DNA from: Desulfatiglandales bacterium
GTDB lineage: Bacteria; Desulfobacterota; DSM-4660; Desulfatiglandales; Desulfatiglandaceae
DNA length: 64,000 nt
Reading direction: 5' to 3'
Assembly: GCA_963662465.1 (NCBI GenBank)
Contig: OY759599.1
Location: 2,752,001 to 2,816,000 of the forward strand
Translations under genes and position numbers: made by a program
Shown here: positions 1 to 64,000 of the stretch, one piece after another
How the letters are laid out: the number at the start of each line of letters is the position of its first letter
How positions within the stretch are numbered: position 1 is the stretch's first letter
The notes under the pieces: generated by a model
What the model was told of the DNA's origin: nothing
What the model saw: the letters and a program-made list of their open reading frames with translations, nothing else
Database searches by the model: none

Positions 1-658
1 TGGTGTCTATGGCAAGACCCATTTGTGTTACAGCGTCCACCAATTTTAAAACAAGCGGCGCGTACGGCAGCAGAATGTTCGCGAAATATTTTCTCACATG
101 GGGGAAAATATCGTCGCCGATCTGGTCGTCAAATTTTGCGGGGCCCGCGTAATGCTGTCCAAAAGCATCGCTTGAAAACAGCAACTTGTCTTCATTCACA
201 TAGGTAAACATGCTGTCCGGCCAGTGCAGCATCCGGGTTTCCATGAAGGTGAGGGTTCTTTTGCCCAATGACAGGGTTTGAAGGTTTTCAACGGGCTGAT
301 AATTCCACTTCTGCTGAAAATGCTTTGACAGATTTTTCTGCCCCATTTTGGAACAGTACAGGGGTTTGTCTTCCCCGATTCTGTGCATGACCCGGGGCAG
401 ACTGCTGGAATGATCCATCTCCGTGTGGTTGCTGATCATAACATCGATTTTTTTGGGGTCCACAATGGCGCTGATATTGGCCAGGAGCTGATCCCCAAAC
501 TCTTTTTTGACCGTATCGATGAGGGTAATTTTGTCATCCAGGATTAAATAGGCGTTATAGGTTGTGCCCTGATAAGTGGAATACCCATGAAAATCCCTGA
601 TGTTCCAATCAGCGACGCCCACACCAAAAATTCCTTCCGCTATTTTGACTGGTTCCAT
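1..658 (-). CDS. fprA: FprA-family flavodiiron protein (rubredoxin:oxygen/NO reductase), 5' part; runs off the window
   Basis: Not in the ORF track. Manual translation from ATG at 658 (AGGAG RBS upstream): MEPVKIAEGIFGVGVADWNIRDFHGYSTYQGTTYNAYLI...NHTEMDHS...MLHWPDSM...SSDAFGQH, which are the diiron metallo-beta-lactamase motifs of FprA. Confidence 0.92.
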   Translation of the reverse strand, partial: MEPVKIAEGIFGVGVADWNIRDFHGYSTYQGTTYNAYLILDDKITLIDTVKKEFGDQLLANISAIVDPKKIDVMISNHTEMDHSSSLPRVMHRIGEDKPLYCSKMGQKNLSKHFQQKWNYQPVENLQTLSLGKRTLTFMETRMLHWPDSMFTYVNEDKLLFSSDAFGQHYAGPAKFDDQIGDDIFPHVRKYFANILLPYAPLVLKLVDAVTQMGLAIDT

Positions 659-720
659 TGTTCACTCCTGTTGAAAAAAAATAATGTTTATCGGCGTTGA
701 TCATCCTTTCGGCCACCAAT

Positions 721-779
721 GTAGGGGCGAACCTGTGTGTTCGCCCTTTATCTGGGCAGACACACAGGTCTGCCCCTAC
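721..779. repeat. GTAG-type REP doublet (inverted pair)
   Basis: GTAGGGGCGAACCTGTGTGTTCGCCC ... GGGCAGACACACAGGTCTGCCCCTAC; intergenic, each arm is a hairpin and the arms are inverted relative to each other. Confidence 0.75.
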
Positions 780-799
780 TGATTTTCCACCCCCCCCCC

Positions 800-1405
800 C
801 TACCCTTTCATACACCCACCGCACAGTTGCATGCCGTCCTTTGCGCTCAACTTGGAAGCCATGGTCGGTTCCCCACATCGATCACAAAGTTCTGATGGTT
901 CGATCTGTGCCTTGGGCGGCAGCGCCTCATGGACTTTTCGCACATCAAAAAGAGCCTCTTCGGTGTTTTCCATGATATCCCGGCTCCGCTTCAGATGGAG
1001 TTCCTGGAATCGTTCCTTTTGCGCATCCGTGGCATCTCCTTTTTGAATCTTATCCATGAGTTGACTGTGCTCTTCACTCAATTGAAGGCTGCCGGCCTTA
1101 AGGGCCACCCGCACACCGTCCCCCGATTTTCGGCTCAACAGCGTCAGAACCTGCTTGCCATGATCTTTAAAAAGAAGGTTCCCTTTCCCAAAAGTGCAGC
1201 CGGTCAAAACCTGGACCGCATCCGCCCCACAGGCATTGGTCTCAATAATGGCAACGATTTCATCATCTTCCGCCCGATTCTCCTTCAGCCATTCCATGGC
1301 CCTTTTGCCGGCTCGGTATCCAATGGACAAACCCGGGCATATGTGCCCATGAAAAACAGCGCATTTTTTAAAATCTTCCGCTTGAAACGGACCCTTAAAT
1401 TCCAT
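800..1405 (-). CDS. FmdE/FwdE-family protein with C-terminal zinc finger
   Basis: FHGHICPG, CGADAVQVLTGCTFGKGNL and C-terminal CDRC...CGGC motifs. Confidence 0.88.
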   Translation of the reverse strand: MEFKGPFQAEDFKKCAVFHGHICPGLSIGYRAGKRAMEWLKENRAEDDEIVAIIETNACGADAVQVLTGCTFGKGNLLFKDHGKQVLTLLSRKSGDGVRVALKAGSLQLSEEHSQLMDKIQKGDATDAQKERFQELHLKRSRDIMENTEEALFDVRKVHEALPPKAQIEPSELCDRCGEPTMASKLSAKDGMQLCGGCMKG

Positions 1406-1454
1406 AAAATATCCTTTTCATATAGTGCCTGAACGAAAACCTCGTTCAAGCACG

Positions 1455-1477
1455 GTTTTAAGTTTTAAGTTTTAAGT
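1455..1477. repeat. (GTTTTAA)3 heptamer tandem repeat
   Basis: Direct reading; a related copy lies at 44674-44703. Confidence 0.7.
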
Positions 1478-1575
1478 AAACCCTCATGGCAAAGGGATTT
1501 CCTAGCCCCGCGCATGAAAATGACCTCTACCGCTTTTAAGCTAACGGCTAACAGCCGTATTTTCATGGTAATCCT

Positions 1576-3177
1576 TTATAGGGACTTTCCAACCGCATCA
1601 TCGCTATTCTTAATTTTTTTCCCGGGTTCTGTCAATAAATCCGTGTCCTCTTTCCAATCACCGTATTGGGTCCAGAAGCCCATGGCGCGACCGATGGATG
1701 CCGCGGTTTTCTCCCGATCATAAAAAGCCGTGGCGGCACGCAAGCGCGTTCGATTCCGCGCCAGTTCAGCTTCCAGATACCGGGTAATGGTGGCAGAGCC
1801 TCCTTCGTATTGTTTCTGCACCAGACGGAGGGACTCTTCAGCATGAGCGACACTTGCTTTCGTCACATCCCACCGTGCTTTTGCCTCCATATGTTTCAGG
1901 TAAGCCCCCTTGAGCTGAAGCTGCACCATAAGCGTCACTTTTCGATCGGCTCCCAACATCTCCTTGATCACCGCCCGGGCCCGGTCCACATGGGACTTTC
2001 GCCTGAATCCGGTAAAAACATCCCAGTTAAGGATCACCCCGGCGGTCCAGTTCTTCCGGTCCCAGTCAAAATTTAAACCCGAATCATCAAAATAGGTTTT
2101 CATCTGAGCATCCAGGCGCGGCAGGTATTCGGAACGCGCCACATCCAGGTCCATTCGCGAATGCACCACCCGCAGCCGGGTTATCTGCAGTTCGGGACGG
2201 TTTGCCATAGCCATGACCAACGCTTTTTCATACAGGTCGGGAACCTTTATGGGGGCCTGCCGGTCTCCTGCCAGGTGGATGGGTGTGTCGGGATCCAGGC
2301 CCAGCAAATTGGCCAGAGAGGACATACTGAGGCTGTGATTGTTTTCGGCCCGAATCAGTCCTTCCCTTGCCTGGGCCAGAGCGACTTTGAGCGACAACAC
2401 ATCGGACTTGAGGGCACTACCGGCATCATACCGCACAGTAACGATTTCCAGTTCCTTCTTGACCGTATTCACCGAATCGTGACTGATACCCACGTACCTT
2501 CCGGCGGCCAGCGCACTGTAATAGGCGTGGATAACGGAAGTGATCAGGCCGTTTTTCACACTGTCCCGGCCCAGCCGACTCATGTCAAGGCCCGTCTCCG
2601 CCATGCGCTTGCGCAGATAATCCCGTCCGCCGTTAAAGAGGTTGAAACGCCCTTGAATACCTACCTCATAGTTCTCAAACCACCCCGGATTGTTAAAGTC
2701 GGTGTTCGGCGGCAGTTTCCGCTGGTCAATGGTTTTAAAGAGATAGGCGGATGGCGCATTTCCCTGAAGGTACTCCCCGTAAACGCCGATTACGGGCCAA
2801 AATGCACTCATTGCCTCATCCAGCATGGCCTCGGACTGCTGAATGCGTGCCACGGCCATATCCATGTCCGGGTTATTTTGAAGGGCAATGCGGATTACTT
2901 TTTCAAGGGTCAGAGAACCCACGGGCTTCAGAACCTTTTCAGGGGATTGGGAAGCATCAGAGGGGGCCGATAACAAAAGAGATGCCCCTGCCTTTTCGGG
3001 CTTATCATACGCCTTTTTGATATGTTGATAATCATAGCGGTCGGCATGCTTACAAGAAAACAATATCGAGAGAAGCGCCACCGCCAGAAACCCGCGGCAG
3101 CAAACCCTTAAAATGTGATTTATTAGACATCTTTCCATTAAGATCTCACGCCATCCAAATTCAGTATTTTGAGCCAC
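1576..3177 (-). CDS. TolC-family outer membrane efflux protein (lipoprotein; start may be 3138)
   Basis: LTLEKVIRIALQNNPD, two OEP-like repeats, YDAGSALKSDVL / YEGGSATITRYL, lipobox-like LFSC. Confidence 0.9.
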   Translation of the reverse strand: MAQNTEFGWREILMERCLINHILRVCCRGFLAVALLSILFSCKHADRYDYQHIKKAYDKPEKAGASLLLSAPSDASQSPEKVLKPVGSLTLEKVIRIALQNNPDMDMAVARIQQSEAMLDEAMSAFWPVIGVYGEYLQGNAPSAYLFKTIDQRKLPPNTDFNNPGWFENYEVGIQGRFNLFNGGRDYLRKRMAETGLDMSRLGRDSVKNGLITSVIHAYYSALAAGRYVGISHDSVNTVKKELEIVTVRYDAGSALKSDVLSLKVALAQAREGLIRAENNHSLSMSSLANLLGLDPDTPIHLAGDRQAPIKVPDLYEKALVMAMANRPELQITRLRVVHSRMDLDVARSEYLPRLDAQMKTYFDDSGLNFDWDRKNWTAGVILNWDVFTGFRRKSHVDRARAVIKEMLGADRKVTLMVQLQLKGAYLKHMEAKARWDVTKASVAHAEESLRLVQKQYEGGSATITRYLEAELARNRTRLRAATAFYDREKTAASIGRAMGFWTQYGDWKEDTDLLTEPGKKIKNSDDAVGKSL

Positions 3178-3264
3178 ATTATCTGATCATAACCACAGTA
3201 ATCTATCACAAAACACGCTCTTATGGGAAAACAAAAAAGGAAAAGTCACTGCAATTGAAAGGGT

Positions 3265-6200
3265 TCACGAATCCTCTTTGCACTCCTTAGCCCGGGTTTT
3301 GTCTTCCCGCAACCAACTGGTGAGGAGATAAACAATATTCTTATATAAGGCGGGGTACTCCTCCAGAATTTCCTGAAAATCGTTGCCGGCAATCATCAGC
3401 ATTCGGCAGTCTTCCGCACATTTGGCCGTGGCCGAGCGGCCCTTTTTGTCCAACACGGCTATTTCCCCGAAACAATCCGGGGGGCCCACGCTCACCAGAA
3501 GTTTACCGTTTTCATTGATGATATCCACCTGTCCTTCCAGGATGAGATAGAGCGCATCGCCCAGGTCGCCTACCTTAAAAAGGACATGTCCTGCTTCAAA
3601 GCTGACCTCTCGTGCAATCTGGGCCATGATGATCATATCCGTAATGGAAAACCCTCTGAAAAGAGAGACCTTTCTCAAAAAGTGAACTTTTTCCAGTACC
3701 GGTATCATATCCTCAATCTCCTCCAAAACCGGCATAAACCGCTTTTGCATATTCGGCGGTACATCCAGGATGGCCGACATCTCCAGCCACTGATTGCTTT
3801 GCATCAAAACCTGTTCATAAACATCCTCAACCGTCAGATGGGACCCAGGTAAAGGTCTCACATTCGAAAGCAAACCGTCTTCAAATGATACTGCGTCCAA
3901 CAAGCGAAGGAACGCCCCATGCTCATCCTTGATCAGGCTTTCCAGATACTCGATGGATTTCCCTTTCACATGATCGGCCTTCTCCGATTGCGCCGCCCCA
4001 TGGGTAATCCGATAGAAAGAATCAAATATGCCCGGGTCAGGATGGAAGATATCCAGTATTTTGAACACACACCACATCCTATGCTCTATATTGCGGGCCA
4101 ATTCGATCAAGAGCAAGCTTTCCCTGTTCCATAATTTAACCACTCTATAGTAACGGCAATATTTTGTACACAGCTCAATTTCATTAGGCAAATCCGCCAA
4201 AACCGCACGGCAATCAAGGGTTGGTACAGCTTTTTTAATTTTCCCAATAACGTTCAGTGCTTCCTCTCGAATCAATGGCACATGAAAATTTCGCAAAATT
4301 TCAACCAAAAAATCAATGGCTTCGCTGGAAGGGTTGAATTGCAGGCTCCTCAGGCATTTCCGCAATTCAAAACGAGATTTGGAACGAATAATAGATGAAA
4401 TCATTCGGGAAATAATGGGGAAAGACGCATTCCCCAAAAGGGCCAGATTTTTATTGAATCTCTCAAAATCTCTGATACGCTCATAACCCACATGCTCCAG
4501 ATACAGGGTGAACAAGCGGGCATCCCCCAATTTTGCCAAGGCGCCGGCAATCACATCAAAGGCCTTCACAACATCCATGTCGAAGTGCCCCTCCACATCG
4601 CCCTTCAGGTGGGTAAAACCCAGGGTTCCGGTCAACCAGATCCCAGCCAGGATCTTTTCCGTTTCCGCTGAATGGATGAGGGAAACCGTTTCCTGAACCA
4701 CCAACCGCTTTAAATCCCGATTTCCGCTTCCATGGGCAATGGCCAATACATACCGCCGAAAATCGATGGAAAGGCTTAAATCCATCCACCGCGAAATAAC
4801 CGCCGCATTACGGATCCCCCACTGGGCAATCGTCTTGAGACAAGCCAACCTCAATAAATCATCGGTTTCCGCTTCAAACATGATTTCGAGCCGTTCAAGC
4901 AATCCGGAAATACCCAGCGATCCGATGACGGAAACGGTTTCCAGCCTCACATCCCGATCCTCGTTATCCAGAAGATCAAGCAGAATAAAATTCAGGCCCG
5001 ACGAATAGTTATTGTGAATGATGTCAAGGATGTAAAGGCATCCAAATCGATCGCGGGCGCCTGCAACCACCTTCTCATATTGCTCGACGATATAATTGAC
5101 ATCCATTCTCACCAGCGAACTTTCGGCGCCCGTCAGGGGCAAGCGCCTCAGGACCGACGTTCTGAGAGAGGAGACATAATACCCCGGAATTCGGGACACC
5201 ACGCCGATCATCACCATCAGAAAAGCCATAATCAGAAAACAATACAGGGACACCGTCCCCTCTTGGGGCGGCATGGCCACAAAAAAAAGGCAGATGACAA
5301 TAACCACCAAGGGTTTGATCAAAAGTTTGGAGTATAGCCGCAAGGCATTGCAGAGCCTTTCAGGAACGGAAAACATGAGTACCTGGTAAGCGGCATCAAA
5401 AATAATACGCCGGATCAGTTCATTGACGCCACACGCAACAATAGTTCCCCAGAACAAGAGATCTTCATAGCCGGACGTGCGCGTAAAATATGCCCATAGA
5501 ACAAAACACAGGTTCGGAATCAGCAGGAAAGAATAAGCAAAAAGGATACGGCCGTTAAACCACAGACGCGTGAAGAAATAAATAAAGGCAAGTTGAAAAA
5601 TTACTTGAAAGAAACTGATATAAGCCTTGTAATCTCCGATAAATTCTGTTTTCGAATCCGGTTCATTTGAACTATCGGAAAGGACCGTCTCCATTGCGGG
5701 CGCCGGGGGAAATTTCGCATTGACCTGGGTGTCAAAGAGAACCTTAAAAAAGAGGTTAAAAACGCCGATCAGGATAGTCAAATAAATGATGGATCTCATC
5801 ACCCGGTATTTCTTTTGAGATGCAAAAAGGCTCACGAAACCGACCCGTTCCTTTGAAGCGCCGGTCAGGATACGCGAGCGGTGAACGGAAAAGATGTAGA
5901 GAACAATCAGGTAGCTGATGCTGGAAAAAGCCATCGCCAGAAGGAGAAACCCTAAAGGGTAATCCGCCGGAATCAAGGGAACCACGCATCTTCCTGATAT
6001 GAAGGCGGCGATTCCCCCGGAAAACAGAAACAGGTTTTGAATTTTTCGTGATTCTCGAATGTCGATGGCAAAGTTGATAAGCGTCCAGGTCTGAACAATG
6101 ATAAAGTCGTCCAAGATATCATAAACAACAAAGTATAATGATGCTGGAAAGAATTTCTGCTGAAAACCAGGTAAAAACAAGGGAATCAAATAAAGCACCA

Positions 6201-6504
6201 GTGAGCAACCTATCAAAAAAAGCATGTCTCTTTTGATTCGATACTCAAATGAAACCTTGGGGTTCAGCACATGATAGAGGAAATAAAAAACGATAAACCC
6301 GAGACCCGCGAACCCGTACAGAAAGAAATAGGGCCGCTGGTTGTATACCTCCTGAAAAGCGGGTGTAAGTTGAATGGCCGTCAGAAAATTGCTCTTCGTA
6401 AAAGAAGTGATAACGGTAAAGCATGAAATGTTGAAAAAAACAAACAGGCATAACCCGATGATCAAGTGGACATGAGTGCGACTGGCATCCGTTCGATTCC
6501 ACAT
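3265..6504 (-). CDS. NTT/TLC-like MFS membrane domain + HEAT repeats + C-terminal cyclic-nucleotide-binding domain
   Basis: About 12 hydrophobic segments in aa 1-440 (QTWTLINFAIDIRESRKI resembles the NTT loop), helical HEAT-like middle, cNMP domain (GDALYLILEGQV, CFGEIAVLDKKGRSATA). Confidence 0.85.
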   Translation of the reverse strand: MWNRTDASRTHVHLIIGLCLFVFFNISCFTVITSFTKSNFLTAIQLTPAFQEVYNQRPYFFLYGFAGLGFIVFYFLYHVLNPKVSFEYRIKRDMLFLIGCSLVLYLIPLFLPGFQQKFFPASLYFVVYDILDDFIIVQTWTLINFAIDIRESRKIQNLFLFSGGIAAFISGRCVVPLIPADYPLGFLLLAMAFSSISYLIVLYIFSVHRSRILTGASKERVGFVSLFASQKKYRVMRSIIYLTILIGVFNLFFKVLFDTQVNAKFPPAPAMETVLSDSSNEPDSKTEFIGDYKAYISFFQVIFQLAFIYFFTRLWFNGRILFAYSFLLIPNLCFVLWAYFTRTSGYEDLLFWGTIVACGVNELIRRIIFDAAYQVLMFSVPERLCNALRLYSKLLIKPLVVIVICLFFVAMPPQEGTVSLYCFLIMAFLMVMIGVVSRIPGYYVSSLRTSVLRRLPLTGAESSLVRMDVNYIVEQYEKVVAGARDRFGCLYILDIIHNNYSSGLNFILLDLLDNEDRDVRLETVSVIGSLGISGLLERLEIMFEAETDDLLRLACLKTIAQWGIRNAAVISRWMDLSLSIDFRRYVLAIAHGSGNRDLKRLVVQETVSLIHSAETEKILAGIWLTGTLGFTHLKGDVEGHFDMDVVKAFDVIAGALAKLGDARLFTLYLEHVGYERIRDFERFNKNLALLGNASFPIISRMISSIIRSKSRFELRKCLRSLQFNPSSEAIDFLVEILRNFHVPLIREEALNVIGKIKKAVPTLDCRAVLADLPNEIELCTKYCRYYRVVKLWNRESLLLIELARNIEHRMWCVFKILDIFHPDPGIFDSFYRITHGAAQSEKADHVKGKSIEYLESLIKDEHGAFLRLLDAVSFEDGLLSNVRPLPGSHLTVEDVYEQVLMQSNQWLEMSAILDVPPNMQKRFMPVLEEIEDMIPVLEKVHFLRKVSLFRGFSITDMIIMAQIAREVSFEAGHVLFKVGDLGDALYLILEGQVDIINENGKLLVSVGPPDCFGEIAVLDKKGRSATAKCAEDCRMLMIAGNDFQEILEEYPALYKNIVYLLTSWLREDKTRAKECKEDS

Positions 6505-6540
6505 AGCGGCCGATTTCGGTTCTACAGCGGGTTTCCTTAT

Positions 6541-8202
6541 TTATTTTTCATCCAGTTTCAAAATCTTTCGGTTATAATCGTAGGTGCTGCTGATGCGGCG
6601 CAATTCCCTCACAAAAGGGATCTTCTTGAATTTATAAAACTGAAGGGTCTCAGGGGTATAATCCGCTTCATAAAGGGGAATATTCTCAAAGGTCTCGCCT
6701 TTATAAGCACTCTTTCTGATAAACCTGGACGTGGGGGCCCGGTCAAAAATCACCCGCCCGTCGTCATCATAACGGTACCCCTCCCGGTACAGCCATTTAT
6801 AAAAGCCCTTTCGGTCCGATGACGCCCTTAATTTATAGGGTTTTTTATTCTTGAGAGAATAGGCATGGAAATATTTGACGCCCATGACTTCAGGCTGCCC
6901 GTCGCCATCAATATCAAACACATCAAAATGGTTGGATTTGTTTCGGTAAGTCACCACCTGAGGCAACAATTTTTCATCTGATGGGAGCATCTGGCGCAAT
7001 TCGGAAATATGCCCGGCATTCACATGGGTACACCCGTGGGACATGGGGCCTCGGCTGAGCAGCCACAGTTTACGGTATGGCTTTCCGGTGCGGCTGTCTT
7101 TCGCGTTTTGCTTCCATTCGTTCGGAAGGAAATTGGTTTTTTTCGTATCCATCTCAAACCACAGGGTATGAAATGAGTTATGCAGCGTTTTCCCCACATG
7201 CATATAGGGAAGCCAGGGCAAATACCCATAACAGGCCTTATCGGGAATGTGGTCCACCACTTTGGTTCGCTGGTGATAGATAAGGTTGCGTTTGCCGGGG
7301 CAGGGATAAAGGGGCATTTCAACGCCGTCATATTTGGCGTATTCGTTGAGGGTGCCCACGGGATAAACGGCCGTGAATTCGTAAAAATCAAGCTTTTTCC
7401 CTTTAAGGGGATAGATACCCCCCGTCGCAGCCGCAAACAGTTCAACAGCGGCGCCGTAAAACGTATTCCAGGACGTCTCGCTTTTTTCAGCTTCCTCATA
7501 AAGGACATAGAGGGTGATGGCATCGCGCAGCTTGTTTTCCAACCGCCACGGCAACTCAGTGACCCAGATCCTTGTGGGCAACATATTGTTGATGAGAATC
7601 AGGCTCTCCTGGATCGATGGTTTTCGGGTTAAGAAAGGCGCCAGTTGGGCCGACCATTCGCGAATTCGATGCCCAAAATCGATTCGAATGTGGAACACCT
7701 TCCCCGGGTTCAGCTTTTCGAGCATTTCAAGACTGATTTTCCGGTACTCCGGCAGCGCCAAGTCATTTTTTTCGTCAGCCAGCTTCAGGATTTTTTCCTC
7801 TCCGATGATTCGGCTGAATTTTTCAAAACCCATGTTCTGAGTGAGGGTGATCTTTTCTTCTTCGACAAGCTCGTCGTAAACGCGATACCGCAATGCCAGA
7901 CCCGATAGATATGAATCAATCATCTCATCTGACAGGACAAGGGTCACCCGAATTTGATTGCCCCGCCCCAGATGGATATGAATGTGCCTGGGGTCCTGGC
8001 AACGAGGGGCAAATCCCGTATAAAAGGAAGGCTCTATCCGATCATAATAGACGCCCTGAAGCCGGGTGTCCGAATCTTCCGGCCGCTGGAGCTGATTTTT
8101 TAAGGGCTCAGCCGCCTGAACAAAAAAAACCGATGATGAGAAAAACAGCAAAACCATGAGGGTTAATTTGAATACAGTTGAACAACAAATGTCGATTTTC
8201 AT
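6541..8202 (-). CDS. Secreted protein with L,D-transpeptidase-like (YkuD) SHGC motif
   Basis: Sec signal ending VQA|AEP; HNSFH...GPMSHGCTHVN (Cys391); DIDGDGQPE Ca-binding-like loop. The CDS is certain, the function is tentative. Confidence 0.6.
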   Translation of the reverse strand: MKIDICCSTVFKLTLMVLLFFSSSVFFVQAAEPLKNQLQRPEDSDTRLQGVYYDRIEPSFYTGFAPRCQDPRHIHIHLGRGNQIRVTLVLSDEMIDSYLSGLALRYRVYDELVEEEKITLTQNMGFEKFSRIIGEEKILKLADEKNDLALPEYRKISLEMLEKLNPGKVFHIRIDFGHRIREWSAQLAPFLTRKPSIQESLILINNMLPTRIWVTELPWRLENKLRDAITLYVLYEEAEKSETSWNTFYGAAVELFAAATGGIYPLKGKKLDFYEFTAVYPVGTLNEYAKYDGVEMPLYPCPGKRNLIYHQRTKVVDHIPDKACYGYLPWLPYMHVGKTLHNSFHTLWFEMDTKKTNFLPNEWKQNAKDSRTGKPYRKLWLLSRGPMSHGCTHVNAGHISELRQMLPSDEKLLPQVVTYRNKSNHFDVFDIDGDGQPEVMGVKYFHAYSLKNKKPYKLRASSDRKGFYKWLYREGYRYDDDGRVIFDRAPTSRFIRKSAYKGETFENIPLYEADYTPETLQFYKFKKIPFVRELRRISSTYDYNRKILKLDEK

Positions 8203-8209
8203 TTCGGTG

Positions 8210-9511
8210 TTATCCTTGTGGAGTTATGTTCTCACGTTTTTTATATTCTTTGATCAATACCGGAACAATCAGAATCCAAATGACAATCAAAGCCATGAGC
8301 ATATAATTGATTCTGATGGCGGTCACGGCCATAATGGTCTGGAGTCCGATAATAACGGCGCCCACGCCGCCTTTTGCAAAGCGGTAGATAAACATGTCAA
8401 TAACCGCCTTGCCCTTGTATTTCTCAATATAACTCAATGGGATATAGAGGATCTCCTTGGCCGAACGGAAGATCGAATAGGTCAGGCTCTTGTTGGCCAG
8501 ACGCGTTCCAAACAGCACGGCCATGGTTGGGGCAAAGAAAAAGGCAAAAGAGCCTGCCCCCATGATGGCCGGCGCCAATACCAGGGAGAGCAATAACCCC
8601 AGGAAATGGAGCATGGGCGCACTGACCCCAAACTGGAGAACCAGCGAAATCACATTGGTCGCCCCATAAAACTTGGCCAGATAAGCCGTCCTCAGATCCA
8701 GTTCAGTCACCTGAACTTCCAGAACCTGGTTGAATTGCAGCCCGATCAGCGCCGTCACAAACTGGCTCAACATAAGCATGATGCATATTAGAATCAAATA
8801 TTTTGATTTCAATACCACATCAAAACCACCCCAGATGCTGCGCTTTTCCTCTTTTGTCTGCGTATCCATGGCATCTTTTTTCCGGGCCCGACTCAACACC
8901 GTACCACCCTTCCGGTTGGCATAGCCGAATAACCATACCCCTGCCAGCAAAGCGCCGCAACCGATAAAGATGAGGTTATTGGAACCCAGAACAGACGCCA
9001 GTTGCACAGTCAAGACGCTGGCCACGATACCGCCGATGGAACACGCCCCGGCCAGAAATCCATAAAGCGTCTTAGCCCCCTTTTCCGAGAAGGTAGCATC
9101 GCAAAAAGTCCACAATTGCTCTATTAAAATGACCACATAGATGTCTTTAACAATAAACGCCGTAAGGGAAAACCCTCGGTTTTTGGCCGAAAAAAACATA
9201 TAGAACAGGAGAAAAAAAGCGACCGCCAGGAAATTGCTCACCGCATAGAGCCGGGAAGGTCTGGATCGAATGACGAATTTATTGTAAACCCAGACGACCG
9301 CGGCCGTAGCCGCGGCCGACATGATCCAGACATGGGGCATTTTTGACGCCCCCCAGGAGGAGAGAAAAAGGGACTCGCAGACCGGCCGGATGAAACTATA
9401 ACTGAACAGCACCAGGAAAAAGCAGCCGAAAAGCGGCAGAAAAGCCCCTTTGTTTTCTCCGGCCGCGGTAAAAAACGCCTCATACAATCGCTTGATCCAG
9501 TTCATTTTCAA
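8210..9511 (-). CDS. Npt1/Npt2 (TLC, NTP/NDP exchange) family nucleotide transporter
   Basis: FSYSFIRPVCESLF, EQLWTFCDATFSEKGAKTLYG, KSLTYSIFRSAKEILYIPL...KYKGKAVIDMFIYRFAK. Confidence 0.88.
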   Translation of the reverse strand: MKMNWIKRLYEAFFTAAGENKGAFLPLFGCFFLVLFSYSFIRPVCESLFLSSWGASKMPHVWIMSAAATAAVVWVYNKFVIRSRPSRLYAVSNFLAVAFFLLFYMFFSAKNRGFSLTAFIVKDIYVVILIEQLWTFCDATFSEKGAKTLYGFLAGACSIGGIVASVLTVQLASVLGSNNLIFIGCGALLAGVWLFGYANRKGGTVLSRARKKDAMDTQTKEEKRSIWGGFDVVLKSKYLILICIMLMLSQFVTALIGLQFNQVLEVQVTELDLRTAYLAKFYGATNVISLVLQFGVSAPMLHFLGLLLSLVLAPAIMGAGSFAFFFAPTMAVLFGTRLANKSLTYSIFRSAKEILYIPLSYIEKYKGKAVIDMFIYRFAKGGVGAVIIGLQTIMAVTAIRINYMLMALIVIWILIVPVLIKEYKKRENITPQG

Positions 9512-9529
9512 TCCTCAAAAATCAATGCA

Positions 9530-12500
9530 TCAGGGCTGCCATCTGACTTTATCCGCCAGTGAAAAAGGTTGCCCTTCTTTCTCCTTAACCCCCTTGTCCA
9601 GTGCTGCCAAGGCCGGCAGGTTCCTCAAATCGCTGTTCCCCACAAAGGGCCGGGTTTGAAAAAGATAGAGTTTGCCGTCCACAAAACCGTATTCAATATC
9701 CCAGGGCAACGGATCCCCGCCGGTTCCCTTTTCAGGGATGAATTCTTTTTTAATTTTCTCCGCCGCATCCACCAGAGCGATGAGTTCCGGCTCCGTCAAC
9801 ACCCGCTCCGCGCCGGTGGAGGGCATCATCCGGCTGCCGCCCTTCCCTTCCAGGATGAGCATCCGCCGGGTGGGAGATTTAAACTGATTTAACAATACGG
9901 TCTCATTGGTACTGTAAAGCAACGTCTCGGCCGGAGAACCATCCACCGTGCCCCCGACACCTTCCGCCGTGGCGATGGTCATTTTAGTGGTATCCCCAGT
10001 GTCCACATCCGCCGTGATCAACACGCCGGATTTCTCCGACGGCACCGATTCCAAAACCACGATGGAGGGGAATACCAGGTTCGGATCGCTGATAACCGTC
10101 TGACGCCAGGAAAATGAACGATAGGTAAAGGGCGAAGCCCACACCTCTTTAACCCCTTCCAGTACATCCTTAAAGGTCATGAGGTTAAAAATGGTCAGGT
10201 TGAGACCGGCGCCGTTGAAATTGGGCATGTCTTCCACATTGGTATCGGAACGGACAAAAACACCCCGCAACCGTTCCTTTTCAGGACCCGTGAAAATTCC
10301 CTGAGATGCGATCTTCTCTCGCAGCGCTTCCACAAAAACCGGATCCAGGGTAATATTTCCAATGGAATATCGAACCACATCCAGCCTGGGTCGGATCCAT
10401 TGGGCCAGTTGAGTGGACGACATATGGGGATCCTTGAGCAGTTGATTAAAAAAAACGTCATAAGTCTGCCGCACAAATGCCGCCAGGGACTCTCCGGATT
10501 CGGCAATCCCCTTGCCCTTGAGATTCTCGGGCAACGCCACCACGGCCTTTTGAAAATGAGCATCATAGATACCAAAGGGAATCACCACCCCTCGGGCCAC
10601 ATTTTTGGGGAAATGGTATTTCAATTCCCCCAGAAAAGCAGCCTTGGGTCCGCACACAACGCCGGAATCCTTACGCCTGAGATTGTCCAACCCCAGGACC
10701 CGGGTCTCCTTGAGATTCAGCCTTTCGGCGTCTATGGCCAATTTGCCGGTTTGCCCTTTGATATCCGCATCACGGGTCCGTTTAAGGTTTTTTTCATATT
10801 CCGCCAGGATCAGTTTGTCTGCCTGATCCATCTTTTCGGCTTCCTTTAAAATGATCCGGCCCACAGGCGTAACCGCATAGAACAGGGACCGCCCCTGAAC
10901 CGGGGCTAACTGCCGGTACAACCCGTCCAAAAACACAGCATTGGGTACCCCAAGGGCGCGCGCCAGCAACTGCACATGGGATACCACATTTCCCTCATCC
11001 TTGGTGATGATGCCGGCCACGGGCTCAAGCTCCGCATTGGTGGTCTCAAGGGCCAGAATATTGTCCCGTGTGTAGCGCTGACCATCAAAAAACGCCAGAG
11101 GCCCCAGGGCCAGCCCCGGATTCAGGGCTCTTACGCCTTCAATAACGGTCTTTCCCAGAATGTGATGTTTAAGGCCCAGTTTACTTAACACATACCCTCG
11201 CAGGGATTTAATGATGGTGGCATAACCCATCAGGGGGGAAGATCGGATGATGTCGTCATTGATCCGCTGGACTTCCGGCAAAAGAAACACCCAGGGATCC
11301 CAAACGTCTGCAAATGCCGTTCGGATGGACGACTGCGCCCATTCCACAGCCAGATTTGAACGATTCAGAAGACGATACGCATCTCCCAGGGTTAAACCCT
11401 TTTTGTCGAGCAGTTTGTTAAAGGATAAAATACCGGTCTCATATTCCCGGTGACTCATCAGTCCGGCGCCATAGCTGCCGGCCAGCATATCCTTCAGGAT
11501 ATCAATCAGTTCCATGACCGTCCACTCCCGATCCAGCTCCATGAGCCGGTTGGCCGTCATGAGGATGAGCAGGTTGGCGGAAACATTCAGGTTAATTAAG
11601 GTCACGGCTTCTTCCGGTTTGATGGCCTTAACCGCCACCGTCTCCCGGGATGCCACCACCAGATCCGCCAGACTGTGAAGCAGCCTCAGGGGCGCATTGT
11701 GGGGAATATTCAATATATTTTTAATGAGATCCTGAATCCCTTTATTGGATATGATCGGCAAATATTCTTTCAACTGGCTTTGGTCCACATAAGTCAGACT
11801 TCGGATCATTTCAATCAACCGCACGTAATTCTGATCGTTTTTCCGGTCCTGGGGATGCTTTTTCCGAAAATCCTCAATCAGGGGAATCAAACTGGGAGAC
11901 AGGCGGTTGTGCACCAGATCTTTTACCGGCTTAAAGGGGGGATAGCTACGATAAATGACCAGGGACAGGTTTCGGATGTCATTGACCATAAAGAGGTTGG
12001 ATTTGCAGAAAAAACGTCGCTGCAATTCATATTGCAAAAAATAATCGTGAAAATCATTCCAGTCGGCAAGGGCATAATATTTGGCAAATAACATGGGGGC
12101 ATATTTGACCTCGAACTCCGTGCCGGAAATGCCCCCATAGGCGCGGGACATGTTAAGCTTGCTCTCCGGATGGGTATCCATGTAATATTTCTCAAGGATG
12201 AAGCCTTTAACCACACTATGATGATCCGGGTTTTGATCCCATAAGAACACTTCGTTGGAAAAGATGTTCCCCACATAAACCCCGAATCGTGCGAGGGTTT
12301 CAGCTGCATCATTACGGTAGGCCGAACAGAAAAGCTGCCCCACCCCCTCAAGTTCCCGGCAGGGATTGGGCCGAACCTTCATGTTCTTGTCCGCCACCGG
12401 CGCGAGCTTCCCATTGGTACAGGTACAGGTATTGATGGTAAAAGGCCCCTTTCTTTTAACCAGGATCGACTTATAAGCATTCTTCAAGACATTTTCTTCC

Positions 12501-12580
12501 CTGGAAGAAAGTTCGGCCCATCCAGGATCGCCAAAAAACAGAACACATAACGGAATCAGCGCCCACCATAATTTTTTCAT
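9530..12580 (-). CDS. Signal-peptide-bearing PEP-utiliser/dikinase-like protein (N-terminal helical region, phospho-His swivel domain, C-terminal PPDK_N ATP-grasp)
   Basis: MKKLWWALIPLCVLFFGDPGWA signal; GNVVSHVQLLARALGVPNAV (His535); GPKAAFLGEL, VFVRSDTNVEDMPNFNGAGL, SGVLIT, DIEYGFVDGKLYLFQTRP. Confidence 0.85.
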   Translation of the reverse strand: MKKLWWALIPLCVLFFGDPGWAELSSREENVLKNAYKSILVKRKGPFTINTCTCTNGKLAPVADKNMKVRPNPCRELEGVGQLFCSAYRNDAAETLARFGVYVGNIFSNEVFLWDQNPDHHSVVKGFILEKYYMDTHPESKLNMSRAYGGISGTEFEVKYAPMLFAKYYALADWNDFHDYFLQYELQRRFFCKSNLFMVNDIRNLSLVIYRSYPPFKPVKDLVHNRLSPSLIPLIEDFRKKHPQDRKNDQNYVRLIEMIRSLTYVDQSQLKEYLPIISNKGIQDLIKNILNIPHNAPLRLLHSLADLVVASRETVAVKAIKPEEAVTLINLNVSANLLILMTANRLMELDREWTVMELIDILKDMLAGSYGAGLMSHREYETGILSFNKLLDKKGLTLGDAYRLLNRSNLAVEWAQSSIRTAFADVWDPWVFLLPEVQRINDDIIRSSPLMGYATIIKSLRGYVLSKLGLKHHILGKTVIEGVRALNPGLALGPLAFFDGQRYTRDNILALETTNAELEPVAGIITKDEGNVVSHVQLLARALGVPNAVFLDGLYRQLAPVQGRSLFYAVTPVGRIILKEAEKMDQADKLILAEYEKNLKRTRDADIKGQTGKLAIDAERLNLKETRVLGLDNLRRKDSGVVCGPKAAFLGELKYHFPKNVARGVVIPFGIYDAHFQKAVVALPENLKGKGIAESGESLAAFVRQTYDVFFNQLLKDPHMSSTQLAQWIRPRLDVVRYSIGNITLDPVFVEALREKIASQGIFTGPEKERLRGVFVRSDTNVEDMPNFNGAGLNLTIFNLMTFKDVLEGVKEVWASPFTYRSFSWRQTVISDPNLVFPSIVVLESVPSEKSGVLITADVDTGDTTKMTIATAEGVGGTVDGSPAETLLYSTNETVLLNQFKSPTRRMLILEGKGGSRMMPSTGAERVLTEPELIALVDAAEKIKKEFIPEKGTGGDPLPWDIEYGFVDGKLYLFQTRPFVGNSDLRNLPALAALDKGVKEKEGQPFSLADKVRWQP

Positions 12581-12693
12581 TGATCACCCTTTCAAAAAAA
12601 ATATACACTTTACAATTATCTGATCGACGAATAAACCCTTTGATTGTACCATTGGCGATATTGCATTGCAACCCCAACAAGGCTCTGAAAAAA

Positions 12694-14328
12694 ATGATAT
12701 TCACCCGTATGAAAAGCCAAAAAATCCCAATATCCGTTGGGTTTCTATTGACAATACTCTTCTCATTTCCATATGCTCACGGCGCACCTCGGCAGCAGGA
12801 CACGGGAAAAACGCCCTGTCTTCATCACCTCGTTGTCCTCTATACCAATGACGTTCACGGGCATCCGGTCAAGTTTTCAAATCTCTCCGTACCCGATGTG
12901 GGGGGTCTGCCCGCCCGGGCCACACTCGTAAAGGAAATCAGGAACGCCAATAAAAACGTCCTGCTTCTGGACGCGGGCGATCTGAATACCGGTGAAGCGG
13001 AATCCAATTTCTTCAAGGCAAAACCGGACATCCTGGGGTATAATTTCATGGGATATGACGCCATGGTGCTTGGAAATCATGAATTCGACAATCCCATCCC
13101 CGTTCTCAGAGAACAAATGGACCTGGCAAGATTCCCCTTCCTTTCCGCCAATATCAAAACCCAGGAGGGGGATGACCTGGCAATCCCTTTTATCATCAAA
13201 CAATTTGACGGCTTCAAAGTCGCCATTTTCGGACTTACCACAACAGACACCCAATTTATCGGAAACCCGGATTACATCAAAGACCTTATTTTTGAAGATG
13301 AAGTTGACGTCGCGAAAAATCTGGCGCCCATCCTGAAAAAACAGGCGGATGTGATCATTGCCCTCACCCACCTGGGCATATATGAAGGCAACAACCGGGG
13401 ATCAAAACGGCTGGCGTCCCAGGTGAGCGGCATTGATTTGATTGTAGACGGCAATACGGATACCAAACTGGATGCGCCCATTATCATTCAACAACCGGAT
13501 TCCGGCCATCAAACCCTGATTGTTCAGGCGTGGCACTGGGGTCTGGTTCTGGGAAAAATCGACCTTTGGATTGAGGACAAACAGGTTGTGGATTTCAATA
13601 TGGAACTGATTCCCATTAATTTGAAAAGGGTTGTCAGGAACGCGGATGGGAAAAAGACCTTTCATTTGATCGGAAACGAAATCAAGGAAGACCCGGCACT
13701 CCTGGCACTGCTTCAACCTTACAGGGACAAAGTCGGCCGGTTCCTCTCTGAAACCATCGGATATGCCAAAGGCGCCTTTGAATATGATGACGGAAGATTC
13801 CGGGAAACAGCCCTTGGCGACCTGGTGGCCGATGCCATGCAGTGGCATATGAGACGATTCAATCCGGATTTTGCCTTGACCAACAGCGGCGCCATCCGGG
13901 CAGGGCTTTCCGAAGGGCCACTGACCCAGAAAGCCATCTACGACATTCTTCCCTTTAACACTTCCGTGGTGTTTTTGACGTTGACGGGAACCCAGGTTCG
14001 AACTCTTTTTGACTATCTGGGAACCATCCAGCCGGGTGAAGGCGCCTTTCCACAGGTATCGAACGGTGTTTATTTCACCCTGAATCGCGAGAAGAAAAGT
14101 TGCGACAACATCCTCATCAACGGCAAATCCATTGATCCTGATAAATCATACGGCATCGCAACAAATTCGTATCTCGCAAAGGGAGGAGACGGCTATCGTA
14201 TTTTTTTAGAAGCGACCGACCCGTTTGATTCATCCATTTTCCAACGAGACGCCCTGATTGCCTACATCAAGCATCTGGGAGGAAACATTGCCCCGAAAGT
14301 AAACAAAAGGATGATGCTCATTCCATGA
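12694..14328 (+). CDS. Secreted 5'-nucleotidase / UDP-sugar hydrolase (start 12694 or 12709)
   Basis: YTNDVHG, LLDAGD, LGNHEFD, LTHLG, NSGAIR, YLAKGGDGY; N-terminal hydrophobic signal. Confidence 0.92.
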   Translation: MIFTRMKSQKIPISVGFLLTILFSFPYAHGAPRQQDTGKTPCLHHLVVLYTNDVHGHPVKFSNLSVPDVGGLPARATLVKEIRNANKNVLLLDAGDLNTGEAESNFFKAKPDILGYNFMGYDAMVLGNHEFDNPIPVLREQMDLARFPFLSANIKTQEGDDLAIPFIIKQFDGFKVAIFGLTTTDTQFIGNPDYIKDLIFEDEVDVAKNLAPILKKQADVIIALTHLGIYEGNNRGSKRLASQVSGIDLIVDGNTDTKLDAPIIIQQPDSGHQTLIVQAWHWGLVLGKIDLWIEDKQVVDFNMELIPINLKRVVRNADGKKTFHLIGNEIKEDPALLALLQPYRDKVGRFLSETIGYAKGAFEYDDGRFRETALGDLVADAMQWHMRRFNPDFALTNSGAIRAGLSEGPLTQKAIYDILPFNTSVVFLTLTGTQVRTLFDYLGTIQPGEGAFPQVSNGVYFTLNREKKSCDNILINGKSIDPDKSYGIATNSYLAKGGDGYRIFLEATDPFDSSIFQRDALIAYIKHLGGNIAPKVNKRMMLIP

Positions 14329-17300
14329 AAAACACACAACCCCCTAAAACAACTGCTGCCGATATCCGGCAAATTGAATTCTTTCGTCAGGGCATGGCCC
14401 TGTTGCCGGACCCCTCCGACAAACGGCCCGGCGTCGCATTTTTCGTTCAGGGAAACGATTTTGAACTCACCCAGCGATTTTGCACCTGTGCCTTGTCTAA
14501 AAACAAGACCTGCCGACATATTAAGGATCTCATGCAGGCCTACAAGGCATTGCAACAGAAATCCGGGCAAAAGCATTTTGATGATGGTTTCCGGTCCAGC
14601 ATCTGGTACCGCCTGGCAACCATTTTGGGAGAAGGGTGCAGTGAAACCCACCGGACCGTAATTTTTCAAACCCGAAAAAGCGGCGGCAGGAGCGTCGTTG
14701 AAGTCGTCGACTCAAATGGCGCAACCCTGGTCCATTATTTTTCCGATGGCGCTGATCGCACCCGTTTTTTCGAACGTTGCGGTGCATCCACCACCCATAA
14801 TGAAGGCATTCCAAACCGGACATGGGTCCTTTCACGGCTGGCTTTTATGACCCAAACCGACAATGAAAAAAACATGAACTCCCGAGGATTCAAAACCCGG
14901 AAACAGGTCTTGGAAGAAGGCTTCTGGTTTAAATGCGCCTATCATGGTTTTCGGGAATTTGGGGAAGAAGATCCCCAAAAGGGGCGCTACACCTTTAAAT
15001 CGGCCATTGCGGAAACTACGGGAACTTTCACGGTTTCCTGCCTGACGCCCGACGGCGCCCCCCTGATTCGTCTGGTAATTCCCCGAAACAAAGTCAAAAG
15101 TCTGCTGTCAATATTTAACGACCTTCTGCCCAATCAACACGTGCCGGCCATCCATCCCATCCCCCTGAAGTCGATTTTCAAAATCACACAGAATACGGAA
15201 CTGGACCTGGAAATCAGGCCACAAATCCAATGGCTTCAGGAAAACGGCGAAGAAGCATTTTTTGAAAGCGAGGGTTTGGAAAAATTCACCTATGGCCCCC
15301 TGGTTTACATCAAGGAAATGGGCATCATGGCCCAATTGGAACAACCGGGACAATCCAGAAAGTTCAAAGCGCCGATAAAAATGGCACTCAAAAAGTCCCA
15401 GATTCCCGTTTTCCTGGAGGAATATGAAGAAGATCTCAAAGACGGTGCATTCAGGGTGGACGACACGGTCGAAGGGCTTAAAATCCTGAAAACCTTTGAC
15501 CGCATGGAAATCAGGCCCGAGCTGCTCGATCGGGATTGGTACTATCTGTCGGTCCGATACGGTTTCGGCAGCCAAACCATTTCTCTTGCTGAAATTCTGA
15601 GAACCAAAGCCGCGGGCCAACGATACATCGGCAGTAAAGTCGGCTGGATCGACTGCGCTTCGGAAGCATTTGAGGGCCTGGCGGAAATTGCCGAAAATCT
15701 CAAACCCGACAACCACAAAGACGCGGAAGAAAGGATCAAGCTATCGCGACTGGATCTGTTCCGATTGCAGGCTCAGTGCCGTGAATCCCTGACGGTTGCG
15801 GGCGAGAACGAAACGAGCAACCTGCTCAAAAAAATGCTCACCCTCAAGCCGGCGGCGCCATTGCCCGAAATGGCGGGATTACGCTCGATCCTTCGCCACT
15901 ACCAGGAACTGGGCGTGGAATGGATCCACTTTCTGTTCCAAAACGGGTTTGGGGGACTCCTCTGCGACGACATGGGCCTCGGCAAAACCCACGAGGTCAT
16001 GGCCTTCCTGGTTGGCCTTCTGGAACAGGAAAAAACCTGCGACCCCTTTCTCGTGGTATGCCCCACAACGGTTTTAAGCCATTGGAACAACATTATCCGC
16101 CGTTATGCCCCGGTTCTAAACCCCGTCATCTACCACGGCCCCCAGCGGGACCTGGGTAACGCCCTTAATCATCATCAGGTCCTTTTGACTTCCTACGGCA
16201 TTCTAAGACAAGATATCGCCGCGATGGAAACATTGAATTTTTCCGTAGCGGTCTTTGACGAAATTCAGAACCTCAAAAACCCGCAAACCATCGGTTACCA
16301 ATCCGCCAGAAAAATCAATGCCCGCATGAAGCTGGGCCTCACCGGCACCCCCATCGAAAACCGTATCACCGAGCTGAAAGCGCTCATGGATTTGACGCTC
16401 CCCGGATACCTGGGCAAAGATGCGGACTTTGAAACCCGCTATGTGAAACCCATCGAACAGAATGGGGATGACGCAAAAAAAGCCCAACTCTCGAACGCTA
16501 TTTTGCCCTTTGCCCTTCGCCGCAAAAAAGAAAGCGTGCTTCATGATCTCCCCGAAAAGATCGAAGACACCAGGACCTGCGCCCTTTCGGAAGATCAGGT
16601 TAAGCTGTATCGCGATGCCATTTCCACCCGGGGAAAAGGCCTCCTGGAAACCCTGAAGCATGACGGAAAAGCCGTTCCCTACATCCACATATTTGCCTTG
16701 CTCAATTTACTGAAACAGATCTGTGACCACCCTTCCCTGGTGGAAGGAAAAATCGAGGATTATCAACGCCTGGAATCCGGGAAATGGGATCTTTTCCAGG
16801 AACTCCTGGAAGAGAGCCTGGACAACGGTCAGAAGATCGTGATTTACAGCCAGTTCCTGGGCATGATCGGTATCATGGAAAAACACCTGATGGAAAAGGG
16901 CATTGATTTCGTATCCCTTACGGGGAAAACCCGAAACCGGGGGAAAATCATCCAGCGGTTCAACCAGGACCCCATGTGCCGCGTATTCGTGGGCAGTCTG
17001 AAGGCCGGCGGGGTGGGCATCGATCTGGTGGCCGCTTCGGTGGTCATCCACTATGATCGCTGGTGGAACGCCGCCCGGGAGGACCAGGCCACGGACCGGG
17101 TCCATCGGATCGGTCAGAAAAGGGGGGTACAGGTCTTCAAACTCGTAACGGAAGGCACTCTTGAAGAAAAAATCGCGGCCATCATTTTGAAAAAACGAAA
17201 CCTGATGGACACCGTGGTCGAAGAAACTGATCCGGGGGTCATGAATCGTTTTACCCGGAAAGAACTCATCGACCTGCTGGCGATCCCTCATCTCTCATGA
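14325..17300 (+). CDS. SWIM zinc finger + SNF2-family helicase
   Basis: CTC...CRH SWIM motif; LCDDMGLGKT, DEIQ, LTGTPIEN, WWNAAREDQATDRVHRIGQ. Confidence 0.95.
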   Translation: MKNTQPPKTTAADIRQIEFFRQGMALLPDPSDKRPGVAFFVQGNDFELTQRFCTCALSKNKTCRHIKDLMQAYKALQQKSGQKHFDDGFRSSIWYRLATILGEGCSETHRTVIFQTRKSGGRSVVEVVDSNGATLVHYFSDGADRTRFFERCGASTTHNEGIPNRTWVLSRLAFMTQTDNEKNMNSRGFKTRKQVLEEGFWFKCAYHGFREFGEEDPQKGRYTFKSAIAETTGTFTVSCLTPDGAPLIRLVIPRNKVKSLLSIFNDLLPNQHVPAIHPIPLKSIFKITQNTELDLEIRPQIQWLQENGEEAFFESEGLEKFTYGPLVYIKEMGIMAQLEQPGQSRKFKAPIKMALKKSQIPVFLEEYEEDLKDGAFRVDDTVEGLKILKTFDRMEIRPELLDRDWYYLSVRYGFGSQTISLAEILRTKAAGQRYIGSKVGWIDCASEAFEGLAEIAENLKPDNHKDAEERIKLSRLDLFRLQAQCRESLTVAGENETSNLLKKMLTLKPAAPLPEMAGLRSILRHYQELGVEWIHFLFQNGFGGLLCDDMGLGKTHEVMAFLVGLLEQEKTCDPFLVVCPTTVLSHWNNIIRRYAPVLNPVIYHGPQRDLGNALNHHQVLLTSYGILRQDIAAMETLNFSVAVFDEIQNLKNPQTIGYQSARKINARMKLGLTGTPIENRITELKALMDLTLPGYLGKDADFETRYVKPIEQNGDDAKKAQLSNAILPFALRRKKESVLHDLPEKIEDTRTCALSEDQVKLYRDAISTRGKGLLETLKHDGKAVPYIHIFALLNLLKQICDHPSLVEGKIEDYQRLESGKWDLFQELLEESLDNGQKIVIYSQFLGMIGIMEKHLMEKGIDFVSLTGKTRNRGKIIQRFNQDPMCRVFVGSLKAGGVGIDLVAASVVIHYDRWWNAAREDQATDRVHRIGQKRGVQVFKLVTEGTLEEKIAAIILKKRNLMDTVVEETDPGVMNRFTRKELIDLLAIPHLS

Positions 17301-18979
17301 TCAAGCCGCAACCCATCAAAATCTTTCTGACGGTTTCCCTGATTTTCGGCATCTTTATCCTGGCATCTTTTCCGAACCTCGGGAAAATTTCCTACTGGCC
17401 TCCGGATGCCGACAAGATTGCCATGGATGGGGTCTTCGTATTCGATTTCGTAAAAGATCTTCCCCACTCCCTCCTTCATCCCTACCAGTACGCCGTTGAA
17501 TACTATGCCCGTTATCCCAGCCTGTCGGTGGGCCAGCGGCCCCTTTTTTTCCCGACCATTGAAGCCCTGTTTTACGCCATGATGGGGTTGACGTATATGG
17601 CCCCCAGGATTGCGGTATTGCTGTTTCTCTATGTGGGCATGTTGAGCTGGGTCCTGTTGGTCGCCGGAACCCATAATATCAAAGTTGCCGTGCTTTCCCT
17701 CCTGCTGTGGCTAAGCAATCCCAATATATACATTTATTCCCAGAACATCTTACTGGAAATTCCCACCCTTTCCATGAGCATTCTCACCCTATATCTGCTA
17801 TATCGCTATTTTTCCGCTCCCTCCGTCCGCATGGGCATCCTCCTGGGAATTACAACGGGATTGATGCTGTGGACCAACCAGAAAGCCGTTTTCATGCTCC
17901 CCATGTTCCTTCTGTACCCCCTTTGCGGCAAAAAACCGAAACTCCTTCTGGCGCGCAGCACCTGGATGCCGGCGGCCGTCATTCTCTTATTTTTGATCCC
18001 CCTGACCCTTCTCAGCATCTGGCTGGGGGCTCACAATATCGCCCTGAGCATCAAAGATCATATGGCGCCCCAGCAGGCGCAAATCGTACAAAATGGTCAT
18101 TCTCAGCTTCTCGTATATCTCTATTATCTCTATCACGACCATTTTTCCCTTCCCATTCTCTCATTGGCTGTTTTGGGAATCGCAATCGCCATCTTCAAAA
18201 AGGACGGCAACAGCATCCTCTACGGACTGACCATATTTTGCGTATATCTCACCTTTACGATCATCAGCGTAAAGATTCCCCGCTACGCCATCTACTGGAT
18301 TCCAGCCTTTTGTTTCTTCGCGGCCCTGGGGGCTTTTGAAATCGCACACGCGCTATCCGAACGAATCAACTCGGGGAAAGTGATCCCATATGTCCTTTGC
18401 ACGTTGCCCCTTATCTTTCAAATCTGGATATCCTTTCCCATTCCTATCTACCATGTGTCAGGCTATGAAGCGGCCGCCCGGTATGTTCTTAAACACAGCC
18501 GGTCACCGGTGCTTTTTTTTATCGGCATGGGAAACGGACAATTCTCTTTTTTTGTGAGAAAGCTTGACCCGGAAAAACGTTTCATGATCCTGCGTGGACA
18601 AAAAATCATCAGCACTTCCTTGATCCATAACGACCATCACATGACCGTTTACCTACATAACATCAAGGAAATCCATGATGAACTGCAACGGATGGGGGTT
18701 CAATACGCCGTAGTGGAATCCCCCCTTGAAGCACCCGATATCCCCGCCTATAAAGCATTGCAGGATCTACTTCAGGATCCGAAATTTTTTACCCTGAAAA
18801 AAACCATTCCCTTGAAAATCGTCCCACCCCACTGGAATAAGGATTTCAAACTGCTCATATACGAAAATCGAAACCCGCTGCCCATCAACCAGAACCAGCC
18901 GTTGACCCTTCACATACCGGCAGCCGGAAAGACCCTTAGGGTGACCCTTGGCGAAATGGTGGGGAACGAAGACGAATAA
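17297..18979 (+). CDS. GT-C fold (ArnT/PMT, GT39-like) membrane glycosyltransferase
   Basis: Multi-TM protein; PDADK after TM1, RPLFFP, ILLEIP, KIPRYAIY motifs. Confidence 0.75.
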   Translation: MIKPQPIKIFLTVSLIFGIFILASFPNLGKISYWPPDADKIAMDGVFVFDFVKDLPHSLLHPYQYAVEYYARYPSLSVGQRPLFFPTIEALFYAMMGLTYMAPRIAVLLFLYVGMLSWVLLVAGTHNIKVAVLSLLLWLSNPNIYIYSQNILLEIPTLSMSILTLYLLYRYFSAPSVRMGILLGITTGLMLWTNQKAVFMLPMFLLYPLCGKKPKLLLARSTWMPAAVILLFLIPLTLLSIWLGAHNIALSIKDHMAPQQAQIVQNGHSQLLVYLYYLYHDHFSLPILSLAVLGIAIAIFKKDGNSILYGLTIFCVYLTFTIISVKIPRYAIYWIPAFCFFAALGAFEIAHALSERINSGKVIPYVLCTLPLIFQIWISFPIPIYHVSGYEAAARYVLKHSRSPVLFFIGMGNGQFSFFVRKLDPEKRFMILRGQKIISTSLIHNDHHMTVYLHNIKEIHDELQRMGVQYAVVESPLEAPDIPAYKALQDLLQDPKFFTLKKTIPLKIVPPHWNKDFKLLIYENRNPLPINQNQPLTLHIPAAGKTLRVTLGEMVGNEDE

Positions 18980-18986
18980 TGAAAAG

Positions 18987-19613
18987 CTATTCCTTTAATT
19001 TACAGGTGATTTTTCCAAACATGAAAGCGAGTCCGCTGTAAAAAAAATAGAAACAATGCATTAAAATGCTTTTAAATAAAAAACCAATCCCCCGAAGCCG
19101 CATAAAATAAAAATACAGGTCCCTGTTTAAGAAAAGAATGAGTACCAAAAAAAATCCAGTGACGCCCCAACCCCATTTTGAGATAAATATCAGCGGCAGT
19201 GTCACCAGCAAAGCGAAAACCAAAGCGCATGAAATGCGATCGGTTATCGTGAGATTCAGATCCGAGCCGACGCAATCCCCGTGAATCTCCACATCCGCAT
19301 CCACGAAGAACAGAATATCCCCCTTTGCCGCTTTCGCCCCAACGTTTCTCGCCCCGGCAGGCCCCATGGGCGGAGGCCCAATGGAAATCACCTTAATGCC
19401 GAAGCCCTCGGCCATTTGCCCGGAGCCATGGGCATCCCCATCCGCCACAACAATCAATTCATCGGGCCGAGGTCGAGCGGATTGAATGCCCATCAGACAG
19501 CGTTTGAATTTTGCCCCGCCATTATGAACGGGAACGATAACCGAAATTCGCGATCCTTCACCCCCAGAGATTTCACTATTTTTCTTGACATTCTCGACCG
19601 CACATGTTTTCAT
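18987..19613 (-). pseudogene. GT2 glycosyltransferase with probable in-frame internal deletion
   Basis: ISVIVPVHNG...GPAGARNVGA...FFVDADV joins directly to the C-terminal membrane segment (DLNL...); the acceptor/catalytic half (GGFD, ED) is missing. Confidence 0.65.
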
Positions 19614-19713
19614 CTTTGACCATCAATGTTTTTGACGCTGAGGTGAAATCCAGCGTCATGCAGTTCTTACGCATCCCGATCTTCAGGTGAAATAGCGACC
19701 AGAGGGAATAAAG

Positions 19714-19890
19714 ATGAAGGCATTCGGCATTATACTCACGGGATTCGGAGTGATCCTCTCGTTTTTCACTTTTCTTTTTTACACCCTTGAGGATTACACG
19801 CCCTATGCCGATCCTGTTCCCCTGTGGCCCATATTCCTGGGCGTGGCAATGGGCCTTATCGGGCTTGTCTGTTTGAAAAAGACACCTTAA
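19714..19890 (+). CDS. 58-aa two-helix small membrane protein
   Basis: Below the ORF track cutoff. GAGGGA RBS, then MKAFGIILTGFGVILSFFTFLFYTLEDYTPYADPVPLWPIFLGVAMGLIGLVCLKKTP*; fills the intergenic gap. Confidence 0.6.
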   Translation: MKAFGIILTGFGVILSFFTFLFYTLEDYTPYADPVPLWPIFLGVAMGLIGLVCLKKTP

Positions 19891-19902
19891 AACCAAACTA
19901 TT

Positions 19903-21600
19903 TTACATCTTCCGACGCCGTAAGATGGAAATCAGAAGGGAAAATCCGATAACCCCCGCAAGAACAAACCCCGCCAGCCCAATCAGTGGAATATCATGCC
20001 ATCTGGGCGGAATGCCCGATAACACCACCAGGGATGAACCCACGATCAAGGCGGCCAGGACAATGGCAAACACCAATCTGTTACTGGTCCGGTTGTGGGT
20101 GTTGAGCAGGGGCTCCAGACCGGAATGCCCGAATTCAATTTTAATTTTTCCTTCCCTGGCCTGTTTGAGAATAGCCCGCACTTCACCGGGGATTTCCCGA
20201 CCCAGCTGAATCAGTTCCGTACCGATCTCAAGCATGTCCCCGGCAATCCGCCTGGGATCCATGCGGTCCTGTTGAATCTTCCGAACAAAAGGCGCCGCCT
20301 GCTCCAGGATGTCAAAGGCCGGATCCAGCATCTTGGCGATGCCCTCGATGGTGCCCAGGGATTTCATCATCAGGTAAAGATCGGGTTTGATGGTAAGCCC
20401 ATGGGAGGAAACCGTCTCAATGAGCTTCTGGAACAATTTACCCATCTCCAGTTTTTTTCGATGCCCATAAACCTGCTGCTCCAGAAGATCCATGAGATCT
20501 CGTTCCAGCTTTTCCCGGTCCGGTTCCGCATCATAGAGAGAGAGCCTCAATACGGACTCGGTAATTTTTCTCTCGTTTTTACCCGCAAGGTTGGTGACAA
20601 AATCCGTAAAATCCTCCCGTTCATCCTGACGGATACGGCCCATCATGCCAAAATCCAGGAAACAAATCACATGGTTCGGCAATATGAAAATGTTTCCCGG
20701 ATGCGGGTCCGCATGAAAAAACCCGTGAACAAAGATCTGTTTCATGATCAGATCGGCGCCGTTTACGGCAATTGTATGCAGATCGCAACCTTTTTGCTTG
20801 AGCCTATCCGTGTCCGAAACCTTGATGCCGTCAATGTACTCGATGGTCAGAACACGGGATGAATTTAATGCCTTAAACACTTTAGGCACATACACCGTAT
20901 GTTCCCCCATGAACTGCCGTGAAAAACGTTCCGTGTGATAGGCCTCGATGGTATAGTCGATTTCCTTCTCCAGACTTCGGGCAAATTCTTCCACGATCCG
21001 CGTAGGACGCTGGACCACCATCTCTTCCACGTGTCGTTCCATAAGAGAGGCCAGATGAAGCAGGATTTCCAAATCAACCTCTATGGTTTTCCGGATACCC
21101 GGTCGTTGAACCTTTACCACCACCTCTTCCCCATCCGCCAAGCGCGCCCGGTGTACCTGACCGATGGACGCGGCCGCCAGCGGCTCGGATTCAAAATGAG
21201 CAAACAGTTCCTCCGGCGAACGTCCCAGTTCTTCGGTGATGATGGTTTTAACCGCCTCATGGGAAAAGGCCGGCACATTATCCTGCAACCTGCTAAATTC
21301 ACGGGAATACTCAAGGGGAATCAAATCGGGCCGGGTCGAAAGGATTTGCCCCAGTTTAATAAACGTCGGCCCCAGTTCTTCCACGGCCATTCGAACCCGT
21401 TCAGCTCTGGATAGTTTTTCAATCTGATCGCGTCTTTTTTTTGAAATCATCTGCAATCCAACTTCAATATATTGTTCAATTTTGAGCGTTTCAACAATAT
21501 CGCCAAACCCATACTTAAATAAAACACTCAAAATTTCCCGATACCGGTTGAGGTGTCGATAGGTACGGCCCACGATGCCTATTTTGCGGATGCTCAACAT
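19903..21600 (-). CDS. AarF/UbiB (ABC1) atypical kinase family protein
   Basis: LGPTFIKLGQILSTRPD, AAASIGQVH, VKVQRP, FFHADPHPGN, LDFGMMG; AGGAG RBS before ATG 21600. Confidence 0.93.
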   Translation of the reverse strand: MLSIRKIGIVGRTYRHLNRYREILSVLFKYGFGDIVETLKIEQYIEVGLQMISKKRRDQIEKLSRAERVRMAVEELGPTFIKLGQILSTRPDLIPLEYSREFSRLQDNVPAFSHEAVKTIITEELGRSPEELFAHFESEPLAAASIGQVHRARLADGEEVVVKVQRPGIRKTIEVDLEILLHLASLMERHVEEMVVQRPTRIVEEFARSLEKEIDYTIEAYHTERFSRQFMGEHTVYVPKVFKALNSSRVLTIEYIDGIKVSDTDRLKQKGCDLHTIAVNGADLIMKQIFVHGFFHADPHPGNIFILPNHVICFLDFGMMGRIRQDEREDFTDFVTNLAGKNERKITESVLRLSLYDAEPDREKLERDLMDLLEQQVYGHRKKLEMGKLFQKLIETVSSHGLTIKPDLYLMMKSLGTIEGIAKMLDPAFDILEQAAPFVRKIQQDRMDPRRIAGDMLEIGTELIQLGREIPGEVRAILKQAREGKIKIEFGHSGLEPLLNTHNRTSNRLVFAIVLAALIVGSSLVVLSGIPPRWHDIPLIGLAGFVLAGVIGFSLLISILRRRKM

Positions 21601-21756
21601 GCTGATTCTCCTTTCAATGAGGGCTTTTTCCGTAACCCCGCCAGCAAAGGCATATTGCCGGTCAAAGCGAAGGTCTGTCAATTAAAAGATGATTTTTTGA
21701 AACATTTTCTGATATAGTTACTAGTTTTGAACATTTAAAAAATCCAAGGAGAAACC

Positions 21757-22866
21757 ATGAACAAAACCATTGCAGTTCTGGAAGGCGATGGCATCGGCCC
21801 TGAAATCGTCCATGAAGCCCTCAAAGTCCTTACCGCCATTGAAAAAAAATACGGTCATACCTTTGATCTTAAGCCCGCCCCCTTTGGCGCGGCAGCCTAT
21901 TTCACGGAAGGTTCGCCCTTTCCGGATAAAACAAAACAAATCTGCGACGAAGCCGACGTTATCATCAAAGGCCCCGTCGGGCTCGCGGTTGAGCAAATGG
22001 ACGAAATTCCCCAGGAATTCCGCCCGGAAGTGGGCGCCATCCTGCCCCTCAGAAAGCGGTATGACACCTTTGCCAATTTCAGGCCCGTACGACTTCCCAT
22101 CAGCCTAAAATCCTTTTCCCCATTGAAGGAGGAGGTTATCGGCCAAGGGATTGATATTCTGATGATTCGCGAACTGGTGGGCGGCATCTATTTCGGCGAA
22201 AAAGTTGAAGGCGAGTCCACCCATATGACCTATGCCCGGGATGATTGCACCTATACCGAAGCGCAGGTGCGGCGCGTGGCCATTATGGCCTTTGAAGAAG
22301 CCAGAAAACAAAAAACAAAACTAACCGACATTCATAAGGCCAACGTCCTGGCCACATCCCGTTTCTGGCGGAAAATTGTGGCGGATGTGGCCAAAGACTA
22401 TCCCGATGTGCCCTTAAAGTCCACCCTGGTGGATAATGCCGCATTTCAACTGGTGGTCAACCCGACCCAGTTTAACGGGGTAATGCTCCTTGAGAATATG
22501 CAGGGAGACATCCTCACGGATCAGGCCGGGGGAATTATCGGCTCCTTGGGGCTGATGCCATCCGCCTGTATCGGACCGGAAAAAAGCTACGTGGAACCGG
22601 CCCATGGGTCAGCACCGGATATTGCCGGAAAAAACATGGCCAATCCCTACTCCATGATCGGCAGCATTGCCCTGCTTTTGGAAAAATGTCTGGGGCTCCC
22701 CAACGAAGCACTGGATGTCTGGAACGCCATTTTCGGAGTCTTCGAGGAGGGATTCATTACCCGGGACCTCATGGGATACCAACATACCAAAAAAAACATT
22801 CTCACCACTTCGGAATTCGGGGACAGGGTGGTTCAAAAAATTCTGGCAGAGGAAACAGCGCAATGA
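21757..22866 (+). CDS. leuB: 3-isopropylmalate dehydrogenase
   Basis: EGDGIGPE, IRELVGGIYFG, KANVL, EPAHGSAPDIAGK. Confidence 0.85.
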   Translation: MNKTIAVLEGDGIGPEIVHEALKVLTAIEKKYGHTFDLKPAPFGAAAYFTEGSPFPDKTKQICDEADVIIKGPVGLAVEQMDEIPQEFRPEVGAILPLRKRYDTFANFRPVRLPISLKSFSPLKEEVIGQGIDILMIRELVGGIYFGEKVEGESTHMTYARDDCTYTEAQVRRVAIMAFEEARKQKTKLTDIHKANVLATSRFWRKIVADVAKDYPDVPLKSTLVDNAAFQLVVNPTQFNGVMLLENMQGDILTDQAGGIIGSLGLMPSACIGPEKSYVEPAHGSAPDIAGKNMANPYSMIGSIALLLEKCLGLPNEALDVWNAIFGVFEEGFITRDLMGYQHTKKNILTTSEFGDRVVQKILAEETAQ

Positions 22867-23756
22867 TCATCGATGATATTTTACAACTGGTGGGCAACAC
22901 CCCGCTGATTCACTTGAAAAATGAACCCATTTTTGCCAAGGCTGAGTTTCTGAATCCGGGCGGCAGCATCAAGGACCGGGTGGCCATGGCCATGATTGAA
23001 GGGGCTGAGAAAACCGGACGTCTTACACCCGATTCCATTATCACGGAGCCTACCTCCGGCAATACGGGCATCGGCATTGCGCTAGTGGGAAAGCTCAAAG
23101 GATACCGGGTACGGATTGTCATGCCGGAAAACATGAGTGAAGAGCGAAAAAAACTGATTCGTTCCCTGGGAGCGGAGCTGGTACTCACCCCAAAGGAAAA
23201 AAATATTGCGGGCGCCGTGGAACGGGTGCGGCAGATGGCGGAAATAGAAATAGAAAAAAATGTGGTGGTCCTCCAACAGTTTGAAAATCCGGACAACCCC
23301 CGGGTTCATTATGAAGAAACCGCCCGCGAACTTTGGGAGCAGCTGGATGGGAATATCGACTGCTTTGTGGCGGGGGTGGGGAGCGGCGGCACCCTTCAGG
23401 GCATCGGCAAATTCCTGAAAGAACACCGGCCCGGCGTTAAAATCGTGGCGGTGGAGCCCAAAAACGTTTCGGCCCTGCTGGGCCATGAGCCCGGGCTCCA
23501 CCAGATTCAGGGAATCGGCGACGGGTTCATTCCCGATGTGTTGGACAAATCCCTGGTGGATGAGGTAATCGAAGTCTCCGATGAGGACGCCATCGACACC
23601 ACGCGCCAACTGGGCAGGGAATTGGGACTTCTGGTGGGCATCTCCTCGGGAGCCAATGTGTGGGGGGCCAGGGAAATGGTCCTGAAAATTTCCGGCAACA
23701 TCGCAACGGTCCTGCCGGACCGCTCCGAGCGCTATTTCAGTACGGCGCTCATGTAA
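22863..23756 (+). CDS. cysK: Cysteine synthase (O-acetylserine sulfhydrylase)
   Basis: VGNTPL, KAEFLNPGGSIKDR, PTSGNTGIG, HQIQGIG; ATGA overlap with the leuB stop. Confidence 0.92.
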   Translation: MIIDDILQLVGNTPLIHLKNEPIFAKAEFLNPGGSIKDRVAMAMIEGAEKTGRLTPDSIITEPTSGNTGIGIALVGKLKGYRVRIVMPENMSEERKKLIRSLGAELVLTPKEKNIAGAVERVRQMAEIEIEKNVVVLQQFENPDNPRVHYEETARELWEQLDGNIDCFVAGVGSGGTLQGIGKFLKEHRPGVKIVAVEPKNVSALLGHEPGLHQIQGIGDGFIPDVLDKSLVDEVIEVSDEDAIDTTRQLGRELGLLVGISSGANVWGAREMVLKISGNIATVLPDRSERYFSTALM

Positions 23757-23779
23757 ACCCTTGAACAGCTGAACATCGA

Positions 23780-24241
23780 ATGAAAAATACAACCTCTTGT
23801 CAGTCGAAGAGCCCTGAGATTCTGAAGGCCCTTTCCATTCGTCAACCGTGGGCAACGCTGGTAATGCAAGGCGCCAAAACCATGGAAATCCGGTCATGGA
23901 GACCCGCAAATATGGTATTTCCCGAAACGTTGCTGATCCACGCGGGTAAAAAACCTGATTTGGATGCCATCAGGCGGTTCGAATTCCCGCACAACCTGCC
24001 CGGAGGCATCATTCTGGGGCAGGTCGTGATGACCGACATTACCCCATATGAAAATAAAGATCAATGGATGGAAGATATCCCCATCCACTTGAACCGGCCG
24101 GAAGCGTACCAACAGGGGCTCTACGGTTTTCGGTTCTCACACCCCCGCCAATACCCATCGCCCATTCCCTTTAAAGGGCGTTTGGGATTTTTCAAGGTCC
24201 CTGCCTTGACCATTCAATTTCCCGGATGCCGTGGCTATTGA
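23780..24241 (+). CDS. ASCH domain protein
   Basis: ALSIRQPWA...GAKTMEIRSW...LLIHAG...KGRLGFF. Confidence 0.88.
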   Translation: MKNTTSCQSKSPEILKALSIRQPWATLVMQGAKTMEIRSWRPANMVFPETLLIHAGKKPDLDAIRRFEFPHNLPGGIILGQVVMTDITPYENKDQWMEDIPIHLNRPEAYQQGLYGFRFSHPRQYPSPIPFKGRLGFFKVPALTIQFPGCRGY

Positions 24242-26622
24242 ACATCCATATCAAATTGCGAAAAAGACTTTAGTTTGGCCGCGGTGGGTTTGGGAGAATA
24301 TGTTGCGGGTTCCGTTCCCTCTTTAAAAGCCTGAAACACCACTTTTTTCGAATGTCGTCCGGCCAAAAGACCGGTTTCCCCGTCTATCTTCGCAAAAACG
24401 ACCCCTTTGGGGATCTGGAAATCTTTTACCGGCTTTTCAGCCAGGACCCCCTGCATAAAATCCAGCCAGATGGGACTGGCGGCCCTGGAACCGGTTTCTC
24501 CCTTGCCCATCTCCCTTGAGTCGTCGTACCCCACCCAGACGCCGGTCACCAAATCGGGCGTATATCCCATGAACCAGGCATCCCGAAGATCGTTGGTCGT
24601 GCCCGTCTTTCCCGCGGCGGGCCGTTTCAATGCCCTGACGCGCCAGCCCGTCCCTTCGGTCACAACGGCCTTTAGCAAATCCGTCATCACAAACGCCGTT
24701 TCCTTTGAAAGAACCGGCGTCGTTTCAGGCTGATTCTCTTCAATGACCTGACCGCCCCGGTCCAAAATCCGTTTCACGAAGAAGGGTTTCACCAGCATCC
24801 CGCCATTGGCAAAAACAGCGTACGCCCGGGTCAATTCCATCAGAGACACACCGGATGAACCCAGGGCCAGTGAAAGATCCGGGGTCAAATCAGATTCGAT
24901 TCCCATATTCCGGGCATACGAAATAGCATAATTAACACCGATTTTATTCAGGATCTTGACGGTAATCACATTTCTGGATTTAGCCAGACCCGTCCTGATC
25001 AATGTGGGGCCATAGAACTTTTTCTTATAATTTTTGGGTTTCCAAACTTCCCCATCGGCATTGGGAGTGGACACATAAGGAGAATCCATAATAATACTCA
25101 CCGGACTCATCCCCTGATCCAGGGCCGCGGAATAAATCAAGGGTTTGAAAGCGGATCCGGGTTGACGTCTGGACTGGATGGCCCGGTTAAACTGGCTGTC
25201 ATCAAAACTACGTCCCCCCAGCATGGCTTTCACCTCGCCCGTCTCAGGGTTCAGGCAAACAAGCGCCCCCTGGGCCATCGGGGTCTGTTCCAACGCAACC
25301 TCCCAGGTAAAATTTTCACCATCGCCATATCTTTTAAGAACCCGCACCAAAACAACATCTCCGGATTTCAACACCGAAGAAGGTTTTTTGACCCGAGCGG
25401 CGTAGTATGGCGCCTTTTTATCGGGCTTCCTTGCCCATTTCATCTCCTTTAGTGGAAGACAAGCCATCTCTTTTCCCAGTCGAATGGAAACCCGGCTCTT
25501 TTCATCATCCACTTTCGTAACCAATCCCTGTACCACGGAATCGACGTTCATTACCGTTTTCTTCACCGCCGAACCCACTTTGGGAGGCGACATCGAGAAG
25601 GCGTGCGCCGCACGCACTTCATAATCTCGAATTTCTTCCGCCGAAAGGTGGCGTATGGGACCGCGATATCCTTCACGTTTGTCCAGATCCGTCAACCCCT
25701 TACCGAGGGCTTCCCTTCCGATAACCTGCATTTTGAGATCCAGCGTTGTGTAAACATCGAGACCCCCTCGATACAGGAGGTCTTTTCCATATTTTTCCAA
25801 CAGATAACGTCGCACATGCTCTGAGAAGTAGGGGGCGCGTTCAAAGGTGTTGACGCCCTTCATACGAATATCAAGCTCAGTTTCTAACGCCAGGGTCCGC
25901 GATGCCTCATCTATGAATCCTTCTTCAAGCATCCTTGAAAGAACGTATTTCTGCCGGGCCTTGGCCCGATCAAAATGGGAAACCGGTGAATACCTGGCCG
26001 GCGCCTGGGGCAAACCCGCCAGGAGGGCAGCCTCCGCCAGCGTCAGGTCTTTTGCGGGTTTTCCAAAATAGGTTTGGGTTGCGGCCTCCACGCCATATGC
26101 GCCCTGCCCCAGATAAATCTGGTTGAGATAGAGAAACAGAATATGTTCCTTGGAAAAAGTTTTTTCAAGCTGAATGGATAAAATAGCTTCCCGGACCTTG
26201 CGCCGATAGGTCTTTTTGACGTTCTTCAGAATTAGAGATTTGGTGACCTGCTGGGTAATGGTACTCCCCCCCTGTTCAACCTTCCCAGCTGACAGGTTCT
26301 TCAAAAAAGCCCGAACAATGCCTTGAATATCCACGCCCTGGTGTTCAAAAAAGCGAGAATCTTCCGCCGCCACAAAGGCATTGATCAAGTGGTCGGGAAG
26401 CGCCGAAAGGGGAACCACAGTCCGTTTTTCCTCCCAGAGTCTTCCAATAACTTCGCCGTCATCACTGTAGATTCTTGTGATCACTGGAGGCCTGTAATCC
26501 TTTACGGACCCCACATAGGGAAGGTTGCTGGACCAGAGATACCAGAAATAGGCGCCGACACTGAGGCCAATGACCGCAACGATGGAAAAAAGCCACAGAA
26601 AAATCTTAAAGAACAGTTTCAT
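24235..26622 (-). CDS. mrcA: Penicillin-binding protein 1A
   Basis: EDSRFFEHQG, GGSTITQQ, RKVRE, PGSAFK, SRN, KTGT. Confidence 0.95.
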   Translation of the reverse strand: MKLFFKIFLWLFSIVAVIGLSVGAYFWYLWSSNLPYVGSVKDYRPPVITRIYSDDGEVIGRLWEEKRTVVPLSALPDHLINAFVAAEDSRFFEHQGVDIQGIVRAFLKNLSAGKVEQGGSTITQQVTKSLILKNVKKTYRRKVREAILSIQLEKTFSKEHILFLYLNQIYLGQGAYGVEAATQTYFGKPAKDLTLAEAALLAGLPQAPARYSPVSHFDRAKARQKYVLSRMLEEGFIDEASRTLALETELDIRMKGVNTFERAPYFSEHVRRYLLEKYGKDLLYRGGLDVYTTLDLKMQVIGREALGKGLTDLDKREGYRGPIRHLSAEEIRDYEVRAAHAFSMSPPKVGSAVKKTVMNVDSVVQGLVTKVDDEKSRVSIRLGKEMACLPLKEMKWARKPDKKAPYYAARVKKPSSVLKSGDVVLVRVLKRYGDGENFTWEVALEQTPMAQGALVCLNPETGEVKAMLGGRSFDDSQFNRAIQSRRQPGSAFKPLIYSAALDQGMSPVSIIMDSPYVSTPNADGEVWKPKNYKKKFYGPTLIRTGLAKSRNVITVKILNKIGVNYAISYARNMGIESDLTPDLSLALGSSGVSLMELTRAYAVFANGGMLVKPFFVKRILDRGGQVIEENQPETTPVLSKETAFVMTDLLKAVVTEGTGWRVRALKRPAAGKTGTTNDLRDAWFMGYTPDLVTGVWVGYDDSREMGKGETGSRAASPIWLDFMQGVLAEKPVKDFQIPKGVVFAKIDGETGLLAGRHSKKVVFQAFKEGTEPATYSPKPTAAKLKSFSQFDMDVQ

Positions 26623-26785
26623 AGGAGAATTCTCTCATCACGCTCTGAGCGCAGACATTAGGATTTAAAGGGTGCGGGGCCGTACAAGGCAAAGACCCGG
26701 TTACATGGAAGTTATACTATAACCGGGCTTTAAGTCAACTGATGGGAGTGAATCGAAGAATAAATGAGGATATGGATCAGATGCG

Positions 26786-27397
26786 CTATGGGTTCGCCGC
26801 CGTGGGGGAAGATTGGGGATTATTTTGTCCACTGGGACCCAGATCCTCAATCTCGATTCCCTGGATGTCATCCCAGGACAAAAACCCCATCTTTCGTTTC
26901 ACGGAGGGCATCTCGAAATCATCAAAATCATATTCCGTGTCCACATCACAGCCATGTCCCGGCACATAGAACCTTTGTCCTGAATCCTTCCGGCTGGACA
27001 ATTTTTTTTCAATTTCACGCTGGCAATCGATGCATCGCGTCACCCCCGGCATTGCCACAAGCCGCTTATAACCGATTTCCTCGCCGCAATCTTCACAAAA
27101 ACCGAAATCCTCATTTTCATGGATGTGCATCACCAGCTGTTCAAGTTTTTCCAATTCCTGAGTTCTTCGATCCATCAAACTGTAATAGGTTTGAACGGAA
27201 ATCTCCTTTCCAGCGCGATCCCCATCCTCAGCGGAATTATCGCCGAAAAGAGCGTCTTTGTTATCCTCGTGATTGCGTCTCATCTCATTTAATGTGTTTT
27301 CAACCATGGTTTTTTTCGCCATCAGCGTTTCTAAAATCATTAAGCGAGAATCTTTATCCTCCGACATTCCGCATAAATCCATATTCAGCATCTTCAA
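26786..27397 (-). CDS. TraR/DksA C4-type zinc finger protein with acidic C-terminal extension
   Basis: Coiled coil with EDGDRA, FGFCEDCGEEIGYKRL...RCIDCQ. Confidence 0.85.
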   Translation of the reverse strand: MKMLNMDLCGMSEDKDSRLMILETLMAKKTMVENTLNEMRRNHEDNKDALFGDNSAEDGDRAGKEISVQTYYSLMDRRTQELEKLEQLVMHIHENEDFGFCEDCGEEIGYKRLVAMPGVTRCIDCQREIEKKLSSRKDSGQRFYVPGHGCDVDTEYDFDDFEMPSVKRKMGFLSWDDIQGIEIEDLGPSGQNNPQSSPTAANP

Positions 27398-27517
27398 CTC
27401 CCATTTCTAGAATTCTTATTTTCAGGACTGCGAACAAATTGAGTTGCATGAAAACATTGATGAAGCGGAGCAATTCTAGCCAGGAATTCAGATTTGTCAA
27501 TCAGATATTGTCATTTT

Positions 27518-28030
27518 TCAGGTCTTGATGCTTTTTGGCGGAGTTTCTTTTGAGAAGAAAAGGCTGAACCCCACCATAACAGCGCCCACGGTAATGGCGG
27601 CGTCCGCCACATTGAAGGCGGGCCAATGATAGCTCCCCACATAAAGATCAAGGAAATCAATCACCTCATGAAGTCTCAACCGGTCAATCAGGTTACCCAG
27701 GGCCCCGCCGAGGATCAGCGAAAGGCCCAGGGTAATCCAATTGCTTTCATCCTTCATGGTATGGAACCAAAACAGCAGCAAAACAATGGCGAGAATTGTT
27801 GCCGTTACCAGTATCCAGAAACCGAAATTCATATCCGGTCGATTCAAGAATCCAAAAGCCATGCCCCGATTTCTCACATGAACCATATTGAAAAAGCCCT
27901 TGATAACCGGTACGCTGTCGTAGACCTTGAGACTCTTGAGTACCGCTATTTTCGAAGCCTGATCCAGACCGACAACGAAAAGCGCGGGCCAGATCATCAG
28001 CGGGTAATTATGTCCAGAACGTCTCGGCAT
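27518..28030 (-). CDS. lspA: Lipoprotein signal peptidase II (start uncertain; overlaps ileS end)
   Basis: [33 protein letters not shown]. Confidence 0.95.
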
Positions 28031-30795
28031 CGCTTGCAAATTGTTGGATTTTCATTGTCGTCGCCTACGGTGTTATCGTGCATCCAGCAACGTTCGCATT
28101 TAGGATCGGTGGAAGGCGCCACAACCACCTTAAGCCCAGGAAGCGTTTCGCTTTCAATACCCCCTTCAACCTGCGCCATATCAAGGAGTTTCACAGACGA
28201 AACGATAAAAATGGACCGTAGCGCATCGGCGTAGGGGTTCAATTTCACCTTGAGTTCAGGTGAAACCCCCAACGTCACCGCCGCATCCAGAGGATGCCCG
28301 ATGATCTTCTCTTTCCTGGCAAGCTCCAGGGTCTTGGTCGCCTCTTTTCGCACGGAGAGGATATCGTCCCAACGCTTCGCCAATTCGGGATTCAGGTATT
28401 CCTTTTTTACGGGGATAAAGAGATCCGCATGAACGCTCGACAAACGATTTTCGCCACCCATGTATTGCCAGATTTCATCGGCGGTAAAGGAAAGGACCGG
28501 CGCCATGAGCCGCACCAGGGTTTCCAGAACCTCATTCATGGCAAACTGCGCCGATCGCCTTAAAGTGGACGTCTGGGGGGACGTATAAAGTCGATCCTTG
28601 ATGATATCGAGGTAAAATGCAGAGAGGTCCAGGGCACAGAAATTATGAAGATGGTGATAGACCAGATGAAAATCGAATTTCTCATAGGCGCTCGTGATTC
28701 GTTTGGTCAATCCCTGAAGCTGATGAAGCGCCCACTGGTCCAACTCTTCCATTTGTTCATAGGGAACGGCATCGGTTTGGGGGTTGAAATCATGGAGATT
28801 TCCCAGGAGATACCGGCAGGTATTTCGAATGCGGCGATAGGCATCAGTCAATCGCTGCAGGATTTCCTTGCTGAGCTTGATATTGTCGCGATAATCTTCT
28901 CCCGCCACCCAGAGCCTGATAATTTCCGCCCCATGGCTCTTGATCAAAGACTCGGGCGGAATCACATTGCCGGCGGATTTGTGCATGGCTTTTCCCTTTC
29001 CATCCACCACAAACCCATGGGTCAACACATTCCGATAAGGCGCCTGGTTTCGCGTCCCCACTGAACACAACAATGAACTGTGAAACCACCCCCGGTGCTG
29101 ATCGCTCCCTTCCAGGTAAAGATCCGCGGGACTGTCCAGGTAGGGACGATTTTCCATGACCGCCGCATAACTCACGCCGGAATCAAACCACACATCCAGA
29201 ATGTCCGTTTCCTTTTCGAAATCATCAGCGCCGCATGCCGGGCACGTCGTATTTTCCGGAAGCAATTCCTTTTCAGAAGCCGTGAACCAGATATCCGCGC
29301 CCGATGTTTCCACCATTGCCGCCACATGGTCGATAATTTCCTGAGAAATCACCACCTCTCCACATTTTTTACAGAAGAATACGGTGATAGGAACGCCCCA
29401 AGACCGCTGCCGGGAAATACACCAGTCCGGCCGGTTGGCGATCATGCTATGGATTCGGTCGCGGCCCCAGGAGGGAAACCAATTGACTTCGTTAATGGCT
29501 TTCAGGGCCTCATCCCTCAAACCCGTCTTGTCCATGGAAATGAACCACTGCTCCGTGGAACGGAAAATCACCGGTTTTTTGCATCGCCAGCAGTGAGGAT
29601 ATTCATGGGTGATTTTCTGTTCTTTCACCAGTGCCCCAAGCGCTGTCAGCTTGTCAATGACGGAGCGGTTGGCTTCAAACACCTCCATCCCTGAAAAGTA
29701 TTCCACATCCAGGGTAAACCGACCGGCGTCATCCACCGGCGAGTATACCTCAAGCCCGTATTTGAGTCCGGTTTCGTAGTCCTCACGGCCATGCCCTGGG
29801 GCAGTATGTACGCAGCCTGTCCCGCTCTCCAGGGTCACATAGGGGGCCAGAACAATCAAGGACGAGCGGTCGACAATGGGATGTTTGGCTTCCAGGTTTT
29901 CCAGTTCACGGGCATCAAATACCTTCAGAATTTCATAGGACTCAATACCGAAGGTTGCCATACATTTTTCCAGAAGACCTTCGGCCAGGATCATGACTTC
30001 GTTTTCAGCGGTTTCAACCGCCGCATAGGGCAAATCGGGATGAAGGGCAATGGCCAGATTGGCGGGAAGGGTCCAGGGGGTGGTGGTCCAGATCACCACC
30101 GAAACCTGTTTCCCTTCAAAAACCGGATCCAATGCCGTCAGATCGGAAATCATGGGAAATTTGACAAAGATGGAGGGGGATGTGTGCTGCTCGTATTCCA
30201 CTTCAGCTTCAGCCAAGGCTGTTTTGCACGATGCACACCAATAGATGGGTTTTTTGCTCCTGACCAGGCTGCCGTTTAAGGCAAACTTTCCAAACTCCCT
30301 GACGATGGTGGCCTCATAGGGGTAATTCATGGTGAGATAGGGTTGATCCCATTCTCCAAGAACTCCCAGGCGCTTAAACTCTTTGCGCTGAATATCGACA
30401 TATTTTTCCGCATACCGGCGGCAGTACCCTCTCACTTCCGCCTGGGTCATTTCCCGCTTTTTCTTGCCCAGCTCACTATCCACCTTATGTTCGATAGGCA
30501 AACCATGGCAATCCCAGCCCGGAACATAGGGAACATCGAAACCGGCCATCTGTTTGCTCTTGATAATAATGTCTTTCAATATTTTGTTAAAGGCGGTGCC
30601 CATATGGATATTGCCGTTCGCATAAGGCGGGCCGTCATGAAGCATGTATCGAGGTCTGCCCTTTGAAAGTTCCCGGATCGTTTCGTAGAGCCCTTCTTCT
30701 TCCCACCGCAGAAGGGTCTCAGGCTCTTTTTTGACCAAATTCCCCTTCATGGGAAATTTGGTTTTGGGCAGGTTGAGTGTTTCCTTATAGTTCAT
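27997..30795 (-). CDS. ileS: Isoleucyl-tRNA synthetase (IleRS1)
   Basis: [26 protein letters not shown] (KMSKS variant), C-terminal CERC...CKRC. Confidence 0.98.
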
Positions 30796-30850
30796 ATTAA
30801 TTAGGCCTCCAGGTTCAAAAATGAATGATTCAAGGATCTGATGCGGGATT

Positions 30851-31183
30851 TCAAGTGCTCACTTCCAGTTGTTCCAGCATTTTTTCCGCAAAATGAATGA
30901 TGTAATCCCTTTGCTGGTCCGTACAATAAGCGGTGCAGTCGCATTTCATTGTTTCCAGTGAGCGTACCAGAAATTCCAGTTTGACCCAGTCCGAACCCAC
31001 CTCCACCGCAAAGGCGTGGGGTTGACAAGCGGTGTGCCGGAACTGGAGGGGACTCAACAGATCTTCGGGAAACTGCACCCAGAAAAGCTGCTCCATCGCG
31101 GAACGAGAAGTGTTATTCTTCAGAAATTGGGAGATTTTCGCTATGTCTTCCGAGGTAATTTCATCCAGTAAATAGGCTTTCAT
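30851..31183 (-). CDS. Hypothetical protein
   Basis: MKAYLLDEI...; ATGA-coupled to the upstream gene; co-oriented with ileS. Confidence 0.7.
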
Positions 31184-31527
31184 GGTGTAACGTCTCCGGC
31201 TTCGTGCTGATCCATTTTTCGTCCCCCCATATACGCATCCGCCACCGCATAAATCCAGAGAACGGCAAAAGCGACCCCCAGGCACCAGAGCAGGGTATAA
31301 TCCTGGGCGCTAATCCTTGCCATCAGCGCTTCAGGGTCGGACACATCGATCTGTCCCGACCTGAAAACGGCATTGATGACCTGCAAAAGGCGGATAATCC
31401 CCGCCACAAAGAGCGCGAACACAGCGCAAAGAAGGATAATCCCCTTTTTCAACTCCTGATTGATAATCTGCCCGAGCCCGGGGATAACCAGACCGGAACA
31501 AAGAGGACTCATGATGGCTTTTTGCAT
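31180..31527 (-). CDS. Small membrane protein (PGLGQ motif)
   Basis: LCSGLVIPGLGQI...WIYAVADAY; three hydrophobic segments; start 31527 or 31542. Confidence 0.75.
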   Translation of the reverse strand: MQKAIMSPLCSGLVIPGLGQIINQELKKGIILLCAVFALFVAGIIRLLQVINAVFRSGQIDVSDPEALMARISAQDYTLLWCLGVAFAVLWIYAVADAYMGGRKMDQHEAGDVTP

Positions 31528-31671
31528 GTCGGTGATGCTCAAAATGGGTTATGAAATAATTTTGTACGCTTATATCTTAATGGCAACATCTTGTCAATGC
31601 AGCCGTCAGCATCCGGCAAATGGATTCATTCAGAAGTGTTGTTTTTGATTATAGCGTCGTTGAAAAGGTCA

Positions 31672-31908
31672 TCAGACAACACGAACTTCCTTTTCCAAAA
31701 TCTCCTTCACAAAGGGATTTTCGGGGACAAAATCTTCCGGCCGAAACGGAAGAGGGGAAAGATCGCTGCTCACCGAAAGGGTAATGCGTCTGATTTTGCT
31801 GCGATCATCAAAACGGTCTCCCACGAATGCGTCGGATACCAGCGCAATATCGATATCACTCCATTCATTCGCTTTCCCATGGGCATAACTGCCAAACAAA
31901 ACCGCTCT
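31672..31908 (-). pseudogene. 5'-truncated minimal nucleotidyltransferase (MNT antitoxin-like)
   Basis: AVLFGSYAHGKANEWSDIDIALVSD motif; N-terminus replaced by DUF1566 sequence. Confidence 0.75.
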
Positions 31909-32203
31909 GTTTCACCTCCCAAATCAGGCCGGTCACATTATCCCGCACCATCACCCAGGAGGTGGCAGATGCCGAAAGCGCGTTTCCGTTTGCATCCAGC
32001 TTGGTGTAGGACGGCGGATTGATGGTGTAGTTGGCATCCTGACCGTAAAAGGACTGGCCGGTGCTTGGGCAGGTGATGACGTTGCCGCCAGCATCGTAAC
32101 AGGTGGTCTGGCCCGTGTCGGGGACGGGGGCGGCCGGGGCCTGGGTAGCCGTGATCATGAACACCAGAAACAAACCGAACATCCACATCCTCTTTTTTTT
32201 CAT
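31909..32203 (-). pseudogene. 3'-truncated secreted DUF1566/Lcl-like protein
   Basis: AGGAGG RBS, signal peptide, VPDTGQTTCYD...FYGQDANY...VRDNVTGLIWEVK, then an abrupt out-of-frame join to the MNT gene. Confidence 0.75.
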
Positions 32204-32236
32204 CACCGACCTCCTGTCTCTTTTCCACCCTGCATC

Positions 32237-32324
32237 AGGTGCGACTTGTAAGTGCGACTTCAGTCGCACAACCAACCTCCGGAAAACCCATAACCCCCTG
32301 CTGTGCGGCTGAAGCCGCACCGAC
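32237..32324. repeat. REP doublet plus a half REP, downstream of RAYT
   Basis: Half REP AGGTGCGACTT at 32237-32247; GTAAGTGCGACTTCAGTCGCAC at 32248-32269; inverted GTGCGGCTGAAGCCGCACCGAC at 32303-32324. Confidence 0.88.
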
Positions 32325-32358
32325 AGTGCAAAAACCGCCGGAACAGGGCAAATACCCT

Positions 32359-32835
32359 TTACAGCCACACCGCATCCCACAACGGATATTCCTCAATCCG
32401 TTTCACAAGACCGGCCCGAAGGGGGTTGCCCACGATATACCGGGCCAATTTCCGGACGTCTTCATCTTTCCTGATGGCATGATCATAGAATGCCCGCTGC
32501 CACACGTTTCCCTTACGTCCCGGAAGCTGATTCACTCGGCGGCCAGATCGACCCTTCAACAACTGAACCACCCGTGAAAGATCCCCGTGATCCCCCAGCA
32601 CCAGCAGCCAATGAAGATGATCGGACATGATCACCCAGGCGACCGATGCCACAAGACCATCTTCGTGCAGGCGCATCATCTCGCGAACCACCGCACGGCC
32701 CGCGAACAAATCCCTGAAAACCGGAACCCGCCCCGCCGTTACCGTGGTAACCATATAGCAACAACCCGGTTCCGACCACCGTCCCCGACGCAGTGCGTTG
32801 TAGCCGGACGGGTGATTTGGGATGATTTGCTGCAT
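32359..32835 (-). mobile_element. REP-associated tyrosine transposase (RAYT, HUH Y1 family)
   Basis: LRRGRWSEPG, YMVTTVT, MSDHLHWL (HUH), WQRAFYDHAIR, YIVGNPLRAGLV; flanked by REPs. Confidence 0.92.
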
Positions 32836-32865
32836 TATGGGTTCCGGGTTTTGAAATTTATTGTT

Positions 32866-33008
32866 GTGCGACTGAAGTCGCACCCACAAACTGCACCTGC
32901 AATCGTGCATACGGGTCGCCGGGTAGGTGCGACTTCAGTCGCACAATTTGTACCCCCGATTGCTTTGCACATGAACAGGGTTTGTTGTGCGGCTGAAGCC
33001 GCACCTAC
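32866..33008. repeat. Three REPs (consensus GTAGGTGCGRCTTCAGYCGCAC)
   Basis: 32866-32887 (reverse), 32923-32944 (forward), 32987-33008 (reverse). Confidence 0.9.
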
Positions 33009-33044
33009 CCCCTCTCCGCGTCTCCCTCTCACAAACACGCCCCA

Positions 33045-33290
33045 TCACTCCGCCCGCGCCATCCGTTTCTCTTCCGCCCACACGCGAACCTGCTCCAGGC
33101 TCCCGGCATCCAGAAACCGCTCGGCCAGGTCCTCGATCTCTTCGGTTTTTAAACCAACAAGCATCGAATAAACCAAATCGGGTTTCACCTGAAAACGTTT
33201 GGCAGCCAGACGGACCAACACTTTCATGGTTCCCTGCTGGATTCCCTGCTCGATTCCCTCTTCAATCCATTGTTCCGCCAATGTCGCCAT
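33045..33290 (-). CDS. Predicted internally translated small Rpn (RpnS) antitoxin, 81 aa
   Basis: In-frame ATG (MATLAEQ) preceded by purine-rich GAAGGGGGTGA, matching the internal-start arrangement known for the Rpn family. Confidence 0.6.
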   Translation of the reverse strand: MATLAEQWIEEGIEQGIQQGTMKVLVRLAAKRFQVKPDLVYSMLVGLKTEEIEDLAERFLDAGSLEQVRVWAEEKRMARAE

Positions 33291-34028
33291 AAGATCACCC
33301 CCTTCATCGACAAAAACTTCCTTCAACGCACTGACCAACTCTTCCCGACTCATGTGGCTGCTCCCGCTTGACAGATACCGCAGCGCCGCCTCCAGAAACT
33401 GAAGGGCCGTACGCCGGTCCCCAAAATCTTCCAGCAACCCCAGAAAACCCGGCAGCAGTTTCCCCAGGTCCTCTGAAAATATATGCTTCATCAGGAGAAA
33501 CGTCACCCGCAGCAACACCCCGCCCTTGATCTCCTGATCGCTGTATCGGGAAAGGTCCCAGATCAGATACTCGAAATTCGGCACATGGGGTCTCATGATG
33601 TCGGGCAGGTCTACCAGGTCCTGAAAGGTGGGCTTTACCCGCCATTTGTTCTTCCCATGATACACCACCAGCGGCAGGATTGCCGGAAGCAGTCCCTTTT
33701 TTTCCTGCTTACGGTAGCTTGTCCATATCCGAACCATCGACATCAGAAGATACAGTGCCACTTCCGGGTCCTGATAACTCTTGTGTTCAAAGAGGAAATA
33801 GACGAAGAGCTTCCCCTTTCCCTTGAGTTCCACCTCATACAGCAGATCGGAGAACCGCTCTTCCAGTTCCTCATCCACGAACGTGTCCTTGCTGATTTTC
33901 AGGGTTCCGGGGTTCAGGAGCGCCGCGATCCTGGATGGAATATAATTTTCCACAAAATCACGCGCCACCTCCACCCGCGAAAAGGTTTCCTTGAAAAATC
34001 GGTCATGAGGATTGTTGATGCGTCCCAT
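33045..34028 (-). CDS. Rpn/YhgA-like recombination-promoting nuclease (PD-(D/E)XK)
   Basis: NPHDRFFK, FSDLLY, LFEHKS, LPLVVYHG, MATLAEQWIEEGIEQGIQQG. Confidence 0.93.
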   Translation of the reverse strand: MGRINNPHDRFFKETFSRVEVARDFVENYIPSRIAALLNPGTLKISKDTFVDEELEERFSDLLYEVELKGKGKLFVYFLFEHKSYQDPEVALYLLMSMVRIWTSYRKQEKKGLLPAILPLVVYHGKNKWRVKPTFQDLVDLPDIMRPHVPNFEYLIWDLSRYSDQEIKGGVLLRVTFLLMKHIFSEDLGKLLPGFLGLLEDFGDRRTALQFLEAALRYLSSGSSHMSREELVSALKEVFVDEGGDLMATLAEQWIEEGIEQGIQQGTMKVLVRLAAKRFQVKPDLVYSMLVGLKTEEIEDLAERFLDAGSLEQVRVWAEEKRMARAE

Positions 34029-34071
34029 CTTTTACCCCGATGATGCAACGAAAAGGCATCCTGCCTCCATT

Positions 34072-34148
34072 GTAGGTGCGACTTCAGTCGCACAAACCAG
34101 GCCCCCGATAAGAACTCAATTTCATTGTGCGACTGAAGTCGCACCTAC
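34072..34148. repeat. REP doublet upstream of rpn
   Basis: GTAGGTGCGACTTCAGTCGCAC at 34072-34093 and a perfect inverted copy at 34127-34148. Confidence 0.9.
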
Positions 34149-34365
34149 CCTTGTTCCGCCAATGTCGCCACAAAATCACCCCCCCCTTCATCCAAAAGAA
34201 TTTCCTTTAACAACAAAAAAATCTCTGCTGGGATATCATGCATCGTTGTGCGGCTAACGTCAACAAGGCAGCGAAACGCTGAGTACATCGGCAGTCTATC
34301 GCTAAATTCTATTTGGGTCAATTATAAATGCTTAAGACTAGGTTTAGGCATCCTTCATTTGAGGA

Positions 34366-35625
34366 TTACCCTGCCCGCAAGATTTTCTTTTCCGTAGGCG
34401 AAAACAGGTAAATATGGCCGAATTCACCATCGTAACCCCCATCCCGAATCACCCTGCCCTTTCTCATCCTCCTGATGGCCTCCGCAAGCAATGGACCGCC
34501 CGACTTTTCTATCCGGCCCAAGGGAATATCCATTAGAATTCGGAGTTCCGGGCCCAGGTCATGGAGCAGCGCCTCGTAATGGGAAATGACCTTTTTGGTG
34601 GCAGGACCGCAATTCAGCAGCTCGGAGAGAACTTCCGTCAAAGGAATCAGGTGGTAAACGTCCCTGGTCAGGACGGGCTTTTCCCGGTCAGCCAGTTCAT
34701 ACACTCGGTTCAGGACTCCCACCGTCATGGACTTGCCGCATACCGGGCAGATAGATCCTCTCTCCCTTGTTTCAAGTGGTTCGCACCTCATCCGGCATTT
34801 CCGGTGCCCGTCCAGGTGGTACTTTCCCGCCTCGGGGTAAAACTCAATGGTTCCCGAGAACCCTTTCGCCCCTTTCATGGCCCCGACCATATGGGGATAA
34901 TCCAATTTTGTATCAAAAAGATTGGCCTCTCGACCCAGTTTCGAGGCGGAGTGAGCATCGGAATTAGAGACCAGTACGTATCCGTCCAAGGCCGAGATGC
35001 GCCGGTTCATGGCAGGGTCGGAGGAAAGGCCCGTTTCGAGACAATGGATGTGAGGCGTGAGGTCCTCGAAGCATTCCTCGATGGTGTCGAAGCCGGATTT
35101 TGATCCGAAGAGGGAAAACCACGGGGTCCAGACGTGAGCCGGTATGAGAAGCGCCCTTTCGCTGACCTCCAGCGTAATTTCCAGGAGGTCATGGGAATCG
35201 AGTCCCAGGATAGGCCGCCCGTCCGAGGTGATATTCCCTATTCGATCAAGCCGTTTCTGAAAACGCGCCACCGCCGGCATATCGGGCATGAGGATGAGGT
35301 GATGCACCTTTCGGGTTTTTCCATTTTTCTTGTAGATGCAGCTGATCTCTCCCGTGAGAAGAAAGCGTGTGACGCCGGGGCAACTGGAAGGGATCTCATT
35401 TTCCATCCTCTTTTCAAGCGCCGGGGCCAACCGAAAAAGCCCCTCCTCCGCCGCCACCAGCTTTTCCCCGAGTTCGGAAGTCCAGGCAGGATGCGTTAAA
35501 TCCCCCGTGCCGATAACGGCAAGTCCTTTTTTCCTTGCCCAGAAAGAGAGTTGCTCAGGATCAAGGCTTTTTGAAGTGGCCCTGGAGTAACGGGAGTGAA
35601 TATGGAGATCAGCAATGAATTTCAT
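34366..35625 (-). CDS. Endonuclease Q family (PHP domain) protein
   Basis: ADLHIHSRYSRATS, GTGDLTHP, PAHVWTPWFS, ETGLSSDP, SNSDAHS, GKYHLDGHRKC, CPVC. Confidence 0.9.
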   Translation of the reverse strand: MKFIADLHIHSRYSRATSKSLDPEQLSFWARKKGLAVIGTGDLTHPAWTSELGEKLVAAEEGLFRLAPALEKRMENEIPSSCPGVTRFLLTGEISCIYKKNGKTRKVHHLILMPDMPAVARFQKRLDRIGNITSDGRPILGLDSHDLLEITLEVSERALLIPAHVWTPWFSLFGSKSGFDTIEECFEDLTPHIHCLETGLSSDPAMNRRISALDGYVLVSNSDAHSASKLGREANLFDTKLDYPHMVGAMKGAKGFSGTIEFYPEAGKYHLDGHRKCRMRCEPLETRERGSICPVCGKSMTVGVLNRVYELADREKPVLTRDVYHLIPLTEVLSELLNCGPATKKVISHYEALLHDLGPELRILMDIPLGRIEKSGGPLLAEAIRRMRKGRVIRDGGYDGEFGHIYLFSPTEKKILRAG

Positions 35626-35801
35626 GGCGTCAAAAAAACGACAATATGGCCTTTTACGATGCAGTAACGCCCGTCCGGCCATGGGAATGGCGTTCTTCGA
35701 CGCTCTTTTGCGTTGTATCTTTGATGCCTTTGAGATATCGTAGTGAGCATACTTTAAATTCTGGAATCGTTTATAATATCAGAAAAGAATTGGGGAAAGC
35801 C

Positions 35802-36863
35802 ATGACAAATCCGATAATGGAACACCCGTTTCCAAAATCCACCACCCAGACGGAGAAATGCCGGATGCTGCTGGAAACCGTTTCGTCGGATGACAGTCTG
35901 GGCATCGTCATCAACGCCGATCCTGACGCCATGTCCAGCGCTCTGGCGTTAAAGCGGTTGTTCTGGCGAAAAATCAGGAAAGTAGAGATCCTACATGTCA
36001 ATACCATTGACCGCCCCGATAACCTTGCGCTAATCAGACTGCTCAACATCAAACAACGGCGCATCCGTTCAATGCGCGGTCGAAAGCTCACAAAATGGGC
36101 CATGGTGGATTCCCAACCCAGCCACTATCCCCCCTTTAAGGACTACCCCTTTGACATCATCATAGACCATCATCCCGTGGATATCTCGTCAAAAGCAACT
36201 TTCATGGACATCAGGGCGGACTATGGCGCCAACGCAACCATCATGACCGAGTATCTCAAAAGCATGAAGATAGTCCCATCCGCCAGGCTCGCAACCGCAC
36301 TGTTCTACGGCATCAAAACCGACACCGCCAACTTTGTGAGGGATTCCCTCTCCAACGACATCAATGCCTTCAAATATCTGTATCAATTCGCAAACATGAA
36401 CACCATCAAAAAGATTGAATCTTCCGAGTTAAGCCGTCACACCCTGAAAGATTTTCGTCTTGCCATGGACAGACTGATTTTTGCGGACAACATGGCCTTT
36501 GTGGACATGGGAGAAGTCAAAAATCCAGACACGCTGGTTATTATTGCTGATTTTTTCATGAAGCTGTCGGAAACCGAATGGAGCATCGTCGCGGGCATCC
36601 ATGGCAGAAAGCTGATCGTCATTTTCAGGAATGCGGGTTTCAGGGGCAATGCCGGCAATACGGCAAAAAAGCTTTTCAATTCCTGGGGCGGCTCCGCCGG
36701 CGGACATAAGTCGGCCGCCAGAGGGGAAATACCGCTAAAAGAACTGGAGACCAAAATAGGCGGAAGCGCCGATTTCGGCAAAATAATTCTGGAAAAGCTG
36801 AAAACCTTCAAACGCAAAAGCGTATCATCTGAGAACGAAACTTCCAAAAGGAGTGAATCTTGA
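35802..36863 (+). CDS. DHH-family phosphoesterase
   Basis: ADPDAM, VDSQ, IIDHH, GIKTDT, SAGGH. Confidence 0.9.
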   Translation: MTNPIMEHPFPKSTTQTEKCRMLLETVSSDDSLGIVINADPDAMSSALALKRLFWRKIRKVEILHVNTIDRPDNLALIRLLNIKQRRIRSMRGRKLTKWAMVDSQPSHYPPFKDYPFDIIIDHHPVDISSKATFMDIRADYGANATIMTEYLKSMKIVPSARLATALFYGIKTDTANFVRDSLSNDINAFKYLYQFANMNTIKKIESSELSRHTLKDFRLAMDRLIFADNMAFVDMGEVKNPDTLVIIADFFMKLSETEWSIVAGIHGRKLIVIFRNAGFRGNAGNTAKKLFNSWGGSAGGHKSAARGEIPLKELETKIGGSADFGKIILEKLKTFKRKSVSSENETSKRSES

Positions 36864-38227
36864 CGGGTTTCAAAACGAGAATTATCGAAGCCAGGCTCAT
36901 TGACGAGGTCAAAGCCCTAATCGAGCAAGGGAAGCTCGATCCGCTCAAAAAGCTGGTTGAAGAAATGCGACCCGCCGATGTGGCGGACCTGATCGAGCAT
37001 TTGGGCGCCGGTGAAAGAATCATCATTTTCCAGCTCCTGGAACCGGAGGGCGCCGGAGACGTACTCGTTGAAATCGAACCACCGGTTCAAGAACGCCTTC
37101 TGCGAGACCTGGACAACAAGGCCATTTCCGACATCGTGGCGGAAATGGATTCAGACGATGCAGCGGATCTGGTGGGGGACCTCCCAGCTGAACGGGCCCA
37201 GGAAATCATCGAGTCCGTCGATGATCACATCTCGGAAGAGATTGAAAAACTGCTCCCCTTTCCTGAAGACACCGCCGGCGGCATCATGGCCCTGGAATTT
37301 CTGGCGGTAAAGGCCGACGTCACGGTAGGAGACGCCATCAAAACCATTCGGGAAAAAGGGCGAGAAATTGAAAACCTCTACTATATCTGGGTCACGGATG
37401 ATTTTCAGAGGCTGGTGGGGGTCATTTCCCTCAAGGATCTGGTTCTCGAATCCGAAGACCGAAAAATCAGCGACATCATGCAACCCGATGTGATCAGCGT
37501 GGGGGTGGACACGGACCAGGAAGAAGTGGCCAATCTCGTCCGGCGATACGACCTGGTCAATATCCCGGTGGTGGACGATTATTTTCGCCTGGTGGGCCGC
37601 ATCACCCATGATGATATTATGGACGTCATCGAAGAAGAGAACGACGAAGATATGTCGCTCATGGCCGGCATTATCGATCAGGAAGTTACCGAGGAATCCA
37701 CCCTCAAAATTTCCAGGGCCAGGCTTCCATGGCTCATTGCGGCGCTTTTCGGCGGCGTTTTCGCGGCGGTCATCATTGATCAGTTTCAAGCCTCCATCAA
37801 GGCAATGATCGCTCTGTCATTCTTTTTCCCCGTAGTCATGGCCATGGGGGGAAACACCGGCACTCAAGCGGCCACGGTAGTGGTCAGGGGGCTTGCAACG
37901 GGAGATATCGGGCTTGTGAATATTGGAAAAAGGCTGTGGATGGAATTGCGGGTAGCCCTCATCAACGGCCTCATCTGCGGCGGCATCCTGGGGTTGATTG
38001 TGGGCTTCTGGGTGAAAGACTACCGACTGGGCCTCATTGTCAATGCGGCCCTCTTTCTCATCATCATAATTTCAGGCTTGATCGGCACCGCGGTTCCCCT
38101 GGCGCTGAAGCGACTCAATGTGGACCCTGCCCTGGCGGCCGGGCCCTTTGTGACCACATCAAACGATGTCTTGAGCCTTCTCATCTACCTGGGTCTGACA
38201 ACCGTTTTCCTTCGTATGACTGTTTGA
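36860..38227 (+). CDS. mgtE: Magnesium transporter MgtE
   Basis: PADVAD, TAGGIM, CBS pair, RLPWL, GGNTGTQ, DPALAAGPFVTT. Confidence 0.95.
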   Translation: MTGFKTRIIEARLIDEVKALIEQGKLDPLKKLVEEMRPADVADLIEHLGAGERIIIFQLLEPEGAGDVLVEIEPPVQERLLRDLDNKAISDIVAEMDSDDAADLVGDLPAERAQEIIESVDDHISEEIEKLLPFPEDTAGGIMALEFLAVKADVTVGDAIKTIREKGREIENLYYIWVTDDFQRLVGVISLKDLVLESEDRKISDIMQPDVISVGVDTDQEEVANLVRRYDLVNIPVVDDYFRLVGRITHDDIMDVIEEENDEDMSLMAGIIDQEVTEESTLKISRARLPWLIAALFGGVFAAVIIDQFQASIKAMIALSFFFPVVMAMGGNTGTQAATVVVRGLATGDIGLVNIGKRLWMELRVALINGLICGGILGLIVGFWVKDYRLGLIVNAALFLIIIISGLIGTAVPLALKRLNVDPALAAGPFVTTSNDVLSLLIYLGLTTVFLRMTV

Positions 38228-40060
38228 CAACCCTTGAAAAATCTTCAAAGCCAGGTCTCGGCTGATTCCCGGCGCCTGACTCAATTCCGCCACCGTTGCC
38301 TTGGAAATTGCATCCAAACTCTTAAAATATTTCAAAACAACCTGTTTCCTTTTCTTTCCGATGCCGGGGATGCCATCCAGGCAACTTCGGGTCAGGTGTT
38401 TAGCTCTCAGGTTTCGATGGTAGGTGATGGCCCTGCGGTGCGCCTCATCCCGGATTCGCATCATCAAAAACAAGACGGGATGATTGGGCTTCAATCTGAC
38501 CGGGTTCTTTCTGCCGGGAATGTAGATTTTGTCGCATTGCTCTCCCAGGCCCTCATTGGGCTTAGCCAGGGAAATCACCTCGGGCAAAGCACCCACCGGC
38601 GCGTCGACAGCGGATTCCGCCTGCTGATCCAGAACGCGTTTGACCGCGGCCAGATGCCCTTTTCCCCCATCCACCAGAAAGAGATCCGGCAAAGGCATTC
38701 TGTTAATGCGCCGACCCACCATTTCAGTCATCATCCCGTAATCATCAATGCCATCGACCTGCTTGATGCGATAATTCAAATAGCTTGAAGGATCCGGTTC
38801 TCCATCTTTAAAGGAAACCACGGTCCCCACGGCCAATCCGCCCTGAAGATTGGAAATATCAAGCCCCTCGATGGTTCGCGGAATCTTTTTAAGATTCAGC
38901 AGAGACCGGGCCGAATCCAGCAGATCTTCCTTTTGGATCACCTGGTAACCCAAAAGCTGGTTTTTCGCGTTGGCCACCGCCATATCGACCCGTTTCTTCT
39001 TTTCCCCCCGTTCAGGATGGTGAAGCATGATCTTTTTTCCCGCCAGATCACAAAGCCATTCCCGCAAAGCAACAGAATCGTCTATGGATTCAGAAATCAA
39101 AATGGTGTTGGGAATAAACACCGGGGCGGAATAATATTGTTTCAAAAACGCTTCCAACACTTCCCACATGGGAACCGTCTGATCTTCAAAAAGAAAACTT
39201 CGGCTTCCGGTCAAATGTCCGCCTCGCACAAAAAGAGCCGCAACCTGGTGCAACGATCCCTTTTGAGCGATACCAATCACGTCCTGATCAATCATGCGAG
39301 GTGAAACCACATGTTGACGTTCCACGGTTCTCTCAATGGCCTGAATCCGATCCCTGATTTCGGCGGCCCTTTCAAAATCCAGGGTTCCAGCCGCTTCTTC
39401 CATCTCCTTTTTCAGGTCTCCCACCAGTTCCCGATTGCGCCCCTCCAGAAAAAGTCGAACCTGTTCCACCATTTTTGCGTACTCTTTTTCAGGAACCTTA
39501 TGCGCACAGGGTCCGAGACAACGGCCCATCTGGAAGTTCAGACAGGGCCGGGTACGTGTTTTCAGCTTTGTCCCCTTGCATTTTCGAAGCTTAAAGGCGC
39601 CGGCAATCACCCGGGTGGTATTGCGTACCGCGTTTGCGGAGGAAAAAGGCCCGAAATAAAGGGCGCCGTCTTTCTTGATTTTCCTGACAATGCCGAGGCG
39701 CGGATAGGGCTCACGAACATCCAGTCTGAGACAGGGGTATTGTTTGTCGTCCCGAAGAATAATGTTGTAACGGGGTTTAAATTTTTTAATCAAATCGTTT
39801 TCAAGGATAAAGGCGTCTTTTTCGGTGAGGGTAAGAATAAACTCCAAGCCTTCCGCCATTTTCATCATTCGAGCGGTTTTAGCGGCGGTATTATCCTGAC
39901 TTCGAAAATAGGAAAGGACCCGCTTTTTGAGATTCTTGGCTTTTCCCACATAGATGACCTTGCCTTGCAAATCCACGAACAGGTACACGCCGGGGTCATC
40001 GGGAAGGACTTTTCGCAACGATTTTGGATCCAGTTCATACCGGACGCGGTCATGGGTCAT
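38159..40060 (-). CDS. uvrC: Excinuclease ABC subunit C
   Basis: PGVYLF...YVGKAKNLKKRV GIY-YIG, FERAAEIRD, DISN, IRDEAHR, C-terminal HhH. Confidence 0.96.
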   Translation of the reverse strand: MTHDRVRYELDPKSLRKVLPDDPGVYLFVDLQGKVIYVGKAKNLKKRVLSYFRSQDNTAAKTARMMKMAEGLEFILTLTEKDAFILENDLIKKFKPRYNIILRDDKQYPCLRLDVREPYPRLGIVRKIKKDGALYFGPFSSANAVRNTTRVIAGAFKLRKCKGTKLKTRTRPCLNFQMGRCLGPCAHKVPEKEYAKMVEQVRLFLEGRNRELVGDLKKEMEEAAGTLDFERAAEIRDRIQAIERTVERQHVVSPRMIDQDVIGIAQKGSLHQVAALFVRGGHLTGSRSFLFEDQTVPMWEVLEAFLKQYYSAPVFIPNTILISESIDDSVALREWLCDLAGKKIMLHHPERGEKKKRVDMAVANAKNQLLGYQVIQKEDLLDSARSLLNLKKIPRTIEGLDISNLQGGLAVGTVVSFKDGEPDPSSYLNYRIKQVDGIDDYGMMTEMVGRRINRMPLPDLFLVDGGKGHLAAVKRVLDQQAESAVDAPVGALPEVISLAKPNEGLGEQCDKIYIPGRKNPVRLKPNHPVLFLMMRIRDEAHRRAITYHRNLRAKHLTRSCLDGIPGIGKKRKQVVLKYFKSLDAISKATVAELSQAPGISRDLALKIFQGLSNSHTKENGCQTQVDEKAQDIV

Positions 40061-40065
40061 GTTTC

Positions 40066-40653
40066 TTAAATATCATCCCATCGGGTCTGAAGGCGTTTGG
40101 TTAAAATCACCAGGTTGTGCGGGTAATCCTCCATATCCAGCACATGATCCTTCAAAATCGCCCGTTCAACGAAATCCAACTTTTTCACGCCATGAATCAC
40201 CGAAATATCCCGATCTTCAATGAGCTGCATCACCAGGATTTTCAATCCGATGTCCATGGCCAGGTTGATCAGGTCCAAGAGCATCCATGTTCCCAGTTTT
40301 TTTTCCCGCATAACCGGATCCACGGCAACCCGGATTTTACCGATGTGCTTTTTGGCCCCATATCCCTTCATCATCAGTACGGCATTGGCAACCGCCCGGC
40401 CTTCCAGAAAGGCGACGATGGAAACCACCCGCTTCAAATTGAGGTTCCGAATCCACCCGTCAATCAGCTCCGGATCATTGACATCATGATTTAAAAACCA
40501 CAACTCGTCCCGGGGAAATCGGTGGAACATCTGGAAAAGCGCCTCGTGGTCGCCATCTTTCAAAGGCCTCAGGGTAACACCGGTGCCATCCTTAAGGATC
40601 ACCTCTTTGGGATAATCTTTCAGTACCCTTTCAAGGGCGCGTTGCCGTTCCAT
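40066..40653 (-). CDS. GNAT-family N-acetyltransferase
   Basis: LKDGTGVTLRPL, VDPVMREKKLGT acetyl-CoA motif. Confidence 0.8.
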   Translation of the reverse strand: MERQRALERVLKDYPKEVILKDGTGVTLRPLKDGDHEALFQMFHRFPRDELWFLNHDVNDPELIDGWIRNLNLKRVVSIVAFLEGRAVANAVLMMKGYGAKKHIGKIRVAVDPVMREKKLGTWMLLDLINLAMDIGLKILVMQLIEDRDISVIHGVKKLDFVERAILKDHVLDMEDYPHNLVILTKRLQTRWDDI

Positions 40654-40767
40654 TTTCCACCTTTTAAATTTTTCAAAAAAGTTGCATCCATTCAAGGTAA
40701 ATGATAGAACCTCCCGGAGTCAAGATTATACTTTTTCAAAACTGGGTTTGAATAAACAAAACATGAC

Positions 40768-41769
40768 ATGTGCTGTTCCATGCAAAAACATGCATTATAC
40801 CTTTCGGTTCTGTGCCTTCTGATGCTTTTAGAAGCTTGCGCTCCCAAAAAATCCATCATGCCGCCGCTGGCAACCGTGGAAGGCATCCATCGGCATTTTT
40901 CCCAAGGGCGGATCATTGACCTCAAAACAGGAAAAGCCGTTTCTTTTCCCGACCTGATGGATCAGCTTAAAAAGATCGATGTTATTTTCGTGGGAGAGGT
41001 TCATAACAACCCCGAACACCACCTGATCCAGATACAACTTCTGCAAGCCCTTTTGGCGCGGGATACCCCACCCCCGGCGGTTGCAATGGAATTTTTCGAT
41101 GCGACCCGGCAACCGGTGCTGGATCAGTTTATGAATGGGGATCTGGATGAAGCGACGTTTCTGGAACAGGTTGACTGGAAGAACAGCTGGCGGTTCCCCT
41201 ATCATCTTTATCGCCCGCTCCTGTGGGCTTCCCGGGAAAAAGGGGCCGCGCTTCTGGGCATAAACGCACCAAACCCGGTGGTCGGAAAGGTGGCGAGATC
41301 GGGTCTATCGAGCCTCACGGTGGAAGAACGCGGGCAGGTGGCCAAAGACATCGAACTGGGAGATGCGGATCATCGCGCGTATCTCAGCGGTATATTCAAA
41401 CAACACCAATTTCATCATAAAGGCGGTATGGGAAATTTCGATCATTTTTATGAGGCCCAATGCGTATGGGACGAAACAATGGCCGAAACCATTGCCGACT
41501 ACATAAAGCTAAAGGGCGGAAAAATGGTTGTTTTTACGGGGAACGGCCATATTATCAACAAATTCGGCATTCCCGACCGGGTTCTGCGGCGTGTTGACAT
41601 GAATATGGCAACCATTGTGCTATACCCCTTGACAGAACGGACAACAATCAATAAAAGAGTGGCAGATTATGTCTGGCTCACCAGTGGTTGTGCGGTAGGA
41701 AGAATGATGATGCGCCCCACGAAGATGCCCCGGAAAAAAATGGAAATCGAAGGAACAATAAGACAATGA
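40768..41769 (+). CDS. ChaN-family lipoprotein
   Basis: Lipobox LEAC; FVGEVHNNPEHH, AMEFF, AQCVWDETMA, GNGH. Confidence 0.85.
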   Translation: MCCSMQKHALYLSVLCLLMLLEACAPKKSIMPPLATVEGIHRHFSQGRIIDLKTGKAVSFPDLMDQLKKIDVIFVGEVHNNPEHHLIQIQLLQALLARDTPPPAVAMEFFDATRQPVLDQFMNGDLDEATFLEQVDWKNSWRFPYHLYRPLLWASREKGAALLGINAPNPVVGKVARSGLSSLTVEERGQVAKDIELGDADHRAYLSGIFKQHQFHHKGGMGNFDHFYEAQCVWDETMAETIADYIKLKGGKMVVFTGNGHIINKFGIPDRVLRRVDMNMATIVLYPLTERTTINKRVADYVWLTSGCAVGRMMMRPTKMPRKKMEIEGTIRQ

Positions 41770-43058
41770 AAATTAACATGGAAAAAATTGATGACCTTAC
41801 CCCTGAAAAACGAAAGGGCATCATGGAAAGATCCATGGAGGACATCTCCGTGGTTTTTGAGGATGTTCGCGGCATTGTAAACGACATAAAAGCCCGCGGC
41901 GACGCGGTAACACTTGCCCACTACCGAAAGCACAAAGAAAATATCGCACCCTCCGATCTGGAAGCCACCCGGGAAGAAATTGTTGCCGCCTACGGCCTCT
42001 TGGACCCCAAGGTGGTGGACGCGCTGAAAGCCGCGGCCCGAAACATCATCAAATTCCACACGGCCCAGAAAGAGCGGGAGATGTGGTCCATCGAAGTGGC
42101 TGAAGGCATTCTGGCCGGACGCATCACACGGGCCATGGATATCGTGGGATGCTACATCCCCGGGGGAAGCGCCGTTTATCCCAGCACCATCCTCATGACC
42201 GTGCTTCCCGCCAAAGTGGCGGGCGTCGGCGAGGTGGTGGCGGTGACGCCTCCCGGCAAGGGTATGACGGCCAATGCCGCCACCCTGGTGGCGGCGGACA
42301 TCGCCGGTTGCGACCGTATTTTCAAGGTGGGCGGTCCATGGGGCGTGGCCGGCCTTGCCTATGGCACCAAGACCATGCCCCGGGTGGATAAAATCGTGGG
42401 ACCCGGCAACAAGTACGTCACCGCCGCCAAAATGCTGGTCTACGGGCAGGTGGACATTGATTCCCCCGCGGGCCCCAGCGAATCCCTGATACTGGCCGAT
42501 GAGAGCGGTAATCCTGAATGGATCGCCATTGATTTCCTGAGCCAGGTGGAACACGACCCGGATTCTGCGGCAGTACTGGTGACGCCATCCCGGGAACTGG
42601 CATCCGCGGTCGCAAAAATCATCGAACGGGAATTTGAAACCCTCCCGCGAAAGGAAATTTTCGAATCCTCCCTGGTCAAGCATTCCTGCATCCTGATTGC
42701 CAAAGACATGGAACAAGCCATTGATTTTACCAATGAATACGCCGCTGAACATCTTCAAATTCTGACCCGGGACCCCTTTATCACCCTGAACAAAATTAAA
42801 CATGCCGGAAGCATCTTCATGGGCCCCTACGCACCGGTGCCGGTGGGCGATTATGCTTCCGGAACCAACCATGTGCTGCCCACCGGTCAGTGCGCCCGCA
42901 TGTTTTCGGGTCTGTCCGTGGACGATTTCATCAAAAAACCCACATTCCAGTATTTGAGCAAGGAGGGTCTTGCCAGCTTAAAAGACACGGTGATCACCCT
43001 TGCTGAAGCAGAAGGTCTTCCCATTCACGCCAGAGCGGTGAAGGCTCGGTTTTCCTAA
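41766..43058 (+). CDS. hisD: Histidinol dehydrogenase
   Basis: YIPGG, KIVGPGNKYV, AGPSE, QVEHD, AAEHL, GDYASGTNHVLPT. Confidence 0.92.
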   Translation: MKINMEKIDDLTPEKRKGIMERSMEDISVVFEDVRGIVNDIKARGDAVTLAHYRKHKENIAPSDLEATREEIVAAYGLLDPKVVDALKAAARNIIKFHTAQKEREMWSIEVAEGILAGRITRAMDIVGCYIPGGSAVYPSTILMTVLPAKVAGVGEVVAVTPPGKGMTANAATLVAADIAGCDRIFKVGGPWGVAGLAYGTKTMPRVDKIVGPGNKYVTAAKMLVYGQVDIDSPAGPSESLILADESGNPEWIAIDFLSQVEHDPDSAAVLVTPSRELASAVAKIIEREFETLPRKEIFESSLVKHSCILIAKDMEQAIDFTNEYAAEHLQILTRDPFITLNKIKHAGSIFMGPYAPVPVGDYASGTNHVLPTGQCARMFSGLSVDDFIKKPTFQYLSKEGLASLKDTVITLAEAEGLPIHARAVKARFS

Positions 43059-43124
43059 GATTGAGGCGACCGTTTTAAAAAAACATTTGGATATCTTAAT
43101 TTAAAAAGGGGAGGTTTAAAAGAA

Positions 43125-43571
43125 ATGGCAGACATCAAAGGTTATGATATGCCTGATGAGCTCTACTACCACGAAGAGCATAGTTGGGCCAGGGTAGAGG
43201 GCGCCAAAGTTACTATCGGCATGAGCGACATGTTTCAGAAAGAAGCCGGCGACATTGTGTTTGTAGATCTGCCCGAAGAGGAAGATGAGGTGGAACAGGG
43301 AGAGACCTGCGGGAAAATTCAGTCCCGAAAATGGATTGGAAAGCTCGTCGCACCGGTTTCAGGGGAAATTATCGAAATCAACGAAGACCTTGAGGACGAT
43401 ACCTCCCTGATCAACTCCGATCCCTACGGGGAAGGGTGGATACTGGTCATTCAAGCCGAGGACGAGGACGACCTTAAGGGGGAGCTTGACAATCTGATTC
43501 ACGGCGATGGGGTGGTGGATTTCGTTGAGCGGGAAATCGAAAAGACGGAAGCGGAAAAAGCCAAGGCATAA
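43125..43571 (+). CDS. gcvH: GcvH/LbpA-like lipoyl-carrier protein
   Basis: YHEEHSW, GDIVFVDLP, IQSRKWIG (lipoyl Lys), INSDPYGEGW. Confidence 0.88.
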   Translation: MADIKGYDMPDELYYHEEHSWARVEGAKVTIGMSDMFQKEAGDIVFVDLPEEEDEVEQGETCGKIQSRKWIGKLVAPVSGEIIEINEDLEDDTSLINSDPYGEGWILVIQAEDEDDLKGELDNLIHGDGVVDFVEREIEKTEAEKAKA

Positions 43572-43576
43572 AAATC

Positions 43577-44659
43577 ATGAAGGTTTCGGAAATGACCACC
43601 CCCTGGCGTCTGTTCAGGAATCTTGAATCGCCGGTTTCCACCGCCGAAGGTCTGGCGGTGGATGACACCCTGCCCTGCGCCGTGGGGGTCAATCATTCGC
43701 CGCCCATCCTCCACCTGTATACCTTTATCCCATCAGCGATTGTGGGTAAATACCAGGATATAGAGGCGGCCCTTCGGCTGGATCGGTGTAAGGTCCGCGG
43801 CATCGAATATAATCGAAGGAGTACCGGCGGGGGCACCGTCATCATGGGTCCGGAGATCGTCTCCCTGGGCCTCGGGATCAACGTGGACTATCCCGGGCTG
43901 AAAAAAGGCGTGGGGGGCGTATTTGAATCCCTGAGCCGCGTTCTCATTAATGCCTTGGCCAAACTGGGGATAGATGCCTATTTTCAACCCAAAAACGACC
44001 TGGAAGTCAGTGGAAAGAAAATTGCGGGGTTATCCGCCGCCTCCGAGGCCAACAACACGCTCCTTTTTCATACCAGTCTTCTGGTGAACTTTGATGTGGC
44101 ACTGATGACCGACATCATGAACACGCCGGTCATAAAATTCCAGGACAAGGGCTACAACTGTTTCAGTCAGCGCATGACCACAATACGCCATGAAACAGGC
44201 CGCGAGGTTTCCACTAAAGAAACCATGGAAGCCATTCAAGGGGCCTTTGAAGAAGAATTCCATATTATGTTCAAGGAAGACGCCCCCGATCCATGGGAAC
44301 AAAAAACCATTCAGGATTTCATCGATAAACGGTATACCCAAAAAGACTGGATCTTCTCCCACAAGCATCCCCGAACCCGAATGGGGGTCGGCCAGTTGAA
44401 AACACGGGGGGGACTTCTGGAAATATACCTTTCCCTTTCCGGCGCTTCCATCGAGAGTATCCTGATCACGGGAGATTTTTTTTCCACCAGCGCCGATATT
44501 CACAAAATCGAGAACGCTCTCAAATGGACATCGGCACGCAAGGAACGTATTGAAGAAAACATTTCGTCAGTGTGGCACGACAATATGATTTACGGCATTG
44601 ATGTGCCGACCCTTACGCAGGCTGTTTTGCTGGCAAAGGAAAATCAGGTGAGACTCTAA
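43577..44659 (+). CDS. Lipoate-protein ligase with C-terminal accessory domain (Lpl(AB)-type)
   Basis: RRSTGGGTV, PKNDLEVSGKKIAG, C-terminal GGLLE...ITGDFF. Confidence 0.88.
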   Translation: MKVSEMTTPWRLFRNLESPVSTAEGLAVDDTLPCAVGVNHSPPILHLYTFIPSAIVGKYQDIEAALRLDRCKVRGIEYNRRSTGGGTVIMGPEIVSLGLGINVDYPGLKKGVGGVFESLSRVLINALAKLGIDAYFQPKNDLEVSGKKIAGLSAASEANNTLLFHTSLLVNFDVALMTDIMNTPVIKFQDKGYNCFSQRMTTIRHETGREVSTKETMEAIQGAFEEEFHIMFKEDAPDPWEQKTIQDFIDKRYTQKDWIFSHKHPRTRMGVGQLKTRGGLLEIYLSLSGASIESILITGDFFSTSADIHKIENALKWTSARKERIEENISSVWHDNMIYGIDVPTLTQAVLLAKENQVRL

Positions 44660-44673
44660 TGCGGCAAGCCGCG

Positions 44674-44703
44674 GTTTTAAGTTTTAGGTTTTAAGTTTTA
44701 AGT
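44674..44703. repeat. (GTTTTAA)4-like heptamer tandem repeat
   Basis: gttttaa gttttag gttttaa gttttaa gt. Confidence 0.7.
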
Positions 44704-44762
44704 TGTTCCGTTAACAAATTTTTTGTTTTTTGTGACAGGTTTTCAGGAAATAAGGGCATTAA

Positions 44763-45827
44763 ATGACTGAAAAAAAACAAAGTCCGGATTACGCCAAAAT
44801 GAGCCAGGCCACAGCCATCTCCCTGGGATTGATGCGGGGAAAAATGTACCGGGGGGCCGTCAACCGATGTGTCAATCTGCTGGTTCACTATCCCGAAGGG
44901 TGTTCTGCCAATTGCGCCTATTGCGGGCTTGCCAAAAAACGACCCGGAACCTACCGGGAGAAAAGTTTTATTCATGTGGAATGGCCCCTCTTTTCCATGC
45001 AACAGATTATCGATGCCATTAACCAGGCCCCCGCCTACGTCAAGCGAACCTGTATATCCATGATCACCAACGGTAAATGCAAGGCCCATACCCTGACCAT
45101 GACCGAGGCGCTGACCCGCAACACGACGATTCCCGTATCTATCCTGACCAGCCCCACCATTCTGGATCGGGATTTTCTTGGCGAAGCCAAGGACCGCGGG
45201 GCCGATAAAATCGGTGTTGCCCTGGATCTGGCAACCCCCGAACTCTTTGATCAATATCGCGGCAAAGGGGTATCCGGACCGCACGTTTGGGAAAAATACT
45301 GGAAGTTCATGGAGGATAGCCTTGAGGTATTCGGCGCTCGGAACGTGGGGGCGCACCTCATGGTAGGCATGGGCGAAACCGAAAAAGAAATGGTCACCCT
45401 CATGGACCGGCTGTGGCGCATGGGTGTGGACAACCATCTTTTTTCCTTTTTTGCCGAAGAAGGCTCAAGCCTGGGAAACAGGCCCCAACCGCCATGGCCA
45501 ACATACCTGAGAATTCAATTGGCCCGGCACCTCATTGAAAAAGAAATTTCAAATTCAAGTCAAATGTCGTTCAATGAGGCAGGTCGCATTGTGGATTTCG
45601 GAGTGGACAGAGAGCATCTCAACGAAGTCATTGAACTGGGGGTTCCGTTCATGACAACTGGTTGCGTCGATCACAATGGAGAGGTTGCCTGCAACCGTCC
45701 GTTTGGCAACTGTATGCCGGATGTTCAGCAATGGAATTACCCCTATCGACCCAACCGGGAAGAGATCAATTTGATCCTGGAAAATATTTTTTTAGATGAT
45801 CACACAATTTTGAAAAAAAGCATTTGA
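44763..45827 (+). CDS. Radical SAM protein, LipS1-like lipoyl synthase component
   Basis: LLVHYPEGCSANCAYCGL (CxxxCxxC), C-terminal PFMTTGC...ACNRP; clustered with gcvH and the lipoate ligase. Confidence 0.72.
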   Translation: MTEKKQSPDYAKMSQATAISLGLMRGKMYRGAVNRCVNLLVHYPEGCSANCAYCGLAKKRPGTYREKSFIHVEWPLFSMQQIIDAINQAPAYVKRTCISMITNGKCKAHTLTMTEALTRNTTIPVSILTSPTILDRDFLGEAKDRGADKIGVALDLATPELFDQYRGKGVSGPHVWEKYWKFMEDSLEVFGARNVGAHLMVGMGETEKEMVTLMDRLWRMGVDNHLFSFFAEEGSSLGNRPQPPWPTYLRIQLARHLIEKEISNSSQMSFNEAGRIVDFGVDREHLNEVIELGVPFMTTGCVDHNGEVACNRPFGNCMPDVQQWNYPYRPNREEINLILENIFLDDHTILKKSI

Positions 45828-45852
45828 CAATATGAAAATCAAATGTTATCTA
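45824..45852 (+). promoter_or_regulatory. Probable sigma70 promoter of the tRNA pair
   Basis: Perfect TTGACA at 45824-45829, imperfect -10 (TGtTATCTA) just upstream of tRNA-Lys. Confidence 0.45.
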
Positions 45853-45866
45853 AACGAATTCTGGTT

Positions 45867-45943
45867 GGGCCGTTAGCTCAGTTTGGTAGAGCAGCGGACT
45901 TTTAATCCGTTGGTCGCGAGTTCGATTCTCGCACGGCCCACCA
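45867..45943 (+). tRNA. tRNA-Lys(TTT)
   Basis: GGGCCGT/ACGGCCC acceptor stem, anticodon loop CTTTTAA, TTCGA T-loop, encoded CCA. Confidence 0.97.
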
Positions 45944-46026
45944 GCATGGCAACATAAATCAGGACTGCACTTGAGGCGAAAGCCTCGACGGTGACCATCC
46001 AAGCGTTATTGAAGATTACCAATAAC

Positions 46027-46104
46027 GTCCCCATCGTCTAGCCAGGTCCAGGACACAGGCCTTTCACGCCTGCGACAGGGGTTCGAATCCCCTTGGGGAC
46101 GCCA
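46027..46104 (+). tRNA. tRNA-Glu(TTC)
   Basis: GTCCCCA/TGGGGAC acceptor stem, anticodon loop CTTTCAC, GTTCGAATC, encoded CCA. Confidence 0.97.
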
Positions 46105-46134
46105 AATAATTTCAGGGGGTTAGCCTATTTCTGG

Positions 46135-46530
46135 TTAGCTCCCTGATCTTTTTATGGAGCCGTCTCGTGATTTCCTGGTTCCCAACCGGATAGTCCATTT
46201 CTCAAAATTAATATCATCGGTCCATGTCAGCCGGAAAATTTCAGAGCGGCGGGCACCTGTTGTCCCAAGAACCACCAGGAGATTCCTGCCATAACGATCT
46301 GCTGCTATCATAAACCGTATGAATTCATCCTCAGTGAATACAAATTGTGGTGCTCTGTCAATTGGAAGTGGGTCGATTTTCGCCACGGGGTTAACAGGCA
46401 GATCATGAAATTTTGTGGCATAATTAAAAAAGACCAGAAGCTCTTTCCTACTTCGGTTGATCTGACGCGGGGTCTTTTTGATTAGATCAATAGCATATAT
46501 ACGTTCGGTCTCATTCAAGACGGTGAACCA
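46135..46530 (-). pseudogene. Tyrosine integrase internal fragment next to tRNA-Glu
   Basis: NPVAKI, GTTGARRSEIFRLTWTDDINFE; the HxxR and catalytic Tyr region and the N-terminus are absent. Confidence 0.8.
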
Positions 46531-46913
46531 TATCAACACCATCAAGGGCCGGATCGGGAATATGATTGATGGTGGGCAAAATCACGCCCTGCTGCATGGC
46601 TTCGATGCTGAGAGCGGCCTCGATGGCGGCGGCCGCGCCCAGGGTATGCCCGATCTGGCTTTTGTTGGACAAAACGGGCATCTTTTTCAGGTGACCCCTA
46701 AACACCCGTTTCAAACAATCGACTTCCATGGTATCTCCTCTCGGGGTTGATGTGCCGTGGGCGTTGACGTATTGGATATCTTCCGGTGCGAGCTCTGCAT
46801 CGTCGATGGCCCCACGCATGGCCCGGATCACGGTATCCGGGTTGGGCCGGGTGAAATGAAAGGCGTCGAATGACCACCCCACCCCCAGGACTTCCCCTCT
46901 GGGCTTAAGCCCG
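46531..46913 (-). pseudogene. Beta-ketoacyl-ACP synthase (FabF-like) internal fragment
   Basis: DAFHFTRP, YVNAHGTSTPRGD, SNKSQIGHTLGAAA, PTINH; truncated at both ends. Confidence 0.88.
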
Positions 46914-47085
46914 GGTTAGGGGTTGATTTGACCGTTCACAAGCGGCGACCGAAGTGTAGTACACCGAATCACAAATTCCTCGGGGGTTAATAAAACTAAA
47001 ATACATCCCAAATTCAAAGGATTGCTTTACACGAATACCCCACGAATTTATGATTTGCTGTAGTAGTATCCCGGAAGCTTTGCTT

Positions 47086-47110
47086 GTCCGCTTGGAATGA
47101 CCGGTTATGC
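47086..47110 (-). other. Left arm of an integron attC-like site
   Basis: Minus strand GCATAAC-CGGTC-ATTCCAAG-CGGAC overlaps the antitoxin stop codon; matching GTTATGT core at 47660-47666 upstream of brnT. Confidence 0.55.
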
Positions 47111-47326
47111 TCTTTGCTCAGGCAGGAGCTTTCTGGAAATTTCTATATCTTTCTTGATTAGCGAATTGATAATCTCACTTAAAGAAAAACTACTGTCTTT
47201 ATCTCGGATATTCTCAAAGAAAAATTTTTTAACTTCCTTATCCAGATAGATTGGAATATCCAATTCTTCAAACGATCTGTAGAATCTGCCCTGCTGTGCA
47301 TTTGTGAAATCATATTCTTTTTTCAT
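47105..47326 (-). CDS. BrnA-like antitoxin
   Basis: MKKEYDFTNAQQGRFY...IYLDKEV; ATGA-coupled to brnT. Confidence 0.75.
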   Translation of the reverse strand: MKKEYDFTNAQQGRFYRSFEELDIPIYLDKEVKKFFFENIRDKDSSFSLSEIINSLIKKDIEISRKLLPEQRA

Positions 47327-47616
47327 TTCGGACACCTCTTATGATATGCTTGCTTTTCTCTTTTTGTTGCTCTTCTGGCGCTGATAATTCTCACAACTTC
47401 CGTGCCGTCATCATCTCTGAAAGTATGGACAACAACAAGAACAGCCTCGCTTAATGATTTTCCCAGCAGTATCCATCTGTCTTCGCTTTCCGAGTGTTCG
47501 ACATCGTATTTATTCAACGCAAACGGGTCTGCGAACACATATGAAGCCTGTTCAAATGTTATCCCATATTCCCTGATATTGATTATCTCTTTATTTGGAT
47601 CCCACTCAAATTTCAT
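47323..47616 (-). CDS. brnT: BrnT-family ribonuclease toxin
   Basis: MKFEWDPNKE...GITFEQA...EDRWILLG...VRIISARRATKRE. Confidence 0.9.
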   Translation of the reverse strand: MKFEWDPNKEIINIREYGITFEQASYVFADPFALNKYDVEHSESEDRWILLGKSLSEAVLVVVHTFRDDDGTEVVRIISARRATKREKQAYHKRCPK

Positions 47617-47854
47617 ATTTGCTCTGCACCTGTCTTACCGTTCCATCTGGCATAAAATAACATAACGCCCCGCCTGCCCGAATGAATGTGAGTTTGTGTT
47701 AAGAAGTGACTAGTTAATATTCTATTGTTTTCTTTACCCGTATACCGCGTCCGAGCGTCCGGTCGCATCGGGGTCGAGCCGCAACAACGTATTGATTATT
47801 CAGCTGTTACGTCCCAAAAAAGCGAAGTAATAGGACGATAGTGTTCTGTTTTAT

Positions 47855-48029
47855 CTACTCTGCAAGGCTAATCCGATCGATCTTTCCGGCGGCAACTCCG
47901 AGAATGATCTTTTCCTGTTCATCCGTTGACGCTTCGATTTCGTACCCGTTCAGATACAGGAAGACCTCCAGATGATTCAATGACACGCCGATGGATCTTG
48001 AGAACCTCGGAAAGAGACAAGTACCGCAT
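47855..48029 (-). pseudogene. Doc/Fic toxin with internal deletion
   Basis: MRYLSLSEVLKIHRRVIESSGG joined out of frame to EVFLYLNGYEIEASTDEQEKIILGVAAGKIDRISLAE*; the Fic motif is absent. Confidence 0.75.
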
Positions 48030-48226
48030 TAGGCAAGCCTTTTGTAAAGTTCGGTGTTCTTTTTCAGAACATGCCTGACTGCCTCCTCAAAAGCATCTTC
48101 CGGCCGAGCCGGCAAGTCCTCAATACTAGCAGCGACCAGTTCTTCAGGAGTGACACGAAGCTGTCCCGCAACCTCTTTAAGCTTCAAGAAGCGATCATCA
48201 GAAATGCTTACGGTCAGATTTGTCAT
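48029..48226 (-). CDS. Antitoxin / small DNA-binding partner of Doc
   Basis: MTNLTVSISDDRFLKLKE...VLKKNTELYKRLA; TAATG overlap with doc. Confidence 0.75.
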   Translation of the reverse strand: MTNLTVSISDDRFLKLKEVAGQLRVTPEELVAASIEDLPARPEDAFEEAVRHVLKKNTELYKRLA

Positions 48227-48443
48227 GTAAAGCCCTCCTTGTTGTCATTCTTTTAATCATATCACTCAGTGGAATCGTTTTCAATACGCCTTTCACCCCA
48301 ATTTCAAAGATGTTCCCAACATCCGGTACGGGTATAGCGGGAAAAATGAACCCCATCGTTCGGCAAATCACTTGACAAAACTGATCTTGATGGGGAATTT
48401 GATTTCTGTTTGATAAATGAACACATCAAGTATTAGGAAACAT

Positions 48444-49060
48444 ATGCTCGCAAAGACAACCCTGATTGTCTCAGATAAGTGAAAAATGGACTTGATTTAA
48501 CGGACCATGTCGCTGCCTGCGGCACCATCGGCGGCGGCAACCATTTTGCTGAACTTCAGCCTTCTGATTGCCAGGCGATTTCTAGAAGCGCTGAACGCGG
48601 CATACGAGCCGATCCTCGATGCCTGTCACAACAGTGTGACAAGAATTGAGATTGACGGCAAAATCTGCCGGCTGCACCGCAAAGGGGCTGCGCCTTCGGA
48701 TAAAGGCCCCATCGTCGTGCCGGGTTCAAGGGGCGCCTTGAGTTATCTGATCGATCCCGTGAGGGACATGAAGCAGAGTCTTTGGTCTCTGCCCCATGGG
48801 GCGGGACGAAAATGGAATCGCAAAAGCACCCAGCAGCGCCTGAAAGCAAAATACAGTGCCAAAGCCCTGACGCAAACGGTGCTAGGTAGTGCCGTCATTT
48901 GTGAGGACCGGGATTTGCTCTACGAAGAGGCGCCGGAAGCCTACAAGAACATTGAATCGGTCATTGCAGATATGGTCCAGGCCGGCCTTATCAAGGTTCT
49001 GGCCACCCTGCGTCCGCTGATAACCTACAAGGTGAGGATGGAGAAACAGAGATTGGCCGG
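48444..49060 (+). pseudogene. RtcB-family RNA ligase remnant (release-factor-H-coupled type) with internal deletions
   Basis: GTIGGGNHFAELQ in one frame, then CHN, LHRKGA, PGSRG, SLPHGAGRKW, EEAPEAYK, LRPLITYK in another; much shorter than a full RtcB. Confidence 0.78.
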
Positions 49061-50442
49061 TTGGAACATGACCCCGATCGAAATTCCTCCAAAATCCCCG
49101 GCAGGGCTTCCACCAGATACAACGGCAGCGACAAAAGCGTAAAAGAAACCGGCATGCTGCCCCCGTCCATTCTGACCGAGTGGGTAAGAAAACGAATTTC
49201 CGGAAGATTCAGATCAAAGCGGACACACAGGGGCGATTTCTTACGTGCCGCAAACTGATGCAGGCTCTTGAGGGTCCCGGTTTTTCCGGCTTTGACTTCA
49301 ATGGGGACCACCAGGTTTCCGCTGGATGTCACATAATCGGTTTCCGCATTGGCGGTTTTCTGCTCCCGCAACCAGTAGGTCAACCGCGGCGGCTCAAGGG
49401 GCTGGAGCAAATGCTGCCCCACAAACTGTTCAGCCAGCTTTCCTTCATTGACAAGGTTATCCCCATCCAGGGCATTGAGCGCAATCCAGTCCAGTCCGGT
49501 GAGGTAGGCGGCCAACCCCACATCCATGAAAATCAGCTTGTACACATTCTCGTGGATGTCGGCAAAGAGCGGCACTCCCGAACAGTTGCTGTGAAAAACC
49601 TGGTGACATACCCGTGCCTTTACCAGCAGATCGATGGCCATTTTGACGTTTCTGGACCTGTCTTCTCTGCTAATGTTGCTGTATTTAACTTTTTGCCCGA
49701 TCATTCGGGGAATCTGCCTGAAAACCTTTTGCATCAGGACCAGGTCCTTTTGTTTGGCGTACTTGGAAAAATCATCCTGGTAGGTTCCGGCAATGGACCG
49801 GTGAACCGCTGTTACTTCGGTGACGGCATACTCCTCCGCAAACGCCGCCACCGCCTCCGGCATGCCTCCCACAAACAGGAATTCCCGCTGGCGTTTGAGC
49901 AGCTTATGATGGGCGGTAACCGGTATGACATTATTTATTCGGAAGTTGGATATATGAGGAGTCAGAGCCGGTTCCACTGCCGCCAAGAACTCACTGAAAG
50001 TCATGGGTCCCAGATGGTAGTATTCAATTCGGCCGACGGGCATTGAAAAATGATGGTCGGCCAGAGCAAATTCAAGCAGGGACCCGGCGGATATTACGGG
50101 TAGGTCAGGCATTTCCTCATAGAAGTAGCGAAGGGCCTGTATGGCGTGAGGGGTCGCTTGAATTTCATCCAAAAACAACAGGGAATCGGGGGATCGTATT
50201 TTTCGGCCCACCAGAGCGTTCAATTCCTGAATAATCAAGCCCATATCGAGGGTTTCGAAAATATTATCGAGATATAGGTTTTGCTCCAGGTTGATTTCGT
50301 TTAAAACAACCCCTTTTGAAGCCGCAAAATGACGGACCAGGGTGGATTTGCCTACCTGGCGCGCACCCCTCAGTACCAGAGGTTTCCGGTTCTTTTTTTG
50401 GTGCCAGTTATTCAGGTGTTTTTCAGCATGTCTCTCAAGCAT
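48991..50442 (-). CDS. AAA_14 ATPase with DUF4143-like PD-(D/E)XK C-terminus
   Basis: LRGARQVGKS, FLDEIQ, AGSLL, VGGMPE, ETDYV...PIEVKAG. Confidence 0.9.
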   Translation of the reverse strand: MLERHAEKHLNNWHQKKNRKPLVLRGARQVGKSTLVRHFAASKGVVLNEINLEQNLYLDNIFETLDMGLIIQELNALVGRKIRSPDSLLFLDEIQATPHAIQALRYFYEEMPDLPVISAGSLLEFALADHHFSMPVGRIEYYHLGPMTFSEFLAAVEPALTPHISNFRINNVIPVTAHHKLLKRQREFLFVGGMPEAVAAFAEEYAVTEVTAVHRSIAGTYQDDFSKYAKQKDLVLMQKVFRQIPRMIGQKVKYSNISREDRSRNVKMAIDLLVKARVCHQVFHSNCSGVPLFADIHENVYKLIFMDVGLAAYLTGLDWIALNALDGDNLVNEGKLAEQFVGQHLLQPLEPPRLTYWLREQKTANAETDYVTSSGNLVVPIEVKAGKTGTLKSLHQFAARKKSPLCVRFDLNLPEIRFLTHSVRMDGGSMPVSFTLLSLPLYLVEALPGILEEFRSGSCSNRPISVSPSSPCRLSADAGWPEP

Positions 50443-50684
50443 CGGTCAAAACAAACCTCTTATTTAGCCAACTTATTAACAATGTAGGCGTCTATTGTCA
50501 ACTGTTGTTTGAGCCGGATAAGAGTTATCATCCTTTGCGGAACTGCGACCCTTTTCCTCACATGACGAGTAATACCCGATAATGGGCCTGTGGGTATAAC
50601 CGTTTCTACGGTATTCATCGAAGCGGGTAATGCTCCAGATCCGGAACACCGACATGAATCAGGTTCTCAAAATTCAGTTTTCTG

Positions 50685-51135
50685 CCCCGGCGGCATCTGA
50701 TACAATCCAGGAAGGGGTTTCATCCTGCCCCCGCTCACATCTTTCATCACCACATCCAGTGCAGTCTCCTAAAGATCTCCATCCATGTCCGTAATCCATA
50801 TATCCACCAAAAACCGGTTCGAATGGACCTCTTTGGGAAAAATCCCGGCGGTATAGATGTTTCCCGGTCGGGTCGGCGAAAACAGCCGGCACAAGCCGAA
50901 ACCCACGGGAAAACCCACCAATCCAGCGTAACGCTGTCCCCAAACACAGGCGCTTTAAGAAACGCCGCATCCAGGGGAAAAGGCGAGCCCAGAGGCCCCG
51001 AGCGATCGCCCAGCGGCGCCGCGTAAACCTTTGCCGTGGCGCCTTTCCCGGAAATGGAAATCCCCGCCGGCAGGACGGCTTTGCCCTGGAATCAATGCTC
51101 CATCAGATAGGGCGCGATGTTTATCAGGGGTAGCC
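50685..51135 (-). pseudogene. Decayed duplicate of the dehydratase gene at 62528-63451
   Basis: 50690-51060 closely matches 62600-62962 and 51064-51135 matches about 63343-63418; large internal deletion and 1-nt indels. Confidence 0.88.
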
Positions 51136-51228
51136 CGGAAAGTTTAAGAAATGAAATTATGGCTGAACTTGAGGCTGCTCAGGATTGCTACTCTTGACCC
51201 TCTGAACTAATCGACCAAAACACGTAAT

Positions 51229-51411
51229 TTCGGAATGGAAGAGAAGGATTTCCAGGAACTCGCTTCATTGATAAGGGACGTGGTCGTCAAAAACGCCCAT
51301 GTCAAAGCCGGGGTTGAAAAAATGCGGCAACGGTTTGAAGATCTTAAATTTTGTTTTTCCCAGAAGGAATTCTCAAATCACATGCAGAATCTTCACAGAC
51401 TTCTGCTATAA
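51229..51411 (+). pseudogene. 3' tail of a serine hydroxymethyltransferase-like gene
   Basis: FGMEEKDFQELASLIRDVVVKNAHVKAGVEKMRQRFEDLKFCF...LLL* resembles the SHMT C-terminus; preceded by an in-frame stop. Confidence 0.55.
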
Positions 51412-51550
51412 AATATTGGGGTATGAGTCAGTACGTGATGCGCTACTTTCGATGTTTTTTGTTGCTTTTCAGGTGCGCCAACACGGAAGAATAGAATCAG
51501 CATCTTTCAGTCATACTTTCAAAGAAACCGGGTGATCCCATGGATTATTT

Positions 51551-51658
51551 CTAATCCGAAACCTCTCGAAGCGATGAAGCCAGATTCCGTAAATCTATGG
51601 GCTTCTCAATGTATTTGCGTACACCGCGGGCCTCCGCTTTCTCTGCCGACATCCTCTC
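51551..51658 (-). pseudogene. 3' tail of a receiver domain (hybrid kinase type)
   Basis: ERMSAEKAEARGVRKYIEKPIDLRNLASSLREVSD* with the receiver KP motif. Confidence 0.6.
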
Positions 51659-51817
51659 GAAACCTGAAACCAGGACTTGAGCAAAAGGTGTAAACCAGAT
51701 AGTGAAGGATGCCAATTATTATTGACGCTACAATATTATAGATGATATTTAGTAAAACTTAAAGCAAAGACATTACGGCCTCATCCATTTCAGCAGACGC
51801 AAGAAAGGAGAATAGCC

Positions 51818-54800
51818 ATGGACAACAGAACCTGGCTGCAAGGTGTGGGGTCCAGAACATCAATGCGCGGTTTTTGGAGATGCGCTGTTCTGGCAATTCT
51901 GGCTTTTGTATTGTTGCATCTCTCGCAAAGGGAAGTGTACGCGGTCCAAACCGTCATCCAGGACTGGGATGGCAGCGTCATGGATACCATCGACTGGACC
52001 ATCAGCAACAATGTGGAAATTATCGACAGTTGGGCAAGCCGTTGCAAGGTGTACAAAGGCAGTGATACTGATATTACAGCCTATTGTTATTACGAAGCGG
52101 ATTTCACCGAACTGGGCGGCTGGGTGGACGTCCAAGCCACGTTTTCCCCGAAAACGCGTTTTCAGCAAGAAAGCTTTCGGGTTTCCTATGGGTACTCACA
52201 GACCTCCCATCCATGCGGCAACTACGAGGTATGTCCCGAAACCTTTGACATCAGCCATGGGGATAATTTCTGGCCTTACTATTACCGCTGGGGTACAAGT
52301 CTGTACGATCCCTCCATGGGGGGATCTCTCGGCCACGGCTGGGGAATCACCATACGGTTTTATGGCTTTACTTACTCCCCTGGCTCCCCTATCGCCATCC
52401 GCAACTATGCCATCCATATCCGGCCGACCAATTCGCAGGCCCTTGCATGGCGCAAACGGTTCTATCCGCCGCAGCCGAACAATGGGCAACCGTGGCCCTG
52501 CTCACCCAAACCGCCCAAGCCCTATCCGCCCAAGCCGGAGGAACTGAAGGATCCGGCCAACCCCTATGAGGGCGCCGGAGCGTGTATGCCTTTTGGGCTG
52601 CCCGTCTATTGGGTGGACCCGAACACGCTGACCCTGTACGTACAGGACACGGATTTTTCATACGAGGGTCTGGGTCCCAGGGTAAAGATGACGCGGTATT
52701 TTTCCAGCCAAAGCGACCCGCTTCTCTATGACCGGAGCGGTTCCTTCGGACACGGATGGCATTTTTCCTATGACACACGGCTGACAGAATCCGGATGTAA
52801 TGTGATGCTGATGGACCTGGAGGGAAAGGAACGCATTTTCGGCTATCCCGAGGGGGACTGTGGCGGCGGAAGCGCGGGATCACCCCTTGAACTGTCTCCA
52901 TCTGAAAACGTTTTTGACAGGTTGTTTGCCCATGGAAGCGGTGTCTTTGTCCTGGAGCGCAAATCCCCGCGGGAATGGTTGCGATACGAGCCCTATGGCG
53001 ATGTTTCCCGCCTGGTTTCCGTGGCTGACGCCGCGGGCAACCAGATAACGGTCCAGCGCGCGGTGAATGGAAAAATCCAGGAAATTCGGGATGCCGCGGG
53101 AAGAAGCACCGCTCTGACCCACGACGCGCAGGGACAATGCACTGCTTTGACCGCGCCGGACAGCCGAAAGACCACATTTGCCTATGATGCCGGCGGGAAG
53201 CTCGTCCGAAGCACGGACTTCATGGGAAATCAGACCGATTACGGCTACGACGCCGACGGGCACATGGTTACCATGAAAAACGGGGGCAAGACGACCGCTT
53301 TCGGCTATTCCTCCAGTGAATCGCTGGGCCGCTACATATCTTCCCTGACCAACGCTAACGGTTTGAAAAAAACCTATCGGGTCACAATTGTGGGGAACAC
53401 CTTTGGGGTGGAGGAGGCTTTCCCGTCCAACAGCAAGAGAACATACACCGGCATGCTGACGCGTCCGGTGCTCATCAGCGCCCGCGACGGGGCCGACAAC
53501 GGTCCGGATTATGCCTATACTATTTCCGGTACAAGCACTCCGAGCGTTATCGGAGCTATTAATTACACGGACCCCCTGGGTGAAAAGACCACCATCCGCA
53601 GAAATGACCGCGGCAACATCACGAAATACGAATCACCGGACAATAACCATGTCACTTACACCTACAACGACACGGACAGGATGACGAGCCGCAGCAATTT
53701 CCTGAATGAGAAGTGGGCGTATGAATATAACGCCTTTGGCAATCTGACCAGGGGCACATCGCCCGAAGGGAGGACAACCACTTTTGAATACAACGCCGAC
53801 GGATTGCTTACGAAAACAACCAATCCCCGGAATGCCGTCACCCGCTATGAATACGACGCCTTCGGGAATCTTAAGCGAATGGTGAATCCCCTGGGAAATG
53901 AGATTTTGTGGGAATACGATACCCATGGCTTTAAACCAACGTCCATTGTCGATCCGCGGGGTAACCGGACCCGATTTGCGTATGATCCCTTGCACCGTTT
54001 GACCCGAACAACCCATCCGGACGGCACCTGGCGAGAAAACGATTACAACTGTTGCTCCCTCGCATCCTCGACCGACGAAAACGGCTATACGACCCTCGTT
54101 GAAAGCGACGGCATGCATAAACCCTTGCGAATTACGGACCCCTAGGGGAATGCCCTGGCATTCTCCTACAATCAGGATGGGAACCTCTCTCAAACAACGG
54201 ACGCTCTGGGAAGGATAACCCGGTTCAGCAATGATAAGGCCAACCGGCTGTCCCGGTTCACGGATCCCAATGGTGTGGCGGTTTCCATGTCCTATGATAA
54301 GCAGGGCAACATGACCACGATTACAGACGGGTTGAACAACCGGATGCAGTTCCAATACGACGTCAACCATCGCATGAGCCGGATCACGGATCAGCTGCTT
54401 AGAAACATCGTTTTCACCCGCAACGCGGCCGGTCGCGTGACGTCCAGAACCAACTCCCGGGGCCAGGTGGTGGGCTATGCATACAACAAGGACGGGTTTC
54501 TGGTGCAAAAGGACTATAACGGGGTCATTGAGACGAGTTATCAGCGAAACGAGGTGAACCGGATTGAGCGTATGACGGACCCTGGCGGGGAAACCGTGTA
54601 TGAATACGACCTGTCCGATCAGGTTACGGCCATTACCTATCCCAACGGCATGAAAGCGACCTTTGCGTATGATCCAGCGGGGAACTTGGAACGGATCGTC
54701 TACCCCGGCGGTGTGACGGCAACGTATGGCTATAATTCCCGAAACAGGGTCGAGGCGCTCACCTGGGGCGGGAAAACCGTCACCTTTCAATACGACGGCG

Positions 54801-55984
54801 TGGGCAACCTGATCGGCATAACCCGGCCCAACAACATGAGCACCACCATCACTTACGACAAAAACAGCTACGCGCAAAGCGTCGTCCACAGTCGCTCCGG
54901 CGGCAACACCTTGGTCCGGTTCACCTATACCCGGGATAAGGGCAACAACATTATTCAGGTGCAATCCGATTTGTCAAATGATTGGCCGGCCCTGAATCCG
55001 AGTCTCTTGACCGCGCCCCTGAACCAGTCATTCAATGCGGCCAACCAGGTGATCGCATCCAATAGCGACGCATTTACCTATGATCTCGACGGCAATCTGA
55101 CGACGATGGCGGGAGGGCGTGCGTTCACCGCCCAGTATGACGCGAAAAACCGGCTGACCGCCATGACCCGGAAAGGGATCAACACCGTGAACGCGTATAA
55201 CGGCCACGGAATGCGCACCTCCCGGACCCGCGCGGGACAGGTGCGCACCTTTCATCATGATCACCTCTGGCGCCTGCTCTTTGAGACCGACGGCGGCGGA
55301 ACGGTGACGGCCTACTATTTTTACAACGGGAAGCGGCTGGTGGCCATGCAGCGTGCAGACGCAAGGGTCTTCTTTCATCATTTTGACCATAACGGCAACA
55401 CCATGGCCCTGACCGATGCCACCGGCGCGGTATCCGCCACATACCGTTACTCGCCTTACGGCCAAATCCTTACCCAAACCGGCGCCGCGGACAATCCGTT
55501 CACGTATGTGGGGGCCTATGGCGTCATGGACGAAGGGGACGGCATCTACTTTATGCGACAGCGCCATTATGACGCCTTGACCGGCCGGTTCATGCAAAAG
55601 GATCCTATAGGCATTACTGGCGGGGTAAATCTTTATGAATATGCAGAGGGAAATCCCCTTTTAAAGGTTGATCCGGAAGGGACTTCCTGTACTCTCATTG
55701 CCTCAGCCATAGTTATCACGCTTGCAGTTGGATTTACAGTCAACTGGTGGTACGGTACTCTTGACAAAGAATCTGCAAAAGACACCACGGAAGGTGCGAT
55801 AAATGATGCAATCCCAGGTGTTAATATAGGCGTGGGGATTGTGAAAGGCGCTCCGGATGCTTACAAATACGTAGATGGAATAAATCGTCGGAATGCTGAG
55901 ATAGAAGATAACGATCCCGATATCGATTTTAAACCTTATATGAAGTATAGGAATTTTTTCAGTGAGGATGATTCAGGAGATTGA
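51818..55984 (+). pseudogene. Secreted RHS/YD-repeat protein, copy 1, interrupted by an in-frame TAG at 54143-54145
   Basis: Colinear with copy 2, which has CAG at 59468-59470; DUF6531-like region, YD repeats, RHS core RHYDALTGRFMQKDPIG...NPLLKVDPEG. Confidence 0.88.
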
Positions 55985-56248
55985 GAGCCTAAATGAGCGA
56001 AAAGCGTAAGGACATCACGACAGGGTAGCGGGTATGGAGTCGGTGGATCCGGGCGCTTGGGTTTGGAACACATGGAGAAAGGGCAGGTAATGCGGCAATA
56101 CGTTGATGGAAGAAAGAGAAAGGCAGCCAACCGCAAAGTGGCTGAAGCAACGGCAAAGGCATGCCGAAATGGGTGGCATGGACACGGGCGAAAGTTGCTA
56201 GGGGTTCGCATGTGTACCCTCCAAAAATGCAAGATCGGAGGATAAATC

Positions 56249-56728
56249 GTGAAAGATACTTCCACTTTTGTCTTTAGATTGGCTTTGCTTATCATGGCCT
56301 TTATAGCTGGTGTTTTAGGTGCTGAGGCGGCAACCATCACCTACACCTACGACGCTGCCGGTCGCCTGACGGGGGCGGATTACGGGGATGGTCTGAAGAT
56401 CGTTTACACCTACGACGCCAACGGCAACCTGCTCAAGAGGGACCAGGCGCCCATGTCCACGGTGTATGTCAGCGCGGGGAACTGTGGGGGCAAAACACCG
56501 TGTTACCATACCCTTGCCGAGGCGGTGAGCAGCGCCCCCAACGATGCCCTTATCAAAGTGGCGGCGGAGACCTTTTTGAGTTATACGGTGGATGCGGGAA
56601 AAACCCTCACCTTTGAATGGGGGTACGACTCCGGCTTTACCACTAACACAGGCGTTACCCAAGTTCAGGGGACTTTCAGAGCAAAGAATAAGACCATCAT
56701 CCGCTCCGGCGCCATACGGGCCAGGTGA
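56249..56728 (+). CDS. Small secreted protein with short YD repeats and a Cys-containing C-terminal domain, copy 1
   Basis: GGAGG RBS + GTG; signal ending AEA; YTYDAAGRLT...YTYDANGNLL; CGGKTPCY. Confidence 0.82.
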   Translation: MKDTSTFVFRLALLIMAFIAGVLGAEAATITYTYDAAGRLTGADYGDGLKIVYTYDANGNLLKRDQAPMSTVYVSAGNCGGKTPCYHTLAEAVSSAPNDALIKVAAETFLSYTVDAGKTLTFEWGYDSGFTTNTGVTQVQGTFRAKNKTIIRSGAIRAR

Positions 56729-56746
56729 GATGATCGGTTGGAATGT

Positions 56747-56896
56747 AATTCCGGGGACAGTATATCAAATTTCTATTTTTCTTTGGCTTTCTTCCAGGTT
56801 TTCGTTGCTTCAAACAAATAAATATACTGTCCTCAGAACTGCCCAACTATCTATTTGTGGAGAAAAAGCGGCAATGGGTACACTGTCCCCGGAATT
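56747..56896. repeat. Inverted-repeat element (REP/MITE-like) between the duplicated units
   Basis: AATTCCGGGGACAGT at 56747-56761, perfect inverted copy at 56882-56896, degenerate third copy at 56822-56840. Confidence 0.7.
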
Positions 56897-57078
56897 TAAG
56901 CACAAATTAAATCATGAAGTAAACAAAATACAGAAGAATTCTACAGAGGGTCTGATTGTTTAAGGAAAAACCCAAGTAGGGACAATACCCCTTTTTCGCC
57001 CATAATCCACGATGAACCTATTTGTTAAAGGCGACTGAAGATAAAGCTTTTCCAATTCCGATAGGTGACAATATTTTA

Positions 57079-57107
57079 TTGAAATCAAGAAATACCCATT
57101 ATAAAAT
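57079..57107 (+). promoter_or_regulatory. Candidate sigma70 promoter for RHS copy 2
   Basis: TTGAAA-N17-TAAAAT ending 65 nt before ATG 57173. Confidence 0.4.
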
Positions 57108-57172
57108 GTCTATTCAGAGTAAAAAAATTGCCGTTCATCCATTTCAGAAGGCGCAAAATAAGGAGAATAGCC

Positions 57173-60100
57173 ATGAACAACAGAACTTGGCTGCAAAATG
57201 TGGGGTCCAGAGCATCAATGCGCGGTTTTTGGAGATGCGCTGTTCCGGCAATTCTGGTTTTTGTATTGTTGCATTTTCCGCAAGGGGGAGCCTACGCGGA
57301 ATCGGTCCAAACCGTGATCAATGACTGGGATGGCAGCGTCATGGACACCATCGACTGGACCATCAGCAACAACGTGGAACTCACTTTGGTAAAAAAAATC
57401 TGCAAGGTGACGAAACCTAATGATCTTGATGTTAATGCCTATTGTTATTACGAAGCGGATTTCACCCATGTGGGCGGCTGGGTGGACGTCAATGTCACAA
57501 TGTCTCCGCAAACGCGGTTTCAGTTTGAAAGCCTTAGGGTTTCCTATGGGTACTCTCATACCACGAATCCGTGCGGCAACTATGATGAATGTCCCGAAAC
57601 CTTGAATGTCAGCCATGGGGATAATTTCTGGCCCTACTACTACCAGTTTAACAGGAACCAGGGCTGGGGAATCATCATACAATTTTTCGGCTATAATGGA
57701 TATTATAAAGCCATTCGCAACTATGTCATCCATATCGCGCCGTCCAAATCGAAGGCTTTTGCATGGCGCGAACGGTTCTATCCGCCGCAACCTGACAATA
57801 ATGGTCAGCCGTGGCCCTGCTCGCCCAAACCGCCCAAGCCCTATCCACCCAAGCCCGAAGATCTCAAGGACCCGACCAACCCCTATGAGGGCGCCGGTGC
57901 GTGTGTGCCTTTTGGGTTGCCCGTCTATTGGGTGGACCCGAACACACTGACCATGCACATGCAGGACACGGATTTTTCCTACGAGGGTCTGGGGCCCAAG
58001 GTAAAGATGACACGCTATTTTTCCAGTAAAAGCGACCCGCTGCTTTATGACCAGAGCGGATCGTTCGGACACGGATGGCATTTTTCCTATGACACTCGGC
58101 TGACAAAATCCGGATGTGCCGTAATGTTGGTGAACCTGGAGGGAAAGGAGCGTATCTTTGCCTATCCCGAGGGAGCCTGCGGCGGCGGAAGCCCGGGGGC
58201 GCCCCTTGAACTGTCTCGATCTGAAAACGTTTTTGACAGGTTGTTCGCCCATGGAAGCGGTGTCTTTGTTCTGGAGCGCAAGTCCCCGAGGGAGTGGTTG
58301 CGATATGAACCCTATGGCGACGTTTCCCTCCTGGTTTCCGTGGCTGACGCCGCGGGCAACCAGATAAAGGTCCAGCGCGCGGCGAATGGAAAAATCCAGG
58401 AAATTCGGGATGCTGCGGGAAGAAGCACCGCTCTGACCCACGACGCGCAGGGACGATGCACCGCCTTGACCACGCCGGACAGCCGGAAGACCACATTTGC
58501 CTATGATGCCGGCGGGAAGCTCGTCCGAAGCACGGACTTCATGGGAAATCAGACCGATTACGTCTACGACGCCGACGGCCATATGCTTTCCATGAAAACC
58601 GGTGACAAAACCACCGCTTTCGGCTATTCCTCCAGTGAATCGCTGGGCCGCTACATTTCTTCCCTGACCAACGCTAACGGTTTGAAAAAAACCTATCGGG
58701 TCACAAACGTGGTGACCGCCTTCGGGGTGGAGGAGGCTTTTCCGTCCACCAACAAGAGAACATACACCGGCGACCTGACGCGTCCGTGGCTCACCGGCGC
58801 CCGCGACGGGGCCGGCAACGGCCCAGATTATGCCTATACTTATTCTGGTACAAGCACTCCGACTCCGAGCGTTATCGGGGCTATTAATTACACGGACCCC
58901 CTGGGTCAAAAAACCACCATACGCAAGGATGCCCGCGGCAACATCACCAAATACGAATTCCCGGACAACAACCATGACACTTACACCTACAACGACACGG
59001 ACAGGATGACGAGCCGCAGCAATTTCCTGAATGAGAAGTGGGAGTATGAATACAACGCCATGGGGAATATGACCAAGGCCACATCGCCCGGAGGGAAGAC
59101 AACCACCTTTGAATACAACGCCGACGGATTGCTCACCAAAGCAACCAATCCCCGGAATGCCGTCACCCGTTATGAATACGACGCCTTCGGCAATCTTAAG
59201 CGAATGGTGAATCCCCTGGAAAATGAGATTTTGTGGGAATACGATACCCATGGCTTTAAACCAACGTCCATTGTCGATCCGCGGAGCAACCGGACCCGAT
59301 TTGCGTACGATCCTTTGCACCGTTTGACCCGAATAACCCATCCGGACGGCACCTGGCGGGAAAACGATTACAACTGTTGCTCCCTCGCATCCTCGACCGA
59401 CGAAAACGGCTATACAACCCTCGTTGAAAGCGATGCTCTGCACAAACCCGTGCGGATTACGGACCCCCAGGGGAATGCGCTGGCATTCGCCTACAATCAG
59501 GATGGGAACCTCTCTCAAACAACGGACGTCTTGGGGAGGATAACCCGGTTCAGCAATGATAAGGCCAACCGGCTGTCCCGGTTCACGGATCCCAATGGTG
59601 TGGCGGTTTCCATGTCCTATGATAAGCAGGGCAAAATGACAACGGTTACGGACGGGTTAAACAACCGGATGGAGTTTCAATACGACGCCAACCATCGCAT
59701 GAGCCGGATCACGGATCAGCTGCTTAGAAACATCGTCTTCACCCGCGACGCGGCCGGTCGCGTGACGTCCAGAACCAACTCCCGGGGCCAGGTGGTGGGC
59801 TATGCATACAACAAGGACGGGTTTCTGGTGCAAAAGGACTATAACGGGGTCATTGAGACGAGTTATCAGCGAAACGAGGTGAACCGGATTGAGCGTATGA
59901 CGGACCCTGGCGGGGAAACCGTGTATGAATACGACCTGTCCGATCAGGTTACGGCCATTACCTATCCCAACGGCATGAAAGCGACCTTTGCGTATGATCC
60001 AGCGGGGAACTTGGAACGGATCGTCTACCCCGGCGGTGTGACGGCAACGTATGGCTATAATTCCCGAAACAGGGTCGAGGCGCTCACCTGGGGCGGGAAA

Positions 60101-61309
60101 ACCGTCACCTTTCAATACGACGGCGTGGGCAACCTGATCGGCATAACCCGGCCCAACAACATGAGCACAACCATCACTTACGATAAAAACAGCTACGCGC
60201 AAAGCGTCGTCCACAGTCGCTCCGGCGGCAACACCTTGGTCCGGTTCACCTATACCCGGGATAAGGGCAACAACATTATTCAGGTGCAATCCGATTTGTC
60301 AAATGATTGGCCGGCCCTGAATCCGAGTCTCTTGACCGCGCCCCTGAACCAGTCATTCAATGTGGCCAACCAGGTGATCGCATCCAACAGCGACGCATTT
60401 ACCTATGATCTCGACGGCAATCTGACGACGATGGCGGGAGGGCGTGCGTTCACCGCCCAGTATGACGCGAAAAACCGGCTGACCGCCATGACCCGGAAAG
60501 GGATCAACACCGTAAACGCGTACAACGGCCACGGAATGCGCGCCTCCCGGACCCGCGCCGGGCAGGTGCGCACCTTTCATCACGATCACCTCTGGCGCCT
60601 GCTCTTTGAAACCGACGGCGGCGGGACGGTGACGGCCTACTATTTTTACAACGGGAGGCGGCTGGTGGCCATGCAGCGGGTGGGCGCGGGGAACTTCTTT
60701 CATCATTTTGACCACAACGGCAACACCATGGCCCTGACCGATGCCTCCGGCGCGGTATCCGCCACATACCGTTACTCGCCTTACGGCCAAATCCTTACCC
60801 AAACCGGCGCCGTGGACAATCCGTTCACGTATGTTGGGGCCTATGGGGTCATGGACGAAGGGGACGGCATCTACTTTATGCGACAGCGCCATTATGACGC
60901 CTTGACCGGCCGGTTCATGCAAAAGGATCCTATAGGCATTACTGGCGGGGTAAATCTTTATGAATATGCAGAGGGAAATCCCCTTTTAAAGGTTGATCCG
61001 GAAGGGACTTCCTGTACTCTCATTGCCTCAGCCATAGTTATCACGCTTGCAGTTGGATTTACAGTCAACTGGTGGTACGGTACTCTTGACAAAGAATCTG
61101 CAAAAGACACCACGGAAGGTGCGATAAATGATGCAATCCCAGGTGTTAATATAGGCGTGGGGATTGTGAAAGGCGCTCCGGATGCTTACAAATACGTAGA
61201 TGGAATAAATCGTCGGAATGCTGAGATAGAAGATAACGATCCCGATATCGATTTTAAACCTTATATGAAGTATAGGAATTTTTTCAGTGATGATGATTCA
61301 GGAGATTGA
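57173..61309 (+). CDS. Secreted RHS/YD-repeat protein, copy 2 (intact, 1378 aa)
   Basis: AAGGAG RBS; signal peptide ending AYA; N-terminal domain, Pro-rich linker, YD repeats, RHS core ending DPEG, ~100-aa C-terminal tip with a hydrophobic helix. Confidence 0.93.
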   Translation: MNNRTWLQNVGSRASMRGFWRCAVPAILVFVLLHFPQGGAYAESVQTVINDWDGSVMDTIDWTISNNVELTLVKKICKVTKPNDLDVNAYCYYEADFTHVGGWVDVNVTMSPQTRFQFESLRVSYGYSHTTNPCGNYDECPETLNVSHGDNFWPYYYQFNRNQGWGIIIQFFGYNGYYKAIRNYVIHIAPSKSKAFAWRERFYPPQPDNNGQPWPCSPKPPKPYPPKPEDLKDPTNPYEGAGACVPFGLPVYWVDPNTLTMHMQDTDFSYEGLGPKVKMTRYFSSKSDPLLYDQSGSFGHGWHFSYDTRLTKSGCAVMLVNLEGKERIFAYPEGACGGGSPGAPLELSRSENVFDRLFAHGSGVFVLERKSPREWLRYEPYGDVSLLVSVADAAGNQIKVQRAANGKIQEIRDAAGRSTALTHDAQGRCTALTTPDSRKTTFAYDAGGKLVRSTDFMGNQTDYVYDADGHMLSMKTGDKTTAFGYSSSESLGRYISSLTNANGLKKTYRVTNVVTAFGVEEAFPSTNKRTYTGDLTRPWLTGARDGAGNGPDYAYTYSGTSTPTPSVIGAINYTDPLGQKTTIRKDARGNITKYEFPDNNHDTYTYNDTDRMTSRSNFLNEKWEYEYNAMGNMTKATSPGGKTTTFEYNADGLLTKATNPRNAVTRYEYDAFGNLKRMVNPLENEILWEYDTHGFKPTSIVDPRSNRTRFAYDPLHRLTRITHPDGTWRENDYNCCSLASSTDENGYTTLVESDALHKPVRITDPQGNALAFAYNQDGNLSQTTDVLGRITRFSNDKANRLSRFTDPNGVAVSMSYDKQGKMTTVTDGLNNRMEFQYDANHRMSRITDQLLRNIVFTRDAAGRVTSRTNSRGQVVGYAYNKDGFLVQKDYNGVIETSYQRNEVNRIERMTDPGGETVYEYDLSDQVTAITYPNGMKATFAYDPAGNLERIVYPGGVTATYGYNSRNRVEALTWGGKTVTFQYDGVGNLIGITRPNNMSTTITYDKNSYAQSVVHSRSGGNTLVRFTYTRDKGNNIIQVQSDLSNDWPALNPSLLTAPLNQSFNVANQVIASNSDAFTYDLDGNLTTMAGGRAFTAQYDAKNRLTAMTRKGINTVNAYNGHGMRASRTRAGQVRTFHHDHLWRLLFETDGGGTVTAYYFYNGRRLVAMQRVGAGNFFHHFDHNGNTMALTDASGAVSATYRYSPYGQILTQTGAVDNPFTYVGAYGVMDEGDGIYFMRQRHYDALTGRFMQKDPIGITGGVNLYEYAEGNPLLKVDPEGTSCTLIASAIVITLAVGFTVNWWYGTLDKESAKDTTEGAINDAIPGVNIGVGIVKGAPDAYKYVDGINRRNAEIEDNDPDIDFKPYMKYRNFFSDDDSGD

Positions 61310-61573
61310 GAGCCTAAATGAACGAAAAGCGTAAGGACATCACGACAGGGTAGCGAGTATGGAGTCGGTGGATCCGGGCGCTTGGGTTTGGAACACATGG
61401 AGAAAGGGCAGGTAATGCGGCAATACGTTGATGGAAGGAAGAGAAAGGCAGCCAACCGCAAAGTGGCTGAAGCAACAGCAAAGGCATGCCGAAATGGGTG
61501 GCATGGACACGGGCGAAAGTCGATAGGGGTTCGCATGTGTACCCTTCAAAAATGCAAAATCGGAGGATAAATC

Positions 61574-62053
61574 GTGAAAGAGACTTCCACTTTTGTCTTT
61601 ACAATGGCTTTGCTTATCATGGCCTTTATAGCCGGTGTTCCAGGTGCTGAGGCGGAGACCGTCAGCTACACCTACGATGCTAATGGTCGCTTGACCGGGG
61701 CGGATTACGGGGATGGTCTGATTATCGGTTACACCTACGACGCCAACGGCAACCTGCTCAAGAGGGACCAGGCACCCATGTCCACGGTGTATGTCAGCGC
61801 CGGGAACTGTGGGGGCAAAACCCCCTGCTACCACACCCTTGCCGAGGCGGTGACTAACGCCCCCAATTATGCCCTTATCAAAGTGGCGGCGGAGACCTTC
61901 GCGGGTTATACGGTGGATGCGGGAAAAACCCTCACCTTCCAATGGGGGTACGATGCCGGCTTTAACACCAACACAGGCGTTACCCAGGTCCAGGGAACTT
62001 TCAGAGCAAAGAACAAGACCATCATTCGCTCCGGCGCCATCCGGGCCAAGTGA
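61574..62053 (+). CDS. Small secreted YD-repeat protein, copy 2
   Basis: Paralog of 56249-56728. Confidence 0.82.
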   Translation: MKETSTFVFTMALLIMAFIAGVPGAEAETVSYTYDANGRLTGADYGDGLIIGYTYDANGNLLKRDQAPMSTVYVSAGNCGGKTPCYHTLAEAVTNAPNYALIKVAAETFAGYTVDAGKTLTFQWGYDAGFNTNTGVTQVQGTFRAKNKTIIRSGAIRAK

Positions 62054-62527
62054 GGTGATCAGTTGATAAGAGTTTGCTATTTTCAGGGATGAGACATAGA
62101 GAAATAGTTGTGGTTCAAGAGAAAACAAACCACCAGATTTTTGGTATTGGTTCTGGGTGAAGCAAACGAAGGGTGGGAGTGATTGCCGCAGGGCTTGATG
62201 TGAAAACTCAGGCCTTGCAAAACGTTAGGAATCAGCGAGATTCCAAGCTGATCCGGATGCAGCACTACATCAAATTCTCAGGGCTTTTTTAAAATTATGA
62301 AGCGTATGCCTCTGATCGGATATTCGGGAATACGGTAAAGGTAAACTGACAACATAACGTGCATCAATCCTGCATTTCTCTTCACCCAATTTAGGCCGAT
62401 TTTCAAACGTTTGTAAACCGAAAAATTTAGAAGTGTCCAACGCAAGGTTACATATGTCAACCTTGAAGTCACAGATTTCACTTTCAAAGACCAATTTCCC
62501 GGGATCTCACCAGAAAATAAAAATATT

Positions 62528-63451
62528 TCATCCCACTTCTCCATCAGCGCTACTTAATTGCTCTGGATAAATTGCCGGATTTTGCCCATCCGCCCCGACG
62601 GCATCTGATACAATCCAGGAAGGGGGTTTCATCCTGCCCCCGCTCACATCTTTCATCACCACATCCAGTGCAGTCTCCTGAAGAGCCCCATCCATGCCTG
62701 TGATCCATATATCCACCAAAAACCGGTTCGGATGGACCTCTTTGGGAAAAATCCCGGCGGTATAGGTGTTTCCCGATCGGGTCGGCGAAAACAGCCGGCG
62801 CAAGCCGAAACCCACGGGAAAACCCACCAACCCAGTGTAACGCTGTCCCCAGACACAAGCCGCTTGAAACGCCGCATCCAGGGGAAAGGGCGAGCCCAGA
62901 GGTCCTGGAAGATCGCCCAACGGCGCCGCGTAAACCTTTGCCGTGGCGCCGTTCCCGGAAATGGCGACCCCGTCTTTCAGGTTGTGGTAACTGGAACCGA
63001 AGGGCACCAGATCTTTGTAGATGGTTTCAACGGAAATATGGTATTCGGGCGCCACCGGAATTTCCAAAGGGGCCGAATCGGGATCATTGAAAGTATCATG
63101 GAAACAAAGGGTTGCATGTTCCAGGGTTCGGGTGATCATGGCCCTTCCGAATCTGACCCGGGTGATGAGCCTTGAAACCACCATGCCGTCATCAAAAACC
63201 TCAAGATCATTGAAGGCATTGATTGGACGCCCGGTCTCTTCAATGATCAGGAACTTGTCAAATTTTGCATTCTTGATGCAGTGAACAGCATTTCCCGGCA
63301 GATATTTCAGGGTGGATGCCGCCAGAATTTGCATGGCTTCCACCGCCGGCAGAACGACTTTGCCCTGGAATCGATGGTCCATCAGGTAGGGCGCGACGTT
63401 TATGTTCAGGGGCAGCCGCACCCTGTGGGTTATCCGGGAAAAACTTTCCAT
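62528..63451 (-). CDS. Polyketide-synthase-type (double hotdog) dehydratase, standalone
   Basis: YLMDHRFQGKVVLPA (HxxxGxxxxP) and PLDAAFQ catalytic motifs. Confidence 0.8.
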   Translation of the reverse strand: MESFSRITHRVRLPLNINVAPYLMDHRFQGKVVLPAVEAMQILAASTLKYLPGNAVHCIKNAKFDKFLIIEETGRPINAFNDLEVFDDGMVVSRLITRVRFGRAMITRTLEHATLCFHDTFNDPDSAPLEIPVAPEYHISVETIYKDLVPFGSSYHNLKDGVAISGNGATAKVYAAPLGDLPGPLGSPFPLDAAFQAACVWGQRYTGLVGFPVGFGLRRLFSPTRSGNTYTAGIFPKEVHPNRFLVDIWITGMDGALQETALDVVMKDVSGGRMKPPSWIVSDAVGADGQNPAIYPEQLSSADGEVG

Positions 63452-63909
63452 AAATGCCGGGTCTTTTCATCGATGGCCACGGGAGAACCCGAAGCGTTAA
63501 GGGCGCAGTGGCGGGTAAACCCCTTGCAGATGATGTCTCCGGTTTCCCCGTGGGTAATCACATAATCGAATTGCAGGCGGACCCGTTCGAGTTTTCCGGG
63601 AATCGTATGAATCCACATGGGGTCATCGTAGCGCAGGGGCGCGTGGTAGGTAACGCCCAGCTCAATGATGGGATAAATATGCCCCCCCGCTTCAATCTCC
63701 CGGTAGGGGTACGCCGTATCCCGCATCATGGACGCCCTTCCCAACTCAAAAAACCGAAAATAGTTGGAATGGTACACCAGCCCGGATCGATCCGTATCCG
63801 CGTAGAGGACGCGACTGCCGCACCGATGCCAGATACGGTTATCCGTCTTGTCCTGAACATAGGGGCGGTTATCCTGAAGCGGTTTGGGAATAAAGGGTTT
63901 AGGCCTCAT
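63430..63909 (-). CDS. YbgC/4HBT-family acyl-CoA thioesterase
   Basis: RVLYADTDRSGLVYHSNYFRFFELGR, YHAPLRYDD. Confidence 0.9.
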   Translation of the reverse strand: MRPKPFIPKPLQDNRPYVQDKTDNRIWHRCGSRVLYADTDRSGLVYHSNYFRFFELGRASMMRDTAYPYREIEAGGHIYPIIELGVTYHAPLRYDDPMWIHTIPGKLERVRLQFDYVITHGETGDIICKGFTRHCALNASGSPVAIDEKTRHLWKVFPG

Positions 63910-64000
63910 CTTGTCCCTCCAAAAACCACGCAGCAGTTGGTTCCTCCGAACCCGAATGCGTTGGAGAGAAAAATGTCATGGTCCATTTTCCGGGTCCTGT
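63906..64000 (-). CDS. Beta-ketoacyl-ACP synthase (FabF-like), 3' end only
   Basis: RTRKMDHDIFLSNAFGFGGTNCCVVFGGTR*; ATGA-coupled to the thioesterase. Confidence 0.85.
   Translation of the reverse strand, partial: RTRKMDHDIFLSNAFGFGGTNCCVVFGGTR

Follow-up and report, generated by a model that had tools for sequence, protein, structure and literature searches.

The dikinases of the GWD type are built from an acceptor region, a phospho-His domain and a C-terminal ATP-grasp domain, in that order, and the GWD1 and PWD enzymes of plants and algae work outside the cytosol on ATP delivered by a plastid NTT. The eukaryotic secretory pathway follows a comparable logic: a carrier feeds lumenal ATP to the extracytoplasmic Fam20C kinases. 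YkuD L,D-transpeptidases, the closest described relatives of the partner enzyme considered here, are recognized by the motif HXX14-17[S/T]HGC-x-[R/N], with a His-to-Cys spacing of about 14-17 residues. For GWD, transfer of the beta-phosphate via His has been described, the phospho-His being C-terminal (PMC13666283). The route by which ATP crosses the bacterial inner membrane to the periplasm is called open where a 2020 review takes up the question (PMC7432876). Major, Embley and Williams (2017, PMC5381601) list the NTT and NTT-HEAT-cNBD architectures of free-living bacteria as uncharacterised; in their treatment of these architectures the role of NTTs is framed as uptake or transfer between cells, with no mention of a link to an exported enzyme.

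Here we analyse a 64,000-nucleotide stretch of a Desulfatiglandales bacterium contig (OY759599.1; hereafter the window), in which both of the architectures named in that account, a single NTT and an NTT-HEAT-cNMP fusion, share an operon with a dikinase and a protein bearing an SHGC motif. The dikinase resembles GWD1/PWD in the order of its acceptor region, phospho-His and C-terminal ATP-grasp domains, but is bacterial, has a Sec-type signal and is accompanied by enzymes of predicted peptide acyl-transfer fold. The Fam20C system shares the principle of a carrier feeding ATP to an enzyme but uses another enzyme and another carrier family, and the setting here is the bacterial periplasm. This gene set is widely shared among bacteria and so far undescribed: our literature search found no description of a dikinase-NTT-transpeptidase-fold gene set. 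Its composition suggests that ATP may be sent to the periplasm to power chemistry there.

The locus

The window ORF list confirmed four minus-strand ORFs at the positions given in a first-pass annotation: the dikinase (9530-12580, 1016 aa), the single NTT (8210-9511, 433 aa), the SHGC protein (6541-8202, 553 aa) and the NTT-HEAT-cNMP fusion (3265-6504, 1079 aa). That annotation had described four co-oriented genes with gaps of 18, 7 and 36 nt, as we also measured, and its reading of the four products holds. Pfam and a signal heuristic agree on a signal peptide, phospho-His and PPDK-type ATP-grasp in the first protein; Pfam TLC (E 2e-22, 80 bits against a cut-off of 21) identifies the second as an NTT/TLC transporter; the third, a secreted SHGC-motif protein, passes the signal heuristic; and the fourth is recognized as a fusion by Pfam cNMP and HEAT, its NTT part by profile alignment. 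A more probable start for the NTT gene is ATG 9505, which follows a GAGGA by six bases; the first gap would then be 24 nt. Scans for promoters (15 vs 15.5) and terminators (26 vs 18) gave counts near chance, and in a single metatranscriptome (n=1) the share was 0.06, with contigs mostly from relatives and none spanning the operon. Throughout, signal peptides were scored with our own heuristic, other than SignalP, and neighbouring genes across loci were found by six-frame profile searches.

Two features were missing from the first-pass annotation: a second SHGC paralogue encoded at a different genomic site, and a divergent gene for an exported UshA-like 5'-nucleotidase (about 12709..14328, plus strand). 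The latter matches NCBIfam UshA at E 5e-109, yet below the family cut-off. Among 71 clade I contigs it adjoins the dikinase in 9, all of them closely related; it is co-oriented with the second SHGC paralogue in four loci (L007, L008, L009 and L189), and is a local accessory of the module in the source lineage. Such an enzyme in the periplasm would also break down any ATP exported there, which counts against the explanation that we favour below. A gene for a TolC-family outer membrane protein (1576..3177, minus strand; Pfam) lies 87 nt downstream of the operon and is probably outside the module. TolC, FmdE and an SNF2 helicase were considered as module parts and rejected, because they are kept only in the closest relatives.

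The dikinase

Pfam, a structure model and residue conservation identify the product of 9530..12580 (minus strand) as an exported PEP-utilizer-family dikinase with a signal peptide (residues about 1-23), a putative helical acceptor-binding region (about 24-468), a swivelling phospho-His domain (His535) and a C-terminal ATP-grasp domain (about 620-985). PPDK_N is matched at residues 771-983 (E 2e-25) and, weakly, a PEP-utilizer His domain at residues 516-550 (E 0.0014; both Pfam). The best structural match in VIA of the model (pLDDT 86, pTM 0.82) is rifampin phosphotransferase (RPH; Z 32.7, rmsd 2.5, 313 aligned); HpeI gives Z 26.4, and residues 473-590 match the His domains of Enzyme I and PPDK at Z 8.7 to 10.6, the last value being for an Enzyme I domain. 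Conservation is nearly complete: K646, R777, D961 and R977 are found in 135 of 135 dikinase sequences, and H535, T796, E963 and Q975 in 134. The ATP-grasp Lys, Arg, Thr, Glu, Gln and Arg presumably play the catalytic roles assigned to them in RPH and PPDK. With these ATP-grasp residues and a swivelling phospho-His domain the protein has the features of the PPDK/PEP-utilizer superfamily, and its conserved residues make it, in all likelihood, an active His phosphotransferase.

The ATP-grasp fold and residues and the swivelling His domain are shared with RPH, PigC/RedH, PEP synthase and HpeI, but the window dikinase differs from all of these in its permuted domains, its export signal and an unrelated N-terminal domain of 450 residues, and Val/Leu replaces the Thr found in PPDK-family relatives two residues before His. 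Cluster look-ups returned no functional names; for the N-terminal domain, no fold match of Z 8 or more was found among the best 50 whole-model matches, which C-terminal domains filled, and the Atlas match reached 0.81 only. The layout is not that of PEP synthase or PPDK, as the ATP-grasp domain is C-terminal with nothing after it; NCBIfam scores for those families are 84-89 against cut-offs of 598-740, and neither Pfam nor the model contains a PEP/pyruvate-binding barrel. We reject the database label 'phosphoenolpyruvate synthase'.

The missing barrel also bears on whether the dikinase might run in reverse, making periplasmic ATP from an external high-energy phospho-donor and AMP, with the NTT importing the product. 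PPDK-family reactions are reversible, NTT antiport would suit such a scheme, and the single NTT retains a lysine that we take to be its phosphate site. However, no barrel is present to bind PEP or pyruvate, and the transpeptidase-fold partners and the kinase-linked NTTs described below would be left without a role; we regard reverse operation as highly improbable.

The signal heuristic was positive for 91 of 104 close and 98 of 116 distant full-length dikinases (84 to 88% across phyla), against a background of 308 of 2132 genome ORFs (14%) and neither of the 2 cytoplasmic-type PPDK_N paralogues scored. A cysteine pair near the N-terminus is likewise family-wide (Cys54 in 133 and Cys74 in 132 of 135 dikinases). 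A cytoplasmic dikinase had been named beforehand as the finding that would speak against an extracytoplasmic system; export signal and cysteine pair, judged by heuristic and alignment, both point the other way, and the dikinase is very probably exported. The contrary reading, in which the enzyme is cytoplasmic or anchored facing the cytoplasm and transfer has put the genes together by chance, can draw on the 14% background of the heuristic and on the tendency of operons to move as blocks. It has to contend with the frequency of signals across phyla, the conserved cysteines, the export of the partners and the repeated recruitment of different NTT lineages, and is the least probable of all the readings considered here.

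The SHGC protein and its serine counterparts

The SHGC protein (6541..8202, minus strand), a type A paralogue, has no Pfam match and no useful PDB sequence or profile match, and its model (pLDDT 89) returned nothing from Foldseek. In VIA, the best 14 of 48,161 chains are all of L,D-transpeptidase fold (Z 7.4 to 5.8), the first with a middling Z of 7.4, rmsd 2.5 and 111 aligned; in the ESM Atlas it neighbours YkuD clusters (0.83), which we treat as no more than a lead. Every type A sequence (71 of 71) keeps the candidate catalytic residues His345 and Cys391, as do 50 of 53 from type B (3 gaps). By its model, then, the protein is a predicted YkuD-fold cysteine enzyme, presumed exported, and the earlier suggestion of a transpeptidase-like partner gains support from the fold. 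Its predicted fold and its conserved His and S-H-G-C motif resemble those of YkuD L,D-transpeptidases; the differences are its size (about 500 residues), large helical insertions, a longer His-Cys spacing of 46 residues, the co-occurrence of two paralogue types and the lack of Pfam and PDB sequence matches. Both that spacing and a Z of at most 7.4 weigh against the explanation that we favour.

Across many phyla the dikinase adjoins either SHGC proteins or SxxK enzymes of penicillin-binding type. Among contigs collected by dikinase scans alone, SHGC lies beside the dikinase in 44 of 47 from clade I; in the other dikinase branch, clade II, an unrelated SxxK fold replaces it (39 of 42 contigs). 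Motifs SxxK, SxN and K(S/T)G are conserved in both serine families, and a PDB sequence and profile search with the larger family gave no useful matches. The SxxK partners have matches to class A beta-lactamase-like proteins and to Tll2115, as would be expected if the module served detoxification or natural-product chemistry, with the SxxK enzymes as beta-lactamases and the dikinase inactivating or activating an external antibiotic-like molecule in the manner of RPH or PigC. The dikinase does have NCBIfam matches to RPH, PigC and RedH, but these are far below cut-off and cover the ATP-grasp domain only, an invariant glutamate after SxN is not apparent in the smaller serine family, and no recurring biosynthetic genes were found among the neighbours examined. 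We consider this very unlikely.

A more serious alternative keeps export and ATP supply but has the phosphate go to a hydroxyl of a glycan or small molecule, with peptide cleavage by the Cys and Ser enzymes serving to release or accept the substrate. To our knowledge, all characterised His-swivel relatives (GWD, RPH, PEP synthase) place the phosphate on a hydroxyl or enol oxygen; moreover, the domain order is that of GWD, the best structural match is RPH, and at least 6 of 44 dikinase homologues show weak GWD1_pHisD matches (best E 0.002). Unlike GWD, however, GWD1_pHisD stays below cut-off in all 44 (best 18 bits, cut-off 27), and neither the window dikinase nor these homologues have a carbohydrate-binding module among the matches listed. 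Of 140 flanking proteins listed, 46 chosen by hand were scanned without revealing a recurrent glycan enzyme, and the steady partners have peptide acyl-transfer folds. A hydroxyl acceptor thus appears unlikely to us.

The NTT carriers

The single NTT (8210..9511, minus strand; probable start as above) is a membrane carrier of the NTT/TLC family that scores under the TIGR00769 cut-off, matches the solved Chlamydia and plastid ADP/ATP carriers (E 5e-11 and 4e-5) and shows 10 hydrophobic segments in a simple scan. At the positions of K155, E245, E385 and K527, which we take to be the charged residues essential in Arabidopsis NTT1 (their numbers map onto chain 9j3j at offset 84), it has no counterpart, Asp, Gly and Lys respectively, keeping two of the four; the two losses weigh against the explanation that we favour. 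NTT transport properties are not predictable from sequence, as stated in a review (PMC6995639).

The fusion (3265..6504, minus strand) has Pfam matches to cNMP (E 2e-20) and HEAT, and its phosphate-binding cassette for cyclic nucleotide (residues 1012-1027) looks intact. Because Pfam gives it no TLC match of its own, its NTT domain was assigned by profile-profile alignment, in which the N-terminal part aligns end to end with single NTTs (probability 99.95, E 1.5e-38). This carrier domain looks degenerate, in which it differs from known NTT-HEAT-cNBD fusions. Rather than exporting ATP as a second carrier, the protein more probably serves as an accessory or regulated subunit, and control by cyclic nucleotide, as the first-pass annotation proposed, may be part of its role. 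Of 149 class genomes, 76 have NTT-like genes and 12 the dikinase; as judged from gene content, the HEAT-cNMP fusion is not specific to the dikinase system.

A single NTT and SHGC accompany the dikinase in all 12 class genomes that have it, and no more than 14 of the 149 contain SHGC. Where at least 9 kb flank the dikinase on both sides, an NTT is nearby in 25 of 33 contigs (13 of 17 in clade I, 12 of 16 in clade II) and absent in 8. The first-pass annotation would have been undermined by a lack of conserved linkage to NTT genes; the linkage in fact recurs across phyla, but it is not obligatory. Two of 5 genomes without a dikinase-adjacent NTT showed no NTT at all, though they may be incomplete; in the G439 family an NTT adjoins at least 3 of 17 dikinases among the matches listed, and presence at genome level (92 of 121) does not discriminate.

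On a FastTree phylogeny of 87 carriers, dikinase-linked NTTs require at least 6 label changes; they come from several lineages and are interleaved with NTTs beside exported kinases, whereas a group of 10 rows, separate from both, contains 8 carriers whose neighbours are exported NAD(P) enzymes. Of 79 loci for a second, unrelated ATP consumer, an exported HipA/PI3K/Fam20-like kinase, 24 contain an NTT within 6 kb and 55 do not. The lineage of the carrier follows the cofactor that its exported neighbour uses, a pattern that fits cofactor supply better than scavenging.

Scavenging is nevertheless the direction in which characterised bacterial NTTs are described to work, as importers (PMC5381601), and these NTTs might import nucleotides or a phosphorylated product while the dikinase uses periplasmic ATP from outside or from leakage. 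E. coli is reported to hold about 24 uM ATP per 1e10 cells in its periplasm without a translocase (PMC7432876), some dikinase genomes show no NTT, and exported enzymes of nucleotidase type turn up repeatedly: at this locus it is UshA, while L084, L142 and L316 have a class B acid phosphatase, which at L316 lies within the module. Yet nucleotidases would strip what an importer needs, and the separate grouping of NAD(P)-linked carriers argues for supply, leaving inward salvage distinctly unlikely.

Proposed mechanism and significance

The best explanation, to which we would give slightly less than an even chance, is a periplasmic ATP-fed activation module: the NTT feeds a dikinase that activates an envelope peptide for acyl-transfer partners. 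The dikinase runs from acceptor domain through His to ATP-grasp, and the exported enzymes that regularly accompany it have a predicted Cys or Ser nucleophile. Following PPDK-family chemistry, the beta-phosphate of ATP would pass to His535, freeing AMP and phosphate, and the His domain would swivel to hand its phosphate to an acceptor that the N-terminal domain would bind. Gene linkage suggests that the single NTT, in the inner membrane, would send ATP out and take spent nucleotide back; that the NTT supplies the dikinase with ATP seems to us probable, if by no great measure. The last steps are the most speculative: a stem peptide of peptidoglycan, or another D-amino-acid peptide like it, might be the acceptor, and its carboxylate would become an acyl phosphate, pass to the Cys or Ser enzyme and end as an amide. 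An envelope peptide as acceptor is a tentative choice, nearly as apt to be right as wrong.

A broader proposal, which we hold to be doubtful, is that free-living Gram-negatives use NTTs as periplasmic cofactor exporters and that this module is an ATP-driven extracytoplasmic peptidoglycan ligase. Exported ATP would re-activate a peptide carboxylate through phospho-His, and enzymes of L,D- or D,D-transpeptidase fold would form amide bonds from donors without a pre-loaded D-Ala bond.

The module supplies candidates for both the carrier and the consumer, the latter with a phospho-His that could be trapped, and occurs in a cultured host, Parahaliea mediterranea DSM 21924 (L079), which opens the questions of periplasmic ATP and of NTTs in free-living bacteria to direct testing. 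Should peptidoglycan prove to be the acceptor, the D-Ala-D-Ala bond would not be the only energy source for wall chemistry in these bacteria.

The dikinase operon and its relatives

The four genes reported in the first-pass annotation match the re-examined sequence in identity, strand and gaps: on the minus strand, the dikinase (9530-12580), a single NTT/TLC nucleotide carrier (8210-9511), the SHGC protein (6541-8202) and an NTT-HEAT-cNMP fusion (3265-6504). Among named genomes, the closest relatives belong to the Desulfatiglandales/Desulfobacteraceae and include NaphS2 (74-91% identity), and the four-gene order is complete in 8 of 12 close loci, the remaining 4 being cut off by contig ends. 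A UshA-like nucleotidase gene lies upstream in divergent orientation, its start probably ATG 12709 rather than TTG 12580. Its product (12709-14328) has G-N-T-D at residue 248, where a G-H-S-H/Q metal motif is usual, and may therefore have an altered metal site or specificity. In three distant genomes a class B acid phosphatase within or adjoining the dikinase module (L316:6593-7444, L084:8117-8998, L142:3726-4646) echoes this UshA. The window also holds a class A penicillin-binding protein with transglycosylase and transpeptidase domains (24235-26622), about 12 kb from the operon and with no indication of linkage to it, and a cluster of four RHS/YD-repeat ORFs (51818-61309), two of which carry DUF6531 and begin almost identically; the first copy is apparently broken into two ORFs.

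In the dikinase model (pLDDT 86) a long helical region at the N-terminus is followed by a His domain matching Enzyme I (Z 10.6) and a C-terminal ATP-grasp domain matching rifampin phosphotransferase (Z 32.7). This domain order is that of glucan, water dikinase (GWD), yet the protein falls outside that family; identification as a PEP synthase was likewise rejected. The dikinase belongs to a large family, with 460 clusters (50% identity) reaching E 1e-30 or better. An alignment of 135 homologues combines 14 picks from clade I with 121 representatives that are 930 aa or longer. In it His535 and the ATP-grasp residues are 99-100% conserved, and so are E157 and H224; E155 and R203 follow closely, and these last four are candidate acceptor-site residues. 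Cys54 is kept in 133 and Cys74 in 132 of the 135, the pattern expected for a disulfide. Our own signal-peptide heuristic finds export signals in 91 of 104 close full-length members and in 98 of 116 distant ones, the background being 308 of 2132 long ORFs in the window's own genome.

Partner enzymes

The SHGC protein has no match in a Pfam search. Its model (pLDDT 89), compared with 48,161 chains, ranks L,D-transpeptidase-fold chains in all of the top 14 places, in keeping with the transpeptidase-like partner first proposed; since the Z values are middling (7.4 to 5.8), the weight rests on the uniformity of that list. There are two paralogue types, both with His345 and Cys391; His341 is found only in type A, that of the operon. 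The type B paralogue of the same genome lies at G000:C1:7400004-7401557.

Among the matches listed, 113 distinct contigs carry a dikinase match (71 clade I, 42 clade II); because the best 80 of 416 dikinase relatives were used, partner and NTT counts describe a sample weighted to near relatives. SHGC is present on 68 of the 71 clade I contigs among these matches, and on 44 of 47 when only contigs from dikinase scans are considered (hand counts), two of the three exceptions being contig ends. On the 42 clade II contigs, which include two weak, distant matches without any partner (L013, L014), no SHGC is listed; a large SxxK protein occurs on 38 and a small one on 28 of those listed. Both serine families retain the SxxK, SxN and K(S/T)G motifs, with heuristic export signals in 16/16 and 14/15 aligned rows. 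Thus two unrelated acyl-transfer folds, both familiar from peptidoglycan chemistry, alternate next to one dikinase family.

Linkage of dikinase and carrier

The suggested association of dikinase and NTT genes is conserved: where flanks extend at least 9 kb on each side, 25 of 33 contigs among the matches listed have an NTT near the dikinase (13/17 clade I, 12/16 clade II), compared with our chance estimate of about 1%. Over whole fetched regions, again among the matches listed, the counts are 39/71 and 24/42, a few fusion calls being partial at contig ends. Within 149 genomes of the class, 12 encode the dikinase (8 from one genus), each of them together with SHGC and a single NTT; in the two SHGC-only genomes the contigs stop where the dikinase would be. 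The dikinase-partner-NTT system is real and conserved. It is apparently undescribed, literature searches having returned no account of a dikinase-NTT module, with subscription journals poorly covered.

Evidence against a strict link between dikinase and NTT comes from NTT-like genes in 76 of the 149 genomes, from dikinase-free fusion loci with other kinds of neighbour (below) and from dikinase genomes that show no NTT: among five without an adjoining one, two show none anywhere in the assembly. One of the five is the unpublished genome G443, which also underlies L034 in the contig survey. In the family of genome G439, the NTT adjoins the dikinase in only 3 of 17 cases among the matches listed, although at least two NTT matches occur in 17/17 dikinase genomes versus 35/104 others (hand counts). 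A Bacteriovoracaceae genome (L046) has the dikinase and one SHGC gene, with no NTT detected in the assembly.

Transport competence and other carrier neighbours

Both NTTs had been proposed as possible ATP exporters. The single NTT is homologous to the solved Chlamydia and plastid ADP/ATP carriers. Of four charged residues essential in Arabidopsis NTT1, it keeps an acid at E245 and the lysine at K527, with E385 and K155 not kept. The Asp/Lys pair is shared by 20 of the 46 dikinase-linked NTTs, the remaining 26 having Gly/Asp. The fusion's carrier domain has lost the conserved Tyr-Ser and the K527-region pattern, which makes it a doubtful candidate for a second exporter.

Two further NTT-HEAT-cNMP genes in the window's own genome have no dikinase alongside (L170:7477-10797, L171:7000-10224); nearby lie genes for a fusion of acyl-CoA synthetase and GNAT domains and for a radical-SAM protein, and a 385-aa ORF. 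At 10 loci fetched as dikinase-free fusions, neighbours are mostly RimK/GshB-type, radical-SAM or signalling genes. The recurrence of fusions (L179, L180, L182, L183, L185) near RimK-like and glutathione-synthetase-like ATP-grasp, B12 radical-SAM and peptide ABC binding protein genes hints that some may have a different substrate.

Single NTTs also adjoin other exported-looking enzymes, which gives a test, independent of the dikinase, of the idea that carriers supply them with ATP. Twelve genomes of the class, 9 of them from one genus, combine a strong single NTT with absence of the dikinase; in 11 of these a metallophosphatase-kinase or kinase that looks exported is encoded within about 6 kb. 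A scan for this HipA/PI3K/Fam20-like kinase gave 79 loci, mostly Acidobacteriota, with an NTT within 6 kb in 24, or in 19 of 46 with full flanks. Exported-looking metallophosphatase-kinase fusions adjoin single NTTs or NTT-HEAT and cNMP genes at L172:6327-9582, L175:5973-9218, L176:5517-8941, L297:7069-10417 and L228-L282. Even sampling of 301 genomes across the phylum gave 11 with a strong NTT; among the 8 not seen before, 1 has the clade II dikinase module, 2 have an exported-looking NAD(P) enzyme and 5 have other neighbours. Among twenty hand-picked G439-family regions, 5 have the kinase, 6 an exported-looking aldo-keto reductase or zinc dehydrogenase, 1 the dikinase module and 8 other neighbours.

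A tree of 87 single NTTs built with FastTree mixes the 46 carriers linked to the dikinase with the 21 linked to the kinase, and the dikinase label forces at least 6 changes. Because labels were assigned after neighbours were known, the sample is non-random and long branches meet, the tree supports the supply idea rather than proving it. It does indicate that different NTT lineages have been paired with the dikinase more than once. All 8 redox-enzyme-linked carriers fall in one 10-row group. Their neighbours have either twin-arginine-like leaders (aldo-keto reductases, or a short-chain dehydrogenase) or, in zinc dehydrogenases, signal-like leaders (L207:1122-3374, L209:4486-6902, L298:4307-6567, L301:4388-6615, L310:4823-7072, L311:5914-8171, L308:5602-8149, L309:5385-7838); this group possibly supplies NAD(P)(H) to exported redox enzymes. 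A protein of some 475 aa that looks exported but has no Pfam match, a candidate further ATP consumer, adjoins a single NTT at L300:7791-9206, L302:2887-4323 (beside a metallophosphoesterase) and L303:2923-4362. Omp85-family barrels adjoin NTTs at L203:4361-5698 and L204:12891-16067, the latter locus also having an exported 583-aa protein.

Proposed mechanism

The observed features are the domain anatomy, the conserved catalytic residues, the export signals scored by heuristic and the gene linkage. We infer that the NTT would export ATP to the periplasm, where the phospho-His relay would run. The UshA-like nucleotidase may clear AMP, a salvage role being equally possible. The dikinase would share its acceptor with the Cys or Ser enzymes, and the simplest such acceptor would be a peptide carboxylate, whose activated form would be an acyl phosphate.
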